From Acidobacteriota bacterium (lineage in GTDB: Bacteria > Acidobacteriota > UBA6911): DNA of 64,000 nt. Each line of letters begins with the position of its first letter. Positions within the stretch are counted from its first letter, which is position 1. The notes beneath the pieces are model-generated. The model did no database searches, had not been told where the DNA came from, and saw only the letters and a list, made by a program, of their open reading frames with translations. The stretch covers positions 86,519 through 150,518 of the forward strand of contig JAAYCX010000012.1 of the NCBI GenBank assembly GCA_012729555.1. Reading direction: 5' to 3'. Below are positions 1 through 64,000 of this stretch, piece by piece. The translations under genes were made by a program, and so were the position numbers.

Positions 1-1
1 G

Positions 2-1396
2 CGGGGGGGGACCGGCCGCTTCCGGGGGCTGCGCCTGGTCCACACCCACCTCGGCGGCGAACGGCTCACCCAGGACGACCTGACCGACCTCGCCCTGCTC
101 CGCCTGGACCTGGTCGCGGCCGTGCAGGTGGGGGAGGACGGGACCGCGGGGGCGATCGAACTCGCCCACATCCTCCCCGTCCAGGATGGCGCCCCCTCAC
201 CGGCCGAGCCCTTCCGCACCATCACGGCGCGCGACGTCTACAGTCTCGATTTCGACCCGGAGGAGGAAATCCGCGCCCTGGAAAGCGAGTTCTCCCGGAT
301 GACGGCGGCGCGGGCGGACCAGCCGGAGCGGGAACGCGCCCTGCTCCTGGTCACGGCGCCGGGGGAAAACACCAGGCTGGAAATCACCGAACTCGCGAAG
401 GCGGCGGGGGCCGATATCGCCGAGACCATCCAGCTCGCCCGGGGAAAGATCCACCCCCGCACCATCGTCGGTCAGGGGCGGCTCCGCGCCCTCGCCCTTT
501 CCGCCATGAGGCGCGGGGCCGACACGGTCCTGTTCGACATCGACCTCAAGCCGGCGCAGGCGCGCGCGTTCGAGGACTCCACGGGGCTCAAGGCCGTGGA
601 CCGCACCCAGCTCATCCTCGACATCTTCGCCCAGCGGGCCCGCAGCCGCGACGGCAAGCTGCAGGTGGAACTGGCGCAGCTGAAGTACTCCCTCCCCCGC
701 CTGACGGAGGAGGATGCCGGGCTGTCACGCCTGACCGGCGGCATCGGCGGGCGGGGGCCCGGGGAGACGGTGCTCGAGATCGGCCGCCGCCGCGCCCGCA
801 GCCGGATCCGCCACCTGGAAAAGGAGATCGAAAAACTCTCCCGGCAGCGGGGGGTCCGCCGCCGGCGCCGCATGCGCCAGGGGCTTCCCGTCCTCTCCAT
901 CATCGGGTACACCAACGCGGGAAAGAGCACCCTGCTGAACGCCTTGACCAGAAGCAGCATCGCGGCGGCCGACCAGATGTTCGTCACGCTCGACCCCACC
1001 TCGCGCCGGCTGCGCTTCCCGCGCCAGGGGGAGGTCATCATCACCGACACCGTCGGCTTCATCCGCGATCTCCCCCCGGACCTCGTTACGGCCTTCCGCG
1101 CCACCCTCGAGGAACTGGCCGACGCGGACCTGCTGCTGCACGTCGTGGACGCCGCCGACCCGAACCTGGAAAACAAGATGGAAGCCGTCAACCGCGTCCT
1201 CGGGGAGCTGGAGCTCGGGGCCATCCCGAAGCTCACGGTCCTGAACAAGGCCGACCGGGTCCCCCCCGGACTGCTCGAAGCCCTGTGCCGGCGTTACGAG
1301 GCCGTCGCCGTCAGCGCGCTCTGCCGCGACGGGCTCGACCGGCTCGTCGAGGCGGCGGAAGAGGTGGTCCGGCTGCGGCTGGCCCCCAGGGAGTGA
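2..1396 (+). CDS. hflX: GTPase HflX (5' partial; reading frame open to window start)
   Basis: G1 P-loop [16 protein letters not shown]3 DTVGFI, NKAD G4 motif; N-terminal HflX domain [26 protein letters not shown]; frame is open back to nt 2 with no stop. Confidence 0.85.
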
Positions 1397-1542
1397 GGAC
1401 CACGGACTTCCGCCGCCCCCGGACGCCCGTTTCCCCTTGTACGAAAAGGGGATATTGTGTTAAAAGAGGTCGGATCGAGGACACGTTCACCGGCGGCCCC
1501 CGCCGGGTGACCGATCGCCATATATCGGAAGGGAAGGAAAAC

Positions 1543-3294
1543 GTGAAGAATAAGCGAATTTTGACAGGCATCACCTTAACGATCGCGGCGGCCCTGGCAT
1601 TCGCCGGGCTGGCCCCGCTCCCCGCCCAGCAGGGCAAGGGCGCGTCGGGGCCGCTGATCACGGTCCTGAATCCGGCCATCGAGAGCAAGATGGTGGACCG
1701 CATCCCGCTCTCCCCGCGCCTGGACACGCTCGAAGGGAAAACGATTTACCTGGTGGATATCAGCTGGGGGGGGCCCGAAGCCGCCTACAGCGTGTTCGAG
1801 GAAATCCAGTCCTGGTTCGCGCAGAACATTCCCAGCGCGAAGATCGTCATCAAGAGAAAAGCGGGCATGTACACCCAGGATGACCCCGCCCTCTGGAAGG
1901 AAATCGCCAAGAACGGAAACGCCGCCCTGGTCGGCATATCGGGTTGAGATGGCTGTACGTCGGCCGTGAGCCAACATGCCAAAACCCTGGAACAGATGAA
2001 CATCCCCACCATCGGCGCCGCGGGCGCCAATGTCGTCAACTACGCGAGGGGGTACGATTTCGAGTATACCAACGGGATGCCGATCCGCTACGTGGGCTTC
2101 CCGTTCCCGGTCGCCGGCCAGCCCCGGTCGGTGGCCCACAGCTACGTGTTCGAGCGCAACGACGTCGTCACCGGGAAACCGATGATGCAGGCGATCGTCG
2201 ACGCCTGGACCAAGCCGTTGACCGAAAAGGAAAAGATCTCCGGGAAACCCCCGGAGGCGCGTCCGGAACCGCGGCTGCTCAAGGCGGACACCGAGGACAA
2301 CCTGCAGCAGCTCTTCAAGGACATGGACTGGACCGACTACAACCCGATCATCCTGCCGACCGAGGAGCGGGTGGCCGCCATGCTCAAGGGGACCAGCCGC
2401 AAGCCGGACGAGGTTGTGAAGGTCATCAACTGGCCCGGCGGAGCCCGGGCGATGACGGTGGAAAAAGTGGCCGTCTGCGCGGTGATGGCCGGGGCCAAAC
2501 CGGCGCACTTCCCCCTGATCCTCGCCGTTTCGACGGCGGTGCCGTTCGGCAACTCGACCAGTTCCATGGCCAACATGATCCTGGTCAACGGCCCGGTCCG
2601 GAACGAGCTCAAGATGAACTACGGCCTGAACGTCATGGGGCCCCACAGCGAGGTTAACAGCGTGGTGGGCCGCGCCTACACCCTGCTGTCGAAGACGGCG
2701 GGGAACCTCCATTCGGGCAAGACGACGTTCAGCGGGCTGGGAAGCAACATCCAGTACAACAACCTCTGCATCGCCGAGAACGAGGAAGCCCTGCCGGCCG
2801 GGTGGCAACCCACCCACGTGCTGAAGGGGTTCAAGCCCGCCGACAGCATCGTCACGGTGGGCACGGGCTGGAGCTACATCTCGAGCGTCGGGGAGGTCCA
2901 GTTGCACTACCCGCCGCAGCACCTGATCCGCGACTACATGCGGTCGCTGACCGGGATGGGGGCCACGGTCATCATGACCCCGGAGGTCGCCGGCATTCTC
3001 AAGGACGCCCAGGGGTTCTCGACCAAGCGCGACCTGAGCAAGTGGCTGGCGGAGAACGTGGAGAAGACCGTGGGTTCCTACTGGGGCAACGGCGTCATCT
3101 CCACGATGTATTCCTCCATGGCCATGCAGGGCCTGGAGCCCTTCGCCTCCCAGCGCAAGCAGGACCCGGAAACGATGATGAAGCCGCTGCAGGCGGGACA
3201 GGTGAACATCGTCGTGGCGGGACAGGGGCAGACCACCTGGTTCGTCACCGACTTCGGCGTCGGCCGCGGCACCAAGGTGGACGACTGGAAATAG
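1543..3294 (+). CDS. Secreted selenoprotein, UxxC motif, in-frame TGA (Sec) at 1945..1947; N-terminal ~130-aa domain fused to ~440-aa domain of unknown function (paralog of 7764..9497)
   Basis: GTG start at 1543 preceded by GGAAGGAAAA; signal peptide KNKRILTGITLTIAAALAFAGLAPLPAQQ; ORFs 1285..1947 and 1966..3294 are in the same frame separated only by TGA; translation across TGA gives GISG-U-DGCTSAVSQHAKTLE, conserved with paralog (GH-U-SQCAPAVVGHAITFE); conservation continues through the stretch between TGA and the ORF-finder start. Confidence 0.6.
1948..1975 (+). other. Candidate bacterial SECIS-like stem-loop immediately 3' of the in-frame UGA
   Basis: GGCU-GUACGUC-GGCC hairpin (1951..1965) starting 3 nt after UGA; needs RNA folding to confirm. 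Confidence 0.3.
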
Positions 3295-3320
3295 CCCGGC
3301 CGCCCGGGCGGGACAAACCA

Positions 3321-3361
3321 GCCGCGGATCCGGAATCCCCCGGGTCCGCGGCTTTTTTTTT
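3321..3361 (+). terminator. Rho-independent terminator after selenoprotein gene
   Basis: 13-bp GC-rich stem GCCGCGGATCCGG / CCGGGTCCGCGGC (one G-U pair), 6-nt loop, followed by T9 tract. Confidence 0.7.
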
Positions 3362-3399
3362 GCTCCCTCCCCGGGCGGAGGCGCGCCCCTCTGCTATGA

Positions 3400-4656
3400 T
3401 TGGGAATCATGGCCGGGATGACGGACGACAACGGAACGGTTCACGGGCCGGCCCCCGGTTCGGGGGAGATTCCAGATGCGAGGGACCGGCTGCTGGCGCG
3501 GGACTTCGTCCTGACGGCACTGGCCAATTTCACCAACTCCTTCGGCATGCAGATGCTGGTGGCCACCATGCCCGTCTACGTCATCAGCCTCGGCGGGAGC
3601 CAGACCGACGCGGGCATGGTGAGCGGGGCCCTCGCGCTGACGGCCCTCCTTTTCCGCCCGCTGATGGGGTGGCTGACCGACGCCTGGCGCCGGCGGCCCC
3701 TGATCCTGGTCGGGACTTCGTGCTACGGGTTCGCCAGCGTCATCTATTTCCTGACCGGGTCGATCCCGCTTCTGCTCGTCGGGCGCTTCGTGCACGGCTT
3801 CGGGTTGAGCTGCTACACCACGGCGAGCAACGCCTACATCGCCGACATCGCCCCGCGCGCCCGCCGGGGGGAGGCCGTGGGGCTGTTTGCGGCCGCGCAG
3901 GCCGTGGGCCTGATCATCGGCCCGGCCGTCGGCTTTCTGCTGATCGACACGATCGGGTTTCACCGCCTCTTCTACTTTTCGGGAGGGCTGGCTTTCGCCG
4001 CCTTCTTCATCTCGCTCTTCACGCGTGAGCGGCGCGCGCCGGGCGACCCTGCGCACGCCCGCTGGTCGCTGCGCACGGGGCTGGTGTCGGTCCGGGCCCT
4101 GCCGGTCGCGTGGATGGCCCTCTGCATGGGGATGGGGTTCGGGGCCGTCAGCGCCTTCATCGCCATCTTCGCCCGCACCCGCGGGTTTCCAAACCCCGGG
4201 TTCTACTTCATGATCCAGGCGCTGGCCCTCATCGTCTGCCGCATCGCCGCCGGCCGCCTGTCCGACCGCTACAACCGGGCGGTCACCATCGTGCCCGGCC
4301 TGGTGCTGGGCGCCGCGGCCCTGGCCCTCCTGCCGCTGGCCCACGGGACGGCCCTGTTCGTACTCTCCGCCTCCCTGTTCGGGTTCGGGTTCGGCTCGGC
4401 CCAGCCGGCCACCATGGCCCTGCTCATCGACCGGGTCGGGCCCGAGGAACGCGGGCTGGCCGTCAGCACCTACTACGCCGGGTTCGATGCGGGGGTCGCG
4501 ATCGGCTCCTTCCTGCTGGGGGTCGTGAGCCAGCGTTTCGGCTTCGGCGTCATGTGGCCCCTGGCGGCCTTCTGCATCCTGCTGGGGCTTGCCGGCTTCC
4601 TCCCCGGCGGGCACACGAAGCAAAAAGATTGCCCGGGGACGCACAATCAATGTTAG
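3400..4656 (+). CDS. MFS transporter
   Basis: 12-TM profile, MFS signature region GALALTALLFRPLMGWLTDAWRRRP, repeated halves. Confidence 0.8.
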   Translation: MGIMAGMTDDNGTVHGPAPGSGEIPDARDRLLARDFVLTALANFTNSFGMQMLVATMPVYVISLGGSQTDAGMVSGALALTALLFRPLMGWLTDAWRRRPLILVGTSCYGFASVIYFLTGSIPLLLVGRFVHGFGLSCYTTASNAYIADIAPRARRGEAVGLFAAAQAVGLIIGPAVGFLLIDTIGFHRLFYFSGGLAFAAFFISLFTRERRAPGDPAHARWSLRTGLVSVRALPVAWMALCMGMGFGAVSAFIAIFARTRGFPNPGFYFMIQALALIVCRIAAGRLSDRYNRAVTIVPGLVLGAAALALLPLAHGTALFVLSASLFGFGFGSAQPATMALLIDRVGPEERGLAVSTYYAGFDAGVAIGSFLLGVVSQRFGFGVMWPLAAFCILLGLAGFLPGGHTKQKDCPGTHNQC

Positions 4657-4694
4657 ACTCGCCGGGTCATCTTTTGCGCAAAAGGAGAAACATC

Positions 4695-5360
4695 ATGAGT
4701 TCGACCAAAGACGAGAAACCGGGCCGCAGGGCGTTCTTCCAGGAAATCACCGCGGGAACCGCGGGGTTTGCGATGGCGACGGCCCTGGCCCAGATGGCCG
4801 CGCCGGCCGCGGCGGCTCAGGACGCCAAGGCGCCCGCCCCCAAGAAGGCCGAATCGGCGTTTTTCAAAAACCCTCCGCCATGGCCCAAGGGGACCGAGGG
4901 GAGCAAGTACGACCACCTGTTCAGCACCAGGCTCCGGGAAAACACGATCGTGCCCGACATCGTTCCCGGCCCCCAGGCCTATTTCCGGGGAGACAGCGAC
5001 CTCCCGGGGGCGAAGATCAACATGGGGTGGCAGATCTTCACAAAGCCCTACCGGCTGGAGATGGAATCGCACCACCACGACACGGACGAATACCTCTTCT
5101 TCCTCGGTTCGACCCTGCCCGACCTGGCGGGTTCTTTCGACGCCGAGATCGAGTACTTCATGGGCAAGGAGTACGAACGGCACATCATCACCAAGGCGAC
5201 GGTGCTCTACATCCCGGCGGGACTGGAACACAATCCCTGCGACATCCGCAGGGTGGGCAAGCCGCTGCTCTTCAGCGCGCTTCAGCTCGCGCCTTACTTC
5301 AACGGCGTCTACCAGACGCAGGGCTACATGGAATTGCGGGGAATGAAGAAGATCGACTGA
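4695..5360 (+). CDS. Tat-signal cupin-domain protein
   Basis: RBS AAAGGAGAAA; twin-arginine motif GRRAFFQEI plus hydrophobic region; cupin metal motif HHHDTDEYLFFLG. Confidence 0.6.
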   Translation: MSSTKDEKPGRRAFFQEITAGTAGFAMATALAQMAAPAAAAQDAKAPAPKKAESAFFKNPPPWPKGTEGSKYDHLFSTRLRENTIVPDIVPGPQAYFRGDSDLPGAKINMGWQIFTKPYRLEMESHHHDTDEYLFFLGSTLPDLAGSFDAEIEYFMGKEYERHIITKATVLYIPAGLEHNPCDIRRVGKPLLFSALQLAPYFNGVYQTQGYMELRGMKKID

Positions 5361-5414
5361 ACCCCGGCCGCACGGGGGCCCGGAACGGTCCCCCGTGCGG
5401 CAATGGCGCCGGCC

Positions 5415-5912
5415 TCAGGCCAGCCCGAGCGCATTCTTCACATCGTCGAGGAAGGCCTGCTCCGCCCCGCTCACCCTTTCGCCGCCGAATCCCAAAAATC
5501 CTCCTTCCCTTGCGGCGCCTGCGGCTTTTTCGGCCACCTCCAGGATCAGGTGCCGGTACGCTGCGGCCTCTTCCGGCGCCGCCTTGCCCCCGAGCAGTTC
5601 CATCGCCTCGCCGATGCGCGCGAGCACGGCGGATTTGAGGTTTTCCATCTGCTGCCGGCGGTCCCCCTCGCCCAGGAGCGTTTTCGGATCGGGTGTCCCC
5701 GGGGTGCTCCGGTCCTCCAGCATCGCGGCAAGAAGTTCATGCCCCGCCCCCTGCCTGAGCGACCCGATCCATCCCGTCGCCCCGGCCGCCGCCTCCTTCA
5801 CGGCGCCGATGATGCCGCTGGGATCGGCGGCCGACACCCCGCTCGAGACCAGGGCGGGCAGGATCCTGAGCAGGTTCCACTCCTCGGCCGTGAACATGGC
5901 TCTGGTGGTCAT
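5415..5912 (-). CDS. Hypothetical protein
   Basis: 165-aa ORF convergent with cupin gene; no recognisable catalytic motif. Confidence 0.4.
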   Translation of the reverse strand: MTTRAMFTAEEWNLLRILPALVSSGVSAADPSGIIGAVKEAAAGATGWIGSLRQGAGHELLAAMLEDRSTPGTPDPKTLLGEGDRRQQMENLKSAVLARIGEAMELLGGKAAPEEAAAYRHLILEVAEKAAGAAREGGFLGFGGERVSGAEQAFLDDVKNALGLA

Positions 5913-5941
5913 GGCCCCTCTCCTTTCAGGAAAACGTCCGC

Positions 5942-6355
5942 TCAGGCGTTGGGGATCTTGAGCACCTGTCCCACCTTGATGAGGTTCGGGTCGGTGAGCT
6001 GGTCCTTGTTGGCGTCGAAAATCTTCATGTAGGCGCCGGCGTTGCCGTAGAACTGCTTCGCGAGCTTCGAGAGCGTGTCCCCCGGCTGGACCGTATAGGT
6101 CTTTGCCGCCGGGGCGGCCGCGGCTGGGGGCGCCATCGAGGGATCGATGACGATGTCGCAGGTCAGGTCGGCGTAGGCCGGGTCCACGAGCTTGATCTGG
6201 TTCCAGATGGCGTTTTTCTGTTCCTCGGTTCCGGCCGAGGCCTTGACGAAGAGTTTGTTGTCCTGCAGGTGGAGGTTGTGCATCCGGAGTTTCTTCTGCT
6301 CGATAAGGCGCAATACCGACTGATACTTCGCTTTGAGTTCCTCGAAACGGTCCAT
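5942..6355 (-). CDS. BON/LysM domain protein (YgaU/Kbp-like)
   Basis: C-terminal LysM YTVQPGDTLSKLAKQFYGNAGAYMKIFDANKDQLTDPNLIKVGQVLKIP; start at MDRFEEL with RBS GGAGGCAGC. Confidence 0.65.
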   Translation of the reverse strand: MDRFEELKAKYQSVLRLIEQKKLRMHNLHLQDNKLFVKASAGTEEQKNAIWNQIKLVDPAYADLTCDIVIDPSMAPPAAAAPAAKTYTVQPGDTLSKLAKQFYGNAGAYMKIFDANKDQLTDPNLIKVGQVLKIPNA

Positions 6356-6387
6356 GCTGCCTCCTTTATGAGAAAGAATGAGATTTC

Positions 6388-6418
6388 CTGCCGCGGCTTC
6401 GGATTGCGGCCGCGGTCC
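6388..6418 (-). terminator. Possible terminator downstream of FemAB-like gene
   Basis: 7-bp GC stem CCGCGGC/GCCGCGG with 11-nt loop, T-rich run following on minus strand. Confidence 0.3.
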
Positions 6419-6497
6419 CCGTAGCATTCAGCATACCCGCCCGCGCTCCGCTCCGTCAAACTCTTTGCCCTCGCCGGGCGGAGGCGCCCCGCCCCGG

Positions 6498-7685
6498 TCA
6501 TGCCGGCAGCGCCGCTTCGCAAAAATTGCTCTGCAGTTCGCGGCTCCGGTAGCTTTCGTATTTCTCCGGGTCGATGGGAAAGTCCCACGAACCGACCCGG
6601 TGCTCGATGCGGCCGCCGAAGCCGGTCTTGAACCGGTAGAGACCGTAGAACGGGTGGAGCGGGTCCCGGAGGGCCGACACCGCCCCCATGTCATAGGACA
6701 GGCAGCCGCTCCGCCGCGCCTCCCGGATGGCGTGCCACTGGACGGCGTAAGGCGCCATCAGGTTGCGGCAGGAGCTCGAGGAGGCCCCGAACAGATAGGT
6801 GGCGGCCTTCCCCGAACGCGCCACGATCGCGCCGGCCAGCGTCCGGCTCCCATGGAGGGCCAGGTAGAAGGCCAGGGTGGGGCCGTTCCGTGCGCCGGCC
6901 AGGGTGTCGAACAGGGCCGCGAAATGGGCATAATCGCGCGCGGGGAAACGGTTCCGCCGGCATGTCTCCAGGTACAGACCGTAAAACGCCGGCAGCGCCG
7001 CGGCGTCGGCGGCGACGACTTCGACCCCCTTCCTCCCGGCCAGGCGGACATTGTAGCGGGTCTTGGGCTTCATGCCGTTGAGCAGCTGCTCCTCGCTCCC
7101 GGCGAGGTCCAGGACCAGGGAGTCGGCGACGGTCAGGTCGAGCGGGGCCTTGCGCAGGTTCCACTGCCGGGTGGAAAAGTTCATGCGGATTTCGCGCAGC
7201 CGGTTCTCGGGGCGCCAGAGCCCCGCCGCGGCCCCTTCCCCTTCGGCCTCGCCGTCGAGGGCGTAGGGGTCGGCCCAGGGGAGATCGTAGCGGATGAACA
7301 CGCAGGCCGGGTCCAGGTAGCGGGAGACCGCATCGGACAGTTCCTCGAGGAACCGGCCGTAATCCTGCGGGTCCGGCCCGTGCTCGGGCCCCTGCGGGAC
7401 GCACGCCATCGCCGTGTCGCCGTCCAGGGGCCGGGTCAGGGCCATCATGTCCCCCGTCCCGGAGGGGCGGGAAATTTCGAAGGCCTCCACCTCCCACCCC
7501 AGGCGCCGCTTCACGCTCCCCCAGAAGGATGTCTGGAAAAGGATATCGGTGGGGTAAAGCCGGCTCGCGGGCTTGGGCGTCACCTCGAGATTCATGATGA
7601 CGAAGTTATCCCTCATTCGGCCCCCGATCTCAATGGGGGAAAGCAGGAAAAGACCTGCTCCAATGGAGGGCGGGGCGTCATCCAA
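6498..7685 (-). CDS. FemAB-family / GNAT-fold peptidoglycan bridge-forming aminoacyltransferase-like protein
   Basis: Length and composition typical of FemX/FemAB family (BioF2-like N-acyltransferase fold); alternative start at internal Met (7616). Confidence 0.55.
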   Translation of the reverse strand: MDDAPPSIGAGLFLLSPIEIGGRMRDNFVIMNLEVTPKPASRLYPTDILFQTSFWGSVKRRLGWEVEAFEISRPSGTGDMMALTRPLDGDTAMACVPQGPEHGPDPQDYGRFLEELSDAVSRYLDPACVFIRYDLPWADPYALDGEAEGEGAAAGLWRPENRLREIRMNFSTRQWNLRKAPLDLTVADSLVLDLAGSEEQLLNGMKPKTRYNVRLAGRKGVEVVAADAAALPAFYGLYLETCRRNRFPARDYAHFAALFDTLAGARNGPTLAFYLALHGSRTLAGAIVARSGKAATYLFGASSSSCRNLMAPYAVQWHAIREARRSGCLSYDMGAVSALRDPLHPFYGLYRFKTGFGGRIEHRVGSWDFPIDPEKYESYRSRELQSNFCEAALPA

Positions 7686-7763
7686 CCGCCCGGAACCAGC
7701 CTTGATGAAAAGAGCGGCGGCCGGGTCGCGGCCGCCGCCCTCTTTGCCCTCAGCCGCGCGCGG

Positions 7764-9497
7764 CTACCGCCAGTCGTCGATCTTGACGCTCCGGCCGTAG
7801 CGCAGCCCGCCGATGCTGTAATAATTATTGTTCGTCCCGCCGGTGACGATGATGGCGGTGTTGGAAAACCCGCCCATCATCGGCGGCATCTCCGCCTTGG
7901 GGGCCGGTTTCGCCTGGGCCCCGCCTTCCGGCTTCGCCTTGGGGGGCGCCATCTTTCCCATCGGGAACTGCGGCGCCGGCTCCAGGTACCTTTCAAACTT
8001 CTCCACAGTGTCGTAGCCCGCGTTCTTGATGAACTGGGCGATCGGGGGGCTCAGCACCGCGCAGGCTCCGAACAAAAACCCCTGCTGGTCGAAGATGTCC
8101 TTGATGATCTTGGGATAGTCCATCTCCTTTCCCCAGCTGGCGGCCTTCCAGTTGGCGGCCGAGAGCACGCCCCAGCCCTCGAAGAGGCTGACGATGTTCT
8201 CCCCCTTTTTGAACCCCTTGCGGACCGAGAGGGGGGCCCAGGGGGACTCCTCCTCGTTCTCGGCGATCACGATGTTGATCAGGTTCATCGGGTTGCCGAC
8301 GACGCCCATGTAGGTCGTCCCCACCTTGCCGCAGTTGCCGAGGTTGATCGACATCAGCGACCAGGCGCGCCCGATGGTGGTGTTGGCGTGGGCGTAGGGC
8401 CCCATGGCCCCCACCTTGGAGTTCAGGCCGATCTCGTCCCGGATGGCCCCGTTGATGACCAGGGCGCCCACGAAGGAGTTGTCCGACACCGAGATCGCCT
8501 CCTTCCCGGTGGAGGCCACCGCGAGGAGGAGGGGGAAATATTCCGGCTTGCACCCGGCCATGACCGCGTTCACCGCCACGTCCCGGACCGTGTAGGTCCA
8601 GTCCTTGAAATAGGTCCCGGTCTGGGTGGGCGACATCCTGCCCACGATCTCGTCCGGTTCGTGGCTCGTCCCCTTGAGCATGTCATCGACCCGCTCCGGG
8701 GTGGGCAGCACGATGGGGAGGAAATCGGTGTAGCGTTTTTCCAGAAACATCCTGTGCAGGTTTTCGGCCGTGTCGGTGAAGGTGCCCGGCCCCCGGCTCT
8801 GCTCGACCTTCCCCGTCCGCTTCTCTTCGGCCGTCAGCGGCTTGGTGAATTTTTCGACGATCTCCCGCATGACGGGCTGGCCCGTGATCGGGTTTTTTCC
8901 GTTGATGACGTCGCGCCGCAGTTCGTCGCGCGTCTTGGCCCAGACCGGGCCCCGGATCCACTGCGTCCGCAGCCCCGGCAACCCCTCCTGGAGCGCCTTG
9001 TCGACCTCCTGCTCGTAGAACTCGGAGAGGACGATCGGGACGGCGGGTTTGTTCAGCTTGGTTTCAAAAGTGATGGCGTGGCCGACAACCGCCGGCGCAC
9101 ACTGGCTTCAATGACCCAGGGCGATGATGATGCCGTCGGCCTTCTCCTTCATCTCCGCCCAGAGCTCCGGGTCCTCGGCGTCGAATCCTCCGCCCCCCTT
9201 GCGCTTGAACACGGTCGTGGTCCCGGGATGGTTCGCCTTGAACCAGTCCTGGATCTCGTAGAGCAGGTTGTCGCCGCCGATGAACCCGTCATCGACGAGG
9301 TAGATCGTCTTCCCCTCAAGCGTGTCGAGCCGGGGCGCCATCTGCTGGAGCGTGATCGGCGGGGGCGTTCCGAGCGGGTTCAGCACGGTGATCTTCTCTT
9401 CCGCGGCCGCCGCGGCCCGGCCGTCGAGGGCCGAATACGTGCAGGACAGGCCGAGGCACAGCAGCGCGATCAGGACTACGGGTTTGTGCCACTTCAT
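7764..9497 (-). CDS. Secreted selenoprotein paralog, in-frame TGA (Sec) at 9108..9110; same two-domain architecture as 1543..3294
   Basis: ATG 9497 with GGAGGAG RBS; signal peptide MKWHKPVVLIALLCLGLSC; ORFs 9108..9533 and 7764..8981 are in the same frame; read-through gives GIIIALGH-U-SQCAPAVVGHAITFETKLNKPAVPIV... conserved with paralog; both end KVDDWK/KIDDWR. Confidence 0.6.
9078..9100 (-). other. Candidate SECIS-like stem-loop 3' of UGA (minus strand)
   Basis: GUG-C-GCCG[GCGGUUGU]CGGC-CAC hairpin beginning 7 nt after UGA; G/U-rich apical loop. Confidence 0.3.
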
Positions 9498-9670
9498 AGG
9501 GACTCCTCCGTTGAATGCTTTGTGATACGACAATCCCCCGGGGCCCGGCCTTCGCTCGAACCGGCCCAGGGCATCGTCCTCCGAGACGTTCCAGCATAAT
9601 GCGGCCCGTCCCGGAAATCCCGATAAAAATCGCCTGGTTCCCCTCCCGCCGCGCTGCGGTTCTCATGGTG

Positions 9671-10087
9671 TCACAGGAAGGGATTTTCGATCCGCAGGCC
9701 CGCGATGATCTGTTTGTTGTTCAGATCTTCCGAAAGAATCCTTGCAGCCCCGCTCCTGACGGCGGAAGCCACAATGAGGGCATCCCAGAACCCGATCCTG
9801 GCTTCGTCCTCGATCCGAAACGCCAGGTCGAGTTCAGCCGATGTGATGACGGCGCACCAGAGGGCATAGCTGGCAAGAATGAGACGCGCGGTCGGCTTCG
9901 GCAGGGGTTGCGCGATCTTGCGGGTCACATTCACGTAAAATTCCTGCAATACCTGGGTACTGAGAACTCCGCAGCGATCCGCCCACAGATCAAGAAGGAT
10001 GCCCTTTGCCCTTGCCTGTTTGGCCCCGGAATCCGCATCGTGCGCATAAATCAGCACATTCGTGTCAATAAAGGTCTTATCGCTCAT
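9671..10087 (-). CDS. vapC: Type II toxin VapC (PIN domain ribonuclease)
   Basis: FIDTNVLIYA N-terminal PIN acidic residue, conserved D/E residues, 138 aa, overlaps upstream antitoxin gene by 11 nt. Confidence 0.8.
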   Translation of the reverse strand: MSDKTFIDTNVLIYAHDADSGAKQARAKGILLDLWADRCGVLSTQVLQEFYVNVTRKIAQPLPKPTARLILASYALWCAVITSAELDLAFRIEDEARIGFWDALIVASAVRSGAARILSEDLNNKQIIAGLRIENPFL

Positions 10088-10331
10088 GCAACTCTTCCCG
10101 GCCGGCGGAAATCACTCCGCCCATGTGAAAAGGCTTGTCCAGAAGAGCGATGGCCTGCCGTTCGGCTTGAATGTAAGCCTCGTCCGCCCGAACCAAATCC
10201 TCGAGCTGCTGGGAGAGAAGGCCGCTGATCGACGTTTCCCGCCGGGCCGCAATGACCTTGGCTTTTCGAAGTAAATGCCGGCTCAGGCTGATGGTGATGT
10301 TCTGCTTGTCGCTGTTTCCGGATGGCGTCAT
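10077..10331 (-). CDS. vapB: Type II antitoxin, ribbon-helix-helix (VapB/CopG-like)
   Basis: 84 aa, RHH-like ITISLSRHLLRKAKVIAARRETSISGLLS, immediately upstream of and overlapping PIN toxin. Confidence 0.6.
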   Translation of the reverse strand: MTPSGNSDKQNITISLSRHLLRKAKVIAARRETSISGLLSQQLEDLVRADEAYIQAERQAIALLDKPFHMGGVISAGREELHER

Positions 10332-10350
10332 GGCGAACCCCCTAAATTAG

Positions 10351-10374
10351 CACGTAATTTACGTGTATCACGTA
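10351..10374. promoter_or_regulatory. Putative VapB operator: inverted repeat CACGTA-att-TACGTG plus third half-site CACGTA
   Basis: Near-perfect palindrome 20-45 nt upstream of vapB start in AT-rich promoter region. Confidence 0.4.
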
Positions 10375-10651
10375 TTTTGCGTGGCGTCAAGCGGGTCCCG
10401 GCCGGTTCGCAAATCGTTGAGAAGGATATGACGGATCCTCTGCCGTTTTCCTCCGGGTACCGGCATTCGCTTCCCTGATAGGCGTCATTATGTCGACTGC
10501 GAAGGCATCATCTCGAATATGGGGGCAGTGCAACCGACGGTCGGGCCAATCATCATCGATTTTGAACGAACCGGTGTTTTTTGCATCCTGGTCGTGTTTT
10601 GCCTCATTTTCGCAATGCCGTCGGGTGACTGAAGAGCATCGGATCTCTTTT

Positions 10652-12448
10652 TCAATAAAGGTAGACGGCCCCACTGTAGGAGGCCAGGTTGTTGTCTGCG
10701 TCGCCACCGATACCGGTTGCATTGCTTTCTTCATCAGGAGCGCCGGCCGCCAGGGTCAATCCGTCCCAGGAAAGATCGACGGCGTGGCCGAAGACGTCCA
10801 GGGGTTCCGTGTTTGAAGCCTTGATATAACTGTAAACAAAAAAGTTCCTGTCCGGACGATAGAACAGGTAGACGGCTCCGCTGTCTTCGGCGGAATCGTC
10901 CGAGCTGTCTCCGCCGATTCCTATATCCCAGCTGTCCTCGAACGGTGCTCCCACCGCCAGGGAAACGCCGTCGCCGGAAAGCGAAACCGAACTTCCGAAT
11001 GCATCCCCGGTTCCCGCGCTCGAGGCTTTGAGGTAGTCCTTCTGTGTCCAGAGACCGCTGGAATATTCAAAGACATAGACGGCGCCGCTATCGACAACGG
11101 CCTCGTTGCCCGCGCCCGGGCCGTTCCCGTCTTCGCCGGGCGCTCCGACCGCGAGAGTGTTTCCGTCCGCGGAAAGAGAAACCGAGAAACCGAAATAATC
11201 CATCGATTCGGCGTTGGAAGCCTTGATGAATGCCGCAGCGTTCCCCCAGGTGTTTCCGGTCCGGGTAAATACGAAAACAGCGCCGCTGTCCGGCAGGGCG
11301 TTGTCCTGTCCAAAGCTGCTTTCGCTGTCGTTGAAATCGTTCCCTACGGCCAGAACGCCGCCATCCTCCGAGAGAGCCAGGGAGGAACCGAACTGGTCGT
11401 TGATGTCGACATCCAAGGGGGGCTTGAGGTACGCCTGCTGTTGCCAGTCAAGGCCGTCCCGGAAAAACAGATAGACGGCTCCGCTGTCCGGGACGGAGTT
11501 GTCGATCGGGTTGCCCGCGCTGTCTTCTCTCATTGCGGAGACGGCGAGGGTGTTTCCGTCTCCCGAAAGCGCGAGCCTTTCACCGAACCGATCCCCCTCG
11601 TCCTGAAGGAAAGCCTTTATGAGGGAACCAGGGGCCCATGAGTTCCCGGCGCGCGTGAAGATATAGACCGCGCCGCTGTCCGGCATGGAATTGTCATCCT
11701 CCCCACCGGTGGAGCCGCTGTCTTCATACATCGCTCCAACCGCAAGGGTGTCTCCATAATACGAAAGGGCAACCTGTCCCCCGAATTCATCGAAGGATTC
11801 CGCGTTCCAGGCCTTGAGGTATGCCTCCTGCTCCCAGCCGGATATCGTATAGGCGAAAATATAGACCGCTCCGCTTGCCGGTGCGGAGTTGTCCATCTGG
11901 CTGCCGGAATAGCCCGGATCGCCCGGATGCCATGCGCCGGTGGCGGCGCTGCTTTCATAGGGGGCCCCGACAGCCAGCGTCCGTCCGTCCCCGGAAAGCG
12001 CCACCGAGACGCCAAAACCATCGTATTCCCCGGTATTCGATGCCTTGAAATATCCCACGGCATCGGCCAGGGACCCGGTCACGAAAACCTCGCCCATACT
12101 CTGGTAAAACCCGTTACGCAAGGCTTCCAGAATATAGGAGGCGTTGATTCGGTCGGGCAGCGGAACATACAGGTCGTAGAACGTGGTGTCTGCATCGATC
12201 GTGGCTATGACGCTATAGCCCGATTGGCCATCAGGGTCTTCCAGCAGCCTGTACGCGGTTTCATTGGAAACATCCGTCCATGTAAAATGAAAAATATTCA
12301 CCTGCCGGAATTCGAGTTGGAGCGTGGGAGACGGAGGATTGCCTCCTGTCCGCCCGTCACCAGCGCAGGAACAAAGGCCCAGGATGAGGACCAGGTGAAG
12401 GATGGACCATAGGAAATTCTGAATTCTAGGCGAATGTGACAGCTTCAT
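10652..12448 (-). CDS. FG-GAP repeat (integrin-alpha-like beta-propeller) lipoprotein
   Basis: ~7 repeats of FG..-GDG-T/LAVGAP...DSGAVY; signal/lipobox LILGLCSC; RBS AAGGAG; upstream extension of the ORF rejected. Confidence 0.7.
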   Translation of the reverse strand: MKLSHSPRIQNFLWSILHLVLILGLCSCAGDGRTGGNPPSPTLQLEFRQVNIFHFTWTDVSNETAYRLLEDPDGQSGYSVIATIDADTTFYDLYVPLPDRINASYILEALRNGFYQSMGEVFVTGSLADAVGYFKASNTGEYDGFGVSVALSGDGRTLAVGAPYESSAATGAWHPGDPGYSGSQMDNSAPASGAVYIFAYTISGWEQEAYLKAWNAESFDEFGGQVALSYYGDTLAVGAMYEDSGSTGGEDDNSMPDSGAVYIFTRAGNSWAPGSLIKAFLQDEGDRFGERLALSGDGNTLAVSAMREDSAGNPIDNSVPDSGAVYLFFRDGLDWQQQAYLKPPLDVDINDQFGSSLALSEDGGVLAVGNDFNDSESSFGQDNALPDSGAVFVFTRTGNTWGNAAAFIKASNAESMDYFGFSVSLSADGNTLAVGAPGEDGNGPGAGNEAVVDSGAVYVFEYSSGLWTQKDYLKASSAGTGDAFGSSVSLSGDGVSLAVGAPFEDSWDIGIGGDSSDDSAEDSGAVYLFYRPDRNFFVYSYIKASNTEPLDVFGHAVDLSWDGLTLAAGAPDEESNATGIGGDADNNLASYSGAVYLY

Positions 12449-12682
12449 GAGATACATATCTCCTTGGTTTTCGGAATCACAGCTCTTCCCTTTATTGATT
12501 GGATGATGATCGTTGAATTTCTTATCAGAAAGAATTCCCGGTTCTTCGGAGGACGCCGTTTTGCCGGTCCTTTTCCATTCTGTGCCATTCAATCCGGCCG
12601 GCCCGGGGGGACTTTTCGAACGCGCTGTGACATAATGGCGTTTGGTGCCTTACGCTATGAACAGAGACGGAACCGGCAATCG

Positions 12683-14032
12683 ATGAAATGGCGGCTGCTC
12701 CTATTCCTGCTCCTTCTGGGCCCCGCGGAGCTTCACGCGGACGTGGCGCTGCTGCTCGAGCAACCGCACAGCGCCTTCGGGTCGTTCAACCCCACCGGGC
12801 ACATGGCCGTCTACCTGTCGCGCGTCTGCGCCGAGTCTCCCACCGAGCTGCGCCGCTGCCGCGCCGGCGAGCGCGGGGTCGTCCTCAGCCGCTACTCCGG
12901 CATCGGGGGCTACGACTGGCTCGCCATGCCGCCGGTCCCCTACTTCTACGCGGTCGAGCAGCCGGAGGAGGCGCCCGCCGCCGCCGACCGGGCGGAGGTC
13001 GCCCGGCTGCGCGAGGAGTACCGGGCGCGGCACCTGCGGGAGCTGGTGCCGGACGAAGCGGCGCGGCGGGAGCCCGAGGGGCGCTGGACCCAGCTCGTGG
13101 GAGCGGCCTACGAACGCAAGATCTACGTCTTCCAGCTGGAAACGGACGCGGAGGCGGACGACGCTCTCATCGAGCGCCTCAACTCGGGCCCCAACCGGAG
13201 GCGCTTCCACCTCCTGTTGCGCAACTGCGCCGATTTCGCCAAGGACATCGTCAATTTCTACTATCCCAGGGCGCTGCGGCGCAGCATCCTGGCCGACGCC
13301 GGGATCACCACCCCGAAGCAGATGGCCAAGGGTTTGGCCCGGTTCAGCCGGCGCCGGCCCGAACTCGCTTTTTCCGCTTTCGCCATCCCCCAGGTCGAGG
13401 GGGAACTGGGGCGCAGCCGGCCGGTGCGCGGGGTGCTGGAATCGCTGGTGCGCTCGAAGAGGTATATCGTACCCCTGGCGCTGGTGACCCCATGGGTCGC
13501 CGTCGGGGGCGCGGTGGCGTACGTGACCGGGGGGCGTTTCAATCCCGAAAAGCTCGCTCCGGACCTCCTCGAGCCCGGGGAACTGGCCCGTTTCCTTGCG
13601 ACCGGCCCATCCCCCTCGCGCCTCTCAGTGGATCTTCTCGACCTCGGCCTGCCTCCGGCCGAGGAGGAAGGCGGCCACGACGATGAGGGCGGCCCCCGCG
13701 ACGATCAGGACGCCCGAGGCGGCCCGGGGAGGCTCGAGGGCATAGACGTAAAAGTAGAAGAAGATGGGGGTGATCTGGACCGACAGCTGCTGCACCGGGA
13801 TCACGTTGCTGGCCTGGGCGAACTTGAAGGCCTCGTTGGTCTGCCGGATGCCCAGGACGTTGCAGCCCACGAGGATGACGCTCGCCAGCGCGAACAGCCC
13901 CGTCTGGCCCCACGACCCGTCGCCGGCCAGGACGACGGCGCCGACGGCCAAAAGCGGGCTGATCCAGAAGTTCGAGATCGCGAAGGGAAACCCGTTCGAA
14001 AAGGCCATGACGGTCCCCTTGCGCCGGGATAG
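12683..14032 (+). CDS. Hypothetical secreted protein; 3' end uncertain (no stop until 14032, overlaps convergent transporter gene)
   Basis: Signal peptide MKWRLLLFLLLLGPAELHA; conserved-looking core to ~13620; C-terminal ~135 aa are charged low-complexity typical of antisense-of-membrane-gene translation. Confidence 0.4.
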   Translation: MKWRLLLFLLLLGPAELHADVALLLEQPHSAFGSFNPTGHMAVYLSRVCAESPTELRRCRAGERGVVLSRYSGIGGYDWLAMPPVPYFYAVEQPEEAPAAADRAEVARLREEYRARHLRELVPDEAARREPEGRWTQLVGAAYERKIYVFQLETDAEADDALIERLNSGPNRRRFHLLLRNCADFAKDIVNFYYPRALRRSILADAGITTPKQMAKGLARFSRRRPELAFSAFAIPQVEGELGRSRPVRGVLESLVRSKRYIVPLALVTPWVAVGGAVAYVTGGRFNPEKLAPDLLEPGELARFLATGPSPSRLSVDLLDLGLPPAEEEGGHDDEGGPRDDQDARGGPGRLEGIDVKVEEDGGDLDRQLLHRDHVAGLGELEGLVGLPDAQDVAAHEDDARQREQPRLAPRPVAGQDDGADGQKRADPEVRDREGKPVRKGHDGPLAPG

Positions 14033-14527
14033 GCGCATGGCCTGCAGGTGGGTGGCGGCCCAGAGCAGGAAGAGGCCCGCGGTGAGGATGGCGACGCGCG
14101 ACGCCGTGCCGGGGTCGCCGAGGCGCTCCCGGACGACGTCGACGCTGATTTCGAGCTCGCTCAGGCCGAGCAGGACGATGCCGGCCATCAGCATGGCGAT
14201 GCCCGCGCACTCGGACAGGTTGAGCGCCTCCCCGATGAGGCGGACCGAACCGACGGCCAGGACGACCAGTCCCGCGGCCATCAGCCCCGGTACCAGCGCC
14301 GGCCCGATCAGCGCCTGCGCGATCATGAAGGCGCAGGTGCCGACCCCGTATTCGAGCCCCAGCCCGGCCAGCCAGCGCCGGTCCCGGAGCAGCGTCTTCA
14401 GGAACCGTTGCGCCCTGTCATCGGGCGTCATGTCGTTGACGGCCTTTTTCTGCAGCAGGATGCCCGACTGCATGCAGACCCCGCAGAAGACGGCGGAGGC
14501 GACGCCGAGAGCGTAATCGAGATTCAT
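13625..14527 (-). CDS. DMT-superfamily (EamA/NIPA-like) membrane transporter
   Basis: 300 aa, ~10 predicted TM helices with two repeated halves. Confidence 0.6.
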   Translation of the reverse strand: MNLDYALGVASAVFCGVCMQSGILLQKKAVNDMTPDDRAQRFLKTLLRDRRWLAGLGLEYGVGTCAFMIAQALIGPALVPGLMAAGLVVLAVGSVRLIGEALNLSECAGIAMLMAGIVLLGLSELEISVDVVRERLGDPGTASRVAILTAGLFLLWAATHLQAMRLSRRKGTVMAFSNGFPFAISNFWISPLLAVGAVVLAGDGSWGQTGLFALASVILVGCNVLGIRQTNEAFKFAQASNVIPVQQLSVQITPIFFYFYVYALEPPRAASGVLIVAGAALIVVAAFLLGRRQAEVEKIH

Positions 14528-14588
14528 AACCCTCTAAGGATGGCACACCCGGCGTCGCCGCCGCAGGGCGGATTCCGAATCATGCGGA

Positions 14589-16457
14589 TTACCACGTCAA
14601 ACCGTGGCCGTATGGGAAGAGCGGATCGTACCGCTCTTCGGGCGTGTGGATGTTGAGCGGAAGCTGCCCGTTCGCGCGCGGCCAGGAGAAGGACAGCTTC
14701 CCCGTCGGCGTGTGGTCCCCGAACAGGACGTCCGTGATCCCCTTCCCCTCGGTCCCCGGGAGGAAGGCGGCCAGGAGGGCGGCCGACTGCCCGGGCACGT
14801 CGCCGAGGACCAGCGGCCGGCCCGAGATCACCAGGGTCACCACCGGGATCCCCGCCTTTTTCAGGTTGGCCATCGTCGCCCGGTCCTCCGGGTCGAGCCC
14901 CAGGTCGTCGCGGTCCCCCACCCCTTCGGCGTACGGCTTCTCCCCGATCACGGCGACGGCGATCGTGGCCCCCTCGGCCCCGGCGCCGTCCCGCGAGTAG
15001 GTCACCCGCGTCTCCGGGGAAACGGCCGACCGGATGGCCGCGAGCACGGTGGTCCCCCCCGGGGTGACGCGCCCGCCCTGCCCCTGCCAGCGGATGGTCC
15101 AGCCGCCGCACTGGTTGCCGATGTCGTCCGCGTTCTTGCCCGCCACGTGAATGCGGGCCGTCTCCTTCGCCAGCGGCAGAACCCCGCCCTCGTTCTTGAG
15201 CACCACCACCGATTTGCGCACCGCCTCGCGGGCCACGGCCCGGCGGGCTTCGGAACCGAAGACCTGGTGCAGTTTGCGGTCCGCCAGCTGCGACCGGCCC
15301 TTGTCCATCAGCCCCATGGCGAACTTCACCCGCAGGATGCGGGTCACGGCGTCGTCGATGCGCGCCATCGGCACCCGCCCCTCGTCGACCAGTTCCCTGA
15401 GGGTGTCGAAGAACCTCCGGTATCGGTCCGTCTCCATGGCCATGTCGATCCCGGCGTTGACGGCGATTTCGACCGAGGTCTTGTAGTCGTCGGGCCGGAT
15501 CTCGGCGATGGCGTTGTAGTCGGAAATCAGGAAGCCTTCGAATCCCAGCTCCCCCTTGAGAATCTCGGTCAGCAGCCGGCGGCTGCCGGTGCACTTGACC
15601 CCGTTCCAGCTGCTGTAGGAGGGCATGATGCTGCCGACTCCGGCCCGGATGGCCGCGACATAGCCCGGGAGGTGGATCCGGCGCAGCGTCGATTCGTCCA
15701 CCCGCGTGTCCCCCCGGTCGAGCCAGAGGCGGGCGCCCGGCGCCGCCGGCGCCCCAGGTATCGGTGAGACGCTCGGCCCGGTCCCGCCGTCCCCCACGAA
15801 GTGTTTGGCGCAGGCCAGGACCGAGAGCGGGTGCCCGAGGTCCCCCTGCAGCCCGCGCACCGCCGCCTCCCCGAGGGTGGCCACCAGTTCGGGGTCTTCG
15901 GAAAAGCCTTCGTAGGTGCGCCCCCAGCGGATATCCTGGGGAACGGCGACGCAGGGGCTGAAGGTCCACTGGATCCCCGTGGCTCGCACCTCCTCGGCCG
16001 TGATCCGGTTGATCTTCTCGACCAGTTCCGGGTCGCGCGTGCACCCCAGGGCGATGTTATGGGGAAAGATGACGGCGCCCAGGACGTTGCTGTGGCCGTG
16101 CACCGCGTCCACCCCGTACAGCACCGGAATCCCGAGCCGCGACTTCATCGCCTCCGCCTGCACCCGGTCGTACAGGTCGGTCCAGGCCTCGAGCGTGTTC
16201 CCCTCCACGGGATCGGAATCCCCCCCGCTGAGCACCGAGCCGATGAAATATTTCTGCATGTCGCCCGGGCTGGCCATCACGGGCCCCTGCTCCGGCTGGG
16301 TCATCTGCCCGATCTTCTCCTCGAGCGTCATCCGCGCCACGAGCGCCTTCGCCTCGGGGTCGTAGGACGCGAGGCTTTTGGGTTTGGGGTCCACAGGTGC
16401 CGTACTGCACCCAAGCAGAAGGCAGCAGACCGCCGCCGCGCACAGAGTGTATTTCAT
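14589..16457 (-). CDS. Glycoside hydrolase family 3 (beta-glucosidase/BglX-like) lipoprotein
   Basis: GH3 N-domain motifs [22 protein letters not shown]; lipobox LLGCS after [14 protein letters not shown]. Confidence 0.8.
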
Positions 16458-16513
16458 CGGTTCTCTCCGTTCCCGTAGTAAGGGTGAACCCGCGTTGTAT
16501 GCGATGACGGGCA

Positions 16514-16963
16514 TCAGGTTTCCAGCGTTTTCCCGCCGCCCCCCGCCGCATAGGACATGAGGATGTCCTTTCCCGCGGGGGTGGTCCGCCAGCCCTCTTC
16601 CCCGGGGGGGCGCTCGATGGCGCCCGCCTCCACCATCCAGAAGAGGAGGGTCTCCGGGTGATGGGACCCCGCGCGGATTTCGGGAAAGGGCCGCATCCAG
16701 CCGTAGATGTCCTTCTCGGCCCGGGGGGTGACGCAGAACTCGAGCAGCCTCAACAGCGGCCCCCGCAAGGCGGGATCCGCCTCGATCCGGCGCCGGATCC
16801 CTTCCGCGCTCACCGGCTCCGGCTCCGGCTCCGGTTCGGGCAGGGGCGGGGGGGTGGTTTCGGTGGAGGCGGGGGGCGCGCTCTCATCCTGTTCGGACCG
16901 CCGCGCCGGGAAGAGGCTGCGCCGCAGCAGGCCCCGGCGGCCGAACCGCTCCGCCGCAGCCAT
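16514..16963 (-). CDS. Hypothetical proline-rich protein
   Basis: 149-aa ORF between bactofilin and GH3 genes; PEPEPEPEP stretch. Confidence 0.35.
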
Positions 16964-17352
16964 CAGGAGGCCCTCGCCCCGGCGGTTTCCGCTTCTTCGG
17001 GCGCGTGCTCCGGTGCGGCAGCCGGCATCTCGATCCGGCCGTCGAACGTCCCCCCGCTTGCCATGAGGACCCGCCGGGCGACGATATCCCCCTGGACCCG
17101 CCCCTTCGGCCCTATTTCCAGGAGTTCCTCGGCCCGGAGCACCCCCTCGGCCCTGCCGCCCACGATGATACGGCGCGCCGCGATCTCTCCCCGGATCACG
17201 GCCCTTTCGGTGAGGATGACCTGGTCCGCTCTGATCTTGCCTCTTACGGTCCCGTCGAGGCGGAGGATCCCGGTCGAGGAGAGATCCCCCTCGAGCTCCG
17301 AGTCGGAGCCGAGGAAGGATTTCAGCTTCTCCCCGTCCCGGTTGAAGATCAC
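16963..17352 (-). CDS. Bactofilin family cytoskeletal protein
   Basis: Repetitive beta-helix pattern GxVxGxIxAxxV (LRLDGTVRGKIRADQVILTERAVIRGEIAARRIIVGGRAEG), ~130 aa. Confidence 0.7.
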   Translation of the reverse strand: MIFNRDGEKLKSFLGSDSELEGDLSSTGILRLDGTVRGKIRADQVILTERAVIRGEIAARRIIVGGRAEGVLRAEELLEIGPKGRVQGDIVARRVLMASGGTFDGRIEMPAAAPEHAPEEAETAGARAS

Positions 17353-18221
17353 ATCCTCACCGCGAGGTACGGCTGCGGATTGATGTTCCGGCCGTCCTTC
17401 CAGATCTCGTAATGAAGATGGGGGCCGGTGGCCCGTCCGGTGGAACCGACGTAGCCAATGACGTCCCCCTTGGACACCTGCTGTCCGACCTGGACCGCGT
17501 TCTTCTTGTTATGCGCGAAAATGGTGGAGAAACCGCAGCCATGCTCGACGACCACCACGTAGCCGCTCGTCCGGGTCCACCCCGAGTGGCTGACCACCCC
17601 GTCGGCGGTGGCCCGGATGGGGGTCCCGGGCCCCGAGGAGATGTCGATCCCCGAATGGAACGCGTCCCCCCCCGTCAGGGGGTCCTTCCTCCTCCCGTAG
17701 GAGGAGGTGATCCTTCCCTGCACCGGGTAGCCCCTGGGGGTGGCGACGAAAATATCCTTCTGGATGCGCAGGTAATTCTTGATCTCGTCCACGCTTTCCA
17801 GGGTGTGCTGGAGCTCTTCCACCAGCTCGGGGATTTCGAGCGAGCCCTTGAAGGAGGTATCGGCCTGTTCCAGGACCGCTTCCTTCGATCCCAGTGAAAA
17901 CAGGTTCCGGAACTCCTGCTCCACCGTCCTGAGCGAAGTCACCGTAGAGCTCCACTGGTAGAACTGGTCGGAATAGAAGCGGACCCTGGCGGCCATGGCG
18001 TTGTGCTGGGCCCGGTACTGCAACCCGCTGACGGCCAGGCTCACCACGCAGACGCCGCCGATGACGGCCAGCAGGAGGGAGAGCGCCAGCAGGGCGGCGG
18101 GGACCCTCACGTTCAGCGTCCTGACATGATCGTGGGGGATCACCAGGATGGTCACGGAGACACACGCCTTTTTCAAAAAAGCGCGCAGCTGCTTCATCGC
18201 GGATCTCAATGGTTCCATCAT
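17349..18221 (-). CDS. M23 family metallopeptidase (LytM-like)
   Basis: HSGIDI...G.VEHG.G..T.YAH, HLHYEI motifs; N-terminal TM; stop/start overlap with bactofilin gene. Confidence 0.8.
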   Translation of the reverse strand: MMEPLRSAMKQLRAFLKKACVSVTILVIPHDHVRTLNVRVPAALLALSLLLAVIGGVCVVSLAVSGLQYRAQHNAMAARVRFYSDQFYQWSSTVTSLRTVEQEFRNLFSLGSKEAVLEQADTSFKGSLEIPELVEELQHTLESVDEIKNYLRIQKDIFVATPRGYPVQGRITSSYGRRKDPLTGGDAFHSGIDISSGPGTPIRATADGVVSHSGWTRTSGYVVVVEHGCGFSTIFAHNKKNAVQVGQQVSKGDVIGYVGSTGRATGPHLHYEIWKDGRNINPQPYLAVRM

Positions 18222-18345
18222 TCGTTTGTCCCGCTTTGCCGGAAAATGGCTGCCCGAAATGCTCCCAGGCTAACACGCCCCCGATATCAAAACCGTGATC
18301 CCACTCACCAAAGCGCGCTTTTGCGTCCTTCCGGCCCGAGGGGCG

Positions 18346-19569
18346 TCAGCGCACCATGGCCTCGATCCGCTCCATCGCCTCGACCACCCGCTCGTACCGG
18401 TTGAAAGCGCTGATGCGGATGTAACCGCCGCCGCAGGGACCGAATCCGCTTCCCGGGGTGCACACCACGGCAGCCTCGCCCAGCATCCGGTCGAAAAAGT
18501 CCCAGGAATCGCCCCCCACCTGGACCCAGATATAGGGCGAGTTTTCACCGCCGACGGAGTGGAACCCGAGCCGGGTCATGACCGTCCGGATCAGTTCCGC
18601 GTTCCTGAGGTAGTCATCCGTCAGCGCGCGGACCTGCTGCTTCCCCTCCTCGGAGTATACGGCCTCGGCCGCCCGCTGGACGGGGTAGGCCACGCCATTG
18701 AACTTGGTCGTGTGCCGGCGGGTCCAGAGCGCGTGCAGGCTGTGGGCCTGCCCGGAATCGTCGGTCACCACGAGCGATTTGGGCACCACGGTGAAGGCGC
18801 AGCGGGTGCCGGTAAACCCCGCGGTCTTGGAAAAACTCCGGAACTCCACCGCGACCTCGCGCGCCCCCTCGATCTCGTAAATGGAGTGCGGGATCTCCGG
18901 GTCGCGGATGAAGGCCTCGTAGGCGGCATCGAAGAGGATCAGCGCCTTGCGCCTGTGCGCGTACTCCACCCACTCGGCCAGCTGGCCGCGGGTGGCGGTA
19001 GCGCCCGTGGGGTTGTTCGGAAAGCAGAGGTAGATGACGTCCACGCCCTCGTCGGGCGGGGCCGGCACGTAGTCGTTCTCCCGGGTCGAGGCAAGGTAGA
19101 CCAGTCCCTCGTAGCGGCCGTCCACGAAACGGCCCGTCCGTCCGGCCATGACGTTGGTGTCCACGTACACCGGGTAGACCGGGTCGGGGACCGCGACCCG
19201 CACGTCCGCCGGCAGCAGTTCCTGGAAATTCCCCGTGTCGCACTTGGCGCCGTCGCTGACGAAAATCTCGTCGGCCGATACTTCCGCCCCCAGCGCCTGG
19301 TAGTCGTTCCGGGCGATCGCCTCGCGCAGGAAACCGTACCCCTGCTCGGGGCCGTAACCGCGGAAGTGCTTTTCGGAGCCCATTTCGTCGATCGCCGAGT
19401 GAAAGGCGGAGATGCAGGCGGGGGGGAGCGGCCGGGTGACGTCCCCGATGCCCAGCCGGATGATGCTCCTGCCGGGGTTACGGCTCTCGAAAGCCTCGAT
19501 CCTCCGGGCGATGTCGGAGAACAGGTAGGAGGACTGGAGCTTTCGGTAATGCTGGTTAAACCGGACCAT
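18346..19569 (-). CDS. dapL: LL-diaminopimelate aminotransferase
   Basis: N-terminus [48 protein letters not shown] characteristic of DapL; PLP Lys region [10 protein letters not shown]. Confidence 0.8.
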
Positions 19570-19684
19570 CGTCTATTCGTCCCTTTCAGCCATGGGGCAT
19601 GGAACTCCCGCACCCGGCAGGCGACGGGAAGGGTTGATCATAAGGCATTTTCGGGCGGTGAGTCAAATCGGATCGACATTACCG

Positions 19685-19712
19685 TTGACACCTTCCCGGA
19701 GCCCCCTATTAT
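19685..19712 (+). promoter_or_regulatory. Sigma70-like promoter for ilvE (-35 TTGACA, 16-nt spacer, -10 TATTAT)
   Basis: Consensus hexamers 22-49 nt upstream of ilvE ATG with GGAGGA RBS between. Confidence 0.45.
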
Positions 19713-19733
19713 AACAGCGGAGGATCGCGGGCC

Positions 19734-20588
19734 ATGAAAATCTGGATAGACGGCAGGTACTGCAGCCGGGAGGATGCCCGGGTCTCGGTGTTCGACCACG
19801 GCCTCCTTTACGGGGACGGGGTGTTCGAAGGAATCCGGGCCTACGGCGGCAGGGTCTTCCGGCTCCGGGAGCACCTGGAGCGGCTGTACCGGAGCGCCCG
19901 GGCGCTCCTGCTCGAGATCCCCCTGCCCCCGGAGGAGCTCCAGCGCACCGTCACCGCGGCCGTAGAGGCCAACGGCGCCCCCGACGCCTACATCCGCCTC
20001 GTGGTGACCCGCGGGGCCGGCGCCCTCGGCATGAACCCCCGCCTCTGTCCGAAGCCCTCCATCATTCTGATCGTGGACGAGATCCGGTTCTACCCCGAAA
20101 AATGTTACGCGGAGGGGATAGCGCTCATGACCTCCTCCCTGCGCAGGATCCCCCCCGCCTGTTACGATGTCCGGATCAAGTCGCTCAACTACCTCAACAA
20201 CCTCCTGGCCAAGATCGAGGCCAACCAGGCGGGCTGCCTCGAGGCCGTCATGCTCAACCAGGAGGGACGCGTGGCCGAGTGCACCGGGGACAACATCTTC
20301 ATCTGGTCGGGCGGCACGCTCAAGACGCCGTCCGCCATGGACCAGGCGCTCGAGGGGATCACGCGCGACGTCGTCCTCGGGCTCGCGGCCGCGGCCGGCA
20401 TCCCGTGCGCGGAGGCCTCCCTGACCCAATACGACCTGTACACCGCCCAGGAGTGCTTCCTCACCGGCACCGGGGCCGAGCTCATGCCGGTGACGAAGAT
20501 CGACGGGAGGACGATCGGGGACGGAAAACCGGGCCCCGTCACCCGCAGGATCCTCGGGCTCTTCCACGAGGAGGTCCGCAAGCCCTGA
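19734..20588 (+). CDS. ilvE: Branched-chain amino acid aminotransferase (class IV)
   Basis: VFEGIRAY, class-IV fold motifs, ~285 aa short BCAT type. Confidence 0.75.
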   Translation: MKIWIDGRYCSREDARVSVFDHGLLYGDGVFEGIRAYGGRVFRLREHLERLYRSARALLLEIPLPPEELQRTVTAAVEANGAPDAYIRLVVTRGAGALGMNPRLCPKPSIILIVDEIRFYPEKCYAEGIALMTSSLRRIPPACYDVRIKSLNYLNNLLAKIEANQAGCLEAVMLNQEGRVAECTGDNIFIWSGGTLKTPSAMDQALEGITRDVVLGLAAAAGIPCAEASLTQYDLYTAQECFLTGTGAELMPVTKIDGRTIGDGKPGPVTRRILGLFHEEVRKP

Positions 20589-20595
20589 CGGAGGG

Positions 20596-21459
20596 TCAGA
20601 AGGGCGAGCGGTGCTCGAGCGAGAGCGCGTCGGGCATCCGGGAAAAGTCGAAGTAGCGGTGCCGGACCCCCCCGGGGCCCACCTCCACCAGCCGCATCCC
20701 GCTCCCCCGGTCCCCGAACGGCATGGAGACCGGCCCGGTGACCGTCATTTCCAGATCTCCCGCGCGCCCGGTCGAATCCTGGTGGGCGTGCCCGGCGAAG
20801 ACCTGCCGCACGCCGTACTCCCGGAGGAGCTCCAGCATCGGTTGTCTCCGCGCCGCCGGGATATTGGAGTAGCCGTCGGCCTCGCCGGCGTCGGCGACGA
20901 ACCAGGGGTGGTGCTGAAAGACGATGACGTGCGGGGCGCCCGATTTCCGGGCCGCCGCCAGTTCCTCCCGGAGCCAGGCGGCCTGGCGCGCGTACTCGTC
21001 CGCCACCTTCCGCGGGGAGTGGATCAGGCCCGAATTCAGCACGATGCCGTAAACCGGGCCGGCGCGGAAGGAATAGTAGTCCCGGCCGAAGTCGCGCCGG
21101 TAGGCCGCGAGCGACTCGGGCGTCGGCTCGTGGCCGATGTCGTGGTTTCCGGCCACGAGGTGGACGGGAACGGTGATCCGGCTCGTGATCCGCTTGAACT
21201 CGCGCACCTGGTCCGGGTCCCCCGGCCTGTTCACCAAATCCCCCAGGATCACGACGAACTCCGGGCGGAGCCGGTTGACCGTCGCCGCCGCGAACTCGTA
21301 GTTGGCGGTTTCGCGCACGAAATCCCGGTCGGACGCATACATCCCCATCTGCGTGTCCGCGAGCAGGGCGAAATGGAAGGGGGGTTCCTGGCCGGCGCCC
21401 GGAACCCGCAAAAGAACACACAGCAGCGCGGTCAGGACCCATCTGGTTTTCATCATCAC
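20596..21459 (-). CDS. Secreted calcineurin-like metallophosphoesterase
   Basis: Signal peptide; GDLVNRPG, GNHD, FQHHP, GHAHQ motifs. Confidence 0.7.
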   Translation of the reverse strand: MMMKTRWVLTALLCVLLRVPGAGQEPPFHFALLADTQMGMYASDRDFVRETANYEFAAATVNRLRPEFVVILGDLVNRPGDPDQVREFKRITSRITVPVHLVAGNHDIGHEPTPESLAAYRRDFGRDYYSFRAGPVYGIVLNSGLIHSPRKVADEYARQAAWLREELAAARKSGAPHVIVFQHHPWFVADAGEADGYSNIPAARRQPMLELLREYGVRQVFAGHAHQDSTGRAGDLEMTVTGPVSMPFGDRGSGMRLVEVGPGGVRHRYFDFSRMPDALSLEHRSPF

Positions 21460-21497
21460 CCCCGTTGTGAAAGCTTTCGGAGAGCGGGCGGCGCCCG

Positions 21498-22592
21498 CTA
21501 CCGCTGGATACGGGCGGACCCCCCGCGGGCGAACGCCCGCACGGAATCGAGCGTCGCCATGGTGGTGTCGCCCGGAAAGGTCGTCAGCAGCGCCCCGTGC
21601 GCCCAGCCGAGGCGCACGGCGTCCTCGGCCGGCTCCCCCGCGAGCAGCCCGTAGATGAAACCGCTGGCGAAGCCGTCCCCCCCTCCCACCCGGTCATAGA
21701 CATCCAGCTCGCACGTCGGCGCGACGCACTCCTTCCCATCTACCCAGGCGACGGCCCCCCAGCCGTGACGGCTGGTCGAATGGACCTCGCGGAGGGTGGT
21801 CGCCACCGCCCGGACCCGGGGGAACTTCCTCCGGACGTTCCTGATCATGCCGAGGAACGCCGCCGGGTCGAGTTTGGACGCCCCCGCAGCCTCCGGCCCG
21901 GGGATGCCCAGCCCCTTCTGCAGGTCCTCCTCGTTGCCGATCAGCACGTCCACGTGCTCCACGATGCGGGCGATCACCTCGGCCGCCCGGCTCTCCCCCC
22001 CCCAGACGCCCCAGAGCTTCTGGCGGAAATTCAGGTCGAAACTGGTGGTCGCCCCCGCTTCCCTGGCCGCCCGCATTCCCTCGACGATGAGGGGGCCGGT
22101 GGACTCGGAGAGGGACGCGAAGATGCCCCCGCTGTGGAACCAGCGGACGCCGCCGGCGAAGATCTCCCCCCAGTCGAAATCGCCCGGCCCGAGCAGGGCC
22201 GCCGCCTCGTTGGAGCGGTTATAGAACACCACCGGCGCCCGCACCCCGTATCCCCGGTCGCTGTAGACCGTGGCCATGTTGGGGCCGTTGACCCCGTCGT
22301 GCCGGAAGGTCTTGTAGAACGGCCGGACGCCCATGGCCCGCACGCGTCGCGCGATCAGCTCCCCGATCGGGTACTCGACCATGGCGGAGACGACGGCCGT
22401 CTTCATCCCGAAGCAGTCGGAGAGGTTGGCCGCGACGTTGTATTCCCCGCCGCTCACGTGGATGCGGCACTCGGCGGCCTTGTGGAAGGGGACGATGCCC
22501 GGGTCGAGGCGGTGCACCAGCGCCCCCAGCGAAACCAGGTCGAAGGCGCCGCCCGGAAGAAGGTCGAGTCCGTCGTTTGTGGTCGTCTCCAT
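21498..22592 (-). CDS. PfkB-family carbohydrate kinase
   Basis: Ribokinase-like fold; C-terminal GGGDGFASGF anion-hole motif; start METTT 14 nt after gnd stop. Confidence 0.7.
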   Translation of the reverse strand: METTTNDGLDLLPGGAFDLVSLGALVHRLDPGIVPFHKAAECRIHVSGGEYNVAANLSDCFGMKTAVVSAMVEYPIGELIARRVRAMGVRPFYKTFRHDGVNGPNMATVYSDRGYGVRAPVVFYNRSNEAAALLGPGDFDWGEIFAGGVRWFHSGGIFASLSESTGPLIVEGMRAAREAGATTSFDLNFRQKLWGVWGGESRAAEVIARIVEHVDVLIGNEEDLQKGLGIPGPEAAGASKLDPAAFLGMIRNVRRKFPRVRAVATTLREVHSTSRHGWGAVAWVDGKECVAPTCELDVYDRVGGGDGFASGFIYGLLAGEPAEDAVRLGWAHGALLTTFPGDTTMATLDSVRAFARGGSARIQR

Positions 22593-22605
22593 GGTGTCGC
22601 GCTCC

Positions 22606-24075
22606 TCAGACCGAGTAGGCGGACGATGCGGTGTCGCCCCCCTGGCCGGTCCAGTTGGTGTGGTGGAACTCCCCGCGGGGCCGGTCGACACGCTCGTACT
22701 GGTGGGCCCCGAAATAATCCCGCTGGGCCTGCAGCAGGTTGGCCGGCAACCGCGCGCTGCGCAGCCCGTCGTAGTAGGCCAGCGCCGAGGACATGGCGGG
22801 GGCCGGGACTCCGTAGAGGGCCGCGGCCGCGACCACGCGGCGCCACCCCTCCCCGGCCCGGCCGACCCGCTCGCGGAAGAAAGGGTCGAGCAGCAGGTTC
22901 GCGAGGGCGGGGTTCTGCACGTAGGCGTCCCGGATCTTCCCCAGGAAGGCCGAACGAATGATGCAGCCGCCGCGCCAGAGCAGGGCGATGGCGCCGTAAT
23001 CGAGCTTCCAGCCGTACTCCCGCGCCGCCTCGGCCATCAGGCCGAAACCCTGGGCATAGGAGACGATCTTGGCGGCGTAGAGCGCGGCCTCCAGGTCCCG
23101 CAGAAAATCCCCCCGGTCCCCGGAGAAGGTCCGCTCCGGGGCCGGGAGGAGGCCCGAGGCCTCCACCCGCAGCTCCTTCATGGCCGAAAGGCACCGGGCG
23201 TAAACCGCCTCGGTGATCAGCGTGAGCGGAACCCCCAGGTCGAGCGACGCCACCCCGGTCCACTTCCCCGTCCCCTTCTGCCCCGCGGTGTCGAGGATCT
23301 TGTCGACCAGGGGCGCCCCGTCCTCGTCCTTGCGGGCGAGGATGTCGCCCGTGATCCCGACGAGGTAACTGTCCAGGTCCCCCCGGTTCCAGGCGCGGAA
23401 CACTTCCGCCATCTCCCCGGCGCCCATGCCGGGGAGATGGCGCATCAGCTGGTAAGCCTCGCAGATGAGCTGCATGTCGCCGTATTCGATCCCGTTGTGG
23501 ACCATCTTCACGAAGTGACCGGCGCCCCCCTGCCCCACCCATTCGCAGCAGGGGGTGCCGTCCTCCACCCGGGCCGCGATCGCCTGCAGGACCGGCCGCA
23601 CCCGGGGCCAGGCGGCCTCGGATCCCCCGGGCATGATGGAAGGCCCGCGCAGCGCCCCCTCCTCCCCCCCCGACACCCCGGTCCCGATATAGAGCATCCC
23701 CGCGGACTCGAGCCGGGCGGTGCGCCGGGCGGTGTCGGCGAAATGGGAATTCCCGCCGTCGATCAGGATGTCGCCCCGGTCGAGCAGGGGGACGAGCCGC
23801 TCGATCAGTTCGTCCACCGGCCTGCCCGCCTTCACCATCATCAGGATCCGGCGCGGGGATTCGAGCGGCCGGACCAGGGCCTCCAGCGTCTCCGCCCCCA
23901 GGAAATTCCTGCCCCGCCCCCTCCCGTCGAGGAACCGGGCGACGACCCCCTCTTCGACCCCCGGCACCGTGCGGTTGTGGACGGCGACGGTGAAGCCCCT
24001 GCTTTCCAGGTTCAGGGCGAGGTTCTCCCCCATGACGGCCAGACCTATGATTCCGATATCCGCCTGCACTTTCAT
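22606..24075 (-). CDS. gnd: 6-phosphogluconate dehydrogenase (decarboxylating)
   Basis: MKVQADIGIIGLAVMGENLALN Rossmann start, full-length collinear Gnd sequence, RBS GGAGTCC. Confidence 0.9.
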   Translation of the reverse strand: MKVQADIGIIGLAVMGENLALNLESRGFTVAVHNRTVPGVEEGVVARFLDGRGRGRNFLGAETLEALVRPLESPRRILMMVKAGRPVDELIERLVPLLDRGDILIDGGNSHFADTARRTARLESAGMLYIGTGVSGGEEGALRGPSIMPGGSEAAWPRVRPVLQAIAARVEDGTPCCEWVGQGGAGHFVKMVHNGIEYGDMQLICEAYQLMRHLPGMGAGEMAEVFRAWNRGDLDSYLVGITGDILARKDEDGAPLVDKILDTAGQKGTGKWTGVASLDLGVPLTLITEAVYARCLSAMKELRVEASGLLPAPERTFSGDRGDFLRDLEAALYAAKIVSYAQGFGLMAEAAREYGWKLDYGAIALLWRGGCIIRSAFLGKIRDAYVQNPALANLLLDPFFRERVGRAGEGWRRVVAAAALYGVPAPAMSSALAYYDGLRSARLPANLLQAQRDYFGAHQYERVDRPRGEFHHTNWTGQGGDTASSAYSV

Positions 24076-24115
24076 ACTGGACTCCGATCGATGCGATGGA
24101 ACAGAAACGCCGTCC

Positions 24116-25399
24116 TCAGGACCCGGAGCGTTCGAAGCGCTCCCTCGACGCCCACAGCCCGAGGCCGGGGTTCGGGACGAAATAGACCTCTTCCCCGTCC
24201 GGCATCGTATGGTACCCCTCGGCGAGGGATCCCGGATCGTAGCGCCCGAGGGCGGCTTCCAGGCTGCCGTAACGGAAATGCACCCCCTCGACCTCCTCCC
24301 GCCGGAGCCCCCCGGGGCAGTAGGTGATCGAAAACCGCCCTTCCGAGGAACCATGGATGAGGTGGGCGGCGGCCGCGAGATTCCGCCCGAGTTCGCCGCC
24401 GGAGGCGACCTCCCCGAGGACGCGCTCCGTCCCCGCGTACCCGTAGCGCCGGATCAGACGGTCCATCCCGTCGTCCTCGCCGAACCGTTCGACGCCCGGG
24501 GCGATGACGAGCAGTTCCCCGCCGTCCTCGAGCGCCATGCGGGTCCGGTAGATGGCCTTGTTACCGAGCCAGGTGCTCTTGAACTCGGCGGGGTCGAGAT
24601 AGACCACCGCTTTCCGGAGCGGCCGGTCGAGGATCCGGACGTTGACCTCCAGCGCCAGCGCCGACGCCCGGAGATGGCACTCCGGCTCGTCGCCGATGAA
24701 GAGCCCGCGCACGACCGGCTCCCCCCGCCCGCCGGCGCCCACCACGGTCAGCACGTACACGATCGGCAGGTGGCGGGCGAAGCGCTCGGACTGGTAATCG
24801 AACACCCGGCGCACCGGGGTGTCGGCCCGGCCCAGGATCCGCTCCATGCCGAAAACGGCGCCCAGGAAATGGGTCTTGTGGATCGCCTCGGCCCCCCCGG
24901 CGCCCACGAACACGTTCTTGTTGTACCCCGCCATCCCCGCCACCTCGTGGGGGACCACCTGGCCGAGCGAGAGGACGAGGTCGTGCCCCCCTCGGGCCAG
25001 GAGCCGGCTGACCTCGGCCGGGATGGCGTAGCGCACCCGCCCCCCCGATACCTCCGCGACAAAATCTTCGGGCACCGTCCCGAGGCTGTCCACGCCGCGG
25101 CGCCAGTCGTGTTCCCGGAAGAGCCGGGCGGGCGTCCGGCCGAACATGCGGGAGATCTCCCCCGGCGTCATCGGCCGGTGGGTGCCCAGGGCGGGGAGCA
25201 CGTCCACGAGCGCCGGGCCGTAGTATTCGTAAAGGAGTTCGGTCAGGACCCCGGCCTGGGAATGCACGCGCGTGCAGTCGGGGGGGAGGGCCAGCACCCG
25301 CCTGCGGGGGCCCAGCCGGTCGAGGGCGCCGAAGAGCGCCTCCCTCAAATCCTCCCTTGAAAACACACGCCCCGAAGACCCGTCGCTCGCAAGTATCAT
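24116..25399 (-). CDS. LarA-like (DUF2088) lactate-racemase-family protein
   Basis: ~428 aa, overall resemblance to nickel-pincer LarA family; start at MILASDG chosen over long upstream extension. Confidence 0.45.
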   Translation of the reverse strand: MILASDGSSGRVFSREDLREALFGALDRLGPRRRVLALPPDCTRVHSQAGVLTELLYEYYGPALVDVLPALGTHRPMTPGEISRMFGRTPARLFREHDWRRGVDSLGTVPEDFVAEVSGGRVRYAIPAEVSRLLARGGHDLVLSLGQVVPHEVAGMAGYNKNVFVGAGGAEAIHKTHFLGAVFGMERILGRADTPVRRVFDYQSERFARHLPIVYVLTVVGAGGRGEPVVRGLFIGDEPECHLRASALALEVNVRILDRPLRKAVVYLDPAEFKSTWLGNKAIYRTRMALEDGGELLVIAPGVERFGEDDGMDRLIRRYGYAGTERVLGEVASGGELGRNLAAAAHLIHGSSEGRFSITYCPGGLRREEVEGVHFRYGSLEAALGRYDPGSLAEGYHTMPDGEEVYFVPNPGLGLWASRERFERSGS

Positions 25400-25586
25400 G
25401 AAGTTTTCCTGCCCGGGGGCCCTCCCCCGCATCCGTCGCTTATATGTATCCGAGAACGCGCAGCCGGCGCAAGCGCGGATTTCCGCCCCCCGATCCGCCC
25501 GATGGCCGCCCGGGGCTGGAATCGATTGACTATTCAGCCCTTTTGGATTATTAAAGACTCGCGCCCCTTCATGCAGAGACCCCGAC

Positions 25587-26672
25587 ATGGCTTCGAAAAT
25601 TCTGGCTGTCGATGACGACCCGCAGGTGGCAAAGCTGACAGTGCTGCTGCTCGAGGGGCTCGGGTACGAGGCGCTGGGCCTGACCGATCCCCGCCGGGCC
25701 CTCGACGCCGTCCGCTCCTTCCGGCCCGAAGCCTGCATCGTGGACCTCAACATGCCCTTTGTCTCCGGCTCCGACCTCCTCGACCAGATCAGGGCCGAGA
25801 GTCCGCACACGGAGGTCATCCTGCTCACCGGAATGGACGACACGTTGATCGCCGTCGATTTCATGAAGCGGGGGGCCGCCGACTTCCTCCTCAAGCCGAT
25901 CGGCGCCGAGCAGCTGGATGTCGCCGTCACCAGGGCCCTGGAACACCGGCGCCTGCTGCTGGAGAACGCCGCTTACAAACAGGGCCTGGAGGCGCTGGTC
26001 GAGGAGCGGTCGCGGGCGCTCAACGAAGCGCTCTCCAACCTGGGCGAACTCCACGAGGCCACCATCGAAACGCTGGCGCAGGCTTTGGACATGCGCGACC
26101 AGGGGAGCGGCGGGCATTCGCGCCGGGTGGCCGACATGACCGTGGGGATCGCGCGCCACCTGGGGATCCGCGACGGGCAGCTCGTGCAGATCGAGCAGGG
26201 GGCGCTGCTGCACGACATCGGCAAGCTGCGGATCCCGGACAGCATCCTCTGGAAACCTTCGGCCCTCACCCCCGCGGAATGGGACACGATGCGGCGGCAC
26301 CCGGAGTACGGGTACGAGTTCGTCAGCAAGATCGGATTCCTGAGGGGCGCGGCCGACATCGTGCTCTCCCATCACGAACGCTACGACGGCTCGGGGTATC
26401 CCCGCGGCCTCAAGGGGGACGAGATTTCGCTCGGCGCCCGCATCTTCTCCATGGTCGACACCATCGACGCCATCCTGTACGACCGCCCCTATCACCGGGC
26501 CTCCGCCTTCCCCGTCGCCCGGGACGAGATCCTCGGCAAAGCGGGCACCCACTTCGACCCCACCCTGGTCCGCCCCACTCTGGAACATCTGGAATCCTGT
26601 TTCCATAACCCCGGGCGGGCGCGCGGAGACGGGGAGGCCGCATCCAGGGAAAACAACGGAGGCCACCCATGA
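25587..26672 (+). CDS. Response regulator with HD-GYP phosphodiesterase output domain
   Basis: Receiver domain (DDD..., phospho-acceptor D in IVDLNMPF, K at LLKP); HD-GYP motifs HDIGK and DGSGYP. Confidence 0.85.
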   Translation: MASKILAVDDDPQVAKLTVLLLEGLGYEALGLTDPRRALDAVRSFRPEACIVDLNMPFVSGSDLLDQIRAESPHTEVILLTGMDDTLIAVDFMKRGAADFLLKPIGAEQLDVAVTRALEHRRLLLENAAYKQGLEALVEERSRALNEALSNLGELHEATIETLAQALDMRDQGSGGHSRRVADMTVGIARHLGIRDGQLVQIEQGALLHDIGKLRIPDSILWKPSALTPAEWDTMRRHPEYGYEFVSKIGFLRGAADIVLSHHERYDGSGYPRGLKGDEISLGARIFSMVDTIDAILYDRPYHRASAFPVARDEILGKAGTHFDPTLVRPTLEHLESCFHNPGRARGDGEAASRENNGGHP

Positions 26673-27418
26673 CAGGAAAAGAAGCAGTGCGCCTGGCGGC
26701 GGGGCTCGCCCTGTTTTTTGCCGGATGGGGCCGGGCCGTGGAGGAGGGGGCGCGCGGGCCGGACCACGCCGGGTTCCGGGAGTGCGCCGAGTGCCACGCG
26801 CAGCAGGACGCCGCCTGGCGGTCGTCCGCCCACAACCCGGCCACCGGCTGCCTGCGGTGCCACGAACCGGCGGCGAATTCTCCGGGCAGGCTGGCCGCGG
26901 AGCCGGAGGCCCTCTGCTCCTCCTGCCATTCCCAGCGGGCCGTGCTCAGGGGAACGGGGGCCGAGGGGATCGAGGAGACCCGCAGCTTTCACTCCGGCGT
27001 CGCCTGCGTCTCCTGTCACATGACGGGCGGCGGCCACGGCATGAAGCTGCTCCGTCCCGACGACCCCGCCCTGCCCGAGGACCGGGTCGACAGCTGCACC
27101 GCGTGCCACAAGGACAACAACCGGAATACGCGCGCGCGCCAGCTCCGGGACTGGCAGGCATGGTATCGGGAAACCATGGAACCCCTCCAGGCGGGCCTGG
27201 CCGAAATCGAAGCGCGGATGAAAGATCGTCCCGATCTCTTCACCGACGAGGCCCAGCGGAAACTCTCCGGCGTCCGGCGCAACCTCGCGATCATCGAGCG
27301 GGACGGCTCCGCCGGGGCGCATAACCTGGACTATGCCCTGGAAATCATGGCTCTGGCCTCCCGCCGGCTCAAGGAGATCGGTGCGGCGACGGCTCCCGCC
27401 GGGCTCGGGGGACAGTGA
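26669..27418 (+). CDS. Secreted pentaheme c-type cytochrome
   Basis: Signal peptide; five CxxCH motifs (CAECH, CLRCH, CSSCH, CVSCH, CTACH); start overlaps HD-GYP stop by 4 nt. Confidence 0.75.
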   Translation: MTGKEAVRLAAGLALFFAGWGRAVEEGARGPDHAGFRECAECHAQQDAAWRSSAHNPATGCLRCHEPAANSPGRLAAEPEALCSSCHSQRAVLRGTGAEGIEETRSFHSGVACVSCHMTGGGHGMKLLRPDDPALPEDRVDSCTACHKDNNRNTRARQLRDWQAWYRETMEPLQAGLAEIEARMKDRPDLFTDEAQRKLSGVRRNLAIIERDGSAGAHNLDYALEIMALASRRLKEIGAATAPAGLGGQ

Positions 27419-27437
27419 CCCACCGGCGATTCCTCAC

Positions 27438-28106
27438 CTATCTCGAGCGTTTGAGGCCGATCCGGGGGCAGAAGCGGGCGACCGGGCAGCGGCTGCACCA
27501 GGGGGAGGAGGGGACGCAGAGGTTCTGGCCGAAGGTGACCAGGATGTCGTTGAGGCTGATCCAATGGCGCCGGGGGAGCTTCCGGCGCAGGGCGGACTCG
27601 GTCTCGTCCGGGGTCCGGGTCGCCACGTAGCCCCACAGGTTGCAGATGCGGTGGACATGGGTGTCCACGCAGATGCCGTAGTCCCCGAACCCCACGGTGA
27701 GCACCAGGTTGGCCGTTTTCCTCCCGACGCCGGGCAGCGCGAGCAGCCCGTCCATGGACCGGGGCACCCGTCCCGAATGCTCCCGTTCGAGGCGGAGCCC
27801 GATCGCGACGAGGTGCGCCGCCTTGGTACGATAGAAGCCGACGGGGTAGATCAGCCGCTCCACCTCCTCCCGAGCGAGTCCGGAGAGCGCCCGTGGAGTC
27901 GGCGCCCGCCCGAGCAGGCGGCGCGAGGCGGCCTCGGTCACCTTGTCCCTCGTGCGCAGCGAAAGGACGGTGCTGACCAGGGTTTCGTAGGGGCGGTCGA
28001 CCGCCCCGTCGGCGATCACCCCCACCGCCGGGACTTTCCATAGAGGGAGTTCCCGCTTGAGCCGGGCCAGCACCCTGCCCAGCGTCCGCGTATCCATCCC
28101 TTTCAA
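27438..28106 (-). CDS. nth: Endonuclease III (DNA glycosylase/AP lyase)
   Basis: HhH-GPD region LPGVGRKTANLVL and [4Fe-4S] cluster C-x6-C-x2-C-x5-C at C-terminus. Confidence 0.8.
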   Translation of the reverse strand: MKGMDTRTLGRVLARLKRELPLWKVPAVGVIADGAVDRPYETLVSTVLSLRTRDKVTEAASRRLLGRAPTPRALSGLAREEVERLIYPVGFYRTKAAHLVAIGLRLEREHSGRVPRSMDGLLALPGVGRKTANLVLTVGFGDYGICVDTHVHRICNLWGYVATRTPDETESALRRKLPRRHWISLNDILVTFGQNLCVPSSPWCSRCPVARFCPRIGLKRSR

Positions 28107-28579
28107 GGAAGCGCCGGGATCTGGAAGACCGGACCGAGGGCCGAGCGTTTCGGGGCAAGGGCGCGCATGGAAGGCTCCGGGAGGAGTTCCAGGGGTTTGA
28201 TCCCCGACGGGGGGAGGGTGGGGCCGTTCCAGGTCATCATGCCACCGGCGTTGTACACCCGCTCGTAGCCTTCGGACGCCAGGTAGTTCGCCGCGAAGGC
28301 CGCGCGGCCGCCGGTCCGGCAGTAAACGACGACGGCCCGGTCCTTCGGGATCCGGGCCGATTCCCGCATGAAGGGCTCGGGCCAGGCGAGGTGGTAGGGA
28401 CGGCAGGAGTCGTTGCCGATGACGGCGTCGATTTCCTCGATCGTCCTCAGGTCGATAAGGATGAAGTCGAAAGCCGCCCCGCCGGACAGGAACCCCGCCA
28501 GCTGGCCCTGCGCCATCGGGCTGACGGCCGCGTGGCCCGCCGCAACCGCAAAAAGAATCAAAAGCAGGATCTTTTTCAT
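28103..28579 (-). CDS. Periplasmic rhodanese-domain sulfurtransferase
   Basis: Signal peptide MKKILLLILFAVAAGHA; active-site loop CRTGGRA; 4-nt overlap with nth start. Confidence 0.7.
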   Translation of the reverse strand: MKKILLLILFAVAAGHAAVSPMAQGQLAGFLSGGAAFDFILIDLRTIEEIDAVIGNDSCRPYHLAWPEPFMRESARIPKDRAVVVYCRTGGRAAFAANYLASEGYERVYNAGGMMTWNGPTLPPSGIKPLELLPEPSMRALAPKRSALGPVFQIPALP

Positions 28580-28716
28580 GAAATGTCCCTCAAAAACCGC
28601 ATTCTTGACCTGGATCAATCCCATCCGTCCCCCCTGTCTTCATTATTGCAGGTGTAGGGCGCAAAATAAACCCGCGGGTTGAGGATGCGCGATAACATGA
28701 AAAAGGAGGGGCGAAA

Positions 28717-29562
28717 ATGAAGCGCAACATAATCCGGATCGACCAGGAAAAATGCACCGGGTGCGGCCTGTGCGTGTCGGGGTGTCCCGAAGGCGCGCTG
28801 CAGCTCATCGACGGCAAGGCGAGGCTGGTGGGAGACCTGCTCTGCGACGGCCTCGGCGCCTGTATCGGCCAATGCCCCGAGGGGGCGCTGACGGTGGAGG
28901 TACGGGAGGCGGAGGCGTACGACGAAATCCGGGCGCTGGGCAACATCGTCCCCCAGGGGCCGAACGTCCTCGCCGCCCATCTCAAGCACCTGAAGGACCA
29001 TCGTCAGGAGGAGTACCTCCGCCAGGCCGTCGCCTACCTCGAGGAAAACGGGATCCCGTTCGACCCTCCCGCCGACAACGCCCCCGCCGCGCCCGCCGCC
29101 GGGTGCCCCGGGTCCCGGAGCGTAACCTTCGCACCCAGGAGAGAGGGGGAAAACGACGGGGCGAAACACCCCTCGAGGTTGACCCACTGGCCGATCCAGC
29201 TCCACCTGATCTCCCCGGCGGCCCCGCAGTACCGCGACGCCGACCTGCTGATCGCGGCCGATTGCGTCGCCTTCTCCCACGGAGACTTCCACCGGGACTT
29301 TCTCGAGGGGCGCGCCCTGGTCATCGCCTGCCCCAAGCTGGACGCGCGCCAGGAGGCCTACGCCGAAAAACTGACGGCCCTGATCGAGCAGGCCCGCTCG
29401 GTCCGGATTGCCATCATGCAGGTCCCCTGCTGCGGCGGCCTTCTCAACCAGGTGCTCCAAGCCGCCGCGCGGGCCGGGCGCAAGCCTCCCATGAGCTGCG
29501 TCGTCGTAGGGCTGGAAGGGGAAATCCTCCGCGACACCCCCGTGGAGGCGGGTGCGGCCTAA
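28717..29562 (+). CDS. 4Fe-4S dicluster ferredoxin-domain protein
   Basis: Two CxxCxxCxxxCP motifs (CTGCGLCVSGCP, CDGLGACIGQCP) at N-terminus; C-terminal domain with CC pair, unknown function. Confidence 0.55.
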   Translation: MKRNIIRIDQEKCTGCGLCVSGCPEGALQLIDGKARLVGDLLCDGLGACIGQCPEGALTVEVREAEAYDEIRALGNIVPQGPNVLAAHLKHLKDHRQEEYLRQAVAYLEENGIPFDPPADNAPAAPAAGCPGSRSVTFAPRREGENDGAKHPSRLTHWPIQLHLISPAAPQYRDADLLIAADCVAFSHGDFHRDFLEGRALVIACPKLDARQEAYAEKLTALIEQARSVRIAIMQVPCCGGLLNQVLQAAARAGRKPPMSCVVVGLEGEILRDTPVEAGAA

Positions 29563-29765
29563 TCCTCGAGGATGAAGGTGACCTTCAGCTGAACCCGGAA
29601 TTCGGTCACCCGGCCGCCGTCGTCGACGACCACTTCCTGGTTTTCGATCCAGGCGGATTTGACGTTCTTGAGGGTCTTGGAAGCGCGGGCGACCCCTTCC
29701 CTGATGGCGTCTTCAAAGCTCTTGGCGGACGATGATTTGATTTCGGTAACGCGTGCGATGGCCAT
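29559..29765 (-). CDS. Dodecin family flavin-binding protein
   Basis: ~68 aa, pattern IELIGSS...FEDAIREGVARASKTLKNV....E.....V.....V.LKV.F.LE typical of dodecin. Confidence 0.55.
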   Translation of the reverse strand: MAIARVTEIKSSSAKSFEDAIREGVARASKTLKNVKSAWIENQEVVVDDGGRVTEFRVQLKVTFILED

Positions 29766-29837
29766 GAGAGGCTCCTTTTGATAGAGGATTGAGGGAAAAG
29801 CTATGGATCCCATTGTACCACAAAGCCCGCGCGCGCG

Positions 29838-31523
29838 TCAGGATCGGGGTGGCGCGGCCGGGTAGCCCAGAGCGGCCAGCGCGTGCGGGATCGAGAGGTA
29901 TCGATAGGTCTCGCCGTATTTTTCCCCCCACCCGGCGTGCTCGACCAGGTCCCGCACCGGCCCCTTCATCCCGGCGAACGCGAAGCGGATCCCCTGGTGG
30001 GCGTACGCCTCCATGAGTTCCTCCAGTTCGTCGATCGAGACGGCGTCGATGTCGTTGACGCCCGAAAGATCGAGCAGGATCAGTTTCACCCCCGGACGCC
30101 CGGAGAGGTCCCCGGCCAGGCGGTCCTCCAGGAATTTCATGTTGGCGAAAAAGAGGGACGCGTCCGGCCGGAGAATCAGGACCTCGGGGTGGCGCTTCAC
30201 CTCCGGGTAACGGAGGACGTTGCGGAACACCCCCTCGCTCTCGAGGTACCCGAGCTCGGCGGTGTGCGGGTGCGAACTGCGCCAGATGAAAAGCCCCAGG
30301 GAGAAGACCATCCCGATCAGGAGCCCCCGATCGAGCCCCACGCCCAGGGTGCAGGCGAAGGTGATCAGGAGGATCGCCCCGTCCGATTTCTTGATCCGGA
30401 AAAGGCGGATGGCGTCGCGGGCGTCGATGAGGCCGACGACGGCCACGATGATGACGGCGGCAAGGACCGCGTTGGGGAGGTGATAGAACAGCGGAGTCAG
30501 AAAGATGAGGGTGAGCAGGATGAGGGCGGCCGTGACCAGCGACGCCACCTGGGTGCGCGCGCCCGACTGGTGATTGACCGCCGTCCGGGAGAACCCCCCG
30601 GTCACCGGGTAGCCGGAGGAAAACGCGGCCGCCATGTTGGCCGCGCCCAGGCCGATCAGTTCGCGGTTGGGGTCCACCTTGTACCCCGACTTCGCCGCCA
30701 TGTACTTGGCCACCGATATCGATTCCATGAAACTCACGAAGACGATGGCCAAGGCGTCCAGGAAGAGCTCCTGGATCGCCAGCGGGTTGAACGAGGGGAG
30801 CGACAGGGGCGGGAGGCCGCGCGGCACCTCCCCCACGGTCCGGATGCCGAGCTCCCCCCAGGTCCAGGTCAGCAGGGAGCCCGCGATGACGAAGAGGATG
30901 GCCGAGGGGAGCCGTGGATACATCTTCCGGAGCACTACCATCCCGGCGATCGAGGCGAGGCCGAGAACCAGGGTCGGCGCGTGGATGTCCCCCGCCCCGC
31001 GAACGATTTGCTCCAGCAGTTCGAAGACCGAATGCCCCCCGCCCCCTTCCACTCCCATCAAATGCCGGACCTGGCTCAGCGCGATGACCAGGGCGGCGGC
31101 GGCCGTGAATCCCCCGATGACGGCGTGGGAGAAGAAATTGATCAGGAAACCGAACCGGAGCAGGCCGGCCGCGAGCTGGAGGACGCCCACCATCAGGGCC
31201 AGCAGCAGCACCAGGCGCACGTATTCGGGGGAGCCCGGGGGCGCGAGGCGCGAGCAGGCGGACAGGGTGAGGAGCGAGGCCATCGCGACCGGGCCGACGG
31301 CGAGATGGCGCGAACTTCCCAGAAACGCGTAGACGGCGAGCGGGATCACCGAGGCATAGAGCCCGATGACCGGGGGCAGTCCCGCAAGCATGGCGTAGGC
31401 CATCCCCTGCGGCACCAGCATCACCGCGATCGTCAGCCCGGCGGCGGCGTCGGCGGAGAGATCCCCCCGGTCATAGCCCGGCAGCCATCCCCGGCGCCTG
31501 CGGGTGGAACGCGCCATGGTCAC
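29838..31523 (-). CDS. SulP family anion permease with C-terminal STAS domain
   Basis: SulP TM core and STAS domain (ILLDLSGVNDIDAVSIDELEEL); 561 aa. Confidence 0.85.
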   Translation of the reverse strand: MTMARSTRRRRGWLPGYDRGDLSADAAAGLTIAVMLVPQGMAYAMLAGLPPVIGLYASVIPLAVYAFLGSSRHLAVGPVAMASLLTLSACSRLAPPGSPEYVRLVLLLALMVGVLQLAAGLLRFGFLINFFSHAVIGGFTAAAALVIALSQVRHLMGVEGGGGHSVFELLEQIVRGAGDIHAPTLVLGLASIAGMVVLRKMYPRLPSAILFVIAGSLLTWTWGELGIRTVGEVPRGLPPLSLPSFNPLAIQELFLDALAIVFVSFMESISVAKYMAAKSGYKVDPNRELIGLGAANMAAAFSSGYPVTGGFSRTAVNHQSGARTQVASLVTAALILLTLIFLTPLFYHLPNAVLAAVIIVAVVGLIDARDAIRLFRIKKSDGAILLITFACTLGVGLDRGLLIGMVFSLGLFIWRSSHPHTAELGYLESEGVFRNVLRYPEVKRHPEVLILRPDASLFFANMKFLEDRLAGDLSGRPGVKLILLDLSGVNDIDAVSIDELEELMEAYAHQGIRFAFAGMKGPVRDLVEHAGWGEKYGETYRYLSIPHALAALGYPAAPPRS

Positions 31524-32077
31524 ACTCCAGATTTCTCCAGGAAGCAGAGAAGCGCGAAAATCGCTGCGGCCACGACCGCCACCACCACCCAGGCGTTGAG
31601 CTTGAGGATCTCGGGAATCGTCCGGGCGCCGAAATCCCCCCGCTCCAGGACCGGTTTCTGCAGGGCGGGATAGGCTGCGGCGAATATCCCGGCCCCGATC
31701 AGGATGCCGAGAACGCCGCCGAACAGGGCGTCGAGCGACCCCTGCCCCACCGCCCCCGCCGCCGTCCCCGGACAGTAGCCCAGGATGCCGAAGCCGAGTC
31801 CGAAGATCAGCCCGCCCGGGACGATGGCGCCCATGGACCCCGGCTTGGGGTGGAGCCGGGCCAGGCCCAGGCTTCGGAGGGCGTGGACCCCGATCATCCC
31901 GGTCAGGACGGCGCTCAGCATGATCTTGACCACCGTAAAATCCTCGAAGAGCAGCTGCCCGATGATGACGTCGAACCGGGTCGCCCCCCCCCTTTGGAGC
32001 AGGAAGCCGAAACCGATCCCCAGGAGGAAGCCCAAAGTCAGCTGCAGCCCTTTCCTGCCATGTATCGCCTCGAGCAT
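31520..32077 (-). CDS. YeeE/YedE family sulfur-compound transporter, second half
   Basis: 185-aa multi-TM protein with GxxxG-rich helices; RBS AAAGGGGGGG; ORF-track N-terminal extension rejected. Confidence 0.6.
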   Translation of the reverse strand: MLEAIHGRKGLQLTLGFLLGIGFGFLLQRGGATRFDVIIGQLLFEDFTVVKIMLSAVLTGMIGVHALRSLGLARLHPKPGSMGAIVPGGLIFGLGFGILGYCPGTAAGAVGQGSLDALFGGVLGILIGAGIFAAAYPALQKPVLERGDFGARTIPEILKLNAWVVVAVVAAAIFALLCFLEKSGV

Positions 32078-32088
32078 GCGCCCCCCTT

Positions 32089-32616
32089 TCAGAGCAGAAC
32101 CCGGTAGATCAGCATCGCGGTGGCGATGCCGCCGGCGAAGAAGCAGACGACGGCGAGCCAGCTGCTCGCCGCCAGCTGCAGCGTCCCGCTGATGCCGTGC
32201 CCGCTCGTGCACCCCCCGGCCCAGCGGGCGCCGATTCCCATCAGAACCCCGCCCGCCAAGGCGACGCCCCAGCGGAGGAGGCCGCTGTCTCCCGCCGCCT
32301 CGCGCCACAGCGGCGGGACCCAGGCCAGTCCGAACCCCCCCGAAAGGAGGGAGGAGAGCAGCGCCCCCAGGACGATGCCCACGACGAGCATCCACTCCCA
32401 GTCGATCACCGGGGCGAACTGCCGGTAATAGGGCTTCTCGACGACCCCTTTTCCCCTGAAGGCCTTTTCGATCATCCCGCTGCTGCGCGCGAACGCGGTC
32501 GAACAGCCGATGGGCTTGTCCGAGAGCAGGAAAGCGAGCCAGCTCAAAACGCCGATGCCGGCCCCGACGGCGTAGGGCGACCAGCGTTCCATCGTCAGCC
32601 AATGCAGCCAATCCAT
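32089..32616 (-). CDS. YeeE/YedE family sulfur-compound transporter, first half
   Basis: Conserved GCTSGHG motif, ~5 TM. Confidence 0.65.
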   Translation of the reverse strand: MDWLHWLTMERWSPYAVGAGIGVLSWLAFLLSDKPIGCSTAFARSSGMIEKAFRGKGVVEKPYYRQFAPVIDWEWMLVVGIVLGALLSSLLSGGFGLAWVPPLWREAAGDSGLLRWGVALAGGVLMGIGARWAGGCTSGHGISGTLQLAASSWLAVVCFFAGGIATAMLIYRVLL

Positions 32617-32673
32617 GGCAACCTCCCGAACCCGATAACGGTTTTCGTCTCCCCCCTCCCCGAGGCGATGTTC

Positions 32674-34086
32674 CTACGAGGTCCTCGGGACGTGCGGCGC
32701 CACGCACATGGGACATTCGGGGCTGAACCCCGCGGCGCTGTATCCCGTCATGCCGCCGGCGACGTTGCACACGTTCGCAAAACCCGCCTGCTTGAGCAGG
32801 GAGGCCGAAAGGCTGGAGCGGTGCCCCGTGCTGCAGATCACGGCCACCGGCCGGCTCTTCTTCAGGGAACCGTGCCGGGTACGCAGGTCGGGAGCGGGAA
32901 TATTGACGGCGCCCTCGATATGAACGGCTTCGTACTCGCCGGCGGCCCGCACATCGACCAGCGTGAGTTCCGACCGCCCTTTCATGAGCTGGTTCAATTC
33001 CCGGACCGAAACCTGCGGCACGTGCCCGGTCGGGAGCCCTTGGCGCGACCACTCGAACATGCCGCCGTCGAGATACCCCACGACGCGGTCCAGGCCGACG
33101 CGCCGGAGCAGGACGCCGGCCTCGTAGGCCTCCTCGCCCGATCCGGCCACGAGCAGGATGTCGTGGTCGGGCGGGAGGACCCAGCCGGCGAAGGTGGAGA
33201 AATTCCCGCTGATGTCGATGTTGTACGCGCCGGGGACATGCTGCCCGCCGAAGGCGTCGTAGCTCCGGATGTCGAGCACGATCGTGTTCTTCTTTCCCGC
33301 GGCCTTGCTGAACCGCGCGGGGTCCATCAGGAGAATGCCGGGGAGGGTGTGGACCCTGGCGGGCCCCTTGCCGTTGATGGCGCTGCAGCGGCTGAAATGG
33401 TCCGGGGCTGCCGGCATGTCGGTGGTCAGCGAGCGGATGAACTGCTCGCGGTCCGGGATCTGCAGCGCCGGGTTGCAGCGCCGCTCGTACCCGATCGTCG
33501 TCCAGCGTTTCGCCCCCATGGCGCGCCCGCAAAGGCTGCCGGCGCCGTGGGCGGGATAGACGTCGCAGAAATCGGGAAGCGCCATGAGCTTGCCGTGGAG
33601 GCTGTCGTAGAGCTTATGGGCCAGATCGCGCGCCTTGCCGGGGAAGAGGTCGGGCCGGCCGACGTCGCCGACGAACAGGGTGTCCCCGCAGAAAACGGCC
33701 GCCGGCTCCTTTCCGCGGCTGCGGTCGGTGACGACATAGCTGATATGCTCCGGGGTATGGCCCGGGGTCTCCAGCACCCGGATGCTCATGTTTTCGATCC
33801 GGAAACTGTCCCCTTCCGCGACCGCGCGGTGCCTGAAGCGGCATTTGGCCGATTTGGGGGCGTAGATCACCGCCCCGGTGGCGTCCGCCAGGTCCAGGTG
33901 CCCGGAAATGAAATCGGCATGCAGATGGGTTTCCAGGATATGGGTGATCTTCATCCCCATCTCCTCCGCGGCGTGCAGGTACACTTCGATGTCGCGCTGC
34001 GGGTCCACGATGGCACAGGTGTCCGTCCCGCCGAGGAGGTAGGAACTGTGCGCAAGGCCTTTCACGAAAAACTGTTCTACATACAT
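32674..34086 (-). CDS. Persulfide dioxygenase (MBL fold) fused to tandem rhodanese domains (CstB-like)
   Basis: MBL metal motif THLHADFISGH, two rhodanese domains with C-terminal catalytic CSTGHRS. Confidence 0.8.
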   Translation of the reverse strand: MYVEQFFVKGLAHSSYLLGGTDTCAIVDPQRDIEVYLHAAEEMGMKITHILETHLHADFISGHLDLADATGAVIYAPKSAKCRFRHRAVAEGDSFRIENMSIRVLETPGHTPEHISYVVTDRSRGKEPAAVFCGDTLFVGDVGRPDLFPGKARDLAHKLYDSLHGKLMALPDFCDVYPAHGAGSLCGRAMGAKRWTTIGYERRCNPALQIPDREQFIRSLTTDMPAAPDHFSRCSAINGKGPARVHTLPGILLMDPARFSKAAGKKNTIVLDIRSYDAFGGQHVPGAYNIDISGNFSTFAGWVLPPDHDILLVAGSGEEAYEAGVLLRRVGLDRVVGYLDGGMFEWSRQGLPTGHVPQVSVRELNQLMKGRSELTLVDVRAAGEYEAVHIEGAVNIPAPDLRTRHGSLKKSRPVAVICSTGHRSSLSASLLKQAGFANVCNVAGGMTGYSAAGFSPECPMCVAPHVPRTS

Positions 34087-34285
34087 ATCTCATCTCCTGT
34101 CTGAGGTGCGTGGGAAAGATGCCGATCGATCATCTCGTTCTTTTACCCTAAATCCGAGCCCCCTGTCATCGCAAATCGGCGCCGGCGGCCCGGCCGCGGG
34201 GGGGTTGACACGTCCCGCGGGCCGATGGACAATGCCATCGGCCCCCGCTTCGGGGAGCGCGCACAGGACAAGGAGAGCATCCCCC

Positions 34286-35290
34286 ATGAGCCGATTCACA
34301 TTGACCCTGTTGGCCCTGTTTCTCACGGCGGCGCCCGCCCCGGCCCAGACGGAAGCGCGGGACGGCGGCCTCGTCGTGCTCCGGGTGGCGGGCGAACCGA
34401 TTACGGAAGGCCGGCTGCTGGAGGTCATCGACGACCTGGCGCGGCAGCAGGAGATGACGCTCGAACAGCTCCGGCAGCGCAACTCGCTCCTGTTCGACGA
34501 CGCGATCGACAGCATCGTCACCGTCACCCTTTTGAAGGAACAGGCCGGCAGGGGGAAGGTAACGGTGGACCCGTCGAAGGTGGACGCGGCCATGGGGGAA
34601 CTGCAGAAGCGCTACACGTCCCCCGAGGCTTTCGCCGCCGCCCTCGAGCAGCAGGGGATCACGGATGCGGCGCTGAGGTCGAACATCGAACAGAGCCTGG
34701 CGGTGCAGCAGGTGCTCGAAGGCGTCATCCGCGGCGTGCCCGAGGCGACCGGGGCCGAGGTGGAAACCTTCTACGCCGACAATCCCGACAAGTTCTCCCT
34801 GCCGGAACGGGTGCACGCGGCCCATATCCTGTTGCGGGCAGGGGCCGGGGATACGCCGGAGCGGAAGCTCGCGATCCGGAAGAAGCTCGAAGCGCTCCGT
34901 GCGGAAATCGAATCGGGCGCCGTCGCCTTCGCCGACGCGGCGGCGAAACACTCCGAGGACACGGTCACGGCCTCCCGGGGGGGGGACCTGGGGGTCTTCA
35001 TCCGGGGCCAGATGCCGAAGCCGTTCGAAGACGCCGCCTTTGCCGCCCGTCCCGGGGCCCTCTCCCCGGTCGTGGAAACCCAGATCGGCTATCACCTCAT
35101 CCGGACGATCGAGCTGAGGCCCGCGGGACAGGCGTCGCTGGAAGAAGCCCGTCCGGCCATTAAAAAGCACCTGGACCAGCTCTCGCAACAGGAGGCCACG
35201 AAGGCGTTCCTCGACGGGCTGAAGGCCGGGGCCAGGATCGAGTCCTTCATGACCCGCGAGGAATTCGCCCGGCGGCACCCCGTGGAGTAG
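34286..35290 (+). CDS. Periplasmic parvulin-type peptidyl-prolyl isomerase (SurA/PrsA-like)
   Basis: Signal peptide; parvulin PPIase core HILLRAG...GGDLGVF...GYHLIRT. Confidence 0.7.
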   Translation: MSRFTLTLLALFLTAAPAPAQTEARDGGLVVLRVAGEPITEGRLLEVIDDLARQQEMTLEQLRQRNSLLFDDAIDSIVTVTLLKEQAGRGKVTVDPSKVDAAMGELQKRYTSPEAFAAALEQQGITDAALRSNIEQSLAVQQVLEGVIRGVPEATGAEVETFYADNPDKFSLPERVHAAHILLRAGAGDTPERKLAIRKKLEALRAEIESGAVAFADAAAKHSEDTVTASRGGDLGVFIRGQMPKPFEDAAFAARPGALSPVVETQIGYHLIRTIELRPAGQASLEEARPAIKKHLDQLSQQEATKAFLDGLKAGARIESFMTREEFARRHPVE

Positions 35291-35308
35291 GGGCCGCCCG
35301 GCCGGGGA

Positions 35309-37153
35309 TCAATCCCCGTCCTCTCCCGGGAGGACGCGCACCGCCCCCTGGTCGGCCGAGGCCGCAAACAGGGCGTAGGCCCGCAGCGCCTCGGACACCT
35401 TCCGGTCGCGCCTCGGCTTGAAAGCCGCCTTCCCCCTGGCCAGCTCCTCCCTCCTGCGCGCCTCGAGTTCCCCTTCGCCGACCCGGACTTCGATGGTCCT
35501 GGCGGGGATGTCGACGGCGATCGTGTCCCCGTCCCTCACCAGGGCGATCGCCCCTCCGGAGGCGGCTTCGGGCGACACGTGCCCGATGCTGAGCCCGGAG
35601 GTCCCCCCGGAAAACCTGCCGTCGGTGATGAGGGCGCATTCCGTCCCCAGGTGCCGTGACTTGATATAGGAGGTGGGGTAGAGCATCTCCTGCATGCCGG
35701 GGCCGCCGCGGGGCCCCTCGTAGCGGATGACCACCACGTTGCCCGCCTGTACCTCCCCGCCCAGGATCCCTTCGCACGCCGCTTCCTGCGAATCGTACAC
35801 GCGGGCGGTGCCCGTGAAGCGGTAGATCGACGGGTCCACCCCCGCGGTCTTGACGATGCAGCCGCTGGGTGCCAGGTTGCCGGTGAGCACCGCGAGCCCG
35901 CCGTCCCTGGAATAGGAGTGTTCCGTGTCCCGGATGCACCCGTTTTCCCGGTCCAGGTCGAGCTCCGGGTAGGCGTTGTCCTGTGAGGCCAGCACCAGGT
36001 TGCGCCCCCGGGCGCCCGGCGCGCTCAGGTAGAGAGTGCGGGCCTCGTCGCCCGCCGTGGGCCGCGCGATGTCGTACCGGTCGAGGACGGCCCCGAGGCT
36101 CGGGGCGTCGACCCGGCCGACGGCCGGGTCGACGAGGCCCGCCCGGTCGAGTTCGCCCAGGATGGCCATGATCCCTCCCGCGCGGCTGACATCCTCGAGG
36201 TGGTAGGAGGAACTGGGCGCCACCTTGCACAGGACCGGGATCCGGCGCGAAAGCGCATCGATGTCGGCGAGGGTGAAATCGACCTCCGCGGCCCGGGCGA
36301 CGGCCAGGAGGTGGAGCACGGTGTTGGTCGACCCCCCCATGGCGATATCCAGGGCCATCGCGTTCAAAAACGCCTGCCGAGTCGCGATCGAACGCGGGAG
36401 GACCGAGGTATCCCCGTCCCCGTAGTAGGCCTCGGCCATCTCGACGATGCGCCGGGCTCCCTGCTCGAACAGCCCCATCCGGTTTCGGTGGGTGGCCACC
36501 AGGGTGCCGTTGCCCGGAAGCGCCAGGCCGAGCGCCTCGGTGAGGCAGTTCATGGAATTGGCCGTGAACATGCCCGAACAGGACCCGCAGGTGGGACAGG
36601 CGACGGTTTCCAGCTCGGCCACCTCCCGGTCGGGAACGGCCGGGTCGGCCGCCATCACCATGGCGTCGATCAGGTCGTAGCGCCGGTCCCCCATCACCCC
36701 CGCCTCCATGGGGCCGCCGGAGACGAAGATGGCGGGGATGTTGAGCCGCATCGCCGCCATCAGCATGCCGGGGGTGATCTTGTCGCAATTCGTGATGCAG
36801 ATCATGGCGTCGGCCGTGTGGGCGTTCACCATGTATTCGACGCTGTCGGCGATCAGTTCCCTCGAGGGGAGGGAGTAGAGCATGCCCCCGTGCCCCATGG
36901 CGATCCCGTCATCGATGGCGATGGTGTTGAATTCGGCGGCAAAGCACCCCTGGGCCTCGATGATGCCCTTGACCCGCTGCCCGATTTCGTGGAGGTGGAC
37001 ATGGCCGGGGACGAACTGGGTGAAGGAGTTGACGACGGCGATGACGGGCCTGCCGATCTGCTCCTCGCGCATGCCGTTGGCGCGCCAGAGGCTGCGGGCT
37101 CCCGCCATTCTTCTCCCCTCCGTGGACGTCGCGCTTCTGAGTCTGATTGCCAT
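35309..37153 (-). CDS. ilvD: Dihydroxy-acid dehydratase
   Basis: N-terminus [30 protein letters not shown]-type cluster region [11 protein letters not shown], 614 aa. Confidence 0.9.
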
Positions 37154-37187
37154 GATGGTCCTTTCTCCCCGGCGGCCGGCCGGGCGG

Positions 37188-37373
37188 TTACGGTTCCCCG
37201 TCGCCCGCGTGCGCCAGGGTCTTGACGATGAAGAGGGCGAAGACCGCCAGCAGCATCCCAAGGAGGAACCGGTCGTCCCCGGTCCTCACGGGCAAAAACG
37301 CGTACAGGGCGATCCCGATCAGCACGGCGTAGCACGCCAGGGCCGCGATCACCCGGCGGCGGGATCCCCTCAT
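37188..37373 (-). CDS. Possible small 2-TM membrane protein
   Basis: 61-71 aa ORF with two hydrophobic helices between ilvD and Fe-S oxidoreductase genes. Confidence 0.25.
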
Positions 37374-37389
37374 CCGCCGCGACGGCCGG

Positions 37390-39423
37390 TCACTTTCGGG
37401 CATCGTCCAGGCTTTCCGCGGTCAGCGACGCGATATCGATGACACGCATGCTCTCGTCGACATTGAGCAGCTTCAGCGAATCCCCGAGCATGTGCATGCA
37501 GTAGGCGCAGCCGGTCACGATCGTATCCGCACCCGCTTCATGCGCCTGCCGGACGCGCAGGTTGTTGATCCGCTCCCCCCGCTTCAGGTCCATGAAATAA
37601 TGCCCTCCCCCCGCGCCGCAGCAGAGGCTCTTTTCGCGCCTGTTTTTCATTTCGGCGAGCTCCGCGCCCGGGATCGCCCGGAGCACCGAGCGGGGGGCGT
37701 CGTAGATCCCCTGGTAGCGGCCGAGGTAACAGGGGTCATGGTACACCATCCGCCCCCTCCCGCTCCCCGGCCGGATCCTGCCGGACGCCATCAGCCTCTC
37801 GATGTACTCGGTGTGGTGAACGACATTGTACGAGGCCCCGAACTGGGGGTATTCGTTCTTGAAAACGTTATAGCAATGGGGACACCCGGTCAGGAGCGTG
37901 TGGAACCCGCGCTGTCCGAGCAGCTCGATCTGTTCCCGGGCCGCCTGCTGAAACACCATCTCCTGCCCCAGGATACGGGCGGGGTCGCCGCAGCACCTCT
38001 CGTCCGCGCCGAGAACGCCGTAATCCACGCCGCAGCGCTCTAGCAGGCGGCAAAGGTCCTCGGCGATCCTGTGCTTCTGGGGATCGAACGTCACGCAGCA
38101 GCCGATCCAGTACAGGACATCGACCGACTCCCCCGGCTTGACCACGCGCAGCCCGGCCCGTTCGATCCAGTCGGTCCGTTCCGACTGCGGGCCGAAGGGG
38201 TTGCCTCCGGTCTCGAACAGGCGCAGGGCGCGGCCCGCTTCCTCAGGAATGCGCCCCTGGATCAGCACCTCGTTGCGCCGCAGCTCCATCAGGGTATCCA
38301 CGTGCTCGATCATGGCGGGGCAGACCTCCACGCAGGCGGCGCAGGTCCGGCAGTGCCAGATGAACTCCTCGTCGAACGCCCTGCCCACGATATCGGCCTT
38401 CTCCCCCTCCTCCGCGCCCGCCGCCTCGTCGAGCTGGGCCTTCATGCGCGCGATCAGCTGCCGCGGGGAAAAATAGTCCCGGTCCGCCATGTAGGCGGGG
38501 CAGACCTCGTCGCAGCGTCCGCACAGGATGCAGGCGTCCAGGTCCAGGCGCTGCTTCCAGCTGAACTCCTCCGGTTTCTGGATCCCGATCCGGATCTCCT
38601 CGCTTTCGGCGCTCTCCATCAGCTTCTCGATGTCCTGGCGCCGGAGCTCCCCCCGCGGCCCGAGCTTGGAGAGGAAGGCGTTGGTCGGCAGCGCCAGCAT
38701 GTGAAAGAACTTGGTGTAGGGAATGAGGGCGATCCAGCCCATGACCAGGACGGTGTGGAGCCACCATAGCGCCGCATGCGCCCCCCGGGCGGTTTCCCCG
38801 GCCATCCCCGCAAAAATCGGGCTGAGGCCCCACCCCACGAACGAGAGCTCCTTCCAGGGATCCCCGTTGGCCCCGATCCTCGCCCCCTCGACCAGGTAGC
38901 CGGTCACGACCAGGGCGGCGACCAGGAGGAGCACCAACCCGTCTTCACGGGCGACGGGGAGCGTCCCCGGCCTGGCGACATACCGGCGCCAGGCGGCCAT
39001 GCCCAGGCCGGCCAGGATCAAGAGCCCGGCCAGCTCGCTCGCCACGGAAAAGAAGACGTAGACCCCCCCCTTGAAGATCTCGAGATCCAGGCCGAACAGG
39101 AGGTTCCCATCATACTGGACCATGACGATCAGGGTGGTGATGAAAAGAACGAGGAAGGAGTAGAAGAGCAGGCCGTGCAGGAGTCCCGGGTAGAAATTCC
39201 GGCGCACCCGGTTCTGGAGCAGCGTCTCGCCCAGGAGGATCTTCAGGCGCTTTCCCCAGTCGGAAAATCTCTCGCCGTCCTCCTTCCCCCGGCGCCAGGA
39301 CCGCACGCGCCGGCACATTCCCCAGGCAAAGACGGCGACGGCAGCGGCAAACAGCACATACATCACCCAGGCCTGGGAGACATTCCACATCAGGGGGCGG
39401 GTAGCTTCGGAAAGGGGGGGCAT
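37390..39423 (-). CDS. Membrane-bound Fe-S oxidoreductase: NarI/HdrE-like cytochrome b fused to HdrD-like 2x[4Fe-4S] plus CCG domains
   Basis: N-terminal ~6 TM with conserved His; ferredoxin motifs CILCGRCDEVCP and CRTCAACVEVCP; CCG motifs (CCVTFD, CCGDP, CPHC, CCGAGGG, CAYC). Confidence 0.75.
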   Translation of the reverse strand: MPPLSEATRPLMWNVSQAWVMYVLFAAAVAVFAWGMCRRVRSWRRGKEDGERFSDWGKRLKILLGETLLQNRVRRNFYPGLLHGLLFYSFLVLFITTLIVMVQYDGNLLFGLDLEIFKGGVYVFFSVASELAGLLILAGLGMAAWRRYVARPGTLPVAREDGLVLLLVAALVVTGYLVEGARIGANGDPWKELSFVGWGLSPIFAGMAGETARGAHAALWWLHTVLVMGWIALIPYTKFFHMLALPTNAFLSKLGPRGELRRQDIEKLMESAESEEIRIGIQKPEEFSWKQRLDLDACILCGRCDEVCPAYMADRDYFSPRQLIARMKAQLDEAAGAEEGEKADIVGRAFDEEFIWHCRTCAACVEVCPAMIEHVDTLMELRRNEVLIQGRIPEEAGRALRLFETGGNPFGPQSERTDWIERAGLRVVKPGESVDVLYWIGCCVTFDPQKHRIAEDLCRLLERCGVDYGVLGADERCCGDPARILGQEMVFQQAAREQIELLGQRGFHTLLTGCPHCYNVFKNEYPQFGASYNVVHHTEYIERLMASGRIRPGSGRGRMVYHDPCYLGRYQGIYDAPRSVLRAIPGAELAEMKNRREKSLCCGAGGGHYFMDLKRGERINNLRVRQAHEAGADTIVTGCAYCMHMLGDSLKLLNVDESMRVIDIASLTAESLDDARK

Positions 39424-39695
39424 ACTTCAAACCTCTCTTTCTTTTCTGTTCTTTGTCCCGAGGGTCATGGCACCGTGAGCATGGGTCGAACGCACTTCCA
39501 TCCCGTTACAAAATGATCCATTTTACCCTAATCCACGGCCTTCAGGAAGACCGCTTCCGGTAAATCAGGGGAGTATACCCACCCGGAGCCCGTCCGAAAA
39601 GGAGGAATCGGCGGTGGAATCCCCCGGGCATTTCTGGTTAACTCAGTCCGGGGCCGTCGCCCCGCGGATATTGTCACCCGAGAGGAGCCCATACC

Positions 39696-40271
39696 ATGAA
39701 GGTCGTCGCGGTCAACGGCAGCGGGAAGAAGGACGGGAATACCTTCCTCCTGCTGAACATCGTCATGCAGGAGCTTCGGGCCGAGGGGATCGAAACGGAC
39801 CTGATCCAGCTCGCCGAGGGCGCCCCCATTCAGGGGTGCACCGCCTGCATGAAATGCCTGGAGAGGAAGAACCTGAAGTGCGCGGTCGACTCCGACCCGT
39901 TCAACGAGTACTTCGAGAAGATCGGCAGGGCGGACGGGCTGCTGCTCGGCTCGCCCGTCTATTTCGCCGACATCACCGCCGGGATGAAAGCCCTCATCGA
40001 GCGCTGCGGCTTCGTGGCGCGGGCCAACGGCAACGTCCTGAGGCGCAAGGTGGGGGCGGGGGTCCTGGCCGTCCGCCGTGCGGGGTCGAACCACTCCCTG
40101 GCCAGCCTGAACCATCTCTTTCTCATCAACGAGATGATCATTCCCGGCTCGAACTACTGGAACGCGGGGGTCGGACGGATGCCGGGCGAAGTCCTGGCCG
40201 ACGCCGAGGGGGTGGCCACGATGAAGACGCTGGGGGTCAACATGGCCTGGCTCCTCAAGCGCCTGGCCTGA
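39696..40271 (+). CDS. Iron-sulfur flavoprotein / NAD(P)H-dependent FMN reductase (Isf-like)
   Basis: Flavodoxin-like fold MKVVAVNGSGKKDGNT; compact Cys motif CTACMKC...C typical of Isf. Confidence 0.7.
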   Translation: MKVVAVNGSGKKDGNTFLLLNIVMQELRAEGIETDLIQLAEGAPIQGCTACMKCLERKNLKCAVDSDPFNEYFEKIGRADGLLLGSPVYFADITAGMKALIERCGFVARANGNVLRRKVGAGVLAVRRAGSNHSLASLNHLFLINEMIIPGSNYWNAGVGRMPGEVLADAEGVATMKTLGVNMAWLLKRLA

Positions 40272-40321
40272 ACCCCGTGCTTCGGCGGCCGGCGGGTTTC
40301 CGCCGGCCGCCGCCGGTTCCC

Positions 40322-40984
40322 CTATTTGAAATGGGCCACCGTCTGGGCCAGGATCGCCTTCTGCTCCGGCCGCAGCTTCAGCGTTTTCGCGATGGCGGCC
40401 GGGTCGATCATCGCCCGCACGATGCAGGCGAGGTTCTCGCTCGCGCAGAAGAGGTACACGTTCTGGGCGATGAACCCGGTATTGGCGAAAGACCAGGTCT
40501 CCTCCACCTCCGGCATCCGCTTCCCCCCGAAGGAAGCCCGGGCCATGTCGGCGACATAGATCAGGTTCAGCGGCGCCTCCGTGACGAACGGCTGCTGACC
40601 CGCGACGGCCCGCACGTCCTCGCGCCCCAGCACCTTGAGCTCGTGCTTCTTCGGGTCATAGAGATAGAGCCCGTCGGCCGTGGTCAGGTAGATGTCGATG
40701 TTCTGCCAGTCGGCCGCCGACGGGGCCGTTCGGTGACCCCCTTCCCGGTTCACCCCGTCCGCCGCCCAGAGCAGGTTGGAGACCACCTGCATCGACAGGG
40801 GCTTGTCCGGTCCGAAGCCCCCCCGCGTGCTCTTGCGCAGCTTGAGCGCCTGCATCAGGGGCATCCCCCCGTCGGTCTGGGCCGGCGGCAGCTTGATCAC
40901 GTCCTCCCCCTGGGCCGAGGCCGGCCCCGGGGCCACCCACAGCATCAACCCGACAACGGCACAGGCTATCAATGTCCTTCTCAT
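40322..40984 (-). CDS. Secreted SagB-type/nitroreductase-family protein
   Basis: Signal peptide MRRTLIACAVVGLMLWVAPGPASA; nitroreductase-like fold. Confidence 0.5.
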   Translation of the reverse strand: MRRTLIACAVVGLMLWVAPGPASAQGEDVIKLPPAQTDGGMPLMQALKLRKSTRGGFGPDKPLSMQVVSNLLWAADGVNREGGHRTAPSAADWQNIDIYLTTADGLYLYDPKKHELKVLGREDVRAVAGQQPFVTEAPLNLIYVADMARASFGGKRMPEVEETWSFANTGFIAQNVYLFCASENLACIVRAMIDPAAIAKTLKLRPEQKAILAQTVAHFK

Positions 40985-41988
40985 CGCTCCTCCTCCTGGC
41001 TGCATAACAAATTCGGATCGTGTCGCTCCCGGCGGCCCGAGCCGCCCGCGAAAATCGCGCGCGGGTTGCCGACCAGCATCGCCCGGATCTGGGCCCGGTC
41101 GACCCCGCGGGACAGGAGCGCCGGAATCACGTCGTCGGAAAGGTGGCCATAATGCCAGTTCGGCACCTCCGCCGCCCGTTCTTCCGGGAATGCATCATTG
41201 TAGCAGGAGGCGTCGTGCGAGAGGACCATTTTCGCCGCGTACCCCATCCGGCAGAGCCGGGCCACGGTGTCGACCCGCCTCTCGAACCCGAGAAGGGGGT
41301 CGATGCCGAACCGGTCCATCCCGATGCAGGCCCCCTTCTCCATCATCTCCCGGAGGTAGTCGAGATCGGTCGTGTCGCCCGAGTGGCCGATGACGACGCG
41401 CGCGGGGTCCACCCCCTCCCCGGCGAAGACGCGGAGCTGGTCGAGCCCGTTGCGGCTGCGGGCATGGGTGTGGGTACAGATCGGCACCCCCGTGGCCAGC
41501 TGCGCCCGTGCCGTCGCCCGCAGGACCAGCTCCACGTCCGGGGTCAGCCCGCGCCGCCCGGTGGCGCACTTGAGCACCGCCGCCCTCACCCCCGTCCCCC
41601 CGATCCCCTCCCGGACCTCCCCGATGAAGGTCTCGACGAGCGCCCGGCCCGGATCGGGGTGCGCCCCGAGCTCCGGGGGCAGCCGGTCGAGCACGAAGAC
41701 CCCGGCCGCAACGATGATGTGAAGGTCGACCCGGGCGGCGACCTCCTGGATCCTCGGAAGGTACCGCCCGGCTCCCACGACGGTCAGGTCCACCAGGGCG
41801 TCGATCCCCCGCTCCTTGAGCCGGCCGAGGCGGTCGACGGCCTCGCCCACCCGCCGCTCCTCGTCCGGAATGCTCTCGGGATGCCTGAGGCCGGCGGGGG
41901 AGGAGAGGAGAAAGAGGTGCTCGTGCATCAGCACGGCCCCCAGCTCCGCCGCATCCACCGGCCCCCTGACCGTATCCACCCATGCCAT
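40981..41988 (-). CDS. Phosphotriesterase-related (PTE family) amidohydrolase
   Basis: HEH metal motif (LMHEHLF), carboxylated Lys region AVLKCATG, HTH...GHSGD motifs. Confidence 0.7.
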   Translation of the reverse strand: MAWVDTVRGPVDAAELGAVLMHEHLFLLSSPAGLRHPESIPDEERRVGEAVDRLGRLKERGIDALVDLTVVGAGRYLPRIQEVAARVDLHIIVAAGVFVLDRLPPELGAHPDPGRALVETFIGEVREGIGGTGVRAAVLKCATGRRGLTPDVELVLRATARAQLATGVPICTHTHARSRNGLDQLRVFAGEGVDPARVVIGHSGDTTDLDYLREMMEKGACIGMDRFGIDPLLGFERRVDTVARLCRMGYAAKMVLSHDASCYNDAFPEERAAEVPNWHYGHLSDDVIPALLSRGVDRAQIRAMLVGNPRAIFAGGSGRRERHDPNLLCSQEEER

Positions 41989-42103
41989 GGACCGATCTCA
42001 CCCCAAAAAGGACCGGGGCGCAACCGGAAAACACGGCAAAAAGGGTGAACGCGGCCCCGTTTTTCGCTAGACTTGGGTTTCACCCTGACACCCAGGAGGC
42101 GCG

Positions 42104-43939
42104 ATGAAAGATTCGTATGTCAAGGAGCGCGACCGGAGCCGGATCCCGGAACAATTCCAGTGGGACCTCTCCCAGGTCTATGCCGGGGACGACGCCTGGG
42201 AAGCGGCCAAGCGGAAGCTGCTGGCCGAACTCCCCTCGATCGCCTCCTGGGAGGGGACCCTGGCCGAGTCCCCGGAGCGGCTGCTCGGCTGCCTCGAGCG
42301 TCAGAACCTCCTTCACAAGGAGCTCACCCGCCTGGCCTGCTACGCCGGCATGAAGTCGGACCTGGACACGCGCGACTCCCGCTACCTCGCCATGGACCAG
42401 GAGATGACGCGGATCGCGTCGGAATTTTCCACCCTGGCGGCCTTCATCGAGCCCGAAATCCTGCGCATGGATCCCGCGCGGATCGAGGACTTCACCGAGC
42501 GCGAGCCCCTTCTGGCCCCCTACCGGCACGTCCTCGACGACATCGTGCGCAACCGGCCCCACACCCTGGGCGAAGGCGGGGAGAAGATCCTGGCCACGGC
42601 CGGCCTGATGGCCGACGCCCCCGGTACCATCAACGGCATCTTCACCAACGCCGACTTCCCCTACCCGGAGGTGGCCCTGGAGGAGGGGACGGTGCGGCTC
42701 GACCCGGCCGCCTTCAACCTGCACCGCCGCTCGCACGACCGCGAGAGCAGGAAAAAAGTCTTCGCGGCGTACCTCGGGAAGATGCACGACTTCCGCCGGA
42801 CCTTCGGGGCCCAGCTCGCCGCCGAGGTGCGCAAAAACATGTTTTTCTCCCGCACGCGCTCCTTCGGCTCCTGCCTCGAGCGCGCCCTGAACAACTACAA
42901 CATTCCCGTAGCCGTTTACCGCAACCTGATCGCGGGGGTTCGGGCCCACCGGAGGACCCTCTACCGCTATCTCGACCTGCGCCGGCGGCTGCTGGGACTC
43001 GACTCCCTCCACTACTACGACCTCTACGCCCCGATCGTGGCCGACCTCGACCTGGACTACACCTATGACGAGGCTGCGGCGCGCGTGCTCGACTCGCTCG
43101 CGCCCCTCGGGCCGGAGTACGCAGAGGTCGCCCGGCGCGCCCTCTCCGAGCGCTGGGTCGACGTCTACCCGAGCGACGGGAAGCGCTCGGGCGCCTACTC
43201 GAACGGCTCCGTCTACGACGCCCACCCCTACATCCTGCTCAACTTCAACGGCAAGCACGACGACGTGAGCACCCTGGCCCACGAGCTGGGGCACACGATG
43301 CACAGCTACCTGGCCAACCGGGCGCAGCCCTACGCCCTGTCGCACTACTCGATCTTCGTGGCCGAGGTCGCCTCCACCTTCAACGAGGCGCTGCTGCTCC
43401 ATTACATGCTGCAGCGCGAAACCCGGGACGAGGTCCGGCTCTCGCTGCTGGGCAACTACCTCGACAACGCCCGGGCGACGGTGTTCCGCCAGACCCAGTT
43501 CGCCGAATTCGAGCTCCGGATCCACGAGCTGGCCGAGGGGGGGGAGGCGCTGACGGGGGACGCGCTCGGCGAACTGTACGCTACAATCGCGCGCGAGTAC
43601 TACGGCCAGGAGGTCGGGGCCTGCGTGGTGGACGACGAGGTGAAGGCGGAGTGGGCCTACATCCCCCACTTCTACTATAATTTCTACGTCTACCAGTACG
43701 CCACGTCCTTCATCGCCTCCGCGGCCCTGTCCGAACGGGTCCTGGCGGGGGAGCCGGGCGCGGTCGAGTCGTACCTGGAACTCCTCTCGGCCGGCGGCTC
43801 CGACTATCCGATCGCCCTGATGGCCCGGGCGGGGGTGGACATGACCTCCCCCGAACCGCTCACGGCCATGATGGCGCACCTCGGCCGGGTCATGGACGAG
43901 ATCGAGACGATCGCCCGGCGGCTGGGAAAGCTGAAGTAG
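42104..43939 (+). CDS. pepF: Oligoendopeptidase F (M3B family)
   Basis: HELGH zinc motif, 611 aa, collinear PepF architecture. Confidence 0.85.
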   Translation: MKDSYVKERDRSRIPEQFQWDLSQVYAGDDAWEAAKRKLLAELPSIASWEGTLAESPERLLGCLERQNLLHKELTRLACYAGMKSDLDTRDSRYLAMDQEMTRIASEFSTLAAFIEPEILRMDPARIEDFTEREPLLAPYRHVLDDIVRNRPHTLGEGGEKILATAGLMADAPGTINGIFTNADFPYPEVALEEGTVRLDPAAFNLHRRSHDRESRKKVFAAYLGKMHDFRRTFGAQLAAEVRKNMFFSRTRSFGSCLERALNNYNIPVAVYRNLIAGVRAHRRTLYRYLDLRRRLLGLDSLHYYDLYAPIVADLDLDYTYDEAAARVLDSLAPLGPEYAEVARRALSERWVDVYPSDGKRSGAYSNGSVYDAHPYILLNFNGKHDDVSTLAHELGHTMHSYLANRAQPYALSHYSIFVAEVASTFNEALLLHYMLQRETRDEVRLSLLGNYLDNARATVFRQTQFAEFELRIHELAEGGEALTGDALGELYATIAREYYGQEVGACVVDDEVKAEWAYIPHFYYNFYVYQYATSFIASAALSERVLAGEPGAVESYLELLSAGGSDYPIALMARAGVDMTSPEPLTAMMAHLGRVMDEIETIARRLGKLK

Positions 43940-43948
43940 CGGAGGCGG

Positions 43949-44935
43949 TCAGGGCCCGGGTTTCCGCATCATGCCCATAAGGTCCAGGTTCACGGAAAAG
44001 AAGAGCGAGTCGGAGTCGTAGGAGACGCTGCGGCTGTAGCCGATTTCGAGCATCACGTTGCGGCCCGGGTAGAAATCGACCCAGGCGGAAAAACCGTGGT
44101 CCCGGGCCAGGTCGCTCTCCCCGATGATGACGCTTTCGGTCTCGAAGGGCCGGTTCCCCCCCGCACCGGCCGTGGGACCGCCCCCCGCGCCTCCGTCTCC
44201 CGCCGTGGTGCCGTTGCCGGAATCGGAGCCGCCCGGGCCGCTCCCCGCGGCCATGAGCGAAACCATCCCGGTCACCGCTCCGGGGCCGGACCCGGACCCC
44301 GCTCCCGCCCGCTCCACCAGTCGGCTGTAGATCTTCTGCTCCCCGCTCGGGACCACCGCGTAGCCGGAGGCGCCGACACCGGCCCAGTGTACCGGGTGCC
44401 AGCCGATCCCCCCCTCGAAGTGGCCGACCAGGCCGAGGGAGGAAAAGGGGCGGGTGAAGAAATGGGTGTCGGAAACGGTGTTGGCGATCCCGGCCCGGCC
44501 GAACGGGTTCCAGTCGCCGAGGGCGACATCGACATAGTTGCTCCAGTCGACCGTCACGCGGCCGGTGCTGAGGCCCCGATCGACGTCCCCCGTGGGCGCC
44601 GAGGCCCGGACGCCGCTGCTGAAATAGACGCTCGACCGGCGCACCATCCCCCGCACCCCGACCCAGGCGTTGCCGATCCCGCCGCCGGCGCCTGAAAGCT
44701 CCAGATCGTCCGACGGGGCATGCACGAAATAGACGGGCACCCCGGCTTCCACCTCGAAATGCGGATTGAAGCGGTAGCCGGCCGACGGGTCGAGCCGGAA
44801 GACCCATGACGGGTCCATGCTGCTGCCCGAAAAGCCCAGGTTCACGAGCGGGCCGCGCTCCTGTCCGAAAACGTTCGCGCCAAAAGAGAGGACCAGCGCC
44901 AGGGCGCCGGCCGCGCTGAGGAAGATCCGGCTCAT
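43949..44935 (-). CDS. Hypothetical outer-membrane beta-barrel-like protein
   Basis: Signal peptide; alternating amphipathic beta-strand pattern; Gly/Ser-rich loop; C-terminal aromatic-rich strand. Confidence 0.4.
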   Translation of the reverse strand: MSRIFLSAAGALALVLSFGANVFGQERGPLVNLGFSGSSMDPSWVFRLDPSAGYRFNPHFEVEAGVPVYFVHAPSDDLELSGAGGGIGNAWVGVRGMVRRSSVYFSSGVRASAPTGDVDRGLSTGRVTVDWSNYVDVALGDWNPFGRAGIANTVSDTHFFTRPFSSLGLVGHFEGGIGWHPVHWAGVGASGYAVVPSGEQKIYSRLVERAGAGSGSGPGAVTGMVSLMAAGSGPGGSDSGNGTTAGDGGAGGGPTAGAGGNRPFETESVIIGESDLARDHGFSAWVDFYPGRNVMLEIGYSRSVSYDSDSLFFSVNLDLMGMMRKPGP

Positions 44936-44963
44936 GCTTCTCCTTCCAACGGGACGGACCCCG

Positions 44964-45488
44964 TTATCGGCGGTTTCGTTCGTTGCGGCGCTGGATCGAC
45001 TCCCGCCGCATCCTGTTGCGTTGTTCGTTCGTCATCCGCCGCCACTTGTCGAGGTTCCGGAGCACCCGGGTACGCTCTTCGGGCGCCATCTTCTGGAACT
45101 CGCGGTAGGTCTTGCGCAGCTGCTGCTGCCGTTCGGGGGGAAGCTCCCTGAACCGCTCGTAGTTCTTCTCGAGCCTCTCGCGCTCTTCGGGGCCGAGGTT
45201 CCGGAAGCGTTCATAATTCTCGAGGATGAGCTTCCGCTCCTGCGGGTCCATGTCCCGGACCTGTTTCTGGAGCTCCGCGAGCCGCTCCTTCTCTTCCGCC
45301 GTCATGCGGCTGTAGCGGCGGTAGCGCTCGGTGAGCTCCGCCTTCTGTTCCGGGCTCAGGCGGTTCCATTCGGCTTCCTCACCCGCCTGGGTCTGCGGAG
45401 CCGGGGACGGCTCCTGGCCCCGAAGCAGGGGCGCGGCGCCCAGCGCCAGCAAAAACCCGAGAACCCACGTAATCGCGTGATTTTTCAT
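44964..45488 (-). CDS. Periplasmic DUF3106-like repeat protein
   Basis: Signal peptide then repeats ERxRLxxNYERFRxLxPEER; typical partner of ECF sigma/anti-sigma operons. Confidence 0.55.
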   Translation of the reverse strand: MKNHAITWVLGFLLALGAAPLLRGQEPSPAPQTQAGEEAEWNRLSPEQKAELTERYRRYSRMTAEEKERLAELQKQVRDMDPQERKLILENYERFRNLGPEERERLEKNYERFRELPPERQQQLRKTYREFQKMAPEERTRVLRNLDKWRRMTNEQRNRMRRESIQRRNERNRR

Positions 45489-45769
45489 TTCTTTTCCCGC
45501 CCCTCTTCTTCGGGTTCTCCGGACGTGTCCGGATCCCCCAGGAACAGATCCAAAAGCCGGCACTTGTCCAGGTTCTCCAGCAGTTCGAGGTCCTCGAGGA
45601 TCGCGCGGTTGCGCAGGATCTCCCTCTGCTCCGCCGTGAGCGGGGGCGGATTGCCGGGATTTTTCGCCTCTTCCCTCTCCCCTGCCAGCGCCACCTCCGC
45701 GCCGAGGACCAGCAGCAGAACCCAAAGCCCGCTCTTGCCCATAAACACCCGCCTAGTTGATGGCTTCAT
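45485..45769 (-). CDS. Small secreted hypothetical protein
   Basis: 94-aa ORF with signal peptide between anti-sigma and DUF3106 genes. Confidence 0.35.
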   Translation of the reverse strand: MKPSTRRVFMGKSGLWVLLLVLGAEVALAGEREEAKNPGNPPPLTAEQREILRNRAILEDLELLENLDKCRLLDLFLGDPDTSGEPEEEGREKK

Positions 45770-46250
45770 CCTGCGCGAGGGCTCCGAGATCGGCTATCGT
45801 CTCGAAGTCCTCGAGCAGGTCCAGGTGGTGGAGCACCCCCATATCCTTAAGGATGGCCACGGTCTCCTCCATCCCCGGCTCGACGGCTGGACCGGACATC
45901 GTCCTCGCGCCCCAGGGGAGCCGGCCGAGAATCACGCCCAGGAGCACGACCAGGACGAGGGCGCCCGCACCGGCCAGGTGCCCGGGCCGCGCCCACGTCA
46001 CGCTCCACCAGGGAGCCCGCCCGGCCTCCCGCCGGCGGTCCAGTTTCCGGTAAAACCCCCGGGCGAAGTCCGCGGAGGGCTCGACCTCCTCCGCCATCCC
46101 GGGGAGGACCTCCACCCATTCCTCGGGCGTAAGCCTGGCGGAGCAGGAGGGGCAGGACAGGAGATGCCTGCGGGTCTCCCGCGCCTCGCCGGCGGGGAGT
46201 TCCCCTTCCATGAGGGCCTTCAGGTTGTCCACGGCCAGTTTGCAGTTCAT
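45753..46250 (-). CDS. Anti-sigma factor (zf-HC2, single TM)
   Basis: HLLSCPSC zinc-finger motif, one TM helix, 4-nt overlap with sigma gene. Confidence 0.65.
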   Translation of the reverse strand: MNCKLAVDNLKALMEGELPAGEARETRRHLLSCPSCSARLTPEEWVEVLPGMAEEVEPSADFARGFYRKLDRRREAGRAPWWSVTWARPGHLAGAGALVLVVLLGVILGRLPWGARTMSGPAVEPGMEETVAILKDMGVLHHLDLLEDFETIADLGALAQDEAIN

Positions 46251-46897
46251 GGTTTTCTGTACTCCGGCAGCATCGGGGCCAGCCGCGCCGCCAGGGCCTC
46301 CCTCGCCCGGTGGATCATCGATTTCACCGCCTTCTCACTCGTCTTCATCACCTCGCCCACCTCGGCGTACGACAGTTCCTGGTACTTGTTCAGGATGAAG
46401 GCCGCACGCTGCCTGTCGGGGATCAGGGACAGGGCCTCGGCGAGCGCGCGGGCGATCGCCTGCCGCTCGAGGTCCCGGACCGGATCGGGATCCGTCCGCA
46501 ACTCCCGGTGTGTCGCCACGGCCGCTTCGGGAGAAGCGTCGATCGACCGGCGGGCGGCGCGGAACCAGGGTCTCCGGATCTCGTTCAGGCACACATTGGT
46601 GGCGATCCGGTAGAGCCAGGTGGTGAACTTCGCCGTCGGCCGGTACCGGTCCGCTCCTTCGTACACCTTCAGCAGGATCTCCTGCGCCAGTTCCTCCGCC
46701 CTTTCGCGGTTATGGACGAAGCGGGAGGCGAAACGGATCAGGGGCCTCGAATGGCGCGCAAACAGGGCCTCGAACGCCCCCTCGTCCCCCGCCTGGAACA
46801 GGAGCATCAGTTCGGTATCACGGTCTCCCGCCGGCGCTTCTTCCGTCATGAGGAAATCATCGTCCCAGTCGAGGGCCCATTCCATTTCACGCCTCAA
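46247..46897 (-). CDS. ECF (sigma-70 family group IV) RNA polymerase sigma factor
   Basis: Region 2 (FTTWLYRIATNVCLNEIRR) and region 4 HTH (LSYAEVGEVMKTSEKAVKSMIHRAR). Confidence 0.8.
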   Translation of the reverse strand: MRREMEWALDWDDDFLMTEEAPAGDRDTELMLLFQAGDEGAFEALFARHSRPLIRFASRFVHNRERAEELAQEILLKVYEGADRYRPTAKFTTWLYRIATNVCLNEIRRPWFRAARRSIDASPEAAVATHRELRTDPDPVRDLERQAIARALAEALSLIPDRQRAAFILNKYQELSYAEVGEVMKTSEKAVKSMIHRAREALAARLAPMLPEYRKP

Positions 46898-47045
46898 TCA
46901 TAGCACTGTCGCCTCTACGGAATCTTAAACACCGCCCGGGGGGGAAAGTTCCGGAATAAAGGGTCTTCACGGAACGACGAAACGGGTATCATAATGGGGA
47001 CGCCGGGACGGGAGGAGGGATACCGTCGCCTTATTTCGGGAAAGG

Positions 47046-47774
47046 ATGCCGATGGACCAGGCCGAGGGTGGGAACGAAAGGGAATTGAGGGAGCTGAAAG
47101 GCAGGCTGCAGGCCTTCATCGAGCGGTCGGCCATCGACGGCTTCGAGAGTGAGGACATCATCGAACTGGTCGAGGAGGGGGAAGACCCCGGCTGGATCCT
47201 CGACCGGCTCGGGAGCGGCAACCCCGGGATGGACCGGGAAGAGGCGGCGGCGCTGCTGACGGAGCTCCGCTCGCTCGTCGGACCGGCGCCCGATCCCGGA
47301 TCCGCCGCCGAAGGGGAGGACCCCCTCCCGGGCACGGCCGGTCCCGAGGCGCCCCCCCCGGCGGACGGCGCGGACCTTTCCACGCTCGATTTCGGTCAAT
47401 TGCTCGATTCGCTCCCCCCGGGCGTGAAACTCCCCCCCGGGATGAGCCTCGGCAAGATCAAGGAACTGATGGAATCGCCGCAGGCGAAGGTCATGTCCGA
47501 CTTCCTCCTCTTCTGTCAGGAGCGGGGGATCGAGATGAACGAAAGGGCCATGACCGACCCCCGGACGGAGAAGCTGCAGGAGGAATGGAAAAGCACCCCG
47601 CGCGACGCCTTCGACGGCAGGACCCCGGCCGAAGTCCTCGAGGACGGCCAGGGGATCCTGCCGGGCAAGGTGGAAACGTTCCGGCGGGAGGAACCGCGCA
47701 TCGGGCGTAACGACCCCTGCCCCTGCGGCAGCGGGAAAAAATACAAAAAATGCTGCGGGAGAACGAGCCATTGA
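47046..47774 (+). CDS. SEC-C motif domain protein
   Basis: C-terminal [18 protein letters not shown] metal-binding SEC-C motif. Confidence 0.6.
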
Positions 47775-48196
47775 ACCCTGAAACCAACAAACGCCTGGTC
47801 CTGGATTTCTACGAAGAGGTCCTGTGCGGCCGCAACCTGGAGGCGGCCCCGCGCTTTCTGCACGAGGTCTACGTGCAGCACAATCCTTACGCGGCGCAGG
47901 GGATCGCCGGCTTCCTGGAGTTCCATAGAGGGTTTTTCTCCGCCATTCCCGATGCGCGGGTCGCCGTCAACATGGTGGCGGCGGAAGGCGACCTGGTGTT
48001 CGTTTACGGCACCTACACCGGCACCCACACCGGCAAGGGGTTCCTGGATCTCCCCCCCACCGGGAACCGGGTGTGCTACGACGTCGTCGACATCTTCCGG
48101 GTGCGGGACGGCAAACTGGCCGAGCACTGGGACGTGGCCGACACTCGCGCCATTTTCACCCAGCTCGGCGCCCTCCCCCCGGTCCCCGGGCCCTGA
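47750..48196 (+). CDS. SnoaL-like/NTF2-fold ester cyclase family protein
   Basis: 148 aa; LVLDFYEEV...HNPY...[14 protein letters not shown] pattern of SnoaL-like polyketide cyclase fold. Confidence 0.6.
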
Positions 48197-48288
48197 CCCC
48201 CGTTTTTGTTTTCAGAATCCACCCGGTCCTGCCGATATGCAGAGCTCCGGGCGATGTCGCCCGGAACCACGCGGGAACCATCAGCCCC

Positions 48289-49848
48289 ATGACAGGTTCT
48301 GAAAGAGACAATTCCGGCGCTAAAAGGGAAAAACGCCCGCCGGCGGCACGGGAGGGTGGACCGTCCGCTCCTTTCGGCGAAGCGGAATGGCGCCGGATGA
48401 AGGAGGAGCTGGAGTATTCCAACACCCTGATGCGGACCCAGCAGGAATGCGCCCTGGACGGCATCCTGGTGGTGAGCGAGGACGGGAGGATCGTTTCGTA
48501 CAATCGGCAGTTTGTGGATATCTGGAAGCTCCCCGAGGAGATCCTGGCCTCGCGCTCGAACGAACGGGCCCTCGAGTACGCCTCCCGGCTGGTGCTGAAC
48601 TGCGAGGCCGCCAACGCCGTGGTGCGCGGCCTGTACGAAAACCGCAGCAGCAGCAGCCATGACGAGGTTCAGCTTCGGGACGGCAGGGTGCTGGACCGGT
48701 ACTCCGCCCCCCTGGAGGCGGCCGACGGCCGCTTCTACGGGCGGGTGTGGTATTTCCGCGACATCACCGCCCAGAAGAGGGCGGCGGAGCGGATCCGGCA
48801 GGCCAACGAGCGCCTGCGCGCCACGGTGAGCCAGCTGAAGGAACAGAAAAAACAGAGCGGCATCCTGAGCGAGATGCGCGAAATATTGCAGGCCTGCGAC
48901 TCCACCTCGGAAGTCGGGTCGATCGTGCGGAGATCGATGCTGAAGCTGTTCCCGCATGCATCCGGGGCCCTGTACATGATGGCCGAATCAGGCCGGGAGC
49001 TCGAAGCCGTCGATGCCTGGGGTCCGGGCGCCGATGTTGCAGGACCGCGGAGTTTCCCGACGGACGATTGCTGGGCGCTGCGGCGCGGGCGCCTCCACCT
49101 GGTGGACGAACCCGGTATGGGTCCCGTGTGCGCCCACCTGCGAAAGGGACCCCGGGCCCCCTCGGCCTGCGTGCCGCTCGCGGCCAAGGGTGAGGTCCTT
49201 GGGATCCTTCACCTGCGGGTGGAGGAGGGCGCCCCTGACGGAATCCAGGCCCGAACCACCGGACAGATCGGCAGGCTGGCGACGACGATCGGCGAATACC
49301 TGTCCCTTTCCATCGCCAACCTCCGGTTGCGCGAGCGGCTGGCCGAACAGTCGATCCGGGACCCGCTGACGGGGCTGTACAATCGCCGTTACATGGAAGA
49401 AGCGCTCGCGAGGGAGATCAGCCGGGCCGAGAGAAACCGCACCCCCGTCGCCCTCGTCATGATGGACATCGACCATTTCAAGCCCTTCAACGACCGGTAC
49501 GGTCACCCGGCCGGAGATGCGCTGCTCGAGAGCCTGGGCGCTTTCCTGAAAACGAACCTCCGGGGAGGGGACGCCGCCTGCCGCTACGGCGGGGAGGAAT
49601 TCATCCTGTTCCTGCCCGACACCTCCCTGGAGGGGGCCCGCCGGAACATGGAGCGGATCAGGAAGGGGATCGGGAGCCTCCGGATCTCCCACATGGGACT
49701 GACGCTTCCCCCTGTGACCCTGTCGATGGGAGTCGCCGTCTACCCGGACCACGGCCGGGATATGGGGGCTCTCATCGGGGCGGCGGACGCGGCCCTGTAC
49801 CGGGCCAAGAAGGAGGGACGCAACCGCATACTCCCGGCCGCGGGCTGA
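48289..49848 (+). CDS. PAS-GAF-GGDEF diguanylate cyclase
   Basis: PAS-like (ILVVSEDGRIVSYNRQFVDIW), GAF-like middle region, GGDEF active site RYGGEEF with I-site RxxD. Confidence 0.8.
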   Translation: MTGSERDNSGAKREKRPPAAREGGPSAPFGEAEWRRMKEELEYSNTLMRTQQECALDGILVVSEDGRIVSYNRQFVDIWKLPEEILASRSNERALEYASRLVLNCEAANAVVRGLYENRSSSSHDEVQLRDGRVLDRYSAPLEAADGRFYGRVWYFRDITAQKRAAERIRQANERLRATVSQLKEQKKQSGILSEMREILQACDSTSEVGSIVRRSMLKLFPHASGALYMMAESGRELEAVDAWGPGADVAGPRSFPTDDCWALRRGRLHLVDEPGMGPVCAHLRKGPRAPSACVPLAAKGEVLGILHLRVEEGAPDGIQARTTGQIGRLATTIGEYLSLSIANLRLRERLAEQSIRDPLTGLYNRRYMEEALAREISRAERNRTPVALVMMDIDHFKPFNDRYGHPAGDALLESLGAFLKTNLRGGDAACRYGGEEFILFLPDTSLEGARRNMERIRKGIGSLRISHMGLTLPPVTLSMGVAVYPDHGRDMGALIGAADAALYRAKKEGRNRILPAAG

Positions 49849-49849
49849 A

Positions 49850-49874
49850 CCGGGGGGATCGACGACCCCCCCGG
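49850..49874. terminator. Possible bidirectional terminator hairpin between convergent genes
   Basis: 8-bp G/C stem CCGGGGGG...CCCCCCGG with 9-nt loop; no clear U-tract. Confidence 0.3.
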
Positions 49875-49888
49875 CTTCCGGAGGGCGG

Positions 49889-51490
49889 CTACTCCGCCGA
49901 CGCCTTCTGCTTCTGGCGGTATTCCTCCTTGGAGCATGAGAACTGCTTCTCGATCTGCTCGCGGAACACGGGCCCGGAATTATAGGTGCAGAACGGGTAG
50001 AGGCGCTTGTCCGGCGTGGAGTAGTGGATGACGCAGCGCTTCACCCGCTCCACGTCGTAGTTGTAGCCGTCCATGAAATGCATGCCGGCCACCATGAGGG
50101 TCTTGTAGGTGTAGGTGCCGTCGTTGGCCCCGCGCCCCGCCTTCTTGTCGAGCAACCCTTCGATCGTCTGCCCGAGCTTGGTCAGCGTCAGGCCTTCCGG
50201 CGCCTGGCTCGCATCGAAATGCTTGTTGGCGCTCGAGAAGAGGCTGAACTTGCTCAGGTTGTTGTAGAGCGACTTGAAGGTGGTCCGGTTCTTGAGCTTG
50301 TCCGCCTGTTTCTGGATGTCGTCGAAAAGCCCCTTTATGTCGAGGAAACGGGTGACGGGCGTCGGCTTCCGGTTCTGGTCCACGAAGAAGTAGGTCCCGA
50401 TCCCGCAGAGCGGGTGGCAGGAGACCATGACGTTGGGTTCGTTTCTGAGGGCCTGGATCAGTTCGGTGATCGGCGTGGTGCAGGAGAGGGGGAACCAGTC
50501 CTCCCTGGAGGTGTACCCCAGGGTGTTCACCCCTTCCGCCAGGTCGGAGAGCGTGTAGCGCATCCGGTCCCGCTCCGCCTGGTCGATCCGGCCGGTGATC
50601 GCCACGGGCTGGAAGCTGATCCCGGAACAGACGTCGATGGTGTCCAGCGCGAACTGGACGATCTTCGGGACCTGGTCGTCGTTGACCCCCTTGACGATGG
50701 TCGGGACGTAGACGATCTTGAGCCCCGCCTTGCGGACGTTGTCGATCGCCTTCATCTTGATGTCGAGCAGGTCCTTGCGCCCCCGGATCTTCCCGTACAG
50801 TTCGGGGTCGAGCCCGTCGAACTGCAGGTAGAGGGTGTGGAGCCCCGCCTCGCGCGATTTTTCCGCGAAGGAATCCTCGGCGAACTTCAGGCCGTTGGTG
50901 GCGCACTGCACGTGGGAGAAACCCATCTCGTTGGCCTTGGCCAGGATACGGAACCAGTCGGGGTGCAGGGTGGGTTCGCCGCCGGCGAACTGCACGACGC
51001 GGCCCGCGACCGGGCGGGAATCACGCAGGGTCTGCAGCGTGTCCACGATCTGCTCGAAGGAGGGCTCGTAGATGTAGTCCTGGACGCTCGCGTTGGCGAA
51101 ACAGATCGGGCAGGCGAGGTTGCAGCGGTTGGTCAGATCCACGTTGGCCAGCACCGTGTGGCTGGCGTGCAGGTTGCACATGCCGCAGTCTTCGGGACAC
51201 GATTTCGCGTCGGGAATGGCCGGGTTGGACACGCCGCAACCGACATCGCGGTTCCACGCCATCATGCGATGAAAATATTCGGCATGCGACAGGAGGGTGT
51301 CCCTGAAGGAACCATGCTCGGGACAGGTCTTCTCCATGATGATCTTGCCGTCCTCTTCGAACACCCGGGCCTCCACGTGAACCCCGCATTCGGGGCAAAG
51401 GGAAACCGTCGTATACGGCACGTCACCGGGCAACGGATTGATGGGAGCACCGGTCAGGGTTTTCTTTTGAGACGGAACCTTGGTAGCCAT
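49889..51490 (-). CDS. Radical SAM enzyme with N-terminal rubredoxin-like zinc ribbon and extra Cys clusters (tetraether-lipid-synthase-like?)
   Basis: CNLACPIC (Cx3Cx2C) radical-SAM cluster; N-terminal CPECG...CPEHG; additional Cys clusters (CPEDCGMC, SCHPLCG). Confidence 0.7.
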   Translation of the reverse strand: MATKVPSQKKTLTGAPINPLPGDVPYTTVSLCPECGVHVEARVFEEDGKIIMEKTCPEHGSFRDTLLSHAEYFHRMMAWNRDVGCGVSNPAIPDAKSCPEDCGMCNLHASHTVLANVDLTNRCNLACPICFANASVQDYIYEPSFEQIVDTLQTLRDSRPVAGRVVQFAGGEPTLHPDWFRILAKANEMGFSHVQCATNGLKFAEDSFAEKSREAGLHTLYLQFDGLDPELYGKIRGRKDLLDIKMKAIDNVRKAGLKIVYVPTIVKGVNDDQVPKIVQFALDTIDVCSGISFQPVAITGRIDQAERDRMRYTLSDLAEGVNTLGYTSREDWFPLSCTTPITELIQALRNEPNVMVSCHPLCGIGTYFFVDQNRKPTPVTRFLDIKGLFDDIQKQADKLKNRTTFKSLYNNLSKFSLFSSANKHFDASQAPEGLTLTKLGQTIEGLLDKKAGRGANDGTYTYKTLMVAGMHFMDGYNYDVERVKRCVIHYSTPDKRLYPFCTYNSGPVFREQIEKQFSCSKEEYRQKQKASAE

Positions 51491-51670
51491 TCACATTCCC
51501 TCGTCGAAATCAGGGGCCGGGCGCGGCAGGCGCCCCACCCATGAGTTATCTCCACTTCACGCCCCCCGCAGGCGGGCAATCCCGCCCGTACGCCGTCCCC
51601 GCGAACCGGCCGGGGGCCAGGGGCCGTAAACCCTGGATTCTACCGTCAACGAGACGGGAGAAACAAGAAA

Positions 51671-52195
51671 TTATCTGTCGGTCCCGAAAGGGGAGCCGGC
51701 GGCCGGAGTCCCCAGGACGCACTGCCAGTACTCCACGTCCAGCCACCGCCCGAACTTCCGCCCCACCCCGTGGAGGCGCCCGGCACGCCGGAAGCCCGCC
51801 CGTTCGTGCAGCCGGACACTGGCCGGGTTCGGGAGGGCGATGATCGCTACGGCATTGACGATCCCCCGCTGCAGGAGGTCCGAAAGGAGATGGGCGTACA
51901 ACCGCCGGCCATACCCTTTGCCGGTCGCATCCGGCCTCAGGTAGATGGTGGTTTCCGCGCTGAACCGGTAGGCGGAGCGATCCTTGAATAGGTCGGCGTA
52001 GGCGTAGCCGATGACCTCCCCCCCCGCTTCCCCCACGAACCAGGGGTAGCGGGCGGCGACGCGGTCGACGCGCCGCGCCATCTCCTCGACGGTCACCTCC
52101 TCCTCTTCGAAGGTAACGATGGTACGGCGCACGAAGTGGTTGTATATCCCGGCCACGGCGGCCGCGTCTTCAGCAAGGATGGGACGGATGCGCAC
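51671..52195 (-). CDS. GNAT family N-acetyltransferase (PAT-like)
   Basis: AcCoA motif A region KGYGRRLYAHLL; 174 aa. Confidence 0.75.
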   Translation of the reverse strand: MRIRPILAEDAAAVAGIYNHFVRRTIVTFEEEEVTVEEMARRVDRVAARYPWFVGEAGGEVIGYAYADLFKDRSAYRFSAETTIYLRPDATGKGYGRRLYAHLLSDLLQRGIVNAVAIIALPNPASVRLHERAGFRRAGRLHGVGRKFGRWLDVEYWQCVLGTPAAGSPFGTDR

Positions 52196-52332
52196 CTTTT
52201 ACCCCTCCGGGTCACGGCGACCGACGCCCGCGGTCGCCGGGTTCACCCTATGGGTATACACCCGTCGACAGGCCGCAGTCTCCCAAATTCATTTTCATGT
52301 TGACCGGCCGCTCCGCGGAGTAAAATGAGCCA

Positions 52333-52602
52333 ATGGTCAGATACGCAAGACGCGTCGTCGTGTTCATGGTCGGCATGACGGTATTTCTTTTCGGAATCGC
52401 ACTGGTCTTCCTCCCGGGGCCCGCCTTCGTCGTCATTCCCGTCGGGCTGGCCATCCTGGCCACGGAATACGCCTGGGCCCGGCAGTGGCTGCGCGTCATG
52501 AAGGAATCGGCGGAAAAAGGAGCCGAAAGGCTGAACCTCCGTTCGCTGTTTTCCAGGACCCCCGGACCCGACGGGGGAGGAGCGTCGGCCGATAGCCCAT
52601 AA
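52333..52602 (+). CDS. Small membrane protein with PGPGW-like motif
   Basis: LPGPAFVVIPVGLAIL motif, two TM helices, 89 aa. Confidence 0.45.
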   Translation: MVRYARRVVVFMVGMTVFLFGIALVFLPGPAFVVIPVGLAILATEYAWARQWLRVMKESAEKGAERLNLRSLFSRTPGPDGGGASADSP

Positions 52603-52684
52603 ATTCCCTGATTGCAACGGTTCCCCCCCATCGTCAAATGAGATACAATGCATACCTCGACCGCGTTGGCGGGTGGGGAGAGCG

Positions 52685-55600
52685 ATGAAGAAGCGCTGGA
52701 TCGGACGCATAACCAAGGCGCTGGCGGCACTGGCCGTCCTCGTTGCCCTCATTCCGCTTCTGCTGCTGGCGCCGCCGGTCGGAAACTGGGCGTTCCACAA
52801 GGCGGGCGGATATCTCCGGCGCAGCGCGAAGATCGAACTGCGGGCGGACCGGGTCCGGTTGAACCTGTTCACCGGATCGGTCCGGCTGGAAAACCTGTCG
52901 CTCGCGGCCGCGCGCGCCCCGGGGCTCCCCCCCCTGCTGCGGGCCGATCACGCCTACGCCGACCTCGGCCTGCTCGATGCCGTCAGGGGGGTGTGGACGG
53001 TGGAAACCGTGCGGGTCCACGAGCCCAGGGTGCATTATTTCGTGGGCCCGGACGGGGAAACGAACCTGCCCGAGACGGACGCCTCCGGGGACGCCTCCCT
53101 GGATCTGCGGATTCTCCAGGCCGGCATCACCGACGGCGCCCTGCAATGGGAAGACCGCCGGCGCGGACTGTGGATCGAACTGCCCGGCTGGGATCTTGCC
53201 GTCGAGGGAAACCGGGGGTCGCGCGCGCACCGTATCACCTTCACCGGCGGCCCGGTTTCGACCTTCACCCTGGGGGACCTTTCGATCCCCGTCGATTCCC
53301 TCGGCTTCTCAGGCGTTCTGGACGGCCCCCTATGGCGCATAGACTCGGCCCGGGTCGTTGCCGCCCGGTCCACGCTCGAGTTCGGGGGATCGGTACGGAA
53401 CCTCCGGGAACTGGACCTGGAACTGGCGCCCGGGCTGGATACCGGAGCGATCGCCGAAGCCGCGGGTCACGGGGGCAGGATCGCCGGCCGGGTCTCCGGA
53501 ACAATCAGGGTTCACGGCCCGCTCGACAACCTGCGGATAGAGGGCCGGCTCGCGGGAGATGGGGTGCAGCTGGAGGGGGCGCCTCCGCTCGACCTCCGGC
53601 TTGCCGCGGACCTGGAGTGGGACGCGGCCGGGGACAGGGTGTCGATCCAAAGCCTGGACCTCGCTTCCCCGGAAGGATCGCTCCGCGCCGAGGGGACGCT
53701 CTGCACCGGGGAGGAGTGCGCGGCCAGTGTCCTGAGGGCGCGGCTCCGTGACATCGATCTCCTCCCCTTCTCGCACAGCCTCGGGCTCCCCTTCCGCCTG
53801 GCCGGCCGGGCGGGGGGGACGGTCTCCGTCGAGTGGAGGGGGAAGCCCGTACCTGCAAACCTCCGCGCCGACGCCTCCCTCGAACTCGGGAGCACCCGCC
53901 CGGCGCCGGAAGCCGATCTTCTCCCTGTCTCCGCGACGGTCGACGCGGAGTACGCATCCGGCCGGCTGCGGGGACGGATACGCTCGCTCTCGGTCCTGGG
54001 TGCGCGCGCGGCCGGCGAGTTTTCCCTCCGGTCTTTTCGCACCCTCGAGGGGCGCCTCCAGGGGGAGGCCGCCGACCTGGACGATTCCGCGCAGCAGCTC
54101 GCGCGCTTTCTGGGAAAGCCGGGATCCCGCGCGGGGGTCAGCCTGGCCGGCAACCTGGACTTTGACGTCCGGGCCTCGGGGGAACTGGACGACCTGGAGA
54201 TCGAGGCCAGGCTGGACGCCCCGTCGCTCGCGGTCGCGGGCCTCGGGGGGATGGGGACCGAGGCGCGCGCCGTCTACCGAAACGGGGTCCTCTCGTTTCA
54301 GAACAACCTGCGTCTTCCCGGCGAGAGCCTGCTGGAGACCCAGGGCACGCTCGATTTCGGAGGGGAGGAGCCCCGCTTGCGCCTCGCGGCCAAATCCGCG
54401 GCCCCGGTGCCGCTCGAGGTCCTCAACTCCCTGCTCGGGCGCTCGATTCCGATGTCGGGCACCCTGGAGACCTCGCTGCGCCTGGACGGCCCCGTCGACA
54501 ACCTCGCCGGGGATCTCTCCATCACCGGAGAAGCCCTCTCCCTGTACGCACTGCCCCTGGGACGGCTGGACATCCTCCTCGGCCTGGCCGACCGGGAGAT
54601 CCGGTCCAGCCGCATACGGTTGTCGCGGAGTCCCGAGCATCCATCGAGCGATCTGCTGGCGGCCCGCGTTTCCTACGCCCTGGACAGCGGCCGCTACGAA
54701 CTCGAGGCGGAGGGGACGGGGCTGGCCCTCGTCCCCGCGCACCTTCCCGGCGGAGCCCAAATCAACGGGACCCTCTCGCTCGAGGCTTCGGGAACGGGGA
54801 CGATCGAAAATCCTTCCTTCGACCTCGAAATCGGATCGAACGACCTGCACGCATGGCGCCAACCCCTGGGCCCGGTTTCGGTCACGGCCCGGATCCGGGG
54901 GAAGGAAGCCGGCATCCGGGCGCTGGCACCCGATCTGGATCTTTCCTCCGACGCCACCCTGACACTGAGGGCCCCCTGGCCCTTCCGGGTCACCGTCGAG
55001 GCGCGGGACTCCGACCTGGCCGCCGCCGGACTCGAGTGGCGCGGCCGGCCGGTGACCGGGTCGCTCAGGGCGGACATCTCGGGTTCCGGAGAGTTGGGCG
55101 ACCTGGAGGCGTCCCGGATCGAGGCGCTGATCGAAGAGGTGACGGCGCGGGCGGGCGAACTCGAGGTGCGCACCGGGGCGCCGGCCGGAATCCACTATCG
55201 GGGCCGCTCCCTGGAGTTCGCACCGCCCCTCGCCCTGGCCGTCGGCCGTTCGGCGATCGAGCTCGGCGGCCGCCTCCCCGTCCGGGCGGGGGCGCCGGCC
55301 GGAACCGTCGACCTGAAAGGGCGGCTCGACCTGGCGGACACCGGAACAGTCTTCACCCCCCCAGAAGGGTTCGGGCTCGAAGGAGTCCTCGATCTCGACC
55401 TGGTGCTCTCCGGCGCCTACGGGGATTTTGCCGTCACGGGCGGATTCGGCCTGGACGACGGAACGATACGCATTCCCAGGGCCGCCGCACCCATGACGGA
55501 AGCCTCCGTCCGGGGAAAGATCGAGAGCGGGGTGCTGGTCCTCGAGCGGGCGGGCGCGAAATGGGGGAGAGGCCGCATCGGGCTCTCGGGCACCGTCCCC

Positions 55601-58600
55601 CTCGGGTTGCTGCCCGAAGACCTTCCCCTGGAATTTGCGCGCGGGACAGGGCCGGCCGAGTTCGTCCTCGACGTTGAAGATTTCGCCCCGGAAGCGACGG
55701 GGTTCCTTCCCGAGGGAATTTCGGGCCTGGTTTCGCTCCGCGCCACGGGGCGCGCCGACCATCCGGACCTCCAGGCCCTGGACGGCGAAATCCGGTTCGG
55801 CGCCCTGGACCTCAAGGTCGACACCATCGGCTTCAGCCAGGCGGAACCGGTCCTGATCGAAATCCGCCGCGGCGTCGCCACCATCGCCCGACTGGCGCTC
55901 TCCGGGCCGGAAACCCGTATCGAGGCGTCCGGAACGGCGGGAGTGTACCCGCGGGGGCCGCTGGACCTCGCCGTCGAAGGCTCCCTCGACGCCGGGCTGC
56001 TCGGCGTTTTCAGCGAGGGGGTGAAAACGGCGGGCGAACTGCGGATCGACGCGCGGGTCGCGGGCTCGCTCGACGCCCCGGTGCTTTCGGGCCGGGCGGA
56101 AATGGACAACGGGAAGCTGGCCCTCCAATCCCCCCGGATCGCGGCCGACGACCTGAAGATGCGGCTGGACCTCACCTCCGATTCCATCATCGTGCGCGAA
56201 CTCACCGGCGTCCTCAACGGCGGCGCCATGTCGGTCGAGGGTTCGATCGGGTACCGTGACGGAATCCTCAACGGCATAGATCTCGAGGCGCGCGTGCAGG
56301 ACGTCTTCCTCGAATTCCCCGAGGGGCTGAAATCGGCGTCGAGCGGGAACCTGACCATGAAATCGGGGGAAGACACCATCGTCGTCGGCGGCAGCCTGCG
56401 GATCATGGAAAGCGCCTACCGGGAATCGATCGAAGTCGGGGGGCAGCTGATCAACTACCTGAAATCGCAGCAGGTGGTGACCCTCGACGAGGAACCCAAT
56501 CCCTTCCTGGACCGGCTCCGGTTCGACATCGCCGTCCGCACCTCGACCCCGCTGCTGGTGCAGAACAACATCGCCAGGGTCGAAGCCTCCGCCACCAATC
56601 TCCGCCTTGTCGGAAGTTATGCCGACCCCTCGGTCGTCGGCCGCGTCACCCTCGGCGAGGGGGGGGAGATCGTCCTGAACCAGCAAAGCTACTACATCAA
56701 CCGGGGGGTGATCACCCTGGTGAACCAGAGCCGCATCGAACCGGAATTCAACATCCAGGCGCAGACGAAGATCGACATCTACGAGATCACGCTCCAGCTG
56801 ATCGGGAACCCCGAACGGATGTCCACCCTGCTCTCTTCCGACCCGCCGCTTTCGGAGAGGGACATCCTCTCGCTCCTCCTCACGGGCAAGACCATCGCCG
56901 AGACCCAGGGGCGCGAAATGCAGATGGCCCGGACCCAGGCGCTGTCGCTGATCGCCGGACAGGCGGGTGCGGGAGTCACCAACGAGGCGCGCAAGGCGCT
57001 CCACCTGAGCACCTTCCGGATCGACCCGGGGCTGATCGCCTCGGAATCCAACCCGGGGGCCCGCCTGACGATCGGGGAGGACGTCACGCGCGACCTCAGC
57101 CTCGTCTATTCCATGAACCTCGTCAACGGGGGGGACCAGATCTGGGCGGCCGAGTACGATATCGGCCGGCGCCTCTCGACCCAGGCCACCAAGCAGCAGG
57201 ACAACAGCTACCGCTTCGAGTTCCGCCATGACCTCCGCTTCGGGGGCGCGGGGGCGCGCCGCGGGGCGCGGCGGCAGGCGGCCCGGTTCGAGATCGGATC
57301 GGTCCATTTCCAGGGGGAGGAGGCGCACTCCGAAAAGGACCTTATGGACCGGTTCAAGAACAAGGCGGGCGACCGGTACGAGTTTCAGAAAGTCCAGAAA
57401 GGGCTGGACCGCCTGCACGACTTCTACTTCAGCCAGGACCGCCTGGAAGCCGATATCCGGCTCCAGCGCGAAACCGGGGACAGGACCGTCGACCTGAAGG
57501 TCGGCATCGACCCCGGGCCGGTGGTGCAGTTCGACTACGGCTCCTTCCCCCTAGGCAAGGATGTACGCGAGCAGGTCGCCAGGGCGTGGGCGGACGGGGT
57601 TTTCGAGGCCGAAAGACTGGACGAGGCGGCGCTCGTCATCCGCCGCTCCCTGACCGAAAGCGGCTTCCTCCAGGCCACGGTCGCTGCTGAAATGGCGGAG
57701 GCGGACGGGCGGAAGCAGGTCCGGTTCACCATCGACTCCGGCCCCCGGTACGCCGAGATTCCCCTCTCCTTCCCGGGGGCAAAGGGGATTTCCCCCGGCG
57801 CCCTCGGCGAACTCGTGGAGGACGCCGACCTGGAGCGCGAGATCTACGTCAACCCGAAAAAGGTGGCCGATTTTCTCCGGCGCTACTACCGCAACCGCGG
57901 GTACCTCCAGGCGGAGGTCTCCCCGCCGCAGTTCCGGCCGGCCGCACGGGAAACGGTGATCGCGGTTACCGAGGGGCCGCTGTTCGTGATCGGCGAGCTC
58001 GAGTTCTCCGGCAACAAGGTCTTCAGCTACGACGAACTCTGGATGGTCATCCCCACCTCGAGCGGCAGCGTCTACAACCCGGACTCGCTGAGGGAATCGG
58101 TCCGGGAGATGGAGAACCTCTACCACGGCCGGGGGTACAACGACGTCACCATCACCTTCCGGGTAGTCCAGGACACCTCCAGGACCCGGGCCGACGTGAA
58201 CTTCCAGATCACCGAACGGCGGCAGTCGGTCATCCGCGATATCGTGATCGAGGGGAACCGGGACACCCGGCCGGGATTCGTCACCCGGCAGATCGACTTC
58301 CGGGTCGGCGACCCCCTGGATTACGAAAAGATCAACGAAGCCCGGAGGCGGCTGTACTCCACGGGGGTGTACACGACCGTCGATTTCCAGATGGAGGAAC
58401 TCCCCTCCGAGGCGCCGGCCCCGGAGCGAAAGGAGATGCGGGTGCGGGTCCGGCTGCGCGAGACCCAACCCTACCGCCTGCAGTACGGGCTCTTCTACGA
58501 TACCGACCGCGGCGTCGGCGGCCTGGTGGAGGCGCAGCACCTGAACCTCCTGGGGCGGGCGACCAACCTCGGCCTCCGCCTCCGCTACGACTCCGACCTC

Positions 58601-59491
58601 AAGGAGGGGCGGCTGTACTATCACCAGCCCTTCGTGACCCGGCTCCACCTCAAGATGGACGCCAGCGCGTTCTGGCAGCAGGAGACCCGCTCCTTCTTCT
58701 CGGCGAAGCGGATCGGGTTCTCCCTGATGCAGGAGCGGGAGCTTCCTCGGGAGTTCCGCCTCGATTACGGCTACCGCTACGACCATGTCCGCTGGAACGG
58801 ACTGCCGCCCGACCCGATCCTCTTCCAGGCCAGCGACCCCGTCGCCCGGCTGACCGGGACCCTGACCCGCGACACGCGCGACAGCGTGCTCGACCCCACG
58901 CGCGGCGAGTTCACCTCCCAGACGTTCGAATTCGGCCCCCGCTGGCTCGGGTCCGAGGTCGGTTTCGCCCGTTACTCGGGGCAGTATTTCCGCTACTTCC
59001 CCCTGGACAAGTACCTGGGGAAACCGATCGTGGACCGAAAGGGGGAACCGCTGCCGACGAACTTCGTCTACGCCGCGGCGCTGCGCCTGGGGCTGACGTC
59101 CCCCTTCGGGAAAAAATCGCTGATCGCGCCCGAGCGCTTCTTCGCCGGGGGCGGCACCACCATGAGGGGGTTCGAGCAGGACCTGATGGGGCCGGTGGAG
59201 GAGCAGCCGGACGGCAGCCTGCGGCCGAGCGGGGGGGAAGCCATGTTCCTGCTCAACAACGAACTCCGCTTCCCGATCGTGGGCATCCTCCAGGGGGTGG
59301 CGTTCCTCGACATCGGCAACGTCTACAGGAAACTGACCGACTTCGATTTCACCCTGCGCAAGACGGCCGGGGCGGGGCTCCGGCTGAAGATCCGGTCGAT
59401 CCCCCTGAGGTTCGACTACGGGTTCAAGCTCGACCGGAAAACGGGCGAGAGCGGGGGCGAATTCTTCTTCAGCATCGGGCAGGCGTTCTAG
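52685..59491 (+). CDS. Single-chain TamB-like / TamA(Omp85)-like fusion protein (translocation and assembly module)
   Basis: N-terminal signal-anchor then ~1500 aa TamB/AsmA-like beta-rich repeats ending in DUF490-like region; then POTRA repeats and Omp85 barrel motifs (FFAGGGTTMRGF, FLLNNELRFP) ending in C-terminal Phe; one uninterrupted 2268-codon ORF. Confidence 0.7.
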   Translation: MKKRWIGRITKALAALAVLVALIPLLLLAPPVGNWAFHKAGGYLRRSAKIELRADRVRLNLFTGSVRLENLSLAAARAPGLPPLLRADHAYADLGLLDAVRGVWTVETVRVHEPRVHYFVGPDGETNLPETDASGDASLDLRILQAGITDGALQWEDRRRGLWIELPGWDLAVEGNRGSRAHRITFTGGPVSTFTLGDLSIPVDSLGFSGVLDGPLWRIDSARVVAARSTLEFGGSVRNLRELDLELAPGLDTGAIAEAAGHGGRIAGRVSGTIRVHGPLDNLRIEGRLAGDGVQLEGAPPLDLRLAADLEWDAAGDRVSIQSLDLASPEGSLRAEGTLCTGEECAASVLRARLRDIDLLPFSHSLGLPFRLAGRAGGTVSVEWRGKPVPANLRADASLELGSTRPAPEADLLPVSATVDAEYASGRLRGRIRSLSVLGARAAGEFSLRSFRTLEGRLQGEAADLDDSAQQLARFLGKPGSRAGVSLAGNLDFDVRASGELDDLEIEARLDAPSLAVAGLGGMGTEARAVYRNGVLSFQNNLRLPGESLLETQGTLDFGGEEPRLRLAAKSAAPVPLEVLNSLLGRSIPMSGTLETSLRLDGPVDNLAGDLSITGEALSLYALPLGRLDILLGLADREIRSSRIRLSRSPEHPSSDLLAARVSYALDSGRYELEAEGTGLALVPAHLPGGAQINGTLSLEASGTGTIENPSFDLEIGSNDLHAWRQPLGPVSVTARIRGKEAGIRALAPDLDLSSDATLTLRAPWPFRVTVEARDSDLAAAGLEWRGRPVTGSLRADISGSGELGDLEASRIEALIEEVTARAGELEVRTGAPAGIHYRGRSLEFAPPLALAVGRSAIELGGRLPVRAGAPAGTVDLKGRLDLADTGTVFTPPEGFGLEGVLDLDLVLSGAYGDFAVTGGFGLDDGTIRIPRAAAPMTEASVRGKIESGVLVLERAGAKWGRGRIGLSGTVPLGLLPEDLPLEFARGTGPAEFVLDVEDFAPEATGFLPEGISGLVSLRATGRADHPDLQALDGEIRFGALDLKVDTIGFSQAEPVLIEIRRGVATIARLALSGPETRIEASGTAGVYPRGPLDLAVEGSLDAGLLGVFSEGVKTAGELRIDARVAGSLDAPVLSGRAEMDNGKLALQSPRIAADDLKMRLDLTSDSIIVRELTGVLNGGAMSVEGSIGYRDGILNGIDLEARVQDVFLEFPEGLKSASSGNLTMKSGEDTIVVGGSLRIMESAYRESIEVGGQLINYLKSQQVVTLDEEPNPFLDRLRFDIAVRTSTPLLVQNNIARVEASATNLRLVGSYADPSVVGRVTLGEGGEIVLNQQSYYINRGVITLVNQSRIEPEFNIQAQTKIDIYEITLQLIGNPERMSTLLSSDPPLSERDILSLLLTGKTIAETQGREMQMARTQALSLIAGQAGAGVTNEARKALHLSTFRIDPGLIASESNPGARLTIGEDVTRDLSLVYSMNLVNGGDQIWAAEYDIGRRLSTQATKQQDNSYRFEFRHDLRFGGAGARRGARRQAARFEIGSVHFQGEEAHSEKDLMDRFKNKAGDRYEFQKVQKGLDRLHDFYFSQDRLEADIRLQRETGDRTVDLKVGIDPGPVVQFDYGSFPLGKDVREQVARAWADGVFEAERLDEAALVIRRSLTESGFLQATVAAEMAEADGRKQVRFTIDSGPRYAEIPLSFPGAKGISPGALGELVEDADLEREIYVNPKKVADFLRRYYRNRGYLQAEVSPPQFRPAARETVIAVTEGPLFVIGELEFSGNKVFSYDELWMVIPTSSGSVYNPDSLRESVREMENLYHGRGYNDVTITFRVVQDTSRTRADVNFQITERRQSVIRDIVIEGNRDTRPGFVTRQIDFRVGDPLDYEKINEARRRLYSTGVYTTVDFQMEELPSEAPAPERKEMRVRVRLRETQPYRLQYGLFYDTDRGVGGLVEAQHLNLLGRATNLGLRLRYDSDLKEGRLYYHQPFVTRLHLKMDASAFWQQETRSFFSAKRIGFSLMQERELPREFRLDYGYRYDHVRWNGLPPDPILFQASDPVARLTGTLTRDTRDSVLDPTRGEFTSQTFEFGPRWLGSEVGFARYSGQYFRYFPLDKYLGKPIVDRKGEPLPTNFVYAAALRLGLTSPFGKKSLIAPERFFAGGGTTMRGFEQDLMGPVEEQPDGSLRPSGGEAMFLLNNELRFPIVGILQGVAFLDIGNVYRKLTDFDFTLRKTAGAGLRLKIRSIPLRFDYGFKLDRKTGESGGEFFFSIGQAF

Positions 59492-60294
59492 CCGGCATCC
59501 TTTCCCCGGCCGCGGTGGACCCAGCGGAAGACGGGGTCGTGCCCCTCCTCCCCGGGAGCGCGCCGGCGCCTGAGGTCCGCGAGGTTGCGCCCCATGATCG
59601 AGTGGACGTCCTCCATGAGACGGCGCTTTCCCCCCCTCGAGTAGGATGCCAGGTCGATCGGGCGGTCGATCCGGATACGGATGACGGTGCCGGGGTTCAC
59701 CTCGAGGGTCCCGGGCACGATCACGCGGCTGCTGCCGTCGAGCGTCACCGGGACCAGAGGGACGCCCGCGCGCAGGGCCAGGGCGAAGGCCCCGCCGTGG
59801 AAGGGGCCCAGTTCCCCCGTCCGGCTCCGCGTCCCTTCCGGGAAGGCGATGGCGCTGACCCCCCCGGCGATCGTCCCGGCCGCGGCCACGATGCTCCTGG
59901 CCGCCTCGCGGGGATTTTCCCGGTCGATGGGGATGTAGCCCGAACGCCGCATGTGCCATCCCATGAACGGGACGCTGAAAAGCTGCTTTTTGGCGATCCA
60001 GCGGAACTGGATCGGCAGATGCGCCGCGAGCGACAGGATGTCGTGCAGCCCGCTGTGGTTGGCCACGAAGATCTGCGGCCGGCGGCGATCGACGTGTTCC
60101 AGCCCCTCGATCTCCACGCGGGCGCGGCTGAGCCAGAGGTTGTCGCGGGACCAGCGCCGCATGCAGAAGTGCTGGATGCGGCCGCCCCGGGACAGGAGGC
60201 TCCCCAGAAGCGACACCGTCGCCCAGAAGGCGGTGCTGAGCCCGCAGCCGGTCCAGCACCAGATCGTATACGTCCTCGCCCTTGCCTTTTTCAT
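59488..60294 (-). CDS. plsC: 1-acyl-sn-glycerol-3-phosphate acyltransferase
   Basis: HxxxxD motif ANHSGLHD and FPEGTRS motif; N-terminal TM. Confidence 0.75.
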   Translation of the reverse strand: MKKARARTYTIWCWTGCGLSTAFWATVSLLGSLLSRGGRIQHFCMRRWSRDNLWLSRARVEIEGLEHVDRRRPQIFVANHSGLHDILSLAAHLPIQFRWIAKKQLFSVPFMGWHMRRSGYIPIDRENPREAARSIVAAAGTIAGGVSAIAFPEGTRSRTGELGPFHGGAFALALRAGVPLVPVTLDGSSRVIVPGTLEVNPGTVIRIRIDRPIDLASYSRGGKRRLMEDVHSIMGRNLADLRRRRAPGEEGHDPVFRWVHRGRGKDAG

Positions 60295-60327
60295 CCGGAA
60301 GAATGTATCACAGCCGCCGGCGCGCTC

Positions 60328-60876
60328 CTATGGCGCCGACCCGGCCCCGGCCCGCTCCTCTTCCCGCGCCTTCTCCGCCTCGCGCGCCTTCTCCGCCTCG
60401 CGCGCCTTCTCCGCCTCGCGTGCCTTCTCCGCCTCCTCCAGCCACCCGCGGCGCAGCCGCTCCATGGGGATGCTGGAGGTGTAGGGCTTGATGTCGAGCA
60501 CCGGCGTGCCGTCGAGCATGTCGACCCCCCCCAGCACGAGACGCGCCCCTTCGCGCCGGATCAGCTGCACCGCCGTAAGCCCGATCGCGTTCGGCCGGTG
60601 GGGGGAACGCGTGGCGAACACCCCGTGCTCCCTCCCGTCGGTGGGCGTCCCCCCCACGAGCGAGTACCCGTCCGCCCGGTGGAAGACCCAGAGGATCCAG
60701 AGGTGGGAGAAACCCTCGATATCCTCGAGGCCCGCGGCGAATTCGGGCAGGAGCTCGAGGACCCCCTCCATGGTGTGCTCGGCCCCCAGCCCCTTCGGCA
60801 CCTGGCTCGTTTCGGTGTAAGCGCTCCGGATATGCCCGATCGGGCGCATAGTGTACTCTTCCACAGGCCGTCTCAT
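60328..60876 (-). CDS. tsaA: tRNA (adenine37-N6)-methyltransferase TsaA (YaeB family) with C-terminal (EAEKAR)4 repeat
   Basis: TsaA core PIGHIRS...NAIGLT...LDGTPVLDIKPY; strong RBS GGAGGAAGGA before ATG 60876. Confidence 0.7.
   Translation of the reverse strand: MRRPVEEYTMRPIGHIRSAYTETSQVPKGLGAEHTMEGVLELLPEFAAGLEDIEGFSHLWILWVFHRADGYSLVGGTPTDGREHGVFATRSPHRPNAIGLTAVQLIRREGARLVLGGVDMLDGTPVLDIKPYTSSIPMERLRRGWLEEAEKAREAEKAREAEKAREAEKAREEERAGAGSAP
60365..60436. repeat. 18-nt tandem repeat x4 (3 perfect + 1 imperfect) in coding region
   Basis: CGCGCCTTCTCCGCCTCG repeated head-to-tail; encodes EAEKAR repeats at TsaA C-terminus. Confidence 0.8.
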
Positions 60877-62564
60877 TCCTTCCTCCCCTCCCGCCCGTAC
60901 TCCTCCTCGAGCCGCCGGGCCGTAACGAATTCCGGCGCGACGTCCACCGGGATCGATTTCAGCCGATCCAGCATCCTCCCGACTTCGGGCCGGAGGACCC
61001 CCAGCCGCCCGAGCAGGTCGCGCGCCCGGGCGGCGTCCCCTTCCGCTTCGATCGTGAGGATCTCGCGCGTGAGCGCCCGCACCCCATCCCGGATCTTTTC
61101 GCGGTTCACCCGGAAGGTGCCGTCCCCCGCGGTCTCGAACGCGCCGTAATCGAGGAGGAAGTTGAGCTGGACGGCGATCCCCCGCCCGTGCGCCTCGTTG
61201 ATCCCGAAGCGGATCGAGCGGAAGGCGGAAGCGAGGAAGGTGTCGTAAACGCTCTCCTCGAGCCCCCGGCCGAGCACCCCCTTGTCGGCGAGATGCCCGA
61301 GGGCGAACAGGCCGGAGACGTCGGCCTTGGCCTCCTCGATCGCGCTGTAGGCGTCCGACAGGGCCTGGCGCACGCTGATCTCCTCGCCGTCCACCACCGC
61401 CCGGTGCGGGCCGAGGCCGTGCATCAGCTCGTGCAGGACGGTGTGGGTGAAAAAGGCCTCGAAACGGACCCTTTTGGCGTCCTCGGGAGCAAGCACGACG
61501 GCGGCGATGGGGGCCAGCACCTTGTCGAATTTCGCCCGCTGCACGTTCCGGAGCATGACGCGCTTGGCCCCTTTTTCCCGGATGACGCGCTCGTCGTTGG
61601 GAAGGTTGAAGGCCGCCGTCTGCACCCCGCGGTTGCCGTCCCCGGAGGCGAAGACCAGGTTCACCACCCTGATGGGGGCCATCGCCCCGAGCTTCGGGTT
61701 CCGGTAGCGGGGATCGACGGGGAGGTGGTCCTCGATCCCCTGCAGTTCGGCCCCGAGGCGCCCCAGCTTCCGCGTCTCCTCCTCGTCGCGCACGGCGATG
61801 AAGGCCTCGAAGGCGGCCTTGGCGTTGAACCACTCGTCTTCGTAGACCTCGTAGGGTCCGATGGTCGGTTCGATCGCCCCCTCGATTTCCATCCAGGCGA
61901 GGTCGCTCGCGTAGTAATCGTTGTCCAGAAAAGCCTGCGCGCGCTTTTCCAGGAATGCCCTGAGGGTGGGCTCGGCCGTAAGCGCCGCGGCCTCCCGGAG
62001 CAGCCCGGCGCAGAGCGCCAGTTCCCCCTGGTACTCCAGGCTGTAGGGAACGGCCGTAAAAGGTCCCCCGCCCGGCGCACGCCGGATCACGGTGAAGAAG
62101 CCCCTGGCCTCCGACTCCTCCCCCGGCGGCAGCGACCGGAGCCACGCCTCCACCTCCTCCCTGGTCGAGCCCACGGGATAGAAGCCGCCCCCGGCGGGCT
62201 TCGGGGGGACCCCCGCGATGAAGCCCGCATTGTGGTCCAGGCGGGACCAGGGCCCCTTGTTGAGCAGAAAATGGTCCAGCCGGGCCTTCCCGAGCGGGGT
62301 CGGGTCGCGGAGCAGGTCGAGCAGCAGGGTTTCGTTCCCGGCCCAGACCTGGCGCAGGAAAAGGGAGTCCATGACCCTGGCGGCCTCCACCAGCCGGCCG
62401 AGGGCCCGGCGTTCCCCCTCGGGCAGGGGGGACAGGTCGGCCGAAATCTCCACCGGGGCGAATCGGTCGGTCATGGCCTGGAATTTTTCGAGATCGGGCA
62501 TGGACCCCTCCAGGAAAGTCACGAAAACGCCGGCGGCCGCCAGCGCAAGAGTCGACTTGTTCAT
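60873..62564 (-). CDS. Zinc metallopeptidase, dipeptidyl-peptidase III (M49)-like
   Basis: HELMHGLG ... EEAKAD zinc-binding motifs; possible signal peptide; start could be 62582. Confidence 0.5.
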   Translation of the reverse strand: MNKSTLALAAAGVFVTFLEGSMPDLEKFQAMTDRFAPVEISADLSPLPEGERRALGRLVEAARVMDSLFLRQVWAGNETLLLDLLRDPTPLGKARLDHFLLNKGPWSRLDHNAGFIAGVPPKPAGGGFYPVGSTREEVEAWLRSLPPGEESEARGFFTVIRRAPGGGPFTAVPYSLEYQGELALCAGLLREAAALTAEPTLRAFLEKRAQAFLDNDYYASDLAWMEIEGAIEPTIGPYEVYEDEWFNAKAAFEAFIAVRDEEETRKLGRLGAELQGIEDHLPVDPRYRNPKLGAMAPIRVVNLVFASGDGNRGVQTAAFNLPNDERVIREKGAKRVMLRNVQRAKFDKVLAPIAAVVLAPEDAKRVRFEAFFTHTVLHELMHGLGPHRAVVDGEEISVRQALSDAYSAIEEAKADVSGLFALGHLADKGVLGRGLEESVYDTFLASAFRSIRFGINEAHGRGIAVQLNFLLDYGAFETAGDGTFRVNREKIRDGVRALTREILTIEAEGDAARARDLLGRLGVLRPEVGRMLDRLKSIPVDVAPEFVTARRLEEEYGREGRKE

Positions 62565-62700
62565 GCCTCCAGCATACCTCATCCCGACTTCCCGGGCAGG
62601 GCAAAATCGGGCCGCGTCCGGGAGCGGGGATCGCCCCGGGCGAGGTTGCAATGAAGGATCGGATTCTCTATGATGTGCCTTTCCAAACCGGGGAGTTGCC

Positions 62701-64000
62701 GTGACCGAGACTCAAGCCGCCGCCGCGGGGACCCGCAAGCGCCAGACCGCGGAAAGCATGGCCGAGCGCCAGCGTGAAATTTCGATATCGGAATTTTTCA
62801 GCAAGAACCGGCACCTGCTGGGATTCGACAACCCGCAGAAGGCGCTGCTGACCGCCGTCAAGGAGGCCGTGGACAACTCGCTCGACGCCTGCGAGGAAGC
62901 GGGCTTCCTCCCCTCGATCCGCATCGCCATCCGGCAGGTCGGAGAGGACCGCTTCCGCGTGTCGGTGGAGGACAACGGGCCCGGGATCGTCAAGGCGCAG
63001 ATCCCGAAGATCTTCGGCAAGCTCCTGTACGGATCGAAGTTTCACACTCTCAAGCAGGCGCGGGGGCAGCAGGGGATCGGCATTTCGGCGGCCGGAATGT
63101 ACGGGCTGCTCACCACCGGGAAATCGATCGTCATCACCTCCCGCACCGGCGCGGGCAAGCCCGCCCACTACTACGAGATCCAGATCGACACCCGGAAGAA
63201 CACGCCCCAGATCATCACCGACCGGATCATCGACTGGGAGCCCCCGCACGGGACCCGGGTGGAAATCGAGCTGATCGGGACCTACAAGAAAGGGCGGCAC
63301 TCGGTCGAGGACTACGTGCGCCAGACGGCCATCGCCAACCCCCACTGCGAAATCTTCTACACCCCCCCCGACGCGGACGAACCGATGCACCTGGTCCGGG
63401 GCTCGGACCTGCTGCCGCCGGAGCCGCGCGAAATCAGGCCCCACCCCTACGGGGTGGAACTCGGCGTGCTCATCCGGATGATGAAGGAAACCTCCGCCCG
63501 CCAGCTGGGCGCCGCCCTGCAGAAGGATTTTTCGCGCGTGAGCGCCAAAATCGCGGCGGAGATCTGCAAGGCGGCCGGGCTGCGGCCCAGCGCCAACCCC
63601 CACACCCTCCAGGGGCAGGAGACCGAGCGGCTCTACAAGGCGATCAACGGGGTGAAGATCATGAGCCCGGCGACCAACTGCCTCTCCCCCATCGGGGAGG
63701 AGCAGATCCTGGCGGGCCTCCGGAAGGAGATCGACGCCGACTTCTTCACCGCCATCACGCGCGCGCCGGCGGTCTACCGGGGCAACCCCTTCCAGATCGA
63801 GGTCGGGCTCGCCTACGGCGGGCGCCTCCCGGGGGACGAGCTGGTGGACCTGCTTCGCTTCGCCAACCGCGTCCCCCTGCAATACCAGCAGTCGGCCTGC
63901 GCCATCACCAAGGCCGTCCTCGGCATCGACTGGCGCAGCTACGGCCTGCCGCAGTCCAAGGGGGCGCTCCCGACGGGGCCCGTGGCGCTGTTCGTGCACA
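62701..64000 (+). CDS. top6B: DNA topoisomerase VI subunit B (3' partial at window end)
   Basis: Collinear with archaeal Top6B: [17 protein letters not shown]...[19 protein letters not shown] (Bergerat ATPase), [22 protein letters not shown]; no stop before window end. Confidence 0.8.

Follow-up and report, generated by a model that had tools for sequence, protein, structure and literature searches.

Two genes on opposite strands of the 64-kb stretch of DNA analysed here (the window) are each interrupted by one in-frame TGA, and, judging from their sequences, both loci very probably correspond to single selenocysteine (Sec)-encoding genes of the UGSC family. Gene 1 lies on the plus strand, its complete coding sequence (1543..3294) running from a likely GTG start at 1543, preceded by GGAAGGGAAGGA, through the internal Sec codon to a TAG stop, and would encode a 583-residue UGSC-family selenoprotein with Sec at residue 135. 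Its N-terminus (1543..1632, boundary approximate) is signal-peptide-like in composition, with MKNKR followed by a hydrophobic stretch; the UGSC domain (1663..2130, residues 41-196) matches Pfam PF24696 with 48.1 bits against a cut-off of 25. The TGA, presumably read as Sec, occupies 1945..1947 in the motif GISG-U-DGC-TSAV and is followed by a SECIS-like hairpin (1959..1975), and a C-terminal domain of about 335 residues with no assigned function begins near DTEDNL (2287..3291).

Gene 2, on the minus strand (7764..9497), displays the same arrangement, and would encode a 577-residue UGSC-family selenoprotein, Sec at residue 130, with a likely ATG start at 9497, preceded by GGAGGAG, and a TAG stop. 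Its features are a signal-peptide-like N-terminus (9402..9497, boundary approximate; MKWHK and then a hydrophobic stretch), a UGSC domain (8910..9386, residues 38-196, PF24696 at 73.4 bits), the TGA presumed to be read as Sec (9108..9110, motif ALGH-U-SQC-APAV), a SECIS-like hairpin (9081..9096) and a C-terminal domain of about 337 residues with no assigned function (7767..8777). The two full-length products share 34% identity over 572 residues (E 1e-90).

Organization and annotation of the two genes

The original prediction rested on two pairs of open reading frames, 1285..1947 with 1966..3294 on the plus strand and 9108..9533 with 7764..8981 on the minus strand. These pairs are real and each lies in one frame; the read-through translation contains one stop per gene, at 1945-1947 and at 9110-9108, and the peptides quoted across both TGAs agree with our translations. 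The proposed common motif G-x-U-x-x-C had to be corrected at its start, where G-x-U describes gene 2 (G-H-U) but not gene 1 (S-G-U), while the remainder, U-x-x-C-x-x-A-V-x-x-H-A-x-T-x-E, is common to both genes. The other motifs said to be shared (ITVLNP, RLDTLEGKTIYLVD, LPTxERVxxMLKGTS, AVMAG and a C-terminal DDWK or DDWR) were found in both products. Furthermore, the suggestion that both proteins carry signal peptides agrees with N-termini composed of a basic n-region and a 12-residue hydrophobic stretch (Kyte-Doolittle means of 2.25 and 2.92, respectively).

As anticipated, the annotation of the source MAG, to which NLV30162.1 to NLV30170.1 belong, contains four separate gene calls, all of them hypothetical proteins: GXY47_03320 and GXY47_03325 for gene 1, and GXY47_03360 and GXY47_03355 for gene 2. 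These four entries would thus represent two selenoproteins, and the same mis-split would account for a large number of ORFs of 130 and 400-440 residues in public metagenomes; merging the split ORFs would correct selenoproteome counts in Acidobacteriota and Desulfobacterota. When further in-frame TGAs flanked on either side by coding signal were looked for in the window, only gene 2 passed the strict thresholds. An in-frame junction at 32674, considered as a further selenoprotein, was rejected, being formed by two ordinary adjacent genes.

Conservation of the TGA codons and the downstream hairpin

Among homologues, TGA is found at the same codon in 66/66 copies of the gene-1 type and in one divergent sequence (L064), 67 in total; in 18 loci of the gene-2 type in addition to the window copy (19 in total); and in four copies of a third paralogue type. 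The copies bearing it span Acidobacteriota, Desulfobacterota and one gammaproteobacterium. On this comparison the pattern of reading frames and TGAs is far beyond chance: all homologous loci that extend over the site have the same TGA. Homologues with an aligned Cys at the Sec position, proposed as a check, exist as well: uninterrupted full-length proteins of about 555 residues display HCSTC, GCSTC or SCPGC there (P0246, P0258, P0263, P0259, P0314 and P0323), and homologues from Clostridia (L020-L029) display PSCSTT.

These data bear on whether the TGAs are genuine stops within two-gene operons, each encoding a UGSC fragment of about 130 residues and a separate protein of about 400-440 residues. 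Gene callers arrive at this very split in the source MAG as well as in many other metagenomic data sets, and TGA is indeed the commonest stop in the window, terminating 23 of its 36 genes. Termination at the TGAs would leave products of 134 residues (gene 1) and 129 residues (gene 2), as opposed to a full-length product of about 60 kDa. Nevertheless, such an arrangement is highly improbable. As originally claimed, the segment between each TGA and the first possible start codon is coding, its 7 and 42 codons being kept as protein, and each TGA interrupts the Pfam UGSC domain mid-domain; stop-free homologues consist of one polypeptide chain bearing Cys in this column, and the freeze on synonymous sites sets in exactly behind the TGA. 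Neither frame nor spacing varies across phyla, contrary to what had been named as a refuting observation, namely independent genes with unconserved spacing. Decaying pseudogenes or assembly errors, for which the internal stop alone speaks, are excluded by the comparative data for practical purposes and we regard their probability as negligible: the identical TGA recurs in assemblies made independently from many samples and covering many phyla, GC3 is 0.92 on either side of the stop, and further stops or frameshifts are absent.

In both genes, codons +1 to +10 after the TGA constitute the gene-wide minimum of synonymous variation, with a codon entropy of 0.33 in gene 1 (1.10 elsewhere) and 0.43 in gene 2 (1.23 elsewhere). 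After the UGA a hairpin of 6 bp can form, its loop containing GU and its stem beginning 11 nt 3' of the UGA (nt 15-31). Counted from the U of UGA, nt 15-20 pair with nt 26-31 around the loop CGUGA in gene 1, leaving a spacer of 11 nt, and with nt 25-30 around GGUU in gene 2; the latter loop is AGUU or GGUC in relatives. Overall, the apical loops are GGUU/AGUU/GGUC, CGUGA and GUU. Compensatory changes were detected in both stems: a G-C pair is replaced by C-G in three distinct sequences of the gene-1 type, L064 carries A-U instead of G-C at two pairs with its CGUGA loop unchanged, and gene 2 has two compensatory pairs. In gene 1 the minimum-free-energy hairpin (nt 5-23) was dropped in favour of nt 15-31, since compensatory change and the geometry of gene 2 were observed only in the latter. 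The hairpin lies immediately downstream of the UGA and combines the spacing with the G-containing apical loop by which bacterial SECIS elements are recognized, as in Escherichia coli fdhF and in bSECISearch; the 11-nt distance from UGA is that required of the fdhF SECIS. Folding the sequence downstream of the TGAs, as had been proposed, yielded a SECIS-like hairpin with covariation, but its stability did not exceed that of shuffled sequence (z from -0.6 to +0.4).

We also considered that UGA is read through without Sec, by near-cognate insertion of Trp or Cys or by lineage-wide reassignment of TGA. Consistent with this possibility, selA, selB, selD and tRNA-Sec were not found within the 64-kb window, and no Rfam SECIS family matched, whether the whole window was searched at gathering thresholds or the surroundings of the two TGAs at E up to 10. 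On the other hand, the 23 window genes that end in TGA argue against a reassigned code, the stop-free homologues align Cys in a UxxC/CxxC context, the GU-loop hairpin with its compensatory changes lies 11 nt past the UGA, and the UGSC proteins have been established as a family of selenoproteins (PMC2398784). We therefore consider non-Sec read-through very unlikely. According to the favoured reading, a SelB-type hairpin located just 3' would recode the internal UGA of each gene as Sec, which would yield exported proteins of about 580 residues. The interpretation offered by the original prediction is thereby supported in every part that could be put to the test.

Domain architecture, genomic context and a possible redox relay

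Structural features were examined on a model of P0115, a close full-length homologue standing in for the window proteins. According to this model the N-domain is flavodoxin-like rather than thioredoxin-like, and the U-x-x-C pair is predicted where a helix begins, immediately behind a beta-strand. The UGSC domain is connected through a conserved linker to a C-domain of about 340 residues, which packs on it in the model. The expected resemblance to UGSC proteins was borne out, as the N-domain exceeds the threshold of the Pfam family in both genes, and so was the impression that the large domain belongs to no assignable family: relatives of the C-domain were found in neither Pfam, NCBIfam nor the PDB, even with the confident model of the gene 2 domain. 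The C-domain defines a large family, and family representatives number roughly 3,400. Across its aligned homologues no Cys or His is invariant, while ENEE, IGRA, NGP and MAG are among the conserved residues. Many family members display Leu, Thr, Met, Gly or Ser at the Sec column, indicating that the activity of the C-domain cannot depend universally on the redox pair.

Regarding genomic context, a gene for a thioredoxin reductase (TrxR)-like protein of about 305-327 residues adjoins the cytoplasmic CxxC forms in 6/6 informative contexts, with a CASCDG or CACCDG motif read in three of the six, and none adjoins three forms without the Cys pair; the correlation thus covers nine contexts in all. 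Pairs of a Cys form and its neighbour occur, for example, in Phaeobacter italicus and Microbacterium album (L119, L120). No redox partner was found next to the exported Sec forms. Neighbouring genes include importers of amino acids or peptides, and the operons point to peptides, opines and small organic acids as candidate substrates. Clustering of the flanking ORFs gave mostly noise, owing to high GC, and only hflX synteny emerged; the flanks of the clostridial loci yielded no informative neighbour.

The TrxR-like gene beside the cytoplasmic CxxC forms suggests a redox relay, a mechanism for the two-domain UGSC proteins that we consider about evenly balanced between right and wrong. In this relay, selenol and thiol together would form a redox centre handing reducing equivalents to a small-molecule substrate in the C-domain, and in cytoplasmic Cys-x-x-Cys relatives the adjacent TrxR-like flavoprotein would re-reduce that centre.

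Even if Sec is encoded, U-x-x-C and the preceding His might bind a metal or cofactor instead of forming a dithiol-type redox centre. In many members the residue immediately before U or C is His (GH-U, GH-C), among the best structural neighbours of the N-domain are cobalamin-binding domains and parts of the methyl-coenzyme M reductase activation complex, and P0115 carries a twin-arginine SRREF leader, typical of cofactor-loaded exports. We consider metal or cofactor binding unlikely, given that the CxxC forms are tightly paired with TrxR-like genes which themselves bear CxxC, that U/CxxC is placed at the N-terminus of a helix, as it is in redox proteins, that the residue before U is Gly in gene 1, and that the folds matched are generic flavodoxin-like ones at 5-14% identity.

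Extending the redox relay, the two-domain UGSC proteins might constitute a very large class of reductases, in which a flavodoxin-fold Sec/Cys-x-x-Cys module, charged by a dedicated cytoplasmic TrxR-like flavoprotein or by some periplasmic donor, would pass electrons to a catalytic domain whose fold is absent from the PDB; in that case the Sec forms of Acidobacteriota and Desulfobacterota would be selenoenzymes of the periplasm whose substrate is a nutrient arriving via a TonB-dependent receptor. We put this forward tentatively, as a possible and on balance doubtful generalization. With the two-domain unit, the flavodoxin-like redox module and the TrxR-like partner of the CxxC forms as handles on UGSC function, a biochemical assay can readily be designed.

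Comparison with known selenoprotein systems

The proteins GrdB and PrdB of glycine, betaine and proline reductases (PF07355, with trxB-trxA partners) are likewise UxxC selenoproteins, the motif of PrdB being listed as UxxC (PMC2398784), and the resemblance is confined to possible mechanism; a TrxR-type flavoprotein encoded alongside as electron source and neighbouring importers of amino acids or peptides would be further common traits. Membership in this group is ruled out, since neither PF07355 nor PF09338 is matched by the window proteins in Pfam when hits up to E 1 are admitted, the neighbourhoods examined contain no pyruvoyl-proprotein partner (PF09338), and no structural match was found. 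With thioredoxin-fold UxxC/CxxC oxidoreductases (Trx-, Prx- and DsbA-like), the shared traits are the UxxC at a helix N-terminus and CxxC relatives apparently served by a TrxR-like enzyme.

The closest known system is the UGSC family itself (PF24696, NF041046; the 'UGSC-containing protein' of Zhang, Gladyshev and colleagues). It ranks with the selenoprotein families of highest abundance in aquatic samples, and for 20 years the literature has assigned it no function (PMC2398784, PMC13188914). The window proteins pass the Pfam threshold, carry Sec in UxxC at the family position, have Cys homologues and follow the two-domain plan of about 555 residues seen in RefSeq proteins named 'UGSC family (seleno)protein'. 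As RefSeq already applies this name to full-length Cys forms, the two-domain architecture is not new; fusion to a large domain is the usual arrangement among proteins so named rather than a special feature of this locus. The 2008 work notes UGSC fused to a domain called 'Unknown_1' (PMC2398784). In contrast to the family as described, the window proteins reach only 33.4 and 38.6 bits on NF041046, against an equivalog cut-off of 125, while RefSeq proteins named for the family themselves reach only 50-60 bits with the library copy used. They carry U-D-G-C and U-S-Q-C in place of the literal U-G-S-C, retaining the UxxC spacing; by composition they have signal peptides, absent from the RefSeq-named Cys forms examined; the exported forms lack an adjoining TrxR-like gene; and the flavodoxin-like model differs from the Trx-like fold suggested in 2008 (PMC2398784). 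Taken together, these sequence comparisons predict that gene 1 and gene 2 add two further members to a selenoprotein family already known.

Gene structures and probable selenocysteine codons

Both ORF pairs claimed in the original prediction were found, with a common frame within each pair, and translation of 1285-3294 (+) and 9533-7764 (-) encountered a single internal stop per region, a TGA at 1945-1947 (+) in gene 1 and at 9110-9108 (-) in gene 2. The likely starts are a GTG at 1543 (+) and an ATG at 9497 (-), respectively, both with a purine-rich ribosome-binding motif upstream, and the predicted products of 583 and 577 residues share 34% identity over 572 residues (E 1e-90). The motifs quoted for them were correct except G-x-U, which is true of gene 2 only, gene 1 displaying S-G-U. 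Both N-termini, proposed to be signal peptides, begin with basic residues and continue into a strongly hydrophobic stretch of 12 residues, a pattern kept in homologues and compatible with that function. As anticipated, the source MAG annotation splits the two genes into four entries (GXY47_03320, _03325, _03355 and _03360), each named 'hypothetical protein', and the same split was observed in the best 120 matches of each half.

Five independent lines of evidence concur in predicting that these TGAs are selenocysteine codons, and we consider it very probable that gene 1 and gene 2 are single Sec-encoding genes. A gene 2 scan of species-representative genomes (29 loci) revealed TGA at the identical codon in 18/18 gene-2-type copies, from Acidobacteriota, Desulfobacterota/Desulfatiglans and one gammaproteobacterium, and also in 4 copies of a third paralogue type (GH-U-SVCAPGAV). 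The gene 1 scan of metagenomes yielded 75 loci, and all 66 copies spanning the site display GISG-TGA-DGCTSAV; a more divergent gene-1-type copy (L064) carries GIGG-TGA-HGC. The original prediction had proposed checking homologues for Cys or Sec at this position, and both were found: full-length relatives lacking the stop display Cys at the Sec column, in HCSTC (P0246, P0258), GCSTC (P0263), SCPGC (P0259) and, among rumen Clostridia, PSCSTT. As TGA terminates 23 of the 36 confident genes in the window, there is no reassignment of this codon in the window; both selenoprotein genes end in TAG (3292-3294 and 7764-7766), which may be chance (n=2). Neither tRNA-Sec nor sel genes were found within the 64-kb window, a result that weighs against the Sec reading.

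Candidate RNA element downstream of the TGA

Among codons whose amino acid is conserved, codon entropy at positions +1 to +10 past the TGA was 0.33 in gene 1 (1.10 elsewhere) and 0.43 bits in gene 2 (1.23 elsewhere), the lowest sliding window along each gene; such frozen synonymous sites are what an RNA element embedded in a coding region would be expected to produce. Folding downstream of each TGA, as originally proposed, revealed a candidate SECIS-like hairpin with covariation in both genes, with a spacer of 11 nt and a 6-bp stem whose first nucleotide is nt 15 (the U of UGA being nt 1). In gene 1, nt 15-20 would pair with 26-31 around a CGUGA loop, and in gene 2 with 25-30 around GGUU (AGUU or GGUC in relatives), while the third paralogue type displays a 7-bp stem and a GUU loop. 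The putative stems are supported by compensatory changes, namely G18-C28 to C-G in three distinct gene 1 sequences, G15-C31 and G19-C27 both to A-U in L064, with the same CGUGA loop, and, in gene 2, two G-C pairs replaced by A-U and C-G, respectively. In neither gene was the hairpin more stable than shuffled sequence, and the Rfam SECIS models had no match at either gene; both results count against the Sec reading. In their 11-nt spacing and G/U-containing loop, however, the hairpins fit the bSECISearch criteria and the SECIS of E. coli fdhF.

Family membership and domain composition

UGSC-containing proteins have counted as a selenoprotein family from the Sargasso Sea and GOS surveys onward, ranking there among the most abundant, and their function is given as unknown (PMC2398784, PMC13188914). 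A fusion of UGSC with a conserved 'Unknown_1' domain is noted in the 2008 paper (PMC2398784). The claimed likeness to this family holds, as the N-domains score 48 and 73 bits with Pfam UGSC (threshold 25), with NCBIfam equivalog scores far under the cut-off (33 and 39 bits vs 125). Gene 1 and gene 2 are predicted to be divergent, exported, Sec-containing UGSC-family members. Proteins of ~555 aa with HCSTC are named 'UGSC family (seleno)protein' in RefSeq and 'UGSC-like domain-containing protein' in UniProt, so the two-domain architecture is already in databases, though undescribed. The family comprises 3,365 representatives (50% clustering, E up to 1e-3), or 1,813 at E up to 1e-10.

The large C-domain was rightly described as unassignable: its ~340 residues had no match in Pfam, NCBIfam or, by single-sequence and profile searches, PDB sequences. 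Among full-length homologues lacking the stop, the closest is P0115, with 57% identity to gene 2 and Leu at the Sec column (GH-L-SFC); its full-length model is confident (pLDDT 88.9, pTM 0.88), and the high pTM implies that the two domains would have a fixed mutual arrangement. The P0115 leader is twin-arginine, and this protein may be a Sec-loss variant exported by a different route. The Sec column varies across the wider family, with U or C in certain clades but L, T, M, G or S elsewhere. Invariant positions of the C-domain are occupied by Pro, Gly, Asn, Glu and Arg (LPxxPT, N-MAG, NGP, AN-IGRA, ENEE-SPW), with no invariant Cys or His. Both features suggest substrate binding or conversion by the C-domain, with the redox pair as an accessory found in part of the family. 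Five proteins of ~710-740 aa (P0278, P0289, P0307, P0312, P0364) carry two tandem C-domain copies and no UGSC domain or other Pfam match, indicating that the C-domain can exist without the redox module.

Gene neighbourhoods and a proposed redox relay

In the window, the neighbours of both genes are unrelated (hflX, MFS transporter, LysM, FemAB, PIN toxin). In 19 loci the gene directly upstream of a gene-1-type gene is hflX (122-1396 in the window), which probably reflects synteny kept within the lineage and not a functional tie. The gene at 4713-5360 (+), located two genes downstream of gene 1, encodes 215 aa with a His-rich cupin-like core, a leader of twin-arginine-like type (GRRAFF) and no Pfam match; in locus L003 such a gene lies close to one of the gene-2 type. 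Gene 2 is immediately preceded by a VapBC-type pair (9671-10331, -), made up of a PIN-domain toxin and, upstream of it, a small ORF resembling an antitoxin. Farther away are a sulfur-handling cluster (28103-34089), with a rhodanese, a 4Fe-4S ferredoxin, a SulP/STAS permease, a YeeE/YedE-type half-transporter and an MBL-fold protein with two rhodanese-like regions, and a very long ORF (52535-59491, +; 2,319 codons, GC3 0.87). The YeeE/YedE-type and MBL-fold genes abut in the same frame and were rejected as a read-through, being separate genes.

Tandem paralogues of the UGSC-fusion selenoproteins are frequent, ~1.9 kb apart (L005:1460, L007:1488, L008:1497, L017:3397; L035, L041, L043, L046; L112-L116). 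Gene-1-type genes are tandemly duplicated in four metagenome contigs, and the third subfamily (GH-U-SVCAPGAVRLAIE) is located just upstream of gene-2-type genes. In Desulfobacterota-like loci, the exported Sec forms occur as tandem paralogues, after which come a DUF8021 gene and one for a TonB-dependent receptor.

A Pyr_redox_2 gene (~305-327 aa) adjoins the cytoplasmic CxxC form in 6/6 informative contexts, namely Pseudonocardia (L105), L106, L107-109, the P0478 contig (L119; protein named for Phaeobacter italicus), Microbacterium album (L120) and Aquamicrobium (L121), being one gene distant in L107 and directly adjacent otherwise. All three translated products display a thioredoxin-reductase-type CASCDG or CACCDG motif. 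Recurrent in these surroundings are also ABC importers, above all those with a family-5 solute-binding component. No Pyr_redox_2-type partner was found beside the exported Sec forms, nor beside three forms without the Cys pair. From these neighbourhoods, the single source of a functional lead, we infer a relay in which electrons would pass from NAD(P)H through the TrxR-like flavoprotein and C/UxxC to a substrate on the C-domain, a mechanism to which we give an even chance; its main functional rival is that H-U-x-x-C binds a metal or cofactor.

Overall, the original observation was right, as was nearly all of its interpretation, and the finding is a solid re-annotation that adds a new member to a selenoprotein family already known and does not amount to a new kind of system. 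Its value is increased by a large uncharacterised domain without PDB relative, the flavodoxin-like fold modelled for the UGSC module and the TrxR-like partner conserved beside CxxC forms. Although they share no homology with the UGSC two-domain proteins, glycine and proline reductases resemble the proposed redox relay in its logic.

Follow-up and report, generated by a model that had tools for sequence, protein, structure and literature searches.

Predicted selenocysteine codons and conserved SECIS hairpins in two paralogous UGSC-family genes of an acidobacterial genome

The window analyzed in this work, a 64-kb stretch of an Acidobacteria metagenome-assembled genome (67% GC), contains two genes, A and B, each with an in-frame UGA codon. 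As judged from sequence comparison, both UGAs almost certainly encode selenocysteine (Sec) in two related secreted proteins. More specifically, the products are very probably exported UxxC selenoproteins of the UGSC family, in which the UGA would be decoded as Sec by means of a hairpin at nt 15-30 (gene B) or 15-31 (gene A), counted from the UGA. Two apparent stop codons are then Sec codons, the exact RNA element is fixed, and genes A and B can be annotated as single selenoproteins of 583 and 577 residues, not as four fragments. The features considered are the following.

1543..3294, + strand: gene A, 583 codons; translation, GTG start and TAG stop checked
1945..1947, + strand: predicted Sec codon UGA of gene A, residue 135, motif G-U-D-G-C, inside the UGSC domain
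1949..1967, + strand: decoy hairpin of gene A, the minimum free energy (MFE) structure (-9.6 kcal/mol), enclosing 1951-1965
1959..1975, + strand: predicted SECIS upper stem-loop of gene A; stem 1959-1964/1970-1975 with a C1961.A1973 mismatch, loop CGUGA at 1965-1969
3321..3361, + strand: terminator-like hairpin and T-run, read directly as GCCGCGGAUCCGG...CCGGGUCCGCGGC and then U9, 27 nt past the gene A stop
7764..9497, - strand: gene B, 577 codons; translation with ATG start and TAG stop
9076..9102, - strand: predicted SECIS of gene B; lower stem 9102-9098/9080-9076, bulged C9097, upper stem 9096-9091/9086-9081, loop GGUU at 9090-9087
9108..9110, - strand: predicted Sec codon UGA of gene B, residue 130, motif H-U-S-Q-C, inside the UGSC domain

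Genes A and B are paralogs of about 35% identity with the same domain order: a signal peptide, the UGSC domain (Pfam PF24696), and an extra C-terminal domain of about 380 aa and unknown fold. The UGSC domain covers residues 41-196 of the gene A product with 48.1 bits and residues 38-196 of the gene B product with 73.4 bits, against a cut-off of 25 in both cases. The ribosome-binding site of gene A is AGGGAAGGA, ahead of the GTG start, and that of gene B is GGAGGAG. The protein sequence P0001 is 100% identical to the C-terminal part of the gene B product. The hairpin and T-run downstream of gene A suggest an intrinsic-terminator-like signal, at which the transcript would end with this gene.

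The sequences and coordinates given in the original prediction proved accurate: both UGAs lie in frame in ORFs that remain open on either side, and in each gene a single Pfam UGSC domain runs across the codon. When all the TGAs of the window are considered, a coding signal on both sides is found only at these two UGAs and at one artefact. In metagenome loci, the codon homologous to that of gene A is TGA in 81 of 81 cases, and the A-type genes of the genome loci also have TGA at this position. Across 79 genome loci, the aligned codon is TGA at 99 of 102 positions, and the three other positions are one TTA and two alignment artefacts. TGA is thus found in 180 homologous genes from genomes and metagenomes (99 + 81), with the TTA as the sole true exception. 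The protein is conserved among homologs on both the N- and the C-terminal side of the UGA, and more distant full-length homologs (P0244, P0246, P0252, P0256, P0302, P0328, and P0338) have CxxC in place of the Sec motif. The neighbors of the Cys forms include Pyr_redox_2 genes, whose products could serve as a thioredoxin-reductase-like partner. Both general hallmarks of selenoproteins, Sec/Cys pairs with homologs and conservation on either side of the UGA, are therefore present. The public gene calls listed for the homologs stop or restart at the UGA: among the best 120 C-terminal matches, 119 are 372-441 aa long, and all of the best 120 N-terminal matches span only the part ahead of U. Since the downstream gene calls begin at differing places, no conserved start codon follows the UGA.

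For the analysis of the hairpins, downstream sequences were aligned without gaps, anchored on the UGA, with a separate alignment for each structural register. A single MAFFT alignment of all 93 sequences was rejected: it stayed ungapped and mixed the registers. All 154 distinct downstream sequences contain a hairpin whose loop of 4-5 nt has G as its first or second base. The distance from the UGA to the loop in these 154 sequences is 17 nt for the two conserved hairpins, of the gene A and gene B types, or 20 nt in a class with an extra codon. The position of the hairpin is also conserved, with the upper stem beginning 11 nt past the UGA. The loop has the form N-G-U-N(N), its G-U coming from a Val codon. 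Where the extra codon is present, the loop is shifted by 3 nt along with this Val codon; at the third position of a Pro codon, each of the four bases occurs in this class, and 28 of its 29 sequences have that base paired. Compensatory changes preserve the pairing in each of the three classes, with covariation that none of 500 shuffles reached in any class (scores without phylogenetic correction). Between classes, the arms exchange amino acids in a compensatory fashion, and, across the differing peptides, neither the G-U of the loop nor its spacing from the UGA varies. Nature offers here a clean example of a single SECIS design that is held in register by a Val codon while its arms drift compensatorily, and partly synonymously.

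In the gene B hairpin, a lower stem of 5 bp is followed, after a bulged C, by an upper stem of 6 bp that ends in a GGUU tetraloop; the energy is -17.7 kcal/mol in full and -10.1 kcal/mol for the upper stem alone. The hairpin originally predicted here, GUGCGCCGGCGGUUGUCGGCCAC (9100-9078), does fold and was rightly located, but its 8-nt loop missed two closing pairs, and the full element extends over 9102-9076. It is not thermodynamically exceptional (z = -1.9 against dinucleotide shuffles); note that z-scores against shuffles, -0.8 for gene A and -1.9 for gene B, are uninformative in sequence of 67% GC. Its exact geometry with G22-U23 is found at 3.8e-4 of window positions and at one of the 1331 TGA trinucleotides, which is the gene B UGA itself. 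Covariation in the gene B class, examined over 44 distinct sequences, involves pairs 15-30, 16-29, 17-28, and 18-27; 34 cells show double changes, and the score is reached in 0/500 shuffles, without phylogenetic correction. Part of this covariation is synonymous: Pro CCG occurs with Val GUC, and Pro CCA with Val GUU. The corresponding base combinations are 33 GC, 8 AU, 1 UA, 1 GU, and 1 non-pair (Fisher p = 8e-8, uncorrected for phylogeny).

The situation in gene A is more complicated: two mutually exclusive hairpins lie just downstream of the UGA, and the more stable one is not the conserved one. The conserved stem, 1959-1964/1970-1975, comprises 3 bp, a C.A mismatch, and 2 bp around the loop CGUGA, in which G1966 and U1967 are invariant; a weak extension to 1957/1977 is possible. 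It is weak in energy (-4.5 to -6.1 kcal/mol) and, taken alone, at chance level, with 4 of 1331 TGAs fitting relaxed criteria against about 4.4 expected from the per-position rate. It is thus the orthologs, and not the window sequence alone, that support it. The orthologs comprise 47 distinct sequences, in which pair 15-31 is GC in 23, CG in 6, UA in 5, and AU in 3; pair 16-30 is UA in 39 and GC in 6; and pair 17-29 is closed in 27. The covariation score is 0.188 against 0.069 in shuffles, and 0/500 shuffles reach it, again without phylogenetic correction. On these comparative grounds, we take 1959-1975 as the conserved element of gene A, in place of both the MFE hairpin and the one originally put forward.

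The latter, at 1951-1965, does exist (4 bp, a 7-nt loop, -4.6 kcal/mol), but it is the wrong element: the covarying stem is not the GGCU/GGCC pairing on which it was based. The alternative that the gene A SECIS is nevertheless this hairpin right after the UGA, or the MFE structure 1949-1967 that encloses it, has only a slim chance of being correct. In its favor, 1949-1967 has the lowest energy (-9.6 kcal/mol, against -4.5 for the conserved hairpin), and 92% of the cells pair in the 47 A-type sequences. However, this pairing shows no double-sided changes and scores no better than its shuffles (500/500), and in 15 of the 47 sequences pair 7-21 is lost, with no compensating change, through G7->A (Gly to Ser). 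The arms of the decoy are conserved Gly-Cys and Ala-Val codons, so that the pairing follows from the peptide. Moreover, its z-score of -0.8 is at chance level, its loop sequence is not conserved, and neither gene B nor the other classes contain an equivalent. Both candidates are also too near the UGA. The spacing of 3-8 nt from the UGA to which the original prediction had appealed is not the relevant measure: the bacterial model asks for 16-37 nt from the UGA to the loop (PMC13188914), and this distance is 7 nt for 1951-1965 and 8 nt for the MFE hairpin, against 17 nt for the conserved hairpins. In addition, the 5' arm of 1949-1967 would presumably be inside the ribosome during decoding of the UGA. 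A check by the presence of a stable hairpin, as had been proposed, would wrongly pass the decoy; it was the second proposed check, covariation in orthologs, that decided, with the conserved hairpins of both genes covarying and the 1951-1965/1949-1967 hairpin showing none. The thermodynamically best hairpin beside a UGA can therefore be a decoy.

A more general objection concerns the hairpins of both genes, whose nucleotides, as had been noted, have a second role in coding for the conserved xxC-xx-AV peptide. The codons for C-x-x-A-V-x-x spell out the hairpin: Val GUN gives the loop G-U, and the flanking codons give both arms. The hairpins could then be by-products of the conserved peptide (C-A-P-A-V-V-G and similar) with no RNA function, any recoding relying on something else. 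Indeed, when the gene B peptide is recoded synonymously, no fewer than 4 of the 6 pairs survive in any case and all six survive in 22% of the recodings, which indicates that the amino-acid sequence dictates much of the stem; applied to nothing but the window sequences, a test by synonymous recoding is weak (gene B, p = 0.22; gene A, p = 0.03). Cys homologs, in which UGA is replaced, bear on the question in both directions. One of them, L083, retains a perfect hairpin, whereas the hairpin is missing in three of five (L081, L084, and L085) though the peptide is similar, and L081 encodes CAPAV with 0 pairs in register. Taken with the synonymous third-position bases that covary to preserve pairs, the compensatory amino-acid changes between classes, and a loop G-U that stays constant, in sequence and in spacing from the UGA, over differing peptides, this makes the by-product explanation very improbable. 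We see virtually no chance that the TGAs are real stops of a split gene or pseudogene, sequencing errors, or codons of a reassigned code. Public annotation does give two ORFs at every listed locus, and no Sec machinery is found within the window: a Pfam scan detected no selA, selB, or selD among its 40 ORFs, and ARAGORN detected neither a tRNA nor a tRNA-Sec in the 64 kb. Against real stops or errors, about 180 independent loci retain TGA with one and the same frame to its left and right, a single Pfam domain extends across the codon, no conserved start codon lies behind it, and CxxC homologs exist. Against reassignment, the hflX, FemAB, PIN, and FG-GAP genes of the window end in TGA as a normal stop, so that the genetic code is standard.

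The preferred explanation, Sec decoding by the conserved hairpins, is based on the UGA conservation, the hairpin position, the compensatory changes, and the hairpin loss in most Cys homologs, all of which are observed in this work; it accords with the original prediction that both UGAs are Sec codons with SECIS hairpins. By analogy with known bacterial Sec decoding, a ribosome that reaches the UGA at 1945 (gene A) or 9110 (gene B) would have a short mRNA hairpin just outside it, with a stem starting 11 nt past the UGA and a small apical loop that displays the invariant G22-U23. This hairpin would recruit SelB.GTP.Sec-tRNA(Sec), and the UGA would then be read as selenocysteine and not as a stop, while anything closer to the UGA would be occluded by the ribosome.

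The best reference for such an element is the SECIS of E. coli fdhF, which lies inside the ORF after the UGA. Its SelB-binding upper stem-loop occupies nt 15-31, 11 nt past the UGA, and has a bulged U17 and essential G23/U24 in a small loop, and its lower region is dispensable and variable (PMC8659212). The hairpins of genes A and B share with it the position of the upper stem-loop (nt 15-31 and 15-30, respectively, 11 nt from the UGA) and the invariant G-U in a small apical loop. They differ in that the G-U is at 22-23 instead of 23-24 and that U17 is not bulged: in gene B a bulged C14 lies beneath the 6-bp stem, and in gene A C17 is mismatched with A29. In other respects the sequences are unrelated. 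The likeness of the gene B loop to that of fdhF, claimed originally, is therefore real with respect to the G-U in a small apical loop, but the fdhF element is described by G23/U24 (PMC8659212) and not by "GGUUG". By this analogy, the elements of genes A and B would work like the fdhF element but do not belong to the same sequence family.

The consensus used by bSECISearch requires a loop of 3-9 nt with G, usually followed by G/U, in the first two positions (PMC13188914 Fig. 2, PMC10778597), 16-37 nt from the UGA to the loop, an upper stem of 4-16 bp, and an energy of at most -7.5 kcal/mol (PMC13188914). The loop size, loop G, and spacing of all 154 sequences agree with this consensus, and genes A and B both have a stem-loop inside the ORF directly 3' of the in-frame UGA. 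Gene B also falls within the limits for stem and energy (6 bp, -10.1/-17.7 kcal/mol), whereas gene A has 3 + 2 bp around a mismatch and -4.5 to -6.1 kcal/mol against the threshold of -7.5. With only the conserved hairpin scored, 63 of the 154 sequences fall short of the energy threshold. The Rfam SECIS families give no match in the whole window at the gathering score, and none at E <= 10 around either UGA.

According to PMC1976440 and PMC2398784, the UGSC selenoprotein family (PF24696, NF041046) is characterized by UxxC with Sec first, rare Cys homologs, and a predicted redox function, and a "UGSC/Unknown_1" fusion has already been reported in ocean metagenomes (PMC2398784). The products of genes A and B agree with this description in having the domain above the Pfam threshold, the UxxC motif, and rare Cys homologs, but the motif is U-D-G-C in gene A and U-S-Q-C in gene B, not U-G-S-C. 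They also score 33.4 and 38.6 bits with NCBIfam NF041046, below its equivalog cut-off of 125. Unlike this stand-alone equivalog of about 147 aa, they are related fusions with a signal peptide and the domain of about 380 aa. In short, the SECIS of genes A and B is an ordinary bacterial one and their selenoprotein family is known; the fusion subfamily to which they belong is uncurated, and its members appear in public annotation as two ORFs each. Hundreds of public gene calls listed for the family, mostly from Acidobacteriota and Desulfobacterota, are split at the UGA and call for the same correction as genes A and B.

A broader possibility, which we put forward tentatively and with some doubt, is that genes A and B represent a large family of exported selenoenzymes, almost entirely without annotation, in which two domains, a flavodoxin-like UGSC domain and the domain of about 380 aa, are joined. 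In Acidobacteriota and Desulfobacterota, such a family would be expanded to several paralogs in each genome, at times as three tandem copies, with one variant of the SECIS design per paralog lineage; the complete chromosome OY761556.1 carries at least four copies. If so, these soil and sediment phyla would have an unrecognised selenium-dependent extracytoplasmic redox chemistry, and, since the listed public calls are split at the UGA, their selenoproteomes would be systematically undercounted. A Pfam scan, a PDB sequence profile search, and a structure comparison gave no Pfam or PDB relative of the domain of about 380 aa. For the full-length structural model (pLDDT 83), the sole matches were to flavodoxin/CheY-like folds, over about 110-160 residues with the rest unmatched, and the size of this match in the model would fit the N-terminal domain.

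Genes A and B are each an open reading frame broken by a single in-frame TGA. The two genes and the hairpins that fold behind these codons are as follows, with hairpin positions counted from the U of UGA as 1.

1543-3294 (+): gene A, TGA at 1945-1947
1949-1967 (+): gene A minimum-energy hairpin, pairs 5-11/17-23, -9.6 kcal/mol, including a 7-10/18-21 stem
1959-1975 (+): gene A second hairpin, pairs 15-20/26-31, loop CGUGA, C17.A29 mismatch, -4.5 kcal/mol
9497-7764 (-): gene B, TGA at 9110-9108
9102-9076 (-): gene B hairpin, lower stem 9-13/31-35, bulged C14, upper stem 15-20/25-30, GGUU loop 21-24, -17.7 kcal/mol as a whole and -10.1 kcal/mol for the upper stem alone

The products are paralogs of about 35% identity, in which a hydrophobic signal sequence at the N-terminus is followed by a UGSC-family domain and a C-terminal part of about 380 aa. 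Pfam PF24696 (cut-off 25 bits) matches residues 41-196 of the gene A product at 48.1 bits and residues 38-196 of the gene B product at 73.4 bits; the TGA, residue 135 and residue 130, respectively, lies inside the domain, where the UxxC motif reads G-U-D-G-C in gene A and H-U-S-Q-C in gene B. The C-terminal part has no Pfam match, and sequence and structure comparison detected no relatives of known structure for it. Both products score 33-39 bits against the NCBIfam equivalog for stand-alone UGSC proteins, far below its cut-off of 125. UGSC-containing proteins have long been recognised as a family of selenoproteins whose function is unknown (PMC1976440). In aquatic metagenomes they rank among the selenoproteins of highest abundance, and a 'UGSC/Unknown_1' fusion has been noted there (PMC2398784). 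That the window belongs to an Acidobacteria MAG follows from protein P0001 (locus tag GXY47_03355), which matches at 100% identity.

Gene B retrieved 3440 relatives from the database, and 119 of the best 120 are 372-441 aa long, covering the post-TGA part alone; the N-terminal domain retrieved 1107, the best 120 of which all cover 61-63% of the query, exactly the pre-TGA part. Since the best matches cover either one side of the TGA or the other, public gene callers split every listed member of this large, multi-copy family there. Of 102 codons aligned to U in 79 genome loci (GTDB species representatives of Acidobacteriota, Desulfobacterota and relatives), 99 are TGA, one is TTA, and two are artefacts of alignment or frameshift; in 80 metagenome loci retrieved with gene A, all 81 such codons are TGA. 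An exhaustive HMMER search with P0115, a full-length relative, gave more distant full-length proteins of 540-620 aa. In the alignment of full-length homologs, the U column is Cys in a CxxC motif in P0244, P0246, P0252, P0256, P0302, P0328, and P0338, and the motif is lost in other members. The conserved UGA, the conserved flanks, and the Sec/Cys pairs correspond to the standard bioinformatic criteria for a selenoprotein, by which the UGAs of genes A and B qualify as predicted Sec codons.

The genetic code is the standard one, because TGA is the ordinary stop of the neighbouring hflX, FemAB-like, PIN, and FG-GAP genes. Just three TGAs in the 64 kb are flanked on both sides by coding-type composition in the same frame, including those of genes A and B; the third, at 40269, is where an FMN reductase gene, beside an antisense gene, ends with its ordinary stop. 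No Sec machinery (sel genes, tRNA-Sec) lies within the window.

Among the close relatives, P0115 alone has a public gene call of full length. Where all other close relatives have TGA, its gene has TTA (Leu; L001 794-796, compared with L042 833), and the downstream hairpin (CUGC GGUC GCAG) is still kept. The TTA reflects either a sequencing error or a Sec codon that was inactivated very recently.

Compared with dinucleotide shuffles of this 67% GC DNA, neither hairpin region is exceptional (z = -0.8 for gene A and -1.9 for gene B). As an empirical background, the hairpin geometry was scanned at every position of the window on both strands, including 1331 TGAs. The strict gene B geometry (an unbroken run of at least six pairs around a 4-5-nt loop starting at 21, with G22-U23) occurs at 3.8e-4 of positions and behind a single TGA, that of gene B, while a relaxed geometry (five of six pairs plus G22-U23) occurs at 3.3e-3 of positions and behind four TGAs, two of which are those of genes A and B. 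By these rates, the gene B hairpin stands out by itself and the gene A hairpin does not. Rfam has no matching family in the window or in the regions around both UGAs.

The comparison set of 154 distinct UGA+45-nt sequences falls into four registers of one common design: a 4-nt loop at 21-24 (43 sequences, gene B among them), a 5-nt loop at 21-25 (76, gene A among them), and, in homologs with an extra codon (C-A-P-G-A-V), a 5-nt loop at 24-28 (31) or a 4-nt loop at 24-27 (4). The loops read CGUGA, AGUU, GGUC, GGUUC, and similar, and the Val codon always supplies their G-U as its first two bases, so that the hairpin shifts along when this codon is shifted by three bases. In all 154, the loop is 3-9 nt long, has a G at its first or second position, and is separated from the UGA by 17 or 20 nt. 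Each register was aligned without gaps and anchored on the UGA, and therefore the structure cannot be favoured by alignment choices.

Across the 44 sequences of the gene B class, pairing holds in 80% of cells, six pairs show double-sided changes (34 cells), and the covariation score is reached by none of 500 shuffles; when the 3' partners are slid by 1-3 columns, pairing falls to 25-61%. Pair 18-34 of the extra-codon class is GU in 10 sequences, AU in 8, CG in 7, and UA in 3, with one non-pair.

Two mutually exclusive hairpins compete in gene A, and the one next to the UGA (5-11/17-23), which contains the 4-bp stem originally taken for the SECIS, is the more stable. It also pairs in 92% of cells among the 47 distinct 36-nt sequences of the gene A class, but this pairing simply reflects conserved Gly-Cys and Ala-Val codons: double-sided changes are absent, the score equals that of the shuffles (500/500), and G7->A (Gly-to-Ser) breaks pair 7-21 in 15 of the 47 without compensation. 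The hairpin at 1959-1975 has a covariation score of 0.188 against 0.069 in shuffles, none of 500 reaching it, and its pairs vary as follows.

Pairs of the 15-20/26-31 hairpin in the gene A class (47 sequences)
15-31: GC 23, CG 6, UA 5, AU 3, other 10
16-30: UA 39, GC 6, UG 1, other 1
17-29: CG 27, GU 1, other 19 (15 of them C.A, as in the window's gene A)
18-28: GC 46, CG 1
19-27: GC 42, GU 2, AU 1, other 2
20-26: CG 47

On this comparative evidence, the hairpin at 1949-1967 appears to be a decoy more stable than the conserved element at 1959-1975. The original prediction of SECIS elements is very probably correct in substance for both genes. The gene B hairpin was placed rightly, folding adding two closing pairs, and its pairing is kept across homologs by the double-sided changes; the SECIS of gene A has to be redrawn to 1959-1975.

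Because the same bases encode peptide, the hairpin peptides were recoded synonymously, weighted by the codon usage of the window. At least four of the six upper pairs of gene B are always kept, and all six in 22% of trials; in gene A, at least five are kept in 3%. Much of the stem is thus fixed by the amino acids, as expected if peptide and RNA element shaped each other. Among sequences of the gene B class, Pro codon 6 and Val codon 9 pair through their third bases (CCG-GUC, CCA-GUU), with 33 G-C, 8 A-U, 1 U-A, and 1 G-U combinations and one non-pair (Fisher p = 8e-8, without phylogenetic correction). The Pro codon of the extra-codon class takes all four nucleotides at its third position, and the first base of codon 12 matches each of them. 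Of five Cys homologs compared at the DNA level, three have no in-register hairpin (L081, L084, and L085; L081 encodes C-S-T-C-A-P-A-V with 0 pairs in register), L082 has a partial one, and L083 a perfect one. These sequence comparisons indicate that selection acts on the RNA itself, since synonymous sites covary and three of the five Cys homologs lack the hairpin. The L083 gene (3001-4710, P0252; TGC, motif G-C-S-T-C-C-P-A-V-V-G-H) carries a perfect 8-bp SECIS-like stem with an AGUU loop in exact register, which looks like a recent TGA-to-TGC replacement of Sec by Cys whose now useless hairpin has not yet decayed.

In E. coli fdhF, SelB binds a 17-nt upper stem-loop (nt 15-31, 11 nt after UGA) with a bulged U17 and loop G23/U24, the region below it being dispensable (PMC8659212). 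The consensus model for bacterial SECIS elements combines a loop of 3-9 nt with G (usually G-G or G-U) in its first two positions, an upper stem of 4-16 bp, a UGA-to-loop distance of 16-37 nt, and a free energy no higher than -7.5 kcal/mol (PMC13188914, PMC10778597). The elements of genes A and B likewise span nt 15-30/31 with G-U in the loop, although this G-U is shifted by one base (G22-U23) and there is no bulged U17. From this span and loop, they would act in the manner of the fdhF element and agree with the consensus, although gene A's element in the window falls short of the stem and energy thresholds.

Up to three tandem paralogs (UGAs at about 2459, 4100-4200, and 6000-6150) occur in L062, L067, L068, L069, and L070, from Candidatus Acidiferrales and relatives, each with its own UGA and SECIS variant (U-S-Y-C, U-P-G-C, U-H-G-C); two are seen in L066, the first lying off the locus. 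OY761556.1 (L014, L055, L056) belongs with these loci, and several MAGs hold at least four copies, which makes this a strongly expanded family in some Acidobacteriota. At L046 491, roughly 2 kb upstream of a fusion-type gene, is a UGSC gene of the stand-alone type whose motif is the canonical U-G-S-C; the sequence downstream of this stand-alone-type gene has no hairpin in the fusion-gene register.

Some homologs have twin-arginine signal motifs (SRREFV, SRRSFF, and SRRRFL at the N-termini of P0115, P0338, and P0339), others have plain hydrophobic signal peptides, as in genes A and B, and many have none; as predicted from N-termini, the family seems to occur in exported and cytoplasmic forms. 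A Pyr_redox_2 (thioredoxin-reductase-like) flavoprotein gene adjoins two Cys-form homologs (L081 2189-2683, L084 901-1884) and could encode a redox partner; none neighbours genes A and B.

Directly upstream of gene B, at 9671-10331 (-), a PIN-domain toxin gene shares 11 nt with a small antitoxin-like gene that matches DUF6364/CcdA weakly. The gene A stop codon is followed, after 27 nt, by a strong terminator-like hairpin and its U9 tract (3321-3361, +). Elsewhere in the window, 52673-59491 (+) is a very long open reading frame of 2272 aa with coding-type composition. A fused membrane/Fe-S/CCG-domain protein, HdrD- or DsrK-like (37390-39423, -), and a metallo-beta-lactamase-rhodanese fusion adjoining a sulfate permease (32674-34086, -), both free of in-frame TGA, form a context of sulfur and redox metabolism.

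What the first reader, a model, noticed from the sequence alone, without database searches (positions are those of the whole stretch)
1966..3294. Uncharacterised ~440-aa domain downstream of the Sec codon
I cannot assign the large C-terminal domains to any family I know: MNIPTIGAAGANVVNY...KVDDWK in copy 1 and LRTQWIRGPVWAKTRDEL...KIDDWR in copy 2. They have no obvious cofactor motif. They are Gly-rich in the middle (VGAMGPYAHANTT / MGPHSEVNSVVGRAYTLLSKTAGN). Together with the UxxC N-domain they form a paralogous family present twice within 8 kb in inverted orientation. The two copies bracket cell-envelope genes (MFS, LysM/BON, FemAB-like).
Basis: inference. Interest (0 to 1): 0.6.

Follow-up and report, generated by a model that had tools for sequence, protein, structure and literature searches.

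The report
Partner domain of UGSC selenoproteins
The unassigned stretch is the C-terminal part of an exported selenocysteine protein, and it contains a widespread domain of unknown function and no known fold that always travels with the "UGSC" selenoprotein module, a link that makes this long-unexplained family experimentally approachable.

Summary
Window 1966-3294 is the post-Sec part of one gene (1543-3294, +) that reads through an in-frame TGA at 1945-1947. A paralogue lies at 9497-7764 (-), with its TGA at 9108-9110.

Each protein has a signal peptide, a UGSC-family redox domain (Pfam PF24696, UxxC) and a linker. These are followed by a conserved C-terminal domain of about 335 aa.

The domain is not an orphan. 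It has thousands of relatives in more than 10 phyla. It is either fused to UGSC or encoded as a separate gene next to a canonical short U-G-S-C selenoprotein, on either side of it.

In 20 of 80 genomes a thioredoxin-reductase paralogue lies nearby, and in about 17 it is adjacent. Short UGSC proteins weakly resemble the Sec region of glycine/proline reductase selenoprotein B.

My best reading is that this domain is the substrate-handling partner of a selenol-based reductase. Its substrate is unknown.

A UGSC fusion to an "Unknown_1" domain, which I could not confirm is this one, was noted in 2008. The bracketed envelope genes are incidental.

The parts
1543..3294 (+). Copy 1: the complete selenoprotein gene (583 aa plus stop). 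It reads through TGA 1945-1947.
   Evidence: Translation. A natural Cys form of the same protein, P0043 (585 aa, GISGCDSCTS), is 77% identical. An AAGGA-type ribosome-binding site lies before GTG 1543 (read from the sequence).
1543..1632 (+). N-terminal signal peptide of copy 1 (about 30 aa, VKNKRILTGITLTIAAALAFAGLAPLPAQQ). The boundary is approximate.
   Evidence: Read directly from the sequence. Orthologues in L001 and L012 have the same kind of hydrophobic leader. No signal-peptide predictor was run.
1663..2130 (+). UGSC-family redox domain of copy 1 (residues 41-196), spanning the Sec codon.
   Evidence: Pfam PF24696, E 1.9e-12, 48.1 bits against a threshold of 25. NCBIfam NF041046 gives 33 bits, below its 125-bit cut-off.
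1945..1947 (+). Sec codon (TGA) of copy 1, in the motif U-D-G-C.
   Evidence: It aligns with Cys in P0043. 66 of 80 related genome loci have TGA at the same position in a UxxC motif.
1951..1972 (+). SECIS-like hairpin directly after the UGA of copy 1 (4+4 bp, loop UCGGC).
   Evidence: Centroid fold. The same hairpin is in the L001 orthologue, with a C-G to U-G change. The folding energy is not better than that of shuffles (z -0.16), so the support is comparative only.
2131..2286 (+). Linker between the UGSC domain and the C-terminal domain. It contains the conserved LT-x-PLT-x-x-E segment.
   Evidence: Alignments A1 and A4. Modelled as helices followed by coil.
2287..3291 (+). The unassigned C-terminal domain of copy 1 (residues 249-583). 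The conserved core is residues ~249-450. Near-invariant polar residues are D265, T273, T284, T305, S338, N359, N372, R377, E412 and W421. The protein ends in D-D-W-K.
   Evidence: No family or PDB hit. AlphaFold model pLDDT 90.3, pTM 0.89. Conservation measured over 59 diverse domains. Standalone proteins begin ~20 aa before the WTD motif.
3320..3361 (+). Intrinsic-terminator-like hairpin (14 bp, 11 G-C pairs) plus a T8 run after copy 1.
   Evidence: Terminator scan.
7764..9497 (-). Copy 2: the complete paralogous selenoprotein gene (577 aa plus stop). It reads through TGA 9108-9110 and starts with the leader MKWHKPVVLIALLCLGLSCTYSALDG.
   Evidence: Translation. The 405-aa post-Sec piece is 100% identical to P0121, labelled 'Acidobacteria bacterium'. 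The start is placed by comparison with L086.
8910..9386 (-). UGSC-family redox domain of copy 2 (residues 38-196).
   Evidence: Pfam PF24696, E 3.2e-20, 73.4 bits.
9108..9110 (-). Sec codon (TGA) of copy 2, in the motif U-S-Q-C.
   Evidence: The same motif and position occur in L086.
9076..9102 (-). SECIS-like hairpin after the UGA of copy 2 (apical loop GGUU).
   Evidence: Fold of -17.7 kcal/mol. The homologous hairpin in L001 has loop AGUU. The related USTC subfamily has a GGUC-loop hairpin with compensatory changes in 3 of 4 pairs.
7767..8774 (-). The unassigned C-terminal domain of copy 2 (residues 242-577). It ends in I-D-D-W-R.
   Evidence: It aligns with copy 1 over its whole length. 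5330 relatives were found.

Best explanation
SHOWN. Window 1966-3294 is not a gene of its own. It is the part of a 583-aa exported selenoprotein (1543-3294) that follows the Sec codon, and a 33%-identical paralogue lies 4.5 kb away on the other strand.

Each protein has the same layout: a signal peptide, a UGSC redox domain, a linker, and a conserved domain of about 335 aa. In the AlphaFold model the UGSC domain has a flavodoxin/Rossmann-like fold, with the U-x-x-C motif at the start of a helix.

The 335-aa domain has no relative in Pfam, NCBIfam or the PDB, by sequence or by fold. It is the constant companion of the UGSC module. It is fused behind UGSC, as here, or encoded as a separate ~350-aa protein immediately before or after a canonical ~175-aa U-G-S-C selenoprotein gene.

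INFERRED (mechanism). The two modules form one enzyme. The UGSC module supplies a selenol/thiol redox pair, in the manner of the Sec-bearing part of glycine/proline reductase selenoprotein B. The partner domain supplies the substrate pocket, lined by the near-invariant residues D265, T273, T284, N372, R377, E412 and W421.

The selenol would attack or reduce the bound substrate and form a Se-S bond with the neighbouring Cys, which is then re-reduced. In cytoplasmic relatives the reductant would be a dedicated thioredoxin-reductase paralogue encoded next door. For the exported Acidobacterial forms in this window the electron donor is unknown. Some relatives sit next to periplasmic PQQ dehydrogenases.

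The two clustered paralogues may work as a pair, because natural proteins with two tandem copies of the domain exist. The substrate is unknown.
For: Anatomy:
- In-frame TGA and read-through.
- The UGSC Pfam match spans the TGA.
- A Cys-form homologue, P0043, exists.
- 66 of 80 genome loci have TGA in a UxxC motif and about 10 have CxxC.
- A conserved SECIS-like hairpin shows compensatory changes.

The domain is real, autonomous and unassigned:
- There are 4732 cluster representatives at 50% identity with E<=1e-3.
- Standalone and tandem architectures exist.
- No Pfam or NCBIfam hit was found in 50 diverse members, and no PDB sequence or profile hit.

Coupling to UGSC:
- 29 of 50 diverse relatives carry PF24696.
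- In 80 metagenome loci of the standalone branch, 63 have a separate UGSC gene within 700 nt on the same strand (40 upstream, 23 downstream). 51 of these have a literal U-G-S-C motif. 15 of the other 17 loci sit at contig edges.
- Six such short genes were checked and are canonical UGSC: five score 131.5-163.2 bits against the 125-bit cut-off of NF041046 and one scores 124.7, just under it.

Redox partner:
- A ~310-aa protein with a CA[ST]C motif occurs in 20 of 80 genome loci, and about 17 are directly adjacent on the same strand.
- It matches TIGR01292 (thioredoxin reductase) over its full length at 272-312 bits, below the 343-bit equivalog cut-off, so it is a paralogue.

Link to selenoprotein B:
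- 5 of 6 short UGSC proteins give weak hits to GrdB, PrdB or TIGR01918 (E 1.6e-5 to 0.04), aligned around the Sec-bearing C-terminal region in each.

Catalytic-looking conservation:
- Ten polar residues are at least 85% conserved over 59 domains that are about 30% identical.
Against: - No activity, substrate or cofactor is known, and nothing experimental exists for any member (reviews).
- The hits to GrdB and PrdB are all far below their cut-offs, and the window's own UGSC domains do not give them.
- The partner domain shows no similarity to GrdE or PrdA, the partners of selenoprotein B.
- Some relatives have lost both redox residues (P0245, P0247, P0256, L016) while keeping the C-domain motifs. 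The domain can therefore do something without Sec or Cys chemistry.
- The window's proteins are exported, and the window holds no thioredoxin-reductase paralogue, ABC transporter or PQQ dehydrogenase (tblastn). The electron path proposed for cytoplasmic relatives cannot apply directly here.
- I could not read model coordinates, so I do not know whether the Sec faces the conserved pocket.
Confidence: 0.5

Rival explanations
1. The C-terminal domain is not catalytic. It would be a binding, scaffolding or dimerisation module (for a ligand, a protein client or the cell envelope). The UGSC domain alone would do generic thiol/selenol chemistry, for example as a disulfide oxidoreductase or peroxide/oxidant scavenger in the periplasm.
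For: - The domain has no invariant Cys or His and no cofactor motif.
- Both window proteins are exported, and 17 of 80 relatives have Tat-type leaders. That is where stand-alone thiol oxidoreductases are common.
- Tandem C-C proteins and clustered paralogues suggest a role in oligomerisation.
- Members without any redox Cys or Sec keep the domain.
Against: - Ten polar residues (D, T, S, N, R, E, W) are conserved at 85% or more among domains that share ~30% identity. This pattern is typical of an active site or a specific ligand pocket rather than a scaffold.
- The strict one-to-one gene linkage with UGSC in either order argues for a dedicated two-part machine.
- The neighbours in relatives are metabolic genes: thioredoxin-reductase paralogue, short-chain dehydrogenase, luciferase-like oxidoreductase, alpha/beta hydrolase, PQQ dehydrogenase, Opp/Dpp-type ABC transporter.
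Confidence: 0.27
2. The domain is a very distant member of a known enzyme superfamily, namely the ones behind the weak fold hits: the N-terminal domain of class I fumarate hydratase, or the cyclic amide hydrolases of the 'Toblerone' fold (cyanuric acid hydrolase, barbiturase). It would then act as a hydratase or hydrolase.
Against: - The three Fe-S cluster Cys of class I fumarases have no counterpart, since the domain has no invariant Cys.
- No threefold internal repeat like that of the Toblerone fold is detectable (hhalign self-comparison).
- No sequence or profile hit to either family was found.
Confidence: 0.06
3. The TGA is an ordinary stop codon. In that case 1285/1543-1947 and 1966-3294 are two separate genes (a ~134-aa protein and a 442-aa protein), which is how public annotation calls them.
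For: Gene callers in every public source split the gene, into pieces of ~131-134 aa and ~430 aa. A GTG lies 18 nt after the TGA.
Against: - The Pfam UGSC domain runs straight across the TGA.
- The TGA aligns with Cys in uninterrupted homologues (P0043; CSTC forms).
- The position is TGA within UxxC in 66 of 80 species from many phyla.
- A hairpin with compensatory changes follows it.
- No ribosome-binding site precedes GTG 1966 (read from the sequence).
Confidence: 0.02

Closest known systems
UGSC family (seleno)protein (Pfam PF24696, NCBIfam NF041046), the 'UGSC-containing protein' of Zhang & Gladyshev
   Same: The N-terminal domains of both window proteins match PF24696 above threshold. Sec sits at the family's position in a UxxC motif. 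NCBI already names some fused relatives 'UGSC family (seleno)protein' (P0402, P0475, P0492).
   Different: Canonical members are ~175-aa single-domain proteins with the motif U-G-S-C-S-[ST]-C, and score 125-163 bits on NF041046. The window proteins score 33-39 bits (cut-off 125), have U-D-G-C and U-S-Q-C without the third Cys, carry signal peptides, and are fused to the ~335-aa partner domain.
'UGSC/Unknown_1 fusion' reported from the Global Ocean Sampling metagenome (PMC2398784, 2008, Fig. S1A)
   Same: [quoted passage not shown] This is the architecture and distribution found here.
Protein B of glycine/sarcosine/betaine reductase and D-proline reductase (selenoprotein GrdB/PrdB plus the substrate-binding pyruvoyl partner GrdE/PrdA, fed by the thioredoxin system)
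   Same: Both are two-part systems: a Sec-bearing UxxC module plus a separate or fused substrate module. A thioredoxin-reductase-type gene is nearby. Short UGSC proteins give weak but reproducible hits to GrdB, PrdB and TIGR01918, aligned around the Sec-bearing C-terminal region in each. From my own knowledge, grd operons encode trxB and trxA, and GrdB carries U-x-x-C-x-x-C, as the short UGSC proteins do.
   Different: All hits are far below the cut-offs (13-24 bits against 65-602). There is no Pfam GRDB hit. The partner domain has no similarity to GrdE or PrdA. No GrdA-like or GrdC/D-like genes were seen. The window proteins are exported, whereas those reductases are cytoplasmic.
Class I fumarate hydratase N-terminal domain and cyclic amide hydrolases (cyanuric acid hydrolase, barbiturase)
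   Same: They are the recurrent top structural hits for the C-terminal domain model.

Membership tests
UGSC family (Pfam PF24696) | Score above the Pfam gathering threshold (25 bits) over most of the model | tested here: met
   Copy 1: 48.1 bits, model positions 2-153 of 172. Copy 2: 73.4 bits, positions 2-158 of 172.
UGSC family (NCBIfam NF041046, equivalog) | Score at or above the curated cut-off of 125 bits | tested here: not met
   33.4 and 38.6 bits for the whole proteins, and 36.6 and 42.0 bits for the isolated domains. Short UGSC genes next to standalone partner genes score 124.7-163.2 bits.
UGSC family | Sec (or Cys) followed by x-x-Cys at the conserved position; the name-giving motif is U-G-S-C | tested here: met
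   UxxC is present (U-D-G-C and U-S-Q-C). The literal G-S is absent. In the fused branch the motifs are USTC (40), UDGC (6), USSC (6), UGGC (4) and others.
Bacterial selenoprotein (Sec decoding) | In-frame UGA aligned with Cys in homologues, followed by a SECIS hairpin | tested here: met
   Cys homologue P0043. TGA in 66 of 80 loci. Hairpins follow both UGAs. In the USTC subfamily, 3 of 4 hairpin pairs show compensatory changes and the loop is GGUC. The folding energies of the window hairpins are not better than those of shuffles.
Bacterial selenoprotein (Sec decoding) | The genome encodes selA, selB, selD and tRNA-Sec | not testable with these tools
   No tRNA gene is present in the 64-kb window. 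The sel genes were not searched for, and the rest of the genome is not available.
Thioredoxin-fold oxidoreductases (the fold suggested for UGSC in 2008) | Thioredoxin fold with CxxC/UxxC at the N-terminus of helix 1 | tested here: not met
Glycine/sarcosine/betaine/D-proline reductase selenoprotein B (TIGR01917, TIGR01918, TIGR04483, Pfam GRDB) | Score above the family cut-off | tested here: not met
   The window proteins give no hit at E<=1. Short UGSC relatives give 13-24 bits against cut-offs of 65-602. This is a lead for distant homology, not membership.
Class I fumarate hydratase / Toblerone-fold cyclic amide hydrolases | Significant fold match plus the catalytic residues (three Fe-S Cys, or three Ser-Lys dyads in a threefold repeat) | tested here: not met
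Any curated protein family for the C-terminal domain (Pfam-A 2025, NCBIfam 20.0) | Any hit at E<=0.01 in the window proteins or in diverse relatives | tested here: not met
   Searches gave none.

The most novel reading that the evidence does not exclude
UGSC selenoproteins have been among the most abundant selenoprotein families in aquatic metagenomes since 2005-2008 and still have no function. They would be one half of a previously unrecognised two-component selenoenzyme. Its other half would be this new-fold domain, which carries the substrate pocket. The pair would catalyse a selenol-dependent reductive reaction on an as yet unknown small molecule. Cytoplasmic versions would be recharged by a dedicated thioredoxin-reductase paralogue. 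Acidobacteria would have exported, multi-paralogue versions wired to periplasmic redox enzymes.
Probability: 0.35. Interest if true: 0.8.

Novelty: new member of a known kind. Interest (0 to 1): 0.58.

Why it matters
UGSC proteins are listed in every census of prokaryotic selenoproteins as abundant and of unknown function (PMC2398784; 2026 review PMC13188914).

The region flagged here contains the conserved partner of that module. The partner is fused to UGSC or adjacent to it, in either gene order, across more than ten phyla, and thioredoxin-reductase paralogues lie nearby. This turns an isolated redox motif into a defined two-part system that can be expressed, reconstituted with its reductase and screened for substrates.

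The partner domain has no curated family model and no structural relative in the PDB despite a confident prediction. It is therefore a good target for structure determination and for a new Pfam entry.

Public annotation also truncates virtually all of these genes at the Sec codon.

Tried and rejected
- **Sequence searches of the C-domain.** Pfam and NCBIfam on the window proteins and on 50 diverse relatives found nothing beyond UGSC. PDB searches with the single sequence and with a 27-sequence profile found nothing.
- **Internal duplication of the domain.** hhalign of thirds and a self-alignment found none.
- **Cys- or His-based metal or redox site in the C-domain.** No invariant Cys or His exists.
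- **Self-processing (pyruvoyl-type) site at the conserved 'G-T-S' after the WTD...LPT motif.** I considered this by analogy with GrdE and PrdA. It is not supported, because the motif is replaced (SAS, ASG, ATG) in the tandem proteins. It was not tested further.
- **The cell-envelope gene bracket as a functional clue.** Rejected, because it is not conserved.
- **Relatives' neighbour genes in the window.** tblastn of the fifteen commonest neighbour-gene clusters found in relatives (they include the thioredoxin-reductase paralogue, ABC ATPase, short-chain dehydrogenase, PQQ dehydrogenase and AMP-binding enzyme) found none in the window.
- **Technical dead ends.** Alignment A3 was too diverse for the search for related loci. 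The N-terminal fragments were misaligned in A5 and were dropped. Model coordinates are not exposed, so the distance from the Sec to the pocket could not be measured. Figure S1A of the 2008 paper is an image.
- **Solved structures of UGSC, GrdB or PrdB by sequence.** None found.
Full report
**1. What is in the sequence**

The ORF at 1966-3294 (+, 442 aa) exists. It is in frame with the ORF that ends at TGA 1945-1947. Reading through that TGA from GTG 1543 gives a 583-aa protein. An AAGGA-type ribosome-binding site precedes GTG 1543.

The protein starts with a hydrophobic leader (VKNKRILTGITLTIAAALAFAGLAPLPAQQ) and carries the motif G-U-D-G-C. A second gene on the minus strand (ATG 9497 to stop 7764) has the same layout, with TGA at 9108-9110 in H-U-S-Q-C.

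The two post-Sec parts are 33% identical over their whole length (E 8e-68). tblastn finds only these two copies in the window. MFS, LysM and FemAB genes lie between them, and HflX lies upstream of copy 1.

A 14-bp terminator hairpin with a T8 run follows copy 1 (3320-3361).

**2. The TGA is a Sec codon**

- The Pfam UGSC model (PF24696) matches residues 41-196 of copy 1 and 38-196 of copy 2. The match runs straight across the TGA and is above threshold (48 and 73 bits against 25).
- A natural uninterrupted homologue (P0043, 585 aa, 77% identical) has Cys at this position (GISGCDSCTS).
- In 80 related loci from different GTDB species, 66 have TGA at this position within UxxC and about 10 have CxxC.
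- Small hairpins follow both window UGAs and their orthologues.
- In the largest subfamily (USTC) the hairpin has a GGUC loop 16 nt after the UGA, and 3 of 4 pairs show compensatory changes.

Public gene calls nevertheless split almost all of these genes at the TGA.

**3. Boundaries of the unassigned part**

The ~60 residues after the Sec still belong to the UGSC domain. A ~50-residue linker with a conserved LT-x-PLT segment follows.

Standalone homologues start about 20 residues before the W-T-D...L-P-T motif. The unassigned domain is therefore residues 249-583 of copy 1 (nt 2287-3291) and 242-577 of copy 2 (nt 8774-7767). That is about 335 aa rather than 440.

Tandem-domain proteins repeat only its first ~200 residues, so this is the conserved core. 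Most members end exactly at D-x-W-[RK] (50 of 63).

**4. It matches nothing characterised**

- Pfam and NCBIfam gave nothing at E<=1 for the window proteins, and nothing for 50 diverse relatives or for standalone members.
- PDB sequences gave nothing, with a single sequence or with a 27-sequence profile.
- The recurrent weak hits are class I fumarate hydratase and cyanuric acid hydrolase/barbiturase. They share neither catalytic residues nor a repeat structure with the domain.
- The AlphaFold-database libraries were not available. 'No known fold' therefore applies to solved structures only.

**5. It is a large, old family with a catalytic-looking signature**

Searches returned 4255, 5330 and 7015 relatives among 90%-identity clusters. 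At 50% identity there are 4732 cluster representatives.

These loci come from Acidobacteriota, Actinomycetota (including cultured Pseudonocardia acaciae), Chloroflexota, Thermodesulfobacteriota, Alpha-, Beta- and Gammaproteobacteria, Verrucomicrobiota, Latescibacterota, Binatia and Bacillota.

Over 59 domains that share about 30% identity, the following residues are at least 85% conserved: D265, T273, T284, T305, S338, N359, N372, R377, E412 and W421, together with several Gly, Pro and Ala. No Cys or His is invariant.

**6. The domain is the constant partner of UGSC**

Most relatives are UGSC fusions (29 of 50 diverse members). I scanned metagenome contigs with the two shortest standalone proteins (P0372, P0378).

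- In 63 of 80 loci a UGSC-domain gene lies within 700 nt on the same strand. It is upstream in 40 and downstream in 23, and always a separate gene.
- 51 of these carry the literal motif U-G-S-C encoded with TGA.
- 15 of the remaining 17 loci sit at contig edges. The last two have a UGSC gene ~1.1 kb upstream.
- Six of these short genes were checked and are canonical UGSC proteins. Five score 131.5-163.2 bits against the 125-bit cut-off of NF041046, and one scores 124.7, just under it. Three of them were also run against Pfam and score 178-201 bits on PF24696.

Fusion in one lineage and adjacent genes in either order in others is the classical sign that two modules work together. The window genes are the fused, Sec-containing, exported version of this system.

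This is very probably the 'UGSC/Unknown_1 fusion' mentioned in 2008. I could not verify that, because the figure is an image.

**7. Clues to how it works**

*(b) Weak link to selenoprotein B.* Five of six short UGSC proteins give weak hits (E 1.6e-5 to 0.04) to glycine reductase selenoprotein B, the broader selenoprotein B subfamily, or PrdB. The hits align around the Sec-bearing C-terminal region in each. All are far below the cut-offs, and the window's own domains do not give them. This is a lead for distant homology and not membership.

*(c) A dedicated reductase nearby.* Clustering the neighbours of 80 genome loci shows that the commonest neighbour is a ~310-aa flavoprotein with a CA[ST]C motif. 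It occurs in 20 loci, and in about 17 it is directly adjacent on the same strand. It matches the thioredoxin reductase model over its full length at 272-312 bits, just under the 343-bit equivalog cut-off. It is therefore a paralogue and not the housekeeping enzyme.

*(d) Other neighbours are metabolic.* They include an Opp/Dpp-type ABC ATPase (13 loci), a short-chain dehydrogenase (9), an AMP-binding enzyme (6), a peptide-type solute-binding protein (5) and an FAD oxidoreductase (5). A luciferase-like oxidoreductase plus an alpha/beta hydrolase occur in two unrelated contexts.

*(e) Exported forms in Acidobacteriota.* Here the proteins carry Sec- or Tat-type leaders (17 of 80 are Tat-like). 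They occur in clusters of two or three paralogues and sit next to periplasmic PQQ dehydrogenases in 6 loci.

Taken together, the best-supported model is a two-module selenol-dependent oxidoreductase in which the unassigned domain binds or activates the substrate. It would work like protein B of glycine or proline reductase with its thioredoxin supply, without being a member of that family.

The anatomy, the Sec decoding, the UGSC linkage and the reductase neighbourhood are shown. The catalytic role of the domain, the direction of electron flow and the pairing of the two paralogues are inferred. The substrate is unknown.

**8. What argues for caution**

- Some relatives have lost both redox residues but keep the domain (P0245, P0247, P0256, L016).
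- The window proteins are exported, and none of the redox or transport neighbours seen elsewhere is in the window.
- The only conserved context of the window pair is the pairing itself and the nearby hflX.
- I could not inspect coordinates to see whether the Sec faces the conserved surface.
- A non-catalytic binding or scaffold role remains a serious rival.

**9. Novelty and verdict**

The family is a known unknown. The UGSC module is named in Pfam and NCBIfam and in the selenoproteome literature. Some fused relatives are already labelled 'UGSC family (seleno)protein', and a UGSC fusion to an unknown domain was noted in 2008. The window genes are therefore new members of a known kind.

This analysis adds five things:
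- the exact domain limits;
- the absence of any sequence or solved-fold relative despite a confident model;
- the near-obligatory UGSC-partner linkage in both gene orders;
- the thioredoxin-reductase paralogue;
- the exported multi-paralogue form.

Interest is moderate to fairly high, because the result makes a long-standing unexplained selenoprotein family experimentally tractable.

Noticed in passing
window 4691-5357 (+): A 222-aa ORF with a twin-arginine leader (GRRAFFQEITAGTAGFAMATALA) has no Pfam or NCBIfam hit. A 219-234-aa gene with no Pfam hit on record sits at the corresponding position, next to the MFS gene, between the two family copies in L008-L011. I did not compare the sequences.
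   Followed up: partly
window 5418-5912 (-): A 165-aa ORF between the Tat-leader protein and the LysM gene has no Pfam or NCBIfam hit.
   Followed up: partly
window 1576-2922 (-): A 448-aa ORF lies antisense to copy 1. A similar antisense ORF (L061 1732-3468) clustered across 8 loci in the neighbour analysis. I interpret these as typical high-GC shadow ORFs and not genes.
   Followed up: partly
window 9674-10331 (-): A toxin-antitoxin-like pair lies immediately beyond copy 2: a PIN-domain protein (138 aa) and an 84-aa protein with weak CcdA/DUF6364 hits.
   Followed up: no
window 10655-12592 (-): A 646-aa protein with six FG-GAP repeats (PF14312, E 3e-48).
   Followed up: no
L004 6562-7080 and L005 4266-4730: An AhpC/TSA peroxiredoxin is called as two short pieces (63+70 aa and 45+104 aa) a few genes upstream of the UGSC fusion. 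It looks like another selenoprotein gene split at a Sec codon.
   Followed up: no
L032, L055, L069, L079, L080 (Acidobacteriota): Exported (Tat-leader) family members sit directly next to one or two PQQ-dependent dehydrogenase genes. L032 and L080 have two or three family paralogues flanking them.
   Followed up: partly
P0476: One relative is named 'sigma-E processing peptidase SpoIIGA' in its NCBI record. Nothing in the sequence family supports that name, so it is probably an annotation error.
   Followed up: no
L001 9551-15265: A 6.2-Mb Acidobacterial contig carries three Sec-split paralogues of the family side by side. An ECF sigma factor and a FecR-like gene flank them, and hflX is nearby.
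   Followed up: partly
window 1432-1452 (+): A weak terminator-like hairpin lies between hflX and copy 1. This suggests that copy 1 is transcribed on its own.
   Followed up: no

Follow-up and report, generated by a model that had tools for sequence, protein, structure and literature searches.

A response-regulator gene of the REC-HD-GYP type and a gene for a five-heme c-type cytochrome overlap by four nucleotides in the 64-kb stretch of DNA analysed here (hereafter the window), which raises the question of whether the two products work together or have merely come to lie together. An earlier note on this DNA had proposed the former, in the shape of a redox- or electron-acceptor-responsive c-di-GMP circuit; stated in full, the periplasmic redox or electron-acceptor state would be tied, through the cytochrome, to c-di-GMP turnover by the HD-GYP protein, and coupling of the two genes would enforce their stoichiometric co-expression. 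The comparisons described below make such a functional module unlikely, and we favour a different reading, namely that the pair is probably a young, lineage-specific two-gene transcription unit that arose as a by-product of DNA loss, and not a conserved signalling circuit. The features on which the argument turns are collected in Table 1.

Table 1. Features of the regulator-cytochrome locus; positions are those of the window, and residues are numbered within each protein.
Feature	Position	Strand	Basis or remark
REC-HD-GYP response regulator, 361 aa	25587..26672	+	Pfam Response_reg 7e-23, HD_5 2.6e-35
Receiver (REC) domain, aa 5-114	25599..25928	+	PF00072 7e-23; D9/D10, D53, T81, K103
HD-GYP domain, aa 162-327	26070..26567	+	PF13487 (HD_5) 2.6e-35; H177, HD 209-210, H238, HHE 262-264, D267, GYP 270-272
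C-terminal read-through tail of regulator, 20 codons, aa 342-361	26610..26669	+	missing from 341-aa orthologues
Shine-Dalgarno-like GGAGG, inside regulator tail, 6 nt before cytochrome ATG	26658..26662	+	direct sequence reading
ATGA start/stop overlap, 4 nt	26669..26672	+	ATG 26669-26671, TGA 26670-26672; sequence ...GGC CAC CCA TGA
Five-heme c-type cytochrome, 249 aa, pruned OcwA/NrfA-type member	26669..27418	+	five CxxCH; A1 profile vs PDB 6I5B E=5.6e-33
Signal-peptide-like N-terminus, aa 1-23	26669..26737	+	hydropathy scan; K4/R8, hydrophobic 9-20, G-R-A; cleavage site inferred
Heme motif 1, CAECH (C39-H43)	26783..26797	+	aligns with OcwA heme 1 context CxxCH...W..S.H
Heme motif 2, CLRCH (C61-H65)	26849..26863	+	motif reading and alignment
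Heme motif 3, CSSCH (C83-H87)	26915..26929	+	motif reading and alignment
Heme motif 4, CVSCH (C113-H117), then invariant M118	27005..27019	+	motif reading and alignment
Heme motif 5, CTACH (C143-H147)	27095..27109	+	motif reading and alignment
C-terminal three-helix bundle, aa 152-240, signature DGSxGAHNLDYALE	27122..27388	+	AF2 model; aligns with OcwA bundle
Divergent intergenic region between LarA-N-like gene (minus strand, start near 25399) and regulator	25400..25586	.	promoter presumed
Convergent endonuclease III gene, backbone anchor outside the unit	27438..28106	-	Pfam HhH-GPD; stop 19 nt from cytochrome stop

The first gene encodes the HD-GYP response regulator that had been described from the sequence, as both Pfam and the individual motifs bear out. 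Its receiver domain has the acidic pocket (D9/D10), the phospho-acceptor aspartate D53 and the conserved threonine and lysine, while its HD-GYP domain carries the H...HD...H...HH...D series of metal ligands and the GYP motif, with HD at residues 209-210 and HHERYDGSGYP at 262-272. In alignment A2, D53, T81 and K103 do not vary, and at least 90% of the sequences have D9/D10; H177, H209-D210, H238, H262-H263, D267 and G270-Y271-P272 all fall in invariant columns of the same alignment. Read from these motifs, the protein is predicted to be a phosphorylation-controlled c-di-GMP phosphodiesterase. By sequence comparison it is also highly conserved, with orthologues across the Acidobacteriota at 66-76% identity and a dN/dS of 0.17 for its core relative to the related locus L001.

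The cytochrome has exactly five CxxCH motifs (C39, C61, C83, C113 and C143), each invariant or nearly so in alignments A1 and A3. Its N-terminus has basic residues, turns hydrophobic over aa 9-20 (Kyte-Doolittle about 2) and continues with G-R-A, and we predict that the protein is Sec-exported to the periplasm; the pentaheme cytochrome of the earlier note stands, with its five motifs and its signal-peptide-like N-terminus, and 'exported to the periplasm' is the more fitting term for what was there called 'secreted'. The best solved relative is OcwA (PDB 6I5B; E=5.6e-33 with the A1 profile and 6.8e-11 with the single sequence), and PDB 6QVM also matches (8.9e-22). In an AF2 model the C-terminal bundle, which aligns with OcwA 402-497, comprises helices at 152-186, 193-212 and 217-240 with a pLDDT mostly of 82-95, although the model as a whole has a mean pLDDT of 65.9 and its heme domain, poorly modelled without cofactors, is of low confidence. 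A fold search with this model against the PDB returned nothing at E<=0.001 (the top non-significant matches were ONR and NrfA), and the fold assignment is taken from the sequence-profile matches and not from the fold search. Multiple CxxCH motifs, the three-helix bundle and the similarity to a solved member together place the protein in the OcwA/NrfA-type superfamily; there is in addition a weak Pfam Cytochrom_C552 match at aa 108-189 (score 17.6 against a cut-off of 24.1). Assignment to the NrfB pentaheme cytochromes (TIGR03146) was rejected at 16.4 bits (E=0.0083), against a cut-off of 166.6 bits.

What kind of cytochrome this is bears directly on the proposed circuit. OcwA is a nine-heme cell-surface terminal reductase of Thermincola potens in which hemes 2 and 5 have open coordination (PMC6703420). 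The syntenic orthologues of the window cytochrome have six hemes, with an extra CYGCH that aligns to the CLKCH of OcwA heme 5, and the window protein lacks this CYGCH; five-heme forms have also arisen independently in other lineages (P0016, P0065 and P0080). No CxxCK or other active-site heme motif is present in the window cytochrome, whose sequence thus offers no counterpart to the catalytic penta-coordinate heme of OcwA (hemes 2/5) or NrfA (CxxCK). Because it has no position for either of the OcwA open-site hemes, and has four invariant non-motif histidines besides the invariant methionine M118, its most likely role is that of a simple electron carrier in the periplasm, with all hemes six-coordinate, and not that of an enzyme or a sensor. 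The missing positions, which are the open ones in the closest solved relative, argue against a ligand-sensing role and so weigh against a module in which the cytochrome would report on the periplasm.

Gene order in relatives bears on the question too. Adjacency and co-orientation of the two genes across independent lineages, as would mark a conserved operon, are not found: none of the roughly 35 loci of cytochrome homologues has a REC-HD-GYP regulator within 6 kb, and none of the 80 metagenomic loci of regulator homologues has the cytochrome, an absence of co-occurrence in the wider families that speaks against a functional module. Direct adjacency is confined to the closest relatives, with regulators at least 91% identical (the window, L001-L003 and L053/L054); in L001-L003 the regulator is 92% and the cytochrome 82% identical to that of the window. 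In L015 and L026, HD-GYP genes lie some 2 kb upstream of the cytochrome; these were considered as a conserved pairing and rejected, since they stand alone, have no REC, reach an identity of only 33-35% and have an aldo/keto reductase gene on the opposite strand between them and the cytochrome. In L046, L049/L050 and a 7019-bp JGI contig both genes are kept 1.4-4.1 kb apart with opposite-strand sugar-catabolism genes between them. This shared neighbourhood (L046, L049 and the JGI contig) is among the points in favour of a module, but in the same three loci the regulator and the cytochrome are separate transcription units. In L051 and L052 no cytochrome lies within 10 kb of the regulator, and in the more distant relatives examined no co-directional gene follows it directly on the 3' side, so that there it appears to have its own transcript. 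That genes stay within a few kilobases of each other in several lineages despite rearrangements is an observation that selection for linkage could also produce, and to that extent it counts against a by-product.

Two groups of close relatives have no cytochrome at the locus, and in both the regulator abuts the endonuclease III gene: in L047/L048, about 20 bp separate the two stop codons and the regulator core is 93% identical to that of the window and 96% to that of L001, and in L056 the regulator core is 88% identical to that of the window and 92% to that of L053. Taken together, these core identities indicate two independent losses of the cytochrome from the locus, although the relatives are metagenomic contigs and the 'cytochrome-less' genomes may carry a copy elsewhere. 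A regulator that stays 88-93% identical while the cytochrome is lost twice is hard to reconcile with a module of the two. The window is collinear with L049 (GH3, metallophosphatase, endonuclease III), and endonuclease III is syntenic in L001, L048, L054, L056 and L049.

These losses invite the further suggestion that the cytochrome of the window is itself a dispensable remnant on its way to being lost, devoid of a catalytic heme and of its usual partner and simply carried on the regulator transcript. Within this cytochrome family an aldo/keto reductase that has a Tat signal and Fe-S motifs is the neighbour that is conserved, being present at 23 of about 35 loci in a pairing seen in both Acidobacteriota and Desulfobacterota, and no such reductase is encoded in the 64-kb window. 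The pruning of six hemes to five and the losses in the sister lineages fit a remnant as well, as does the rate of change, the cytochrome being the fastest-evolving gene of the neighbourhood (82% identity, where most neighbours have 91-94% and LarN 85%; dN/dS of 0.42 against 0.14-0.17). Yet a dN/dS of 0.42 (relative to L001) is well below 1 and indicates purifying selection; the five CxxCH motifs, the four invariant histidines, M118 and the C-terminal signature are all intact, and the independently arisen five-heme forms imply that the pruned form is viable. We therefore hold a remnant to be improbable. The same purifying selection, by which the cytochrome is not junk, is also an observation against regarding the arrangement as a by-product.

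The junction between the genes, from which the idea of coupling came, has a history of its own. The 4-nt overlap is as the earlier note gave it and recurs in L001-L003, where its conservation together with a good Shine-Dalgarno sequence is a point for a functional module. In L053/L054, however, the regulator ends at a TAG that is followed by an 83-nt spacer and then the cytochrome, with no overlap, and the 341-aa regulator orthologues in A2 end in LEHLESYLKR and a stop. The overlap is due to loss of this ancestral stop, beyond which the regulator frame now runs on for 20 codons of poor conservation. Identity is 50% in this tail where the core has 94%, and the dN/dS of the tail is about 1.8 over the 20 codons, against 0.17 for the core; by these measures it is evolving without detectable constraint, and an overlap that stems from such a tail is poor evidence for a module. 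A 4-nt ATGA is, moreover, the commonest overlap between co-directional prokaryotic genes, so that the overlap by itself is not beyond chance. The overlap and the Shine-Dalgarno sequence are nevertheless kept in two lineages at a dS of about 0.2 from each other, which sits less easily with a by-product.

It might be asked whether the overlap is there at all, since an in-frame GTG at 26687 (giving M-R-L-A-A-G...), 15 nt past the regulator stop, could be the true start of the cytochrome, in which case overlap and coupling would both be annotation artefacts. This GTG is the codon of V7, just before the hydrophobic core, and would leave a workable signal peptide. But the open reading frame has no start codon before the ATG at 26669, which has GGAGG 6 nt upstream, and both ATG and GGAGG are conserved in L001; the gene callers of public collections give the 249-aa form (P0001, P0002), and the homologue in L054 begins at an ATG with a comparable basic N-region. 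An artefact of this sort is accordingly very unlikely.

No convincing internal terminator or promoter was found. A terminator-like hairpin at 26695-26720, in the signal-peptide codons of the cytochrome, was rejected as an attenuator, as it has a stem of 5 bp, is one site where 1.2 are expected by chance, and has a T-run that L001 does not share. The promoter for both genes presumably lies in the divergent region upstream of the regulator, in which no sigma-70 consensus was found; the homologue of the LarA-N-like gene (Lar_N) on its other side is called at 427 aa in L002. In the lineage of the window the two genes are probably co-transcribed and possibly translationally coupled.

A signal passing from a periplasmic cytochrome to a cytoplasmic receiver would need a kinase in the membrane, and no gene for one is present in the 64 kb. 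The cognate histidine kinase to be expected of the proposed circuit is missing from the window: Pfam scans of about 50 candidate open reading frames found no HisKA, the sole HATPase_c match is topoisomerase VI B, which is not of the kinase type, and phmmer found no second REC. A phmmer search for kinases with fragments from L004 and L051 was set aside, these being N-terminal pieces without the ATPase domain, and is superseded by the Pfam scans. The PAS-GAF-GGDEF cyclase that had been placed at 48289..49848 is indeed there, with a GGEEF motif and an RxxD site, but at a distance of 21 kb and in unrelated gene surroundings. An Rfam scan of the window gave no family matches, cyclic-dinucleotide riboswitches included, and the titles and abstracts searched for HD-GYP proteins with multiheme cytochromes describe no such operon. 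Because the pairing is for the most part not conserved in related genomes, being restricted to the closest relatives, with the cytochrome twice lost and the overlap derived, the redox/c-di-GMP circuit is left unsupported.

The evidence is better accommodated by the following sequence of events, in an uncultured Acidobacteriota genome of 67% G+C. Both genes sit in a collinear chromosomal backbone of GH3 ... metallophosphatase ... regulator ... [variable sugar-catabolism island] ... cytochrome ... (PAS, GlnRS, FapA) ... endonuclease III - rhodanese. The intervening DNA would have been lost in the lineage of the window, so that the cytochrome came to follow the regulator immediately, with an initial spacer of 83 nt; loss of the regulator stop codon would then have led to read-through of 20 unconstrained codons as far as the cytochrome start, and so to the ATGA overlap. 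Loss of DNA followed by loss of a stop would thus account for genes that are probably co-transcribed and possibly translationally coupled. The regulator would be an orphan, phosphorylated on D53 by a kinase encoded elsewhere, and this phosphorylation, to judge from the motifs, would control an HD-GYP phosphodiesterase that degrades c-di-GMP. The cytochrome, for its part, probably descends from a six-heme OcwA/NrfA-type ancestor through loss of a heme-bearing segment of about 42 residues. The shared transcript is probably a consequence of genome rearrangement and does not testify to a dedicated redox/c-di-GMP circuit. An accidental fusion into one transcript could conceivably have been co-opted in this one acidobacterial lineage, locking expression of the carrier to that of the c-di-GMP phosphodiesterase regulator; we consider this a long shot, but were it true, whatever controls the shared promoter would trigger, at the same time, a change in respiratory electron flow and the dispersal of biofilm or motility.

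As a signalling discovery the locus carries little weight, both genes belonging to known families and the pairing not being a conserved system. Its use is rather as a caution: where genomic G+C is high, deletion of the DNA between genes, followed by loss of a stop codon, readily yields ATGA overlaps between unrelated backbone genes, and for this reason such an overlap alone is no sign of functional coupling. Two by-products of the analysis are perhaps worth more, namely the six-to-five-heme pruning of an OcwA-like cytochrome, in which the heme at an active-site position has been removed, and the strongly conserved pairing of the cytochrome family with a Tat-exported aldo/keto reductase bearing Fe-S motifs, a combination of which a full-text literature search found no description.

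Among known systems, the regulator resembles the RpfG-type REC-HD-GYP regulators (Xanthomonas RpfG, Pseudomonas PA4781) in architecture and in its catalytic and phospho-acceptor motifs. RpfG is encoded beside its own kinase, RpfC, whereas the regulator of the window has no kinase within 64 kb and, unlike the RpfG type, ends in an unconstrained tail of 20 residues. A nearby gene for the cognate kinase is usual in this family, though not required. Its best NCBIfam match is the NosR-family response regulator c-di-GMP phosphodiesterase NF053512, at 192.3 bits over aa 5-338; this is far under the family cut-off of 400 bits, so that membership was rejected, and no NO-sensor gene was seen near the regulator. 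A conceptual precedent for cyclic-dinucleotide signalling tied to multiheme cytochromes, and with it a point for a functional module, comes from Geobacter, in which, as outlined in PMC6456294, cytochrome-based extracellular respiration is under cyclic-dinucleotide control through GacA and cGAMP riboswitches. In Geobacter the cytochrome genes are preceded by a riboswitch that provides the link, whereas the window has no Rfam match of any kind. NrfA and the octaheme nitrite reductases belong to the same superfamily as the window cytochrome and share its C-terminal helical bundle; NrfA and the window cytochrome have five hemes each, but not the same five, since it is the place of the active-site heme of NrfA that has been deleted here. 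OcwA is the closest solved relative, having in common with the window cytochrome the heme 1 context (CxxCH...W..S.H), the last four heme motifs including CHM, and a C-terminal three-helix bundle with the motif DGSxGxHN.D. With nine hemes in 526 aa against five in 249 aa, it differs in the segments of hemes 2-5, including the open hemes 2 and 5 and their His-His pockets, which the window cytochrome lacks; and whereas OcwA is displayed on a Gram-positive cell surface, its smaller relative is predicted to reside in the periplasm of a diderm.

The two open reading frames coincide exactly with those described in the earlier note, whose annotation of an REC-HD-GYP response regulator and a five-heme c-type cytochrome joined by an ATGA overlap (...GGC CAC CCA TGA CAG...) is correct. 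A divergent LarA-N-like gene (LarN) bounds the pair upstream and a convergent endonuclease III gene, its stop 19 nt from that of the cytochrome, bounds it downstream, and the two genes therefore form a self-contained unit. The window has a G+C content of 66.9%, and the interval 25200-27700 contains no match to the sigma-70 promoter consensus. Its single terminator-like site, a weak hairpin with a T-run, lies within the signal-peptide codons of the cytochrome, 23 nt past the regulator stop; one such site is about what chance would give (1.2 expected), and the T-run is broken in the homologous locus L001. Regulator and cytochrome are most likely co-transcribed in the window lineage, and their translation may be coupled.

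Coordinates of features in the window and in homologous loci
Feature	Position (nt)	Strand	Remarks
PIN-domain toxin gene	9671-10087	-
Regulator	25587-26672	+	361 aa; TGA at 26670-26672
GGAGG	26658-26662		6 nt 5' of cytochrome ATG
Cytochrome	26669-27418	+	249 aa; ATG at 26669-26671
Terminator-like hairpin	26695-26720	+
Sulfur-handling neighbourhood	28103-34089		Directly beyond endonuclease III
Membrane heme-b/4Fe-4S fusion	37390-39426	-	678 aa
ECF sigma factor and adjoining zf-HC2 anti-sigma factor	45753-46897	-
PAS-GAF-GGDEF protein	48289-49848		GGEEF and RxxD motifs
Putative TamB-TamA fusion	52535-59491	+	2318 aa; DUF748/YhdP/TamB domains aa 51-1563, three POTRA repeats, Omp85 barrel aa 1818-2318
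Topoisomerase VI subunit B-like gene	62674-64000	+	HATPase_c and Topo-VIb transducer domain; cut by window end
Stand-alone PAS protein, 112 aa	L049:15245-15583; L051:18176-18514		Closely upstream of GlnRS
380-aa neighbour of the cytochrome family	L032:6577-7731; L026:4091-5233; L015:3808-4953		Examples among L009-L040

Conservation of the pair found no support from either side. When 185,579 species-representative genomes were scanned for the cytochrome, 39 loci emerged, about 35 of which clearly belong to the family, and tblastn with the regulator found no REC-HD-GYP gene in their 6-kb flanks; the neighbourhoods of the cytochrome homologues P0006 and P0110 likewise hold no regulator. At two loci (L015 and L026) a stand-alone HD-GYP protein lies 2 kb upstream of the cytochrome, but an opposite-strand gene intervenes. 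No family cytochrome is present in the available flanks, up to 10 kb, of 80 metagenomic regulator loci (39-88% identical), among them seven whose regulator is 66% identical or more and whose sequence continues for 3 kb or more downstream. The GTDB-based species representatives contain no cytochrome more than 50% identical to that of the window, while relatives 82% and 99% identical occur in public metagenomes; the genus-level lineage of the window seems to be unrepresented among those representatives.

Gene order at regulator loci related to the window (identities to the window proteins)
Locus	Regulator	Cytochrome	Arrangement
L001-L003	92%	82%	Same synteny, ATGA overlap
L053/L054	91%	81%	Regulator ending ...YLKR-TAG (341 aa), 83-nt spacer, cytochrome, endonuclease III
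L047/L048 (GCA_016934555.1)	89%	absent	PfkB-6PGD-LarN-regulator synteny as in window; regulator stop ~20 bp from endonuclease III stop
L056	88%	absent	Regulator, endonuclease III, rhodanese
L049/L050	76%		Regulator, epimerase (-), small ORF (-), fucose isomerase, cytochrome, PAS, GlnRS, FapA, endonuclease III (-), DUF169, rhodanese (-)
L046	75%		Regulator, aldose epimerase (-), cytochrome, GlnRS
JGI 7019-bp contig	73%		Regulator, three opposite-strand sugar genes and small ORF, cytochrome
L051	73%	absent	Backbone kept
L052	70%	absent within 10 kb	Same-contig family member ~170 kb off

Over the first 335 aa, identity of the regulator core is 94% between the window and L001, 93% between the window and L047, and 96% between L001 and L047; L053 and L056 share 92%, and identity to L046 and L049 is about 76%. 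L047, which lacks the cytochrome, thus falls together with the window and L001, both of which have the overlap, and L056, likewise lacking it, pairs with L053, which has the spacer. This pattern indicates that the cytochrome was lost twice, independently, from the regulator-adjacent position within a genus-level clade. A 341-aa regulator ending ...LEHLES-YLKR* is common to L053 and L056, with a variant form in the more distant 341-aa orthologues of L046, L049 and L051, and in the regulators of the window, L001 and L047 a shared ...LEHLESCF precedes 20-27 divergent residues. Comparison of the window with L001 gives a dN/dS of 0.17 for the regulator core, 0.42 for the cytochrome and 0.14 for endonuclease III, and about 1.8 for the 20-codon regulator tail, a small sample. 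The window and L049 also have GH3, metallophosphatase and endonuclease III in common, in equal order and orientation.

In the most parsimonious order of events, regulator and cytochrome would have begun as backbone genes with a variable sugar-catabolism island between them; loss of the island would have made them adjacent across an 83-nt spacer, loss of the regulator stop would have let its frame run on as far as the cytochrome start, so that the ATGA overlap arose, and the cytochrome would then have been deleted in some sublineages. The junction is of recent origin, a derived state, and dispensable. The stand-alone PAS protein, absent from the window, begins 16 nt past the cytochrome stop in L049 and is kept in L051 though the cytochrome is absent.

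The regulator (Pfam Response_reg aa 5-114, 7e-23; HD_5 aa 162-327, 2.6e-35) is strongly conserved, with dozens of Acidobacteriota-annotated metagenomic and MAG proteins 66-76% identical along their entire length. Aligned with nine orthologues, its phospho-acceptor D53, T81 and K103 are invariant, as are the HD-GYP metal ligands (H177, HD 209-210, H238, HH 262-263, D267) and GYP 270-272, and D9/D10 are conserved in at least 90%. It is an orphan, conserved in sequence with or without a cytochrome alongside. The cytochrome, the only candidate ORF of the window to bear CxxCH, has five such motifs (C39, C61, C83, C113, C143) behind an N-terminus of basic residues and a hydrophobic stretch. Four invariant non-motif histidines (H55, H108, H123, H218) and an invariant M118 would together supply the distal ligands for five six-coordinate hemes, with none to spare. 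Since these could serve all five, we take the protein to be an electron carrier in pruned form, probably without an open catalytic or ligand-binding heme; to judge by its sequence, features that one would expect in a sensor are missing.

The earlier note took the pairing to point to a redox- or electron-acceptor-responsive c-di-GMP circuit. This is unsupported and unlikely, because the junction is dispensable, the regulator is conserved regardless of the cytochrome, and sensor features appear to be absent; that the fusion was co-opted for co-regulation strikes us as highly improbable. A search for the cognate histidine kinase among about 50 candidate ORFs of the window (high GC3; Pfam) found no HisKA domain, the sole HATPase_c match being topoisomerase VI B, and a phmmer search of the window revealed neither another REC nor another HD-GYP domain. 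The PAS-GAF-GGDEF protein is real and lies 21 kb from the pair, among unrelated genes. No Rfam family matched in the window, and literature searches turned up no description of an HD-GYP/multiheme-cytochrome operon.

Several other genes of the window deserve mention. The sulfur-handling neighbourhood, part of the conserved backbone and not co-oriented with the cytochrome, comprises a rhodanese whose N-terminus is hydrophobic and signal-like, a 4Fe-4S protein, a dodecin, a SulP/STAS transporter, a YeeE/YedE-type (Sulf_transp) gene and a metallo-beta-lactamase-rhodanese fusion; in the syntenic L001, two Sulf_transp genes lie side by side at this place. The 678-aa fusion joins a nitrate-reductase-gamma-like membrane heme-b domain to a 4Fe-4S dicluster and a pair of CCG domains, in the manner of DsrMK/HdrD; it may be a membrane module of the quinol:heterodisulfide type. 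One stop-free ORF resembles a fusion of TamB with TamA (translocation and assembly module) in a single polypeptide, and the topoisomerase VI subunit belongs to an enzyme of archaeal type, here encoded by a bacterium. The ECF sigma/zf-HC2 pair and the PIN-domain toxin gene are regulatory or toxin-antitoxin elements of an ordinary kind and have no connection with the regulator-cytochrome pair.

Clustering of flanking ORFs at 35 cytochrome loci gave one dominant neighbour, a 380-aa protein present in 23 of about 35 loci across Acidobacteriota and Desulfobacterota (65-84% identity, tblastn), either divergent upstream of the cytochrome or on the same strand 31-50 nt downstream. It has a twin-arginine-like N-terminus, with a TAT_signal match that is weak and under the family cut-off, an Aldo_ket_red domain (Pfam) and, at the C-terminus, cysteine motifs of 4Fe-4S-like type. 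This association suggests a periplasmic oxidoreductase/cytochrome redox pair, for which a full-text literature search found no paper; the window has no homologue of the reductase.

Regulator and cytochrome both belong to known kinds. The top NCBIfam model for the regulator is the 'NosR family' response-regulator phosphodiesterase, of which it is not a member because it scores 192 bits against a cut-off of 400. The approximately 120 cytochrome homologues (about 245, 290 or 380-415 aa) are unnamed 'CXXCH cytochrome family' proteins, the few with a named source organism being annotated as Acidobacteriota, Deltaproteobacteria or Thermodesulfobacteriota MAGs. In an alignment of the family the C-terminal half, with three heme motifs and a helical region bearing DGSxGAHNLDYALE, is invariant, and the number of hemes inserted past heme 1 varies. 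An AF2 model of the cytochrome (mean pLDDT 65.9), confident only in the helix bundle, gave no significant match in a fold search. Against the PDB, the alignment profile matched 6I5B (E=5.6e-33) and 6QVM (8.9e-22), then octaheme nitrite reductase, c554, MccA and NrfA. 6I5B is OcwA of Thermincola potens, a nine-heme protein with putative active sites at the penta-coordinate hemes 2 and 5, in which heme 9 is His/Met-ligated and hemes 5-9 superimpose on NrfA, with a C-terminal three-helix bundle (PMC6703420). Its heme 1 context aligns with the N-terminus of the window cytochrome (PDHAGFRECAECHAQQDAAWRSSAH) and its C-terminus with the last four motifs and bundle. In the six-heme syntenic orthologues (L046, L049, P0007) an extra CYGCHSTEGF aligns with CLKCHSAEAY of OcwA, its heme 5, and this segment of about 42 residues is lost in the window clade.
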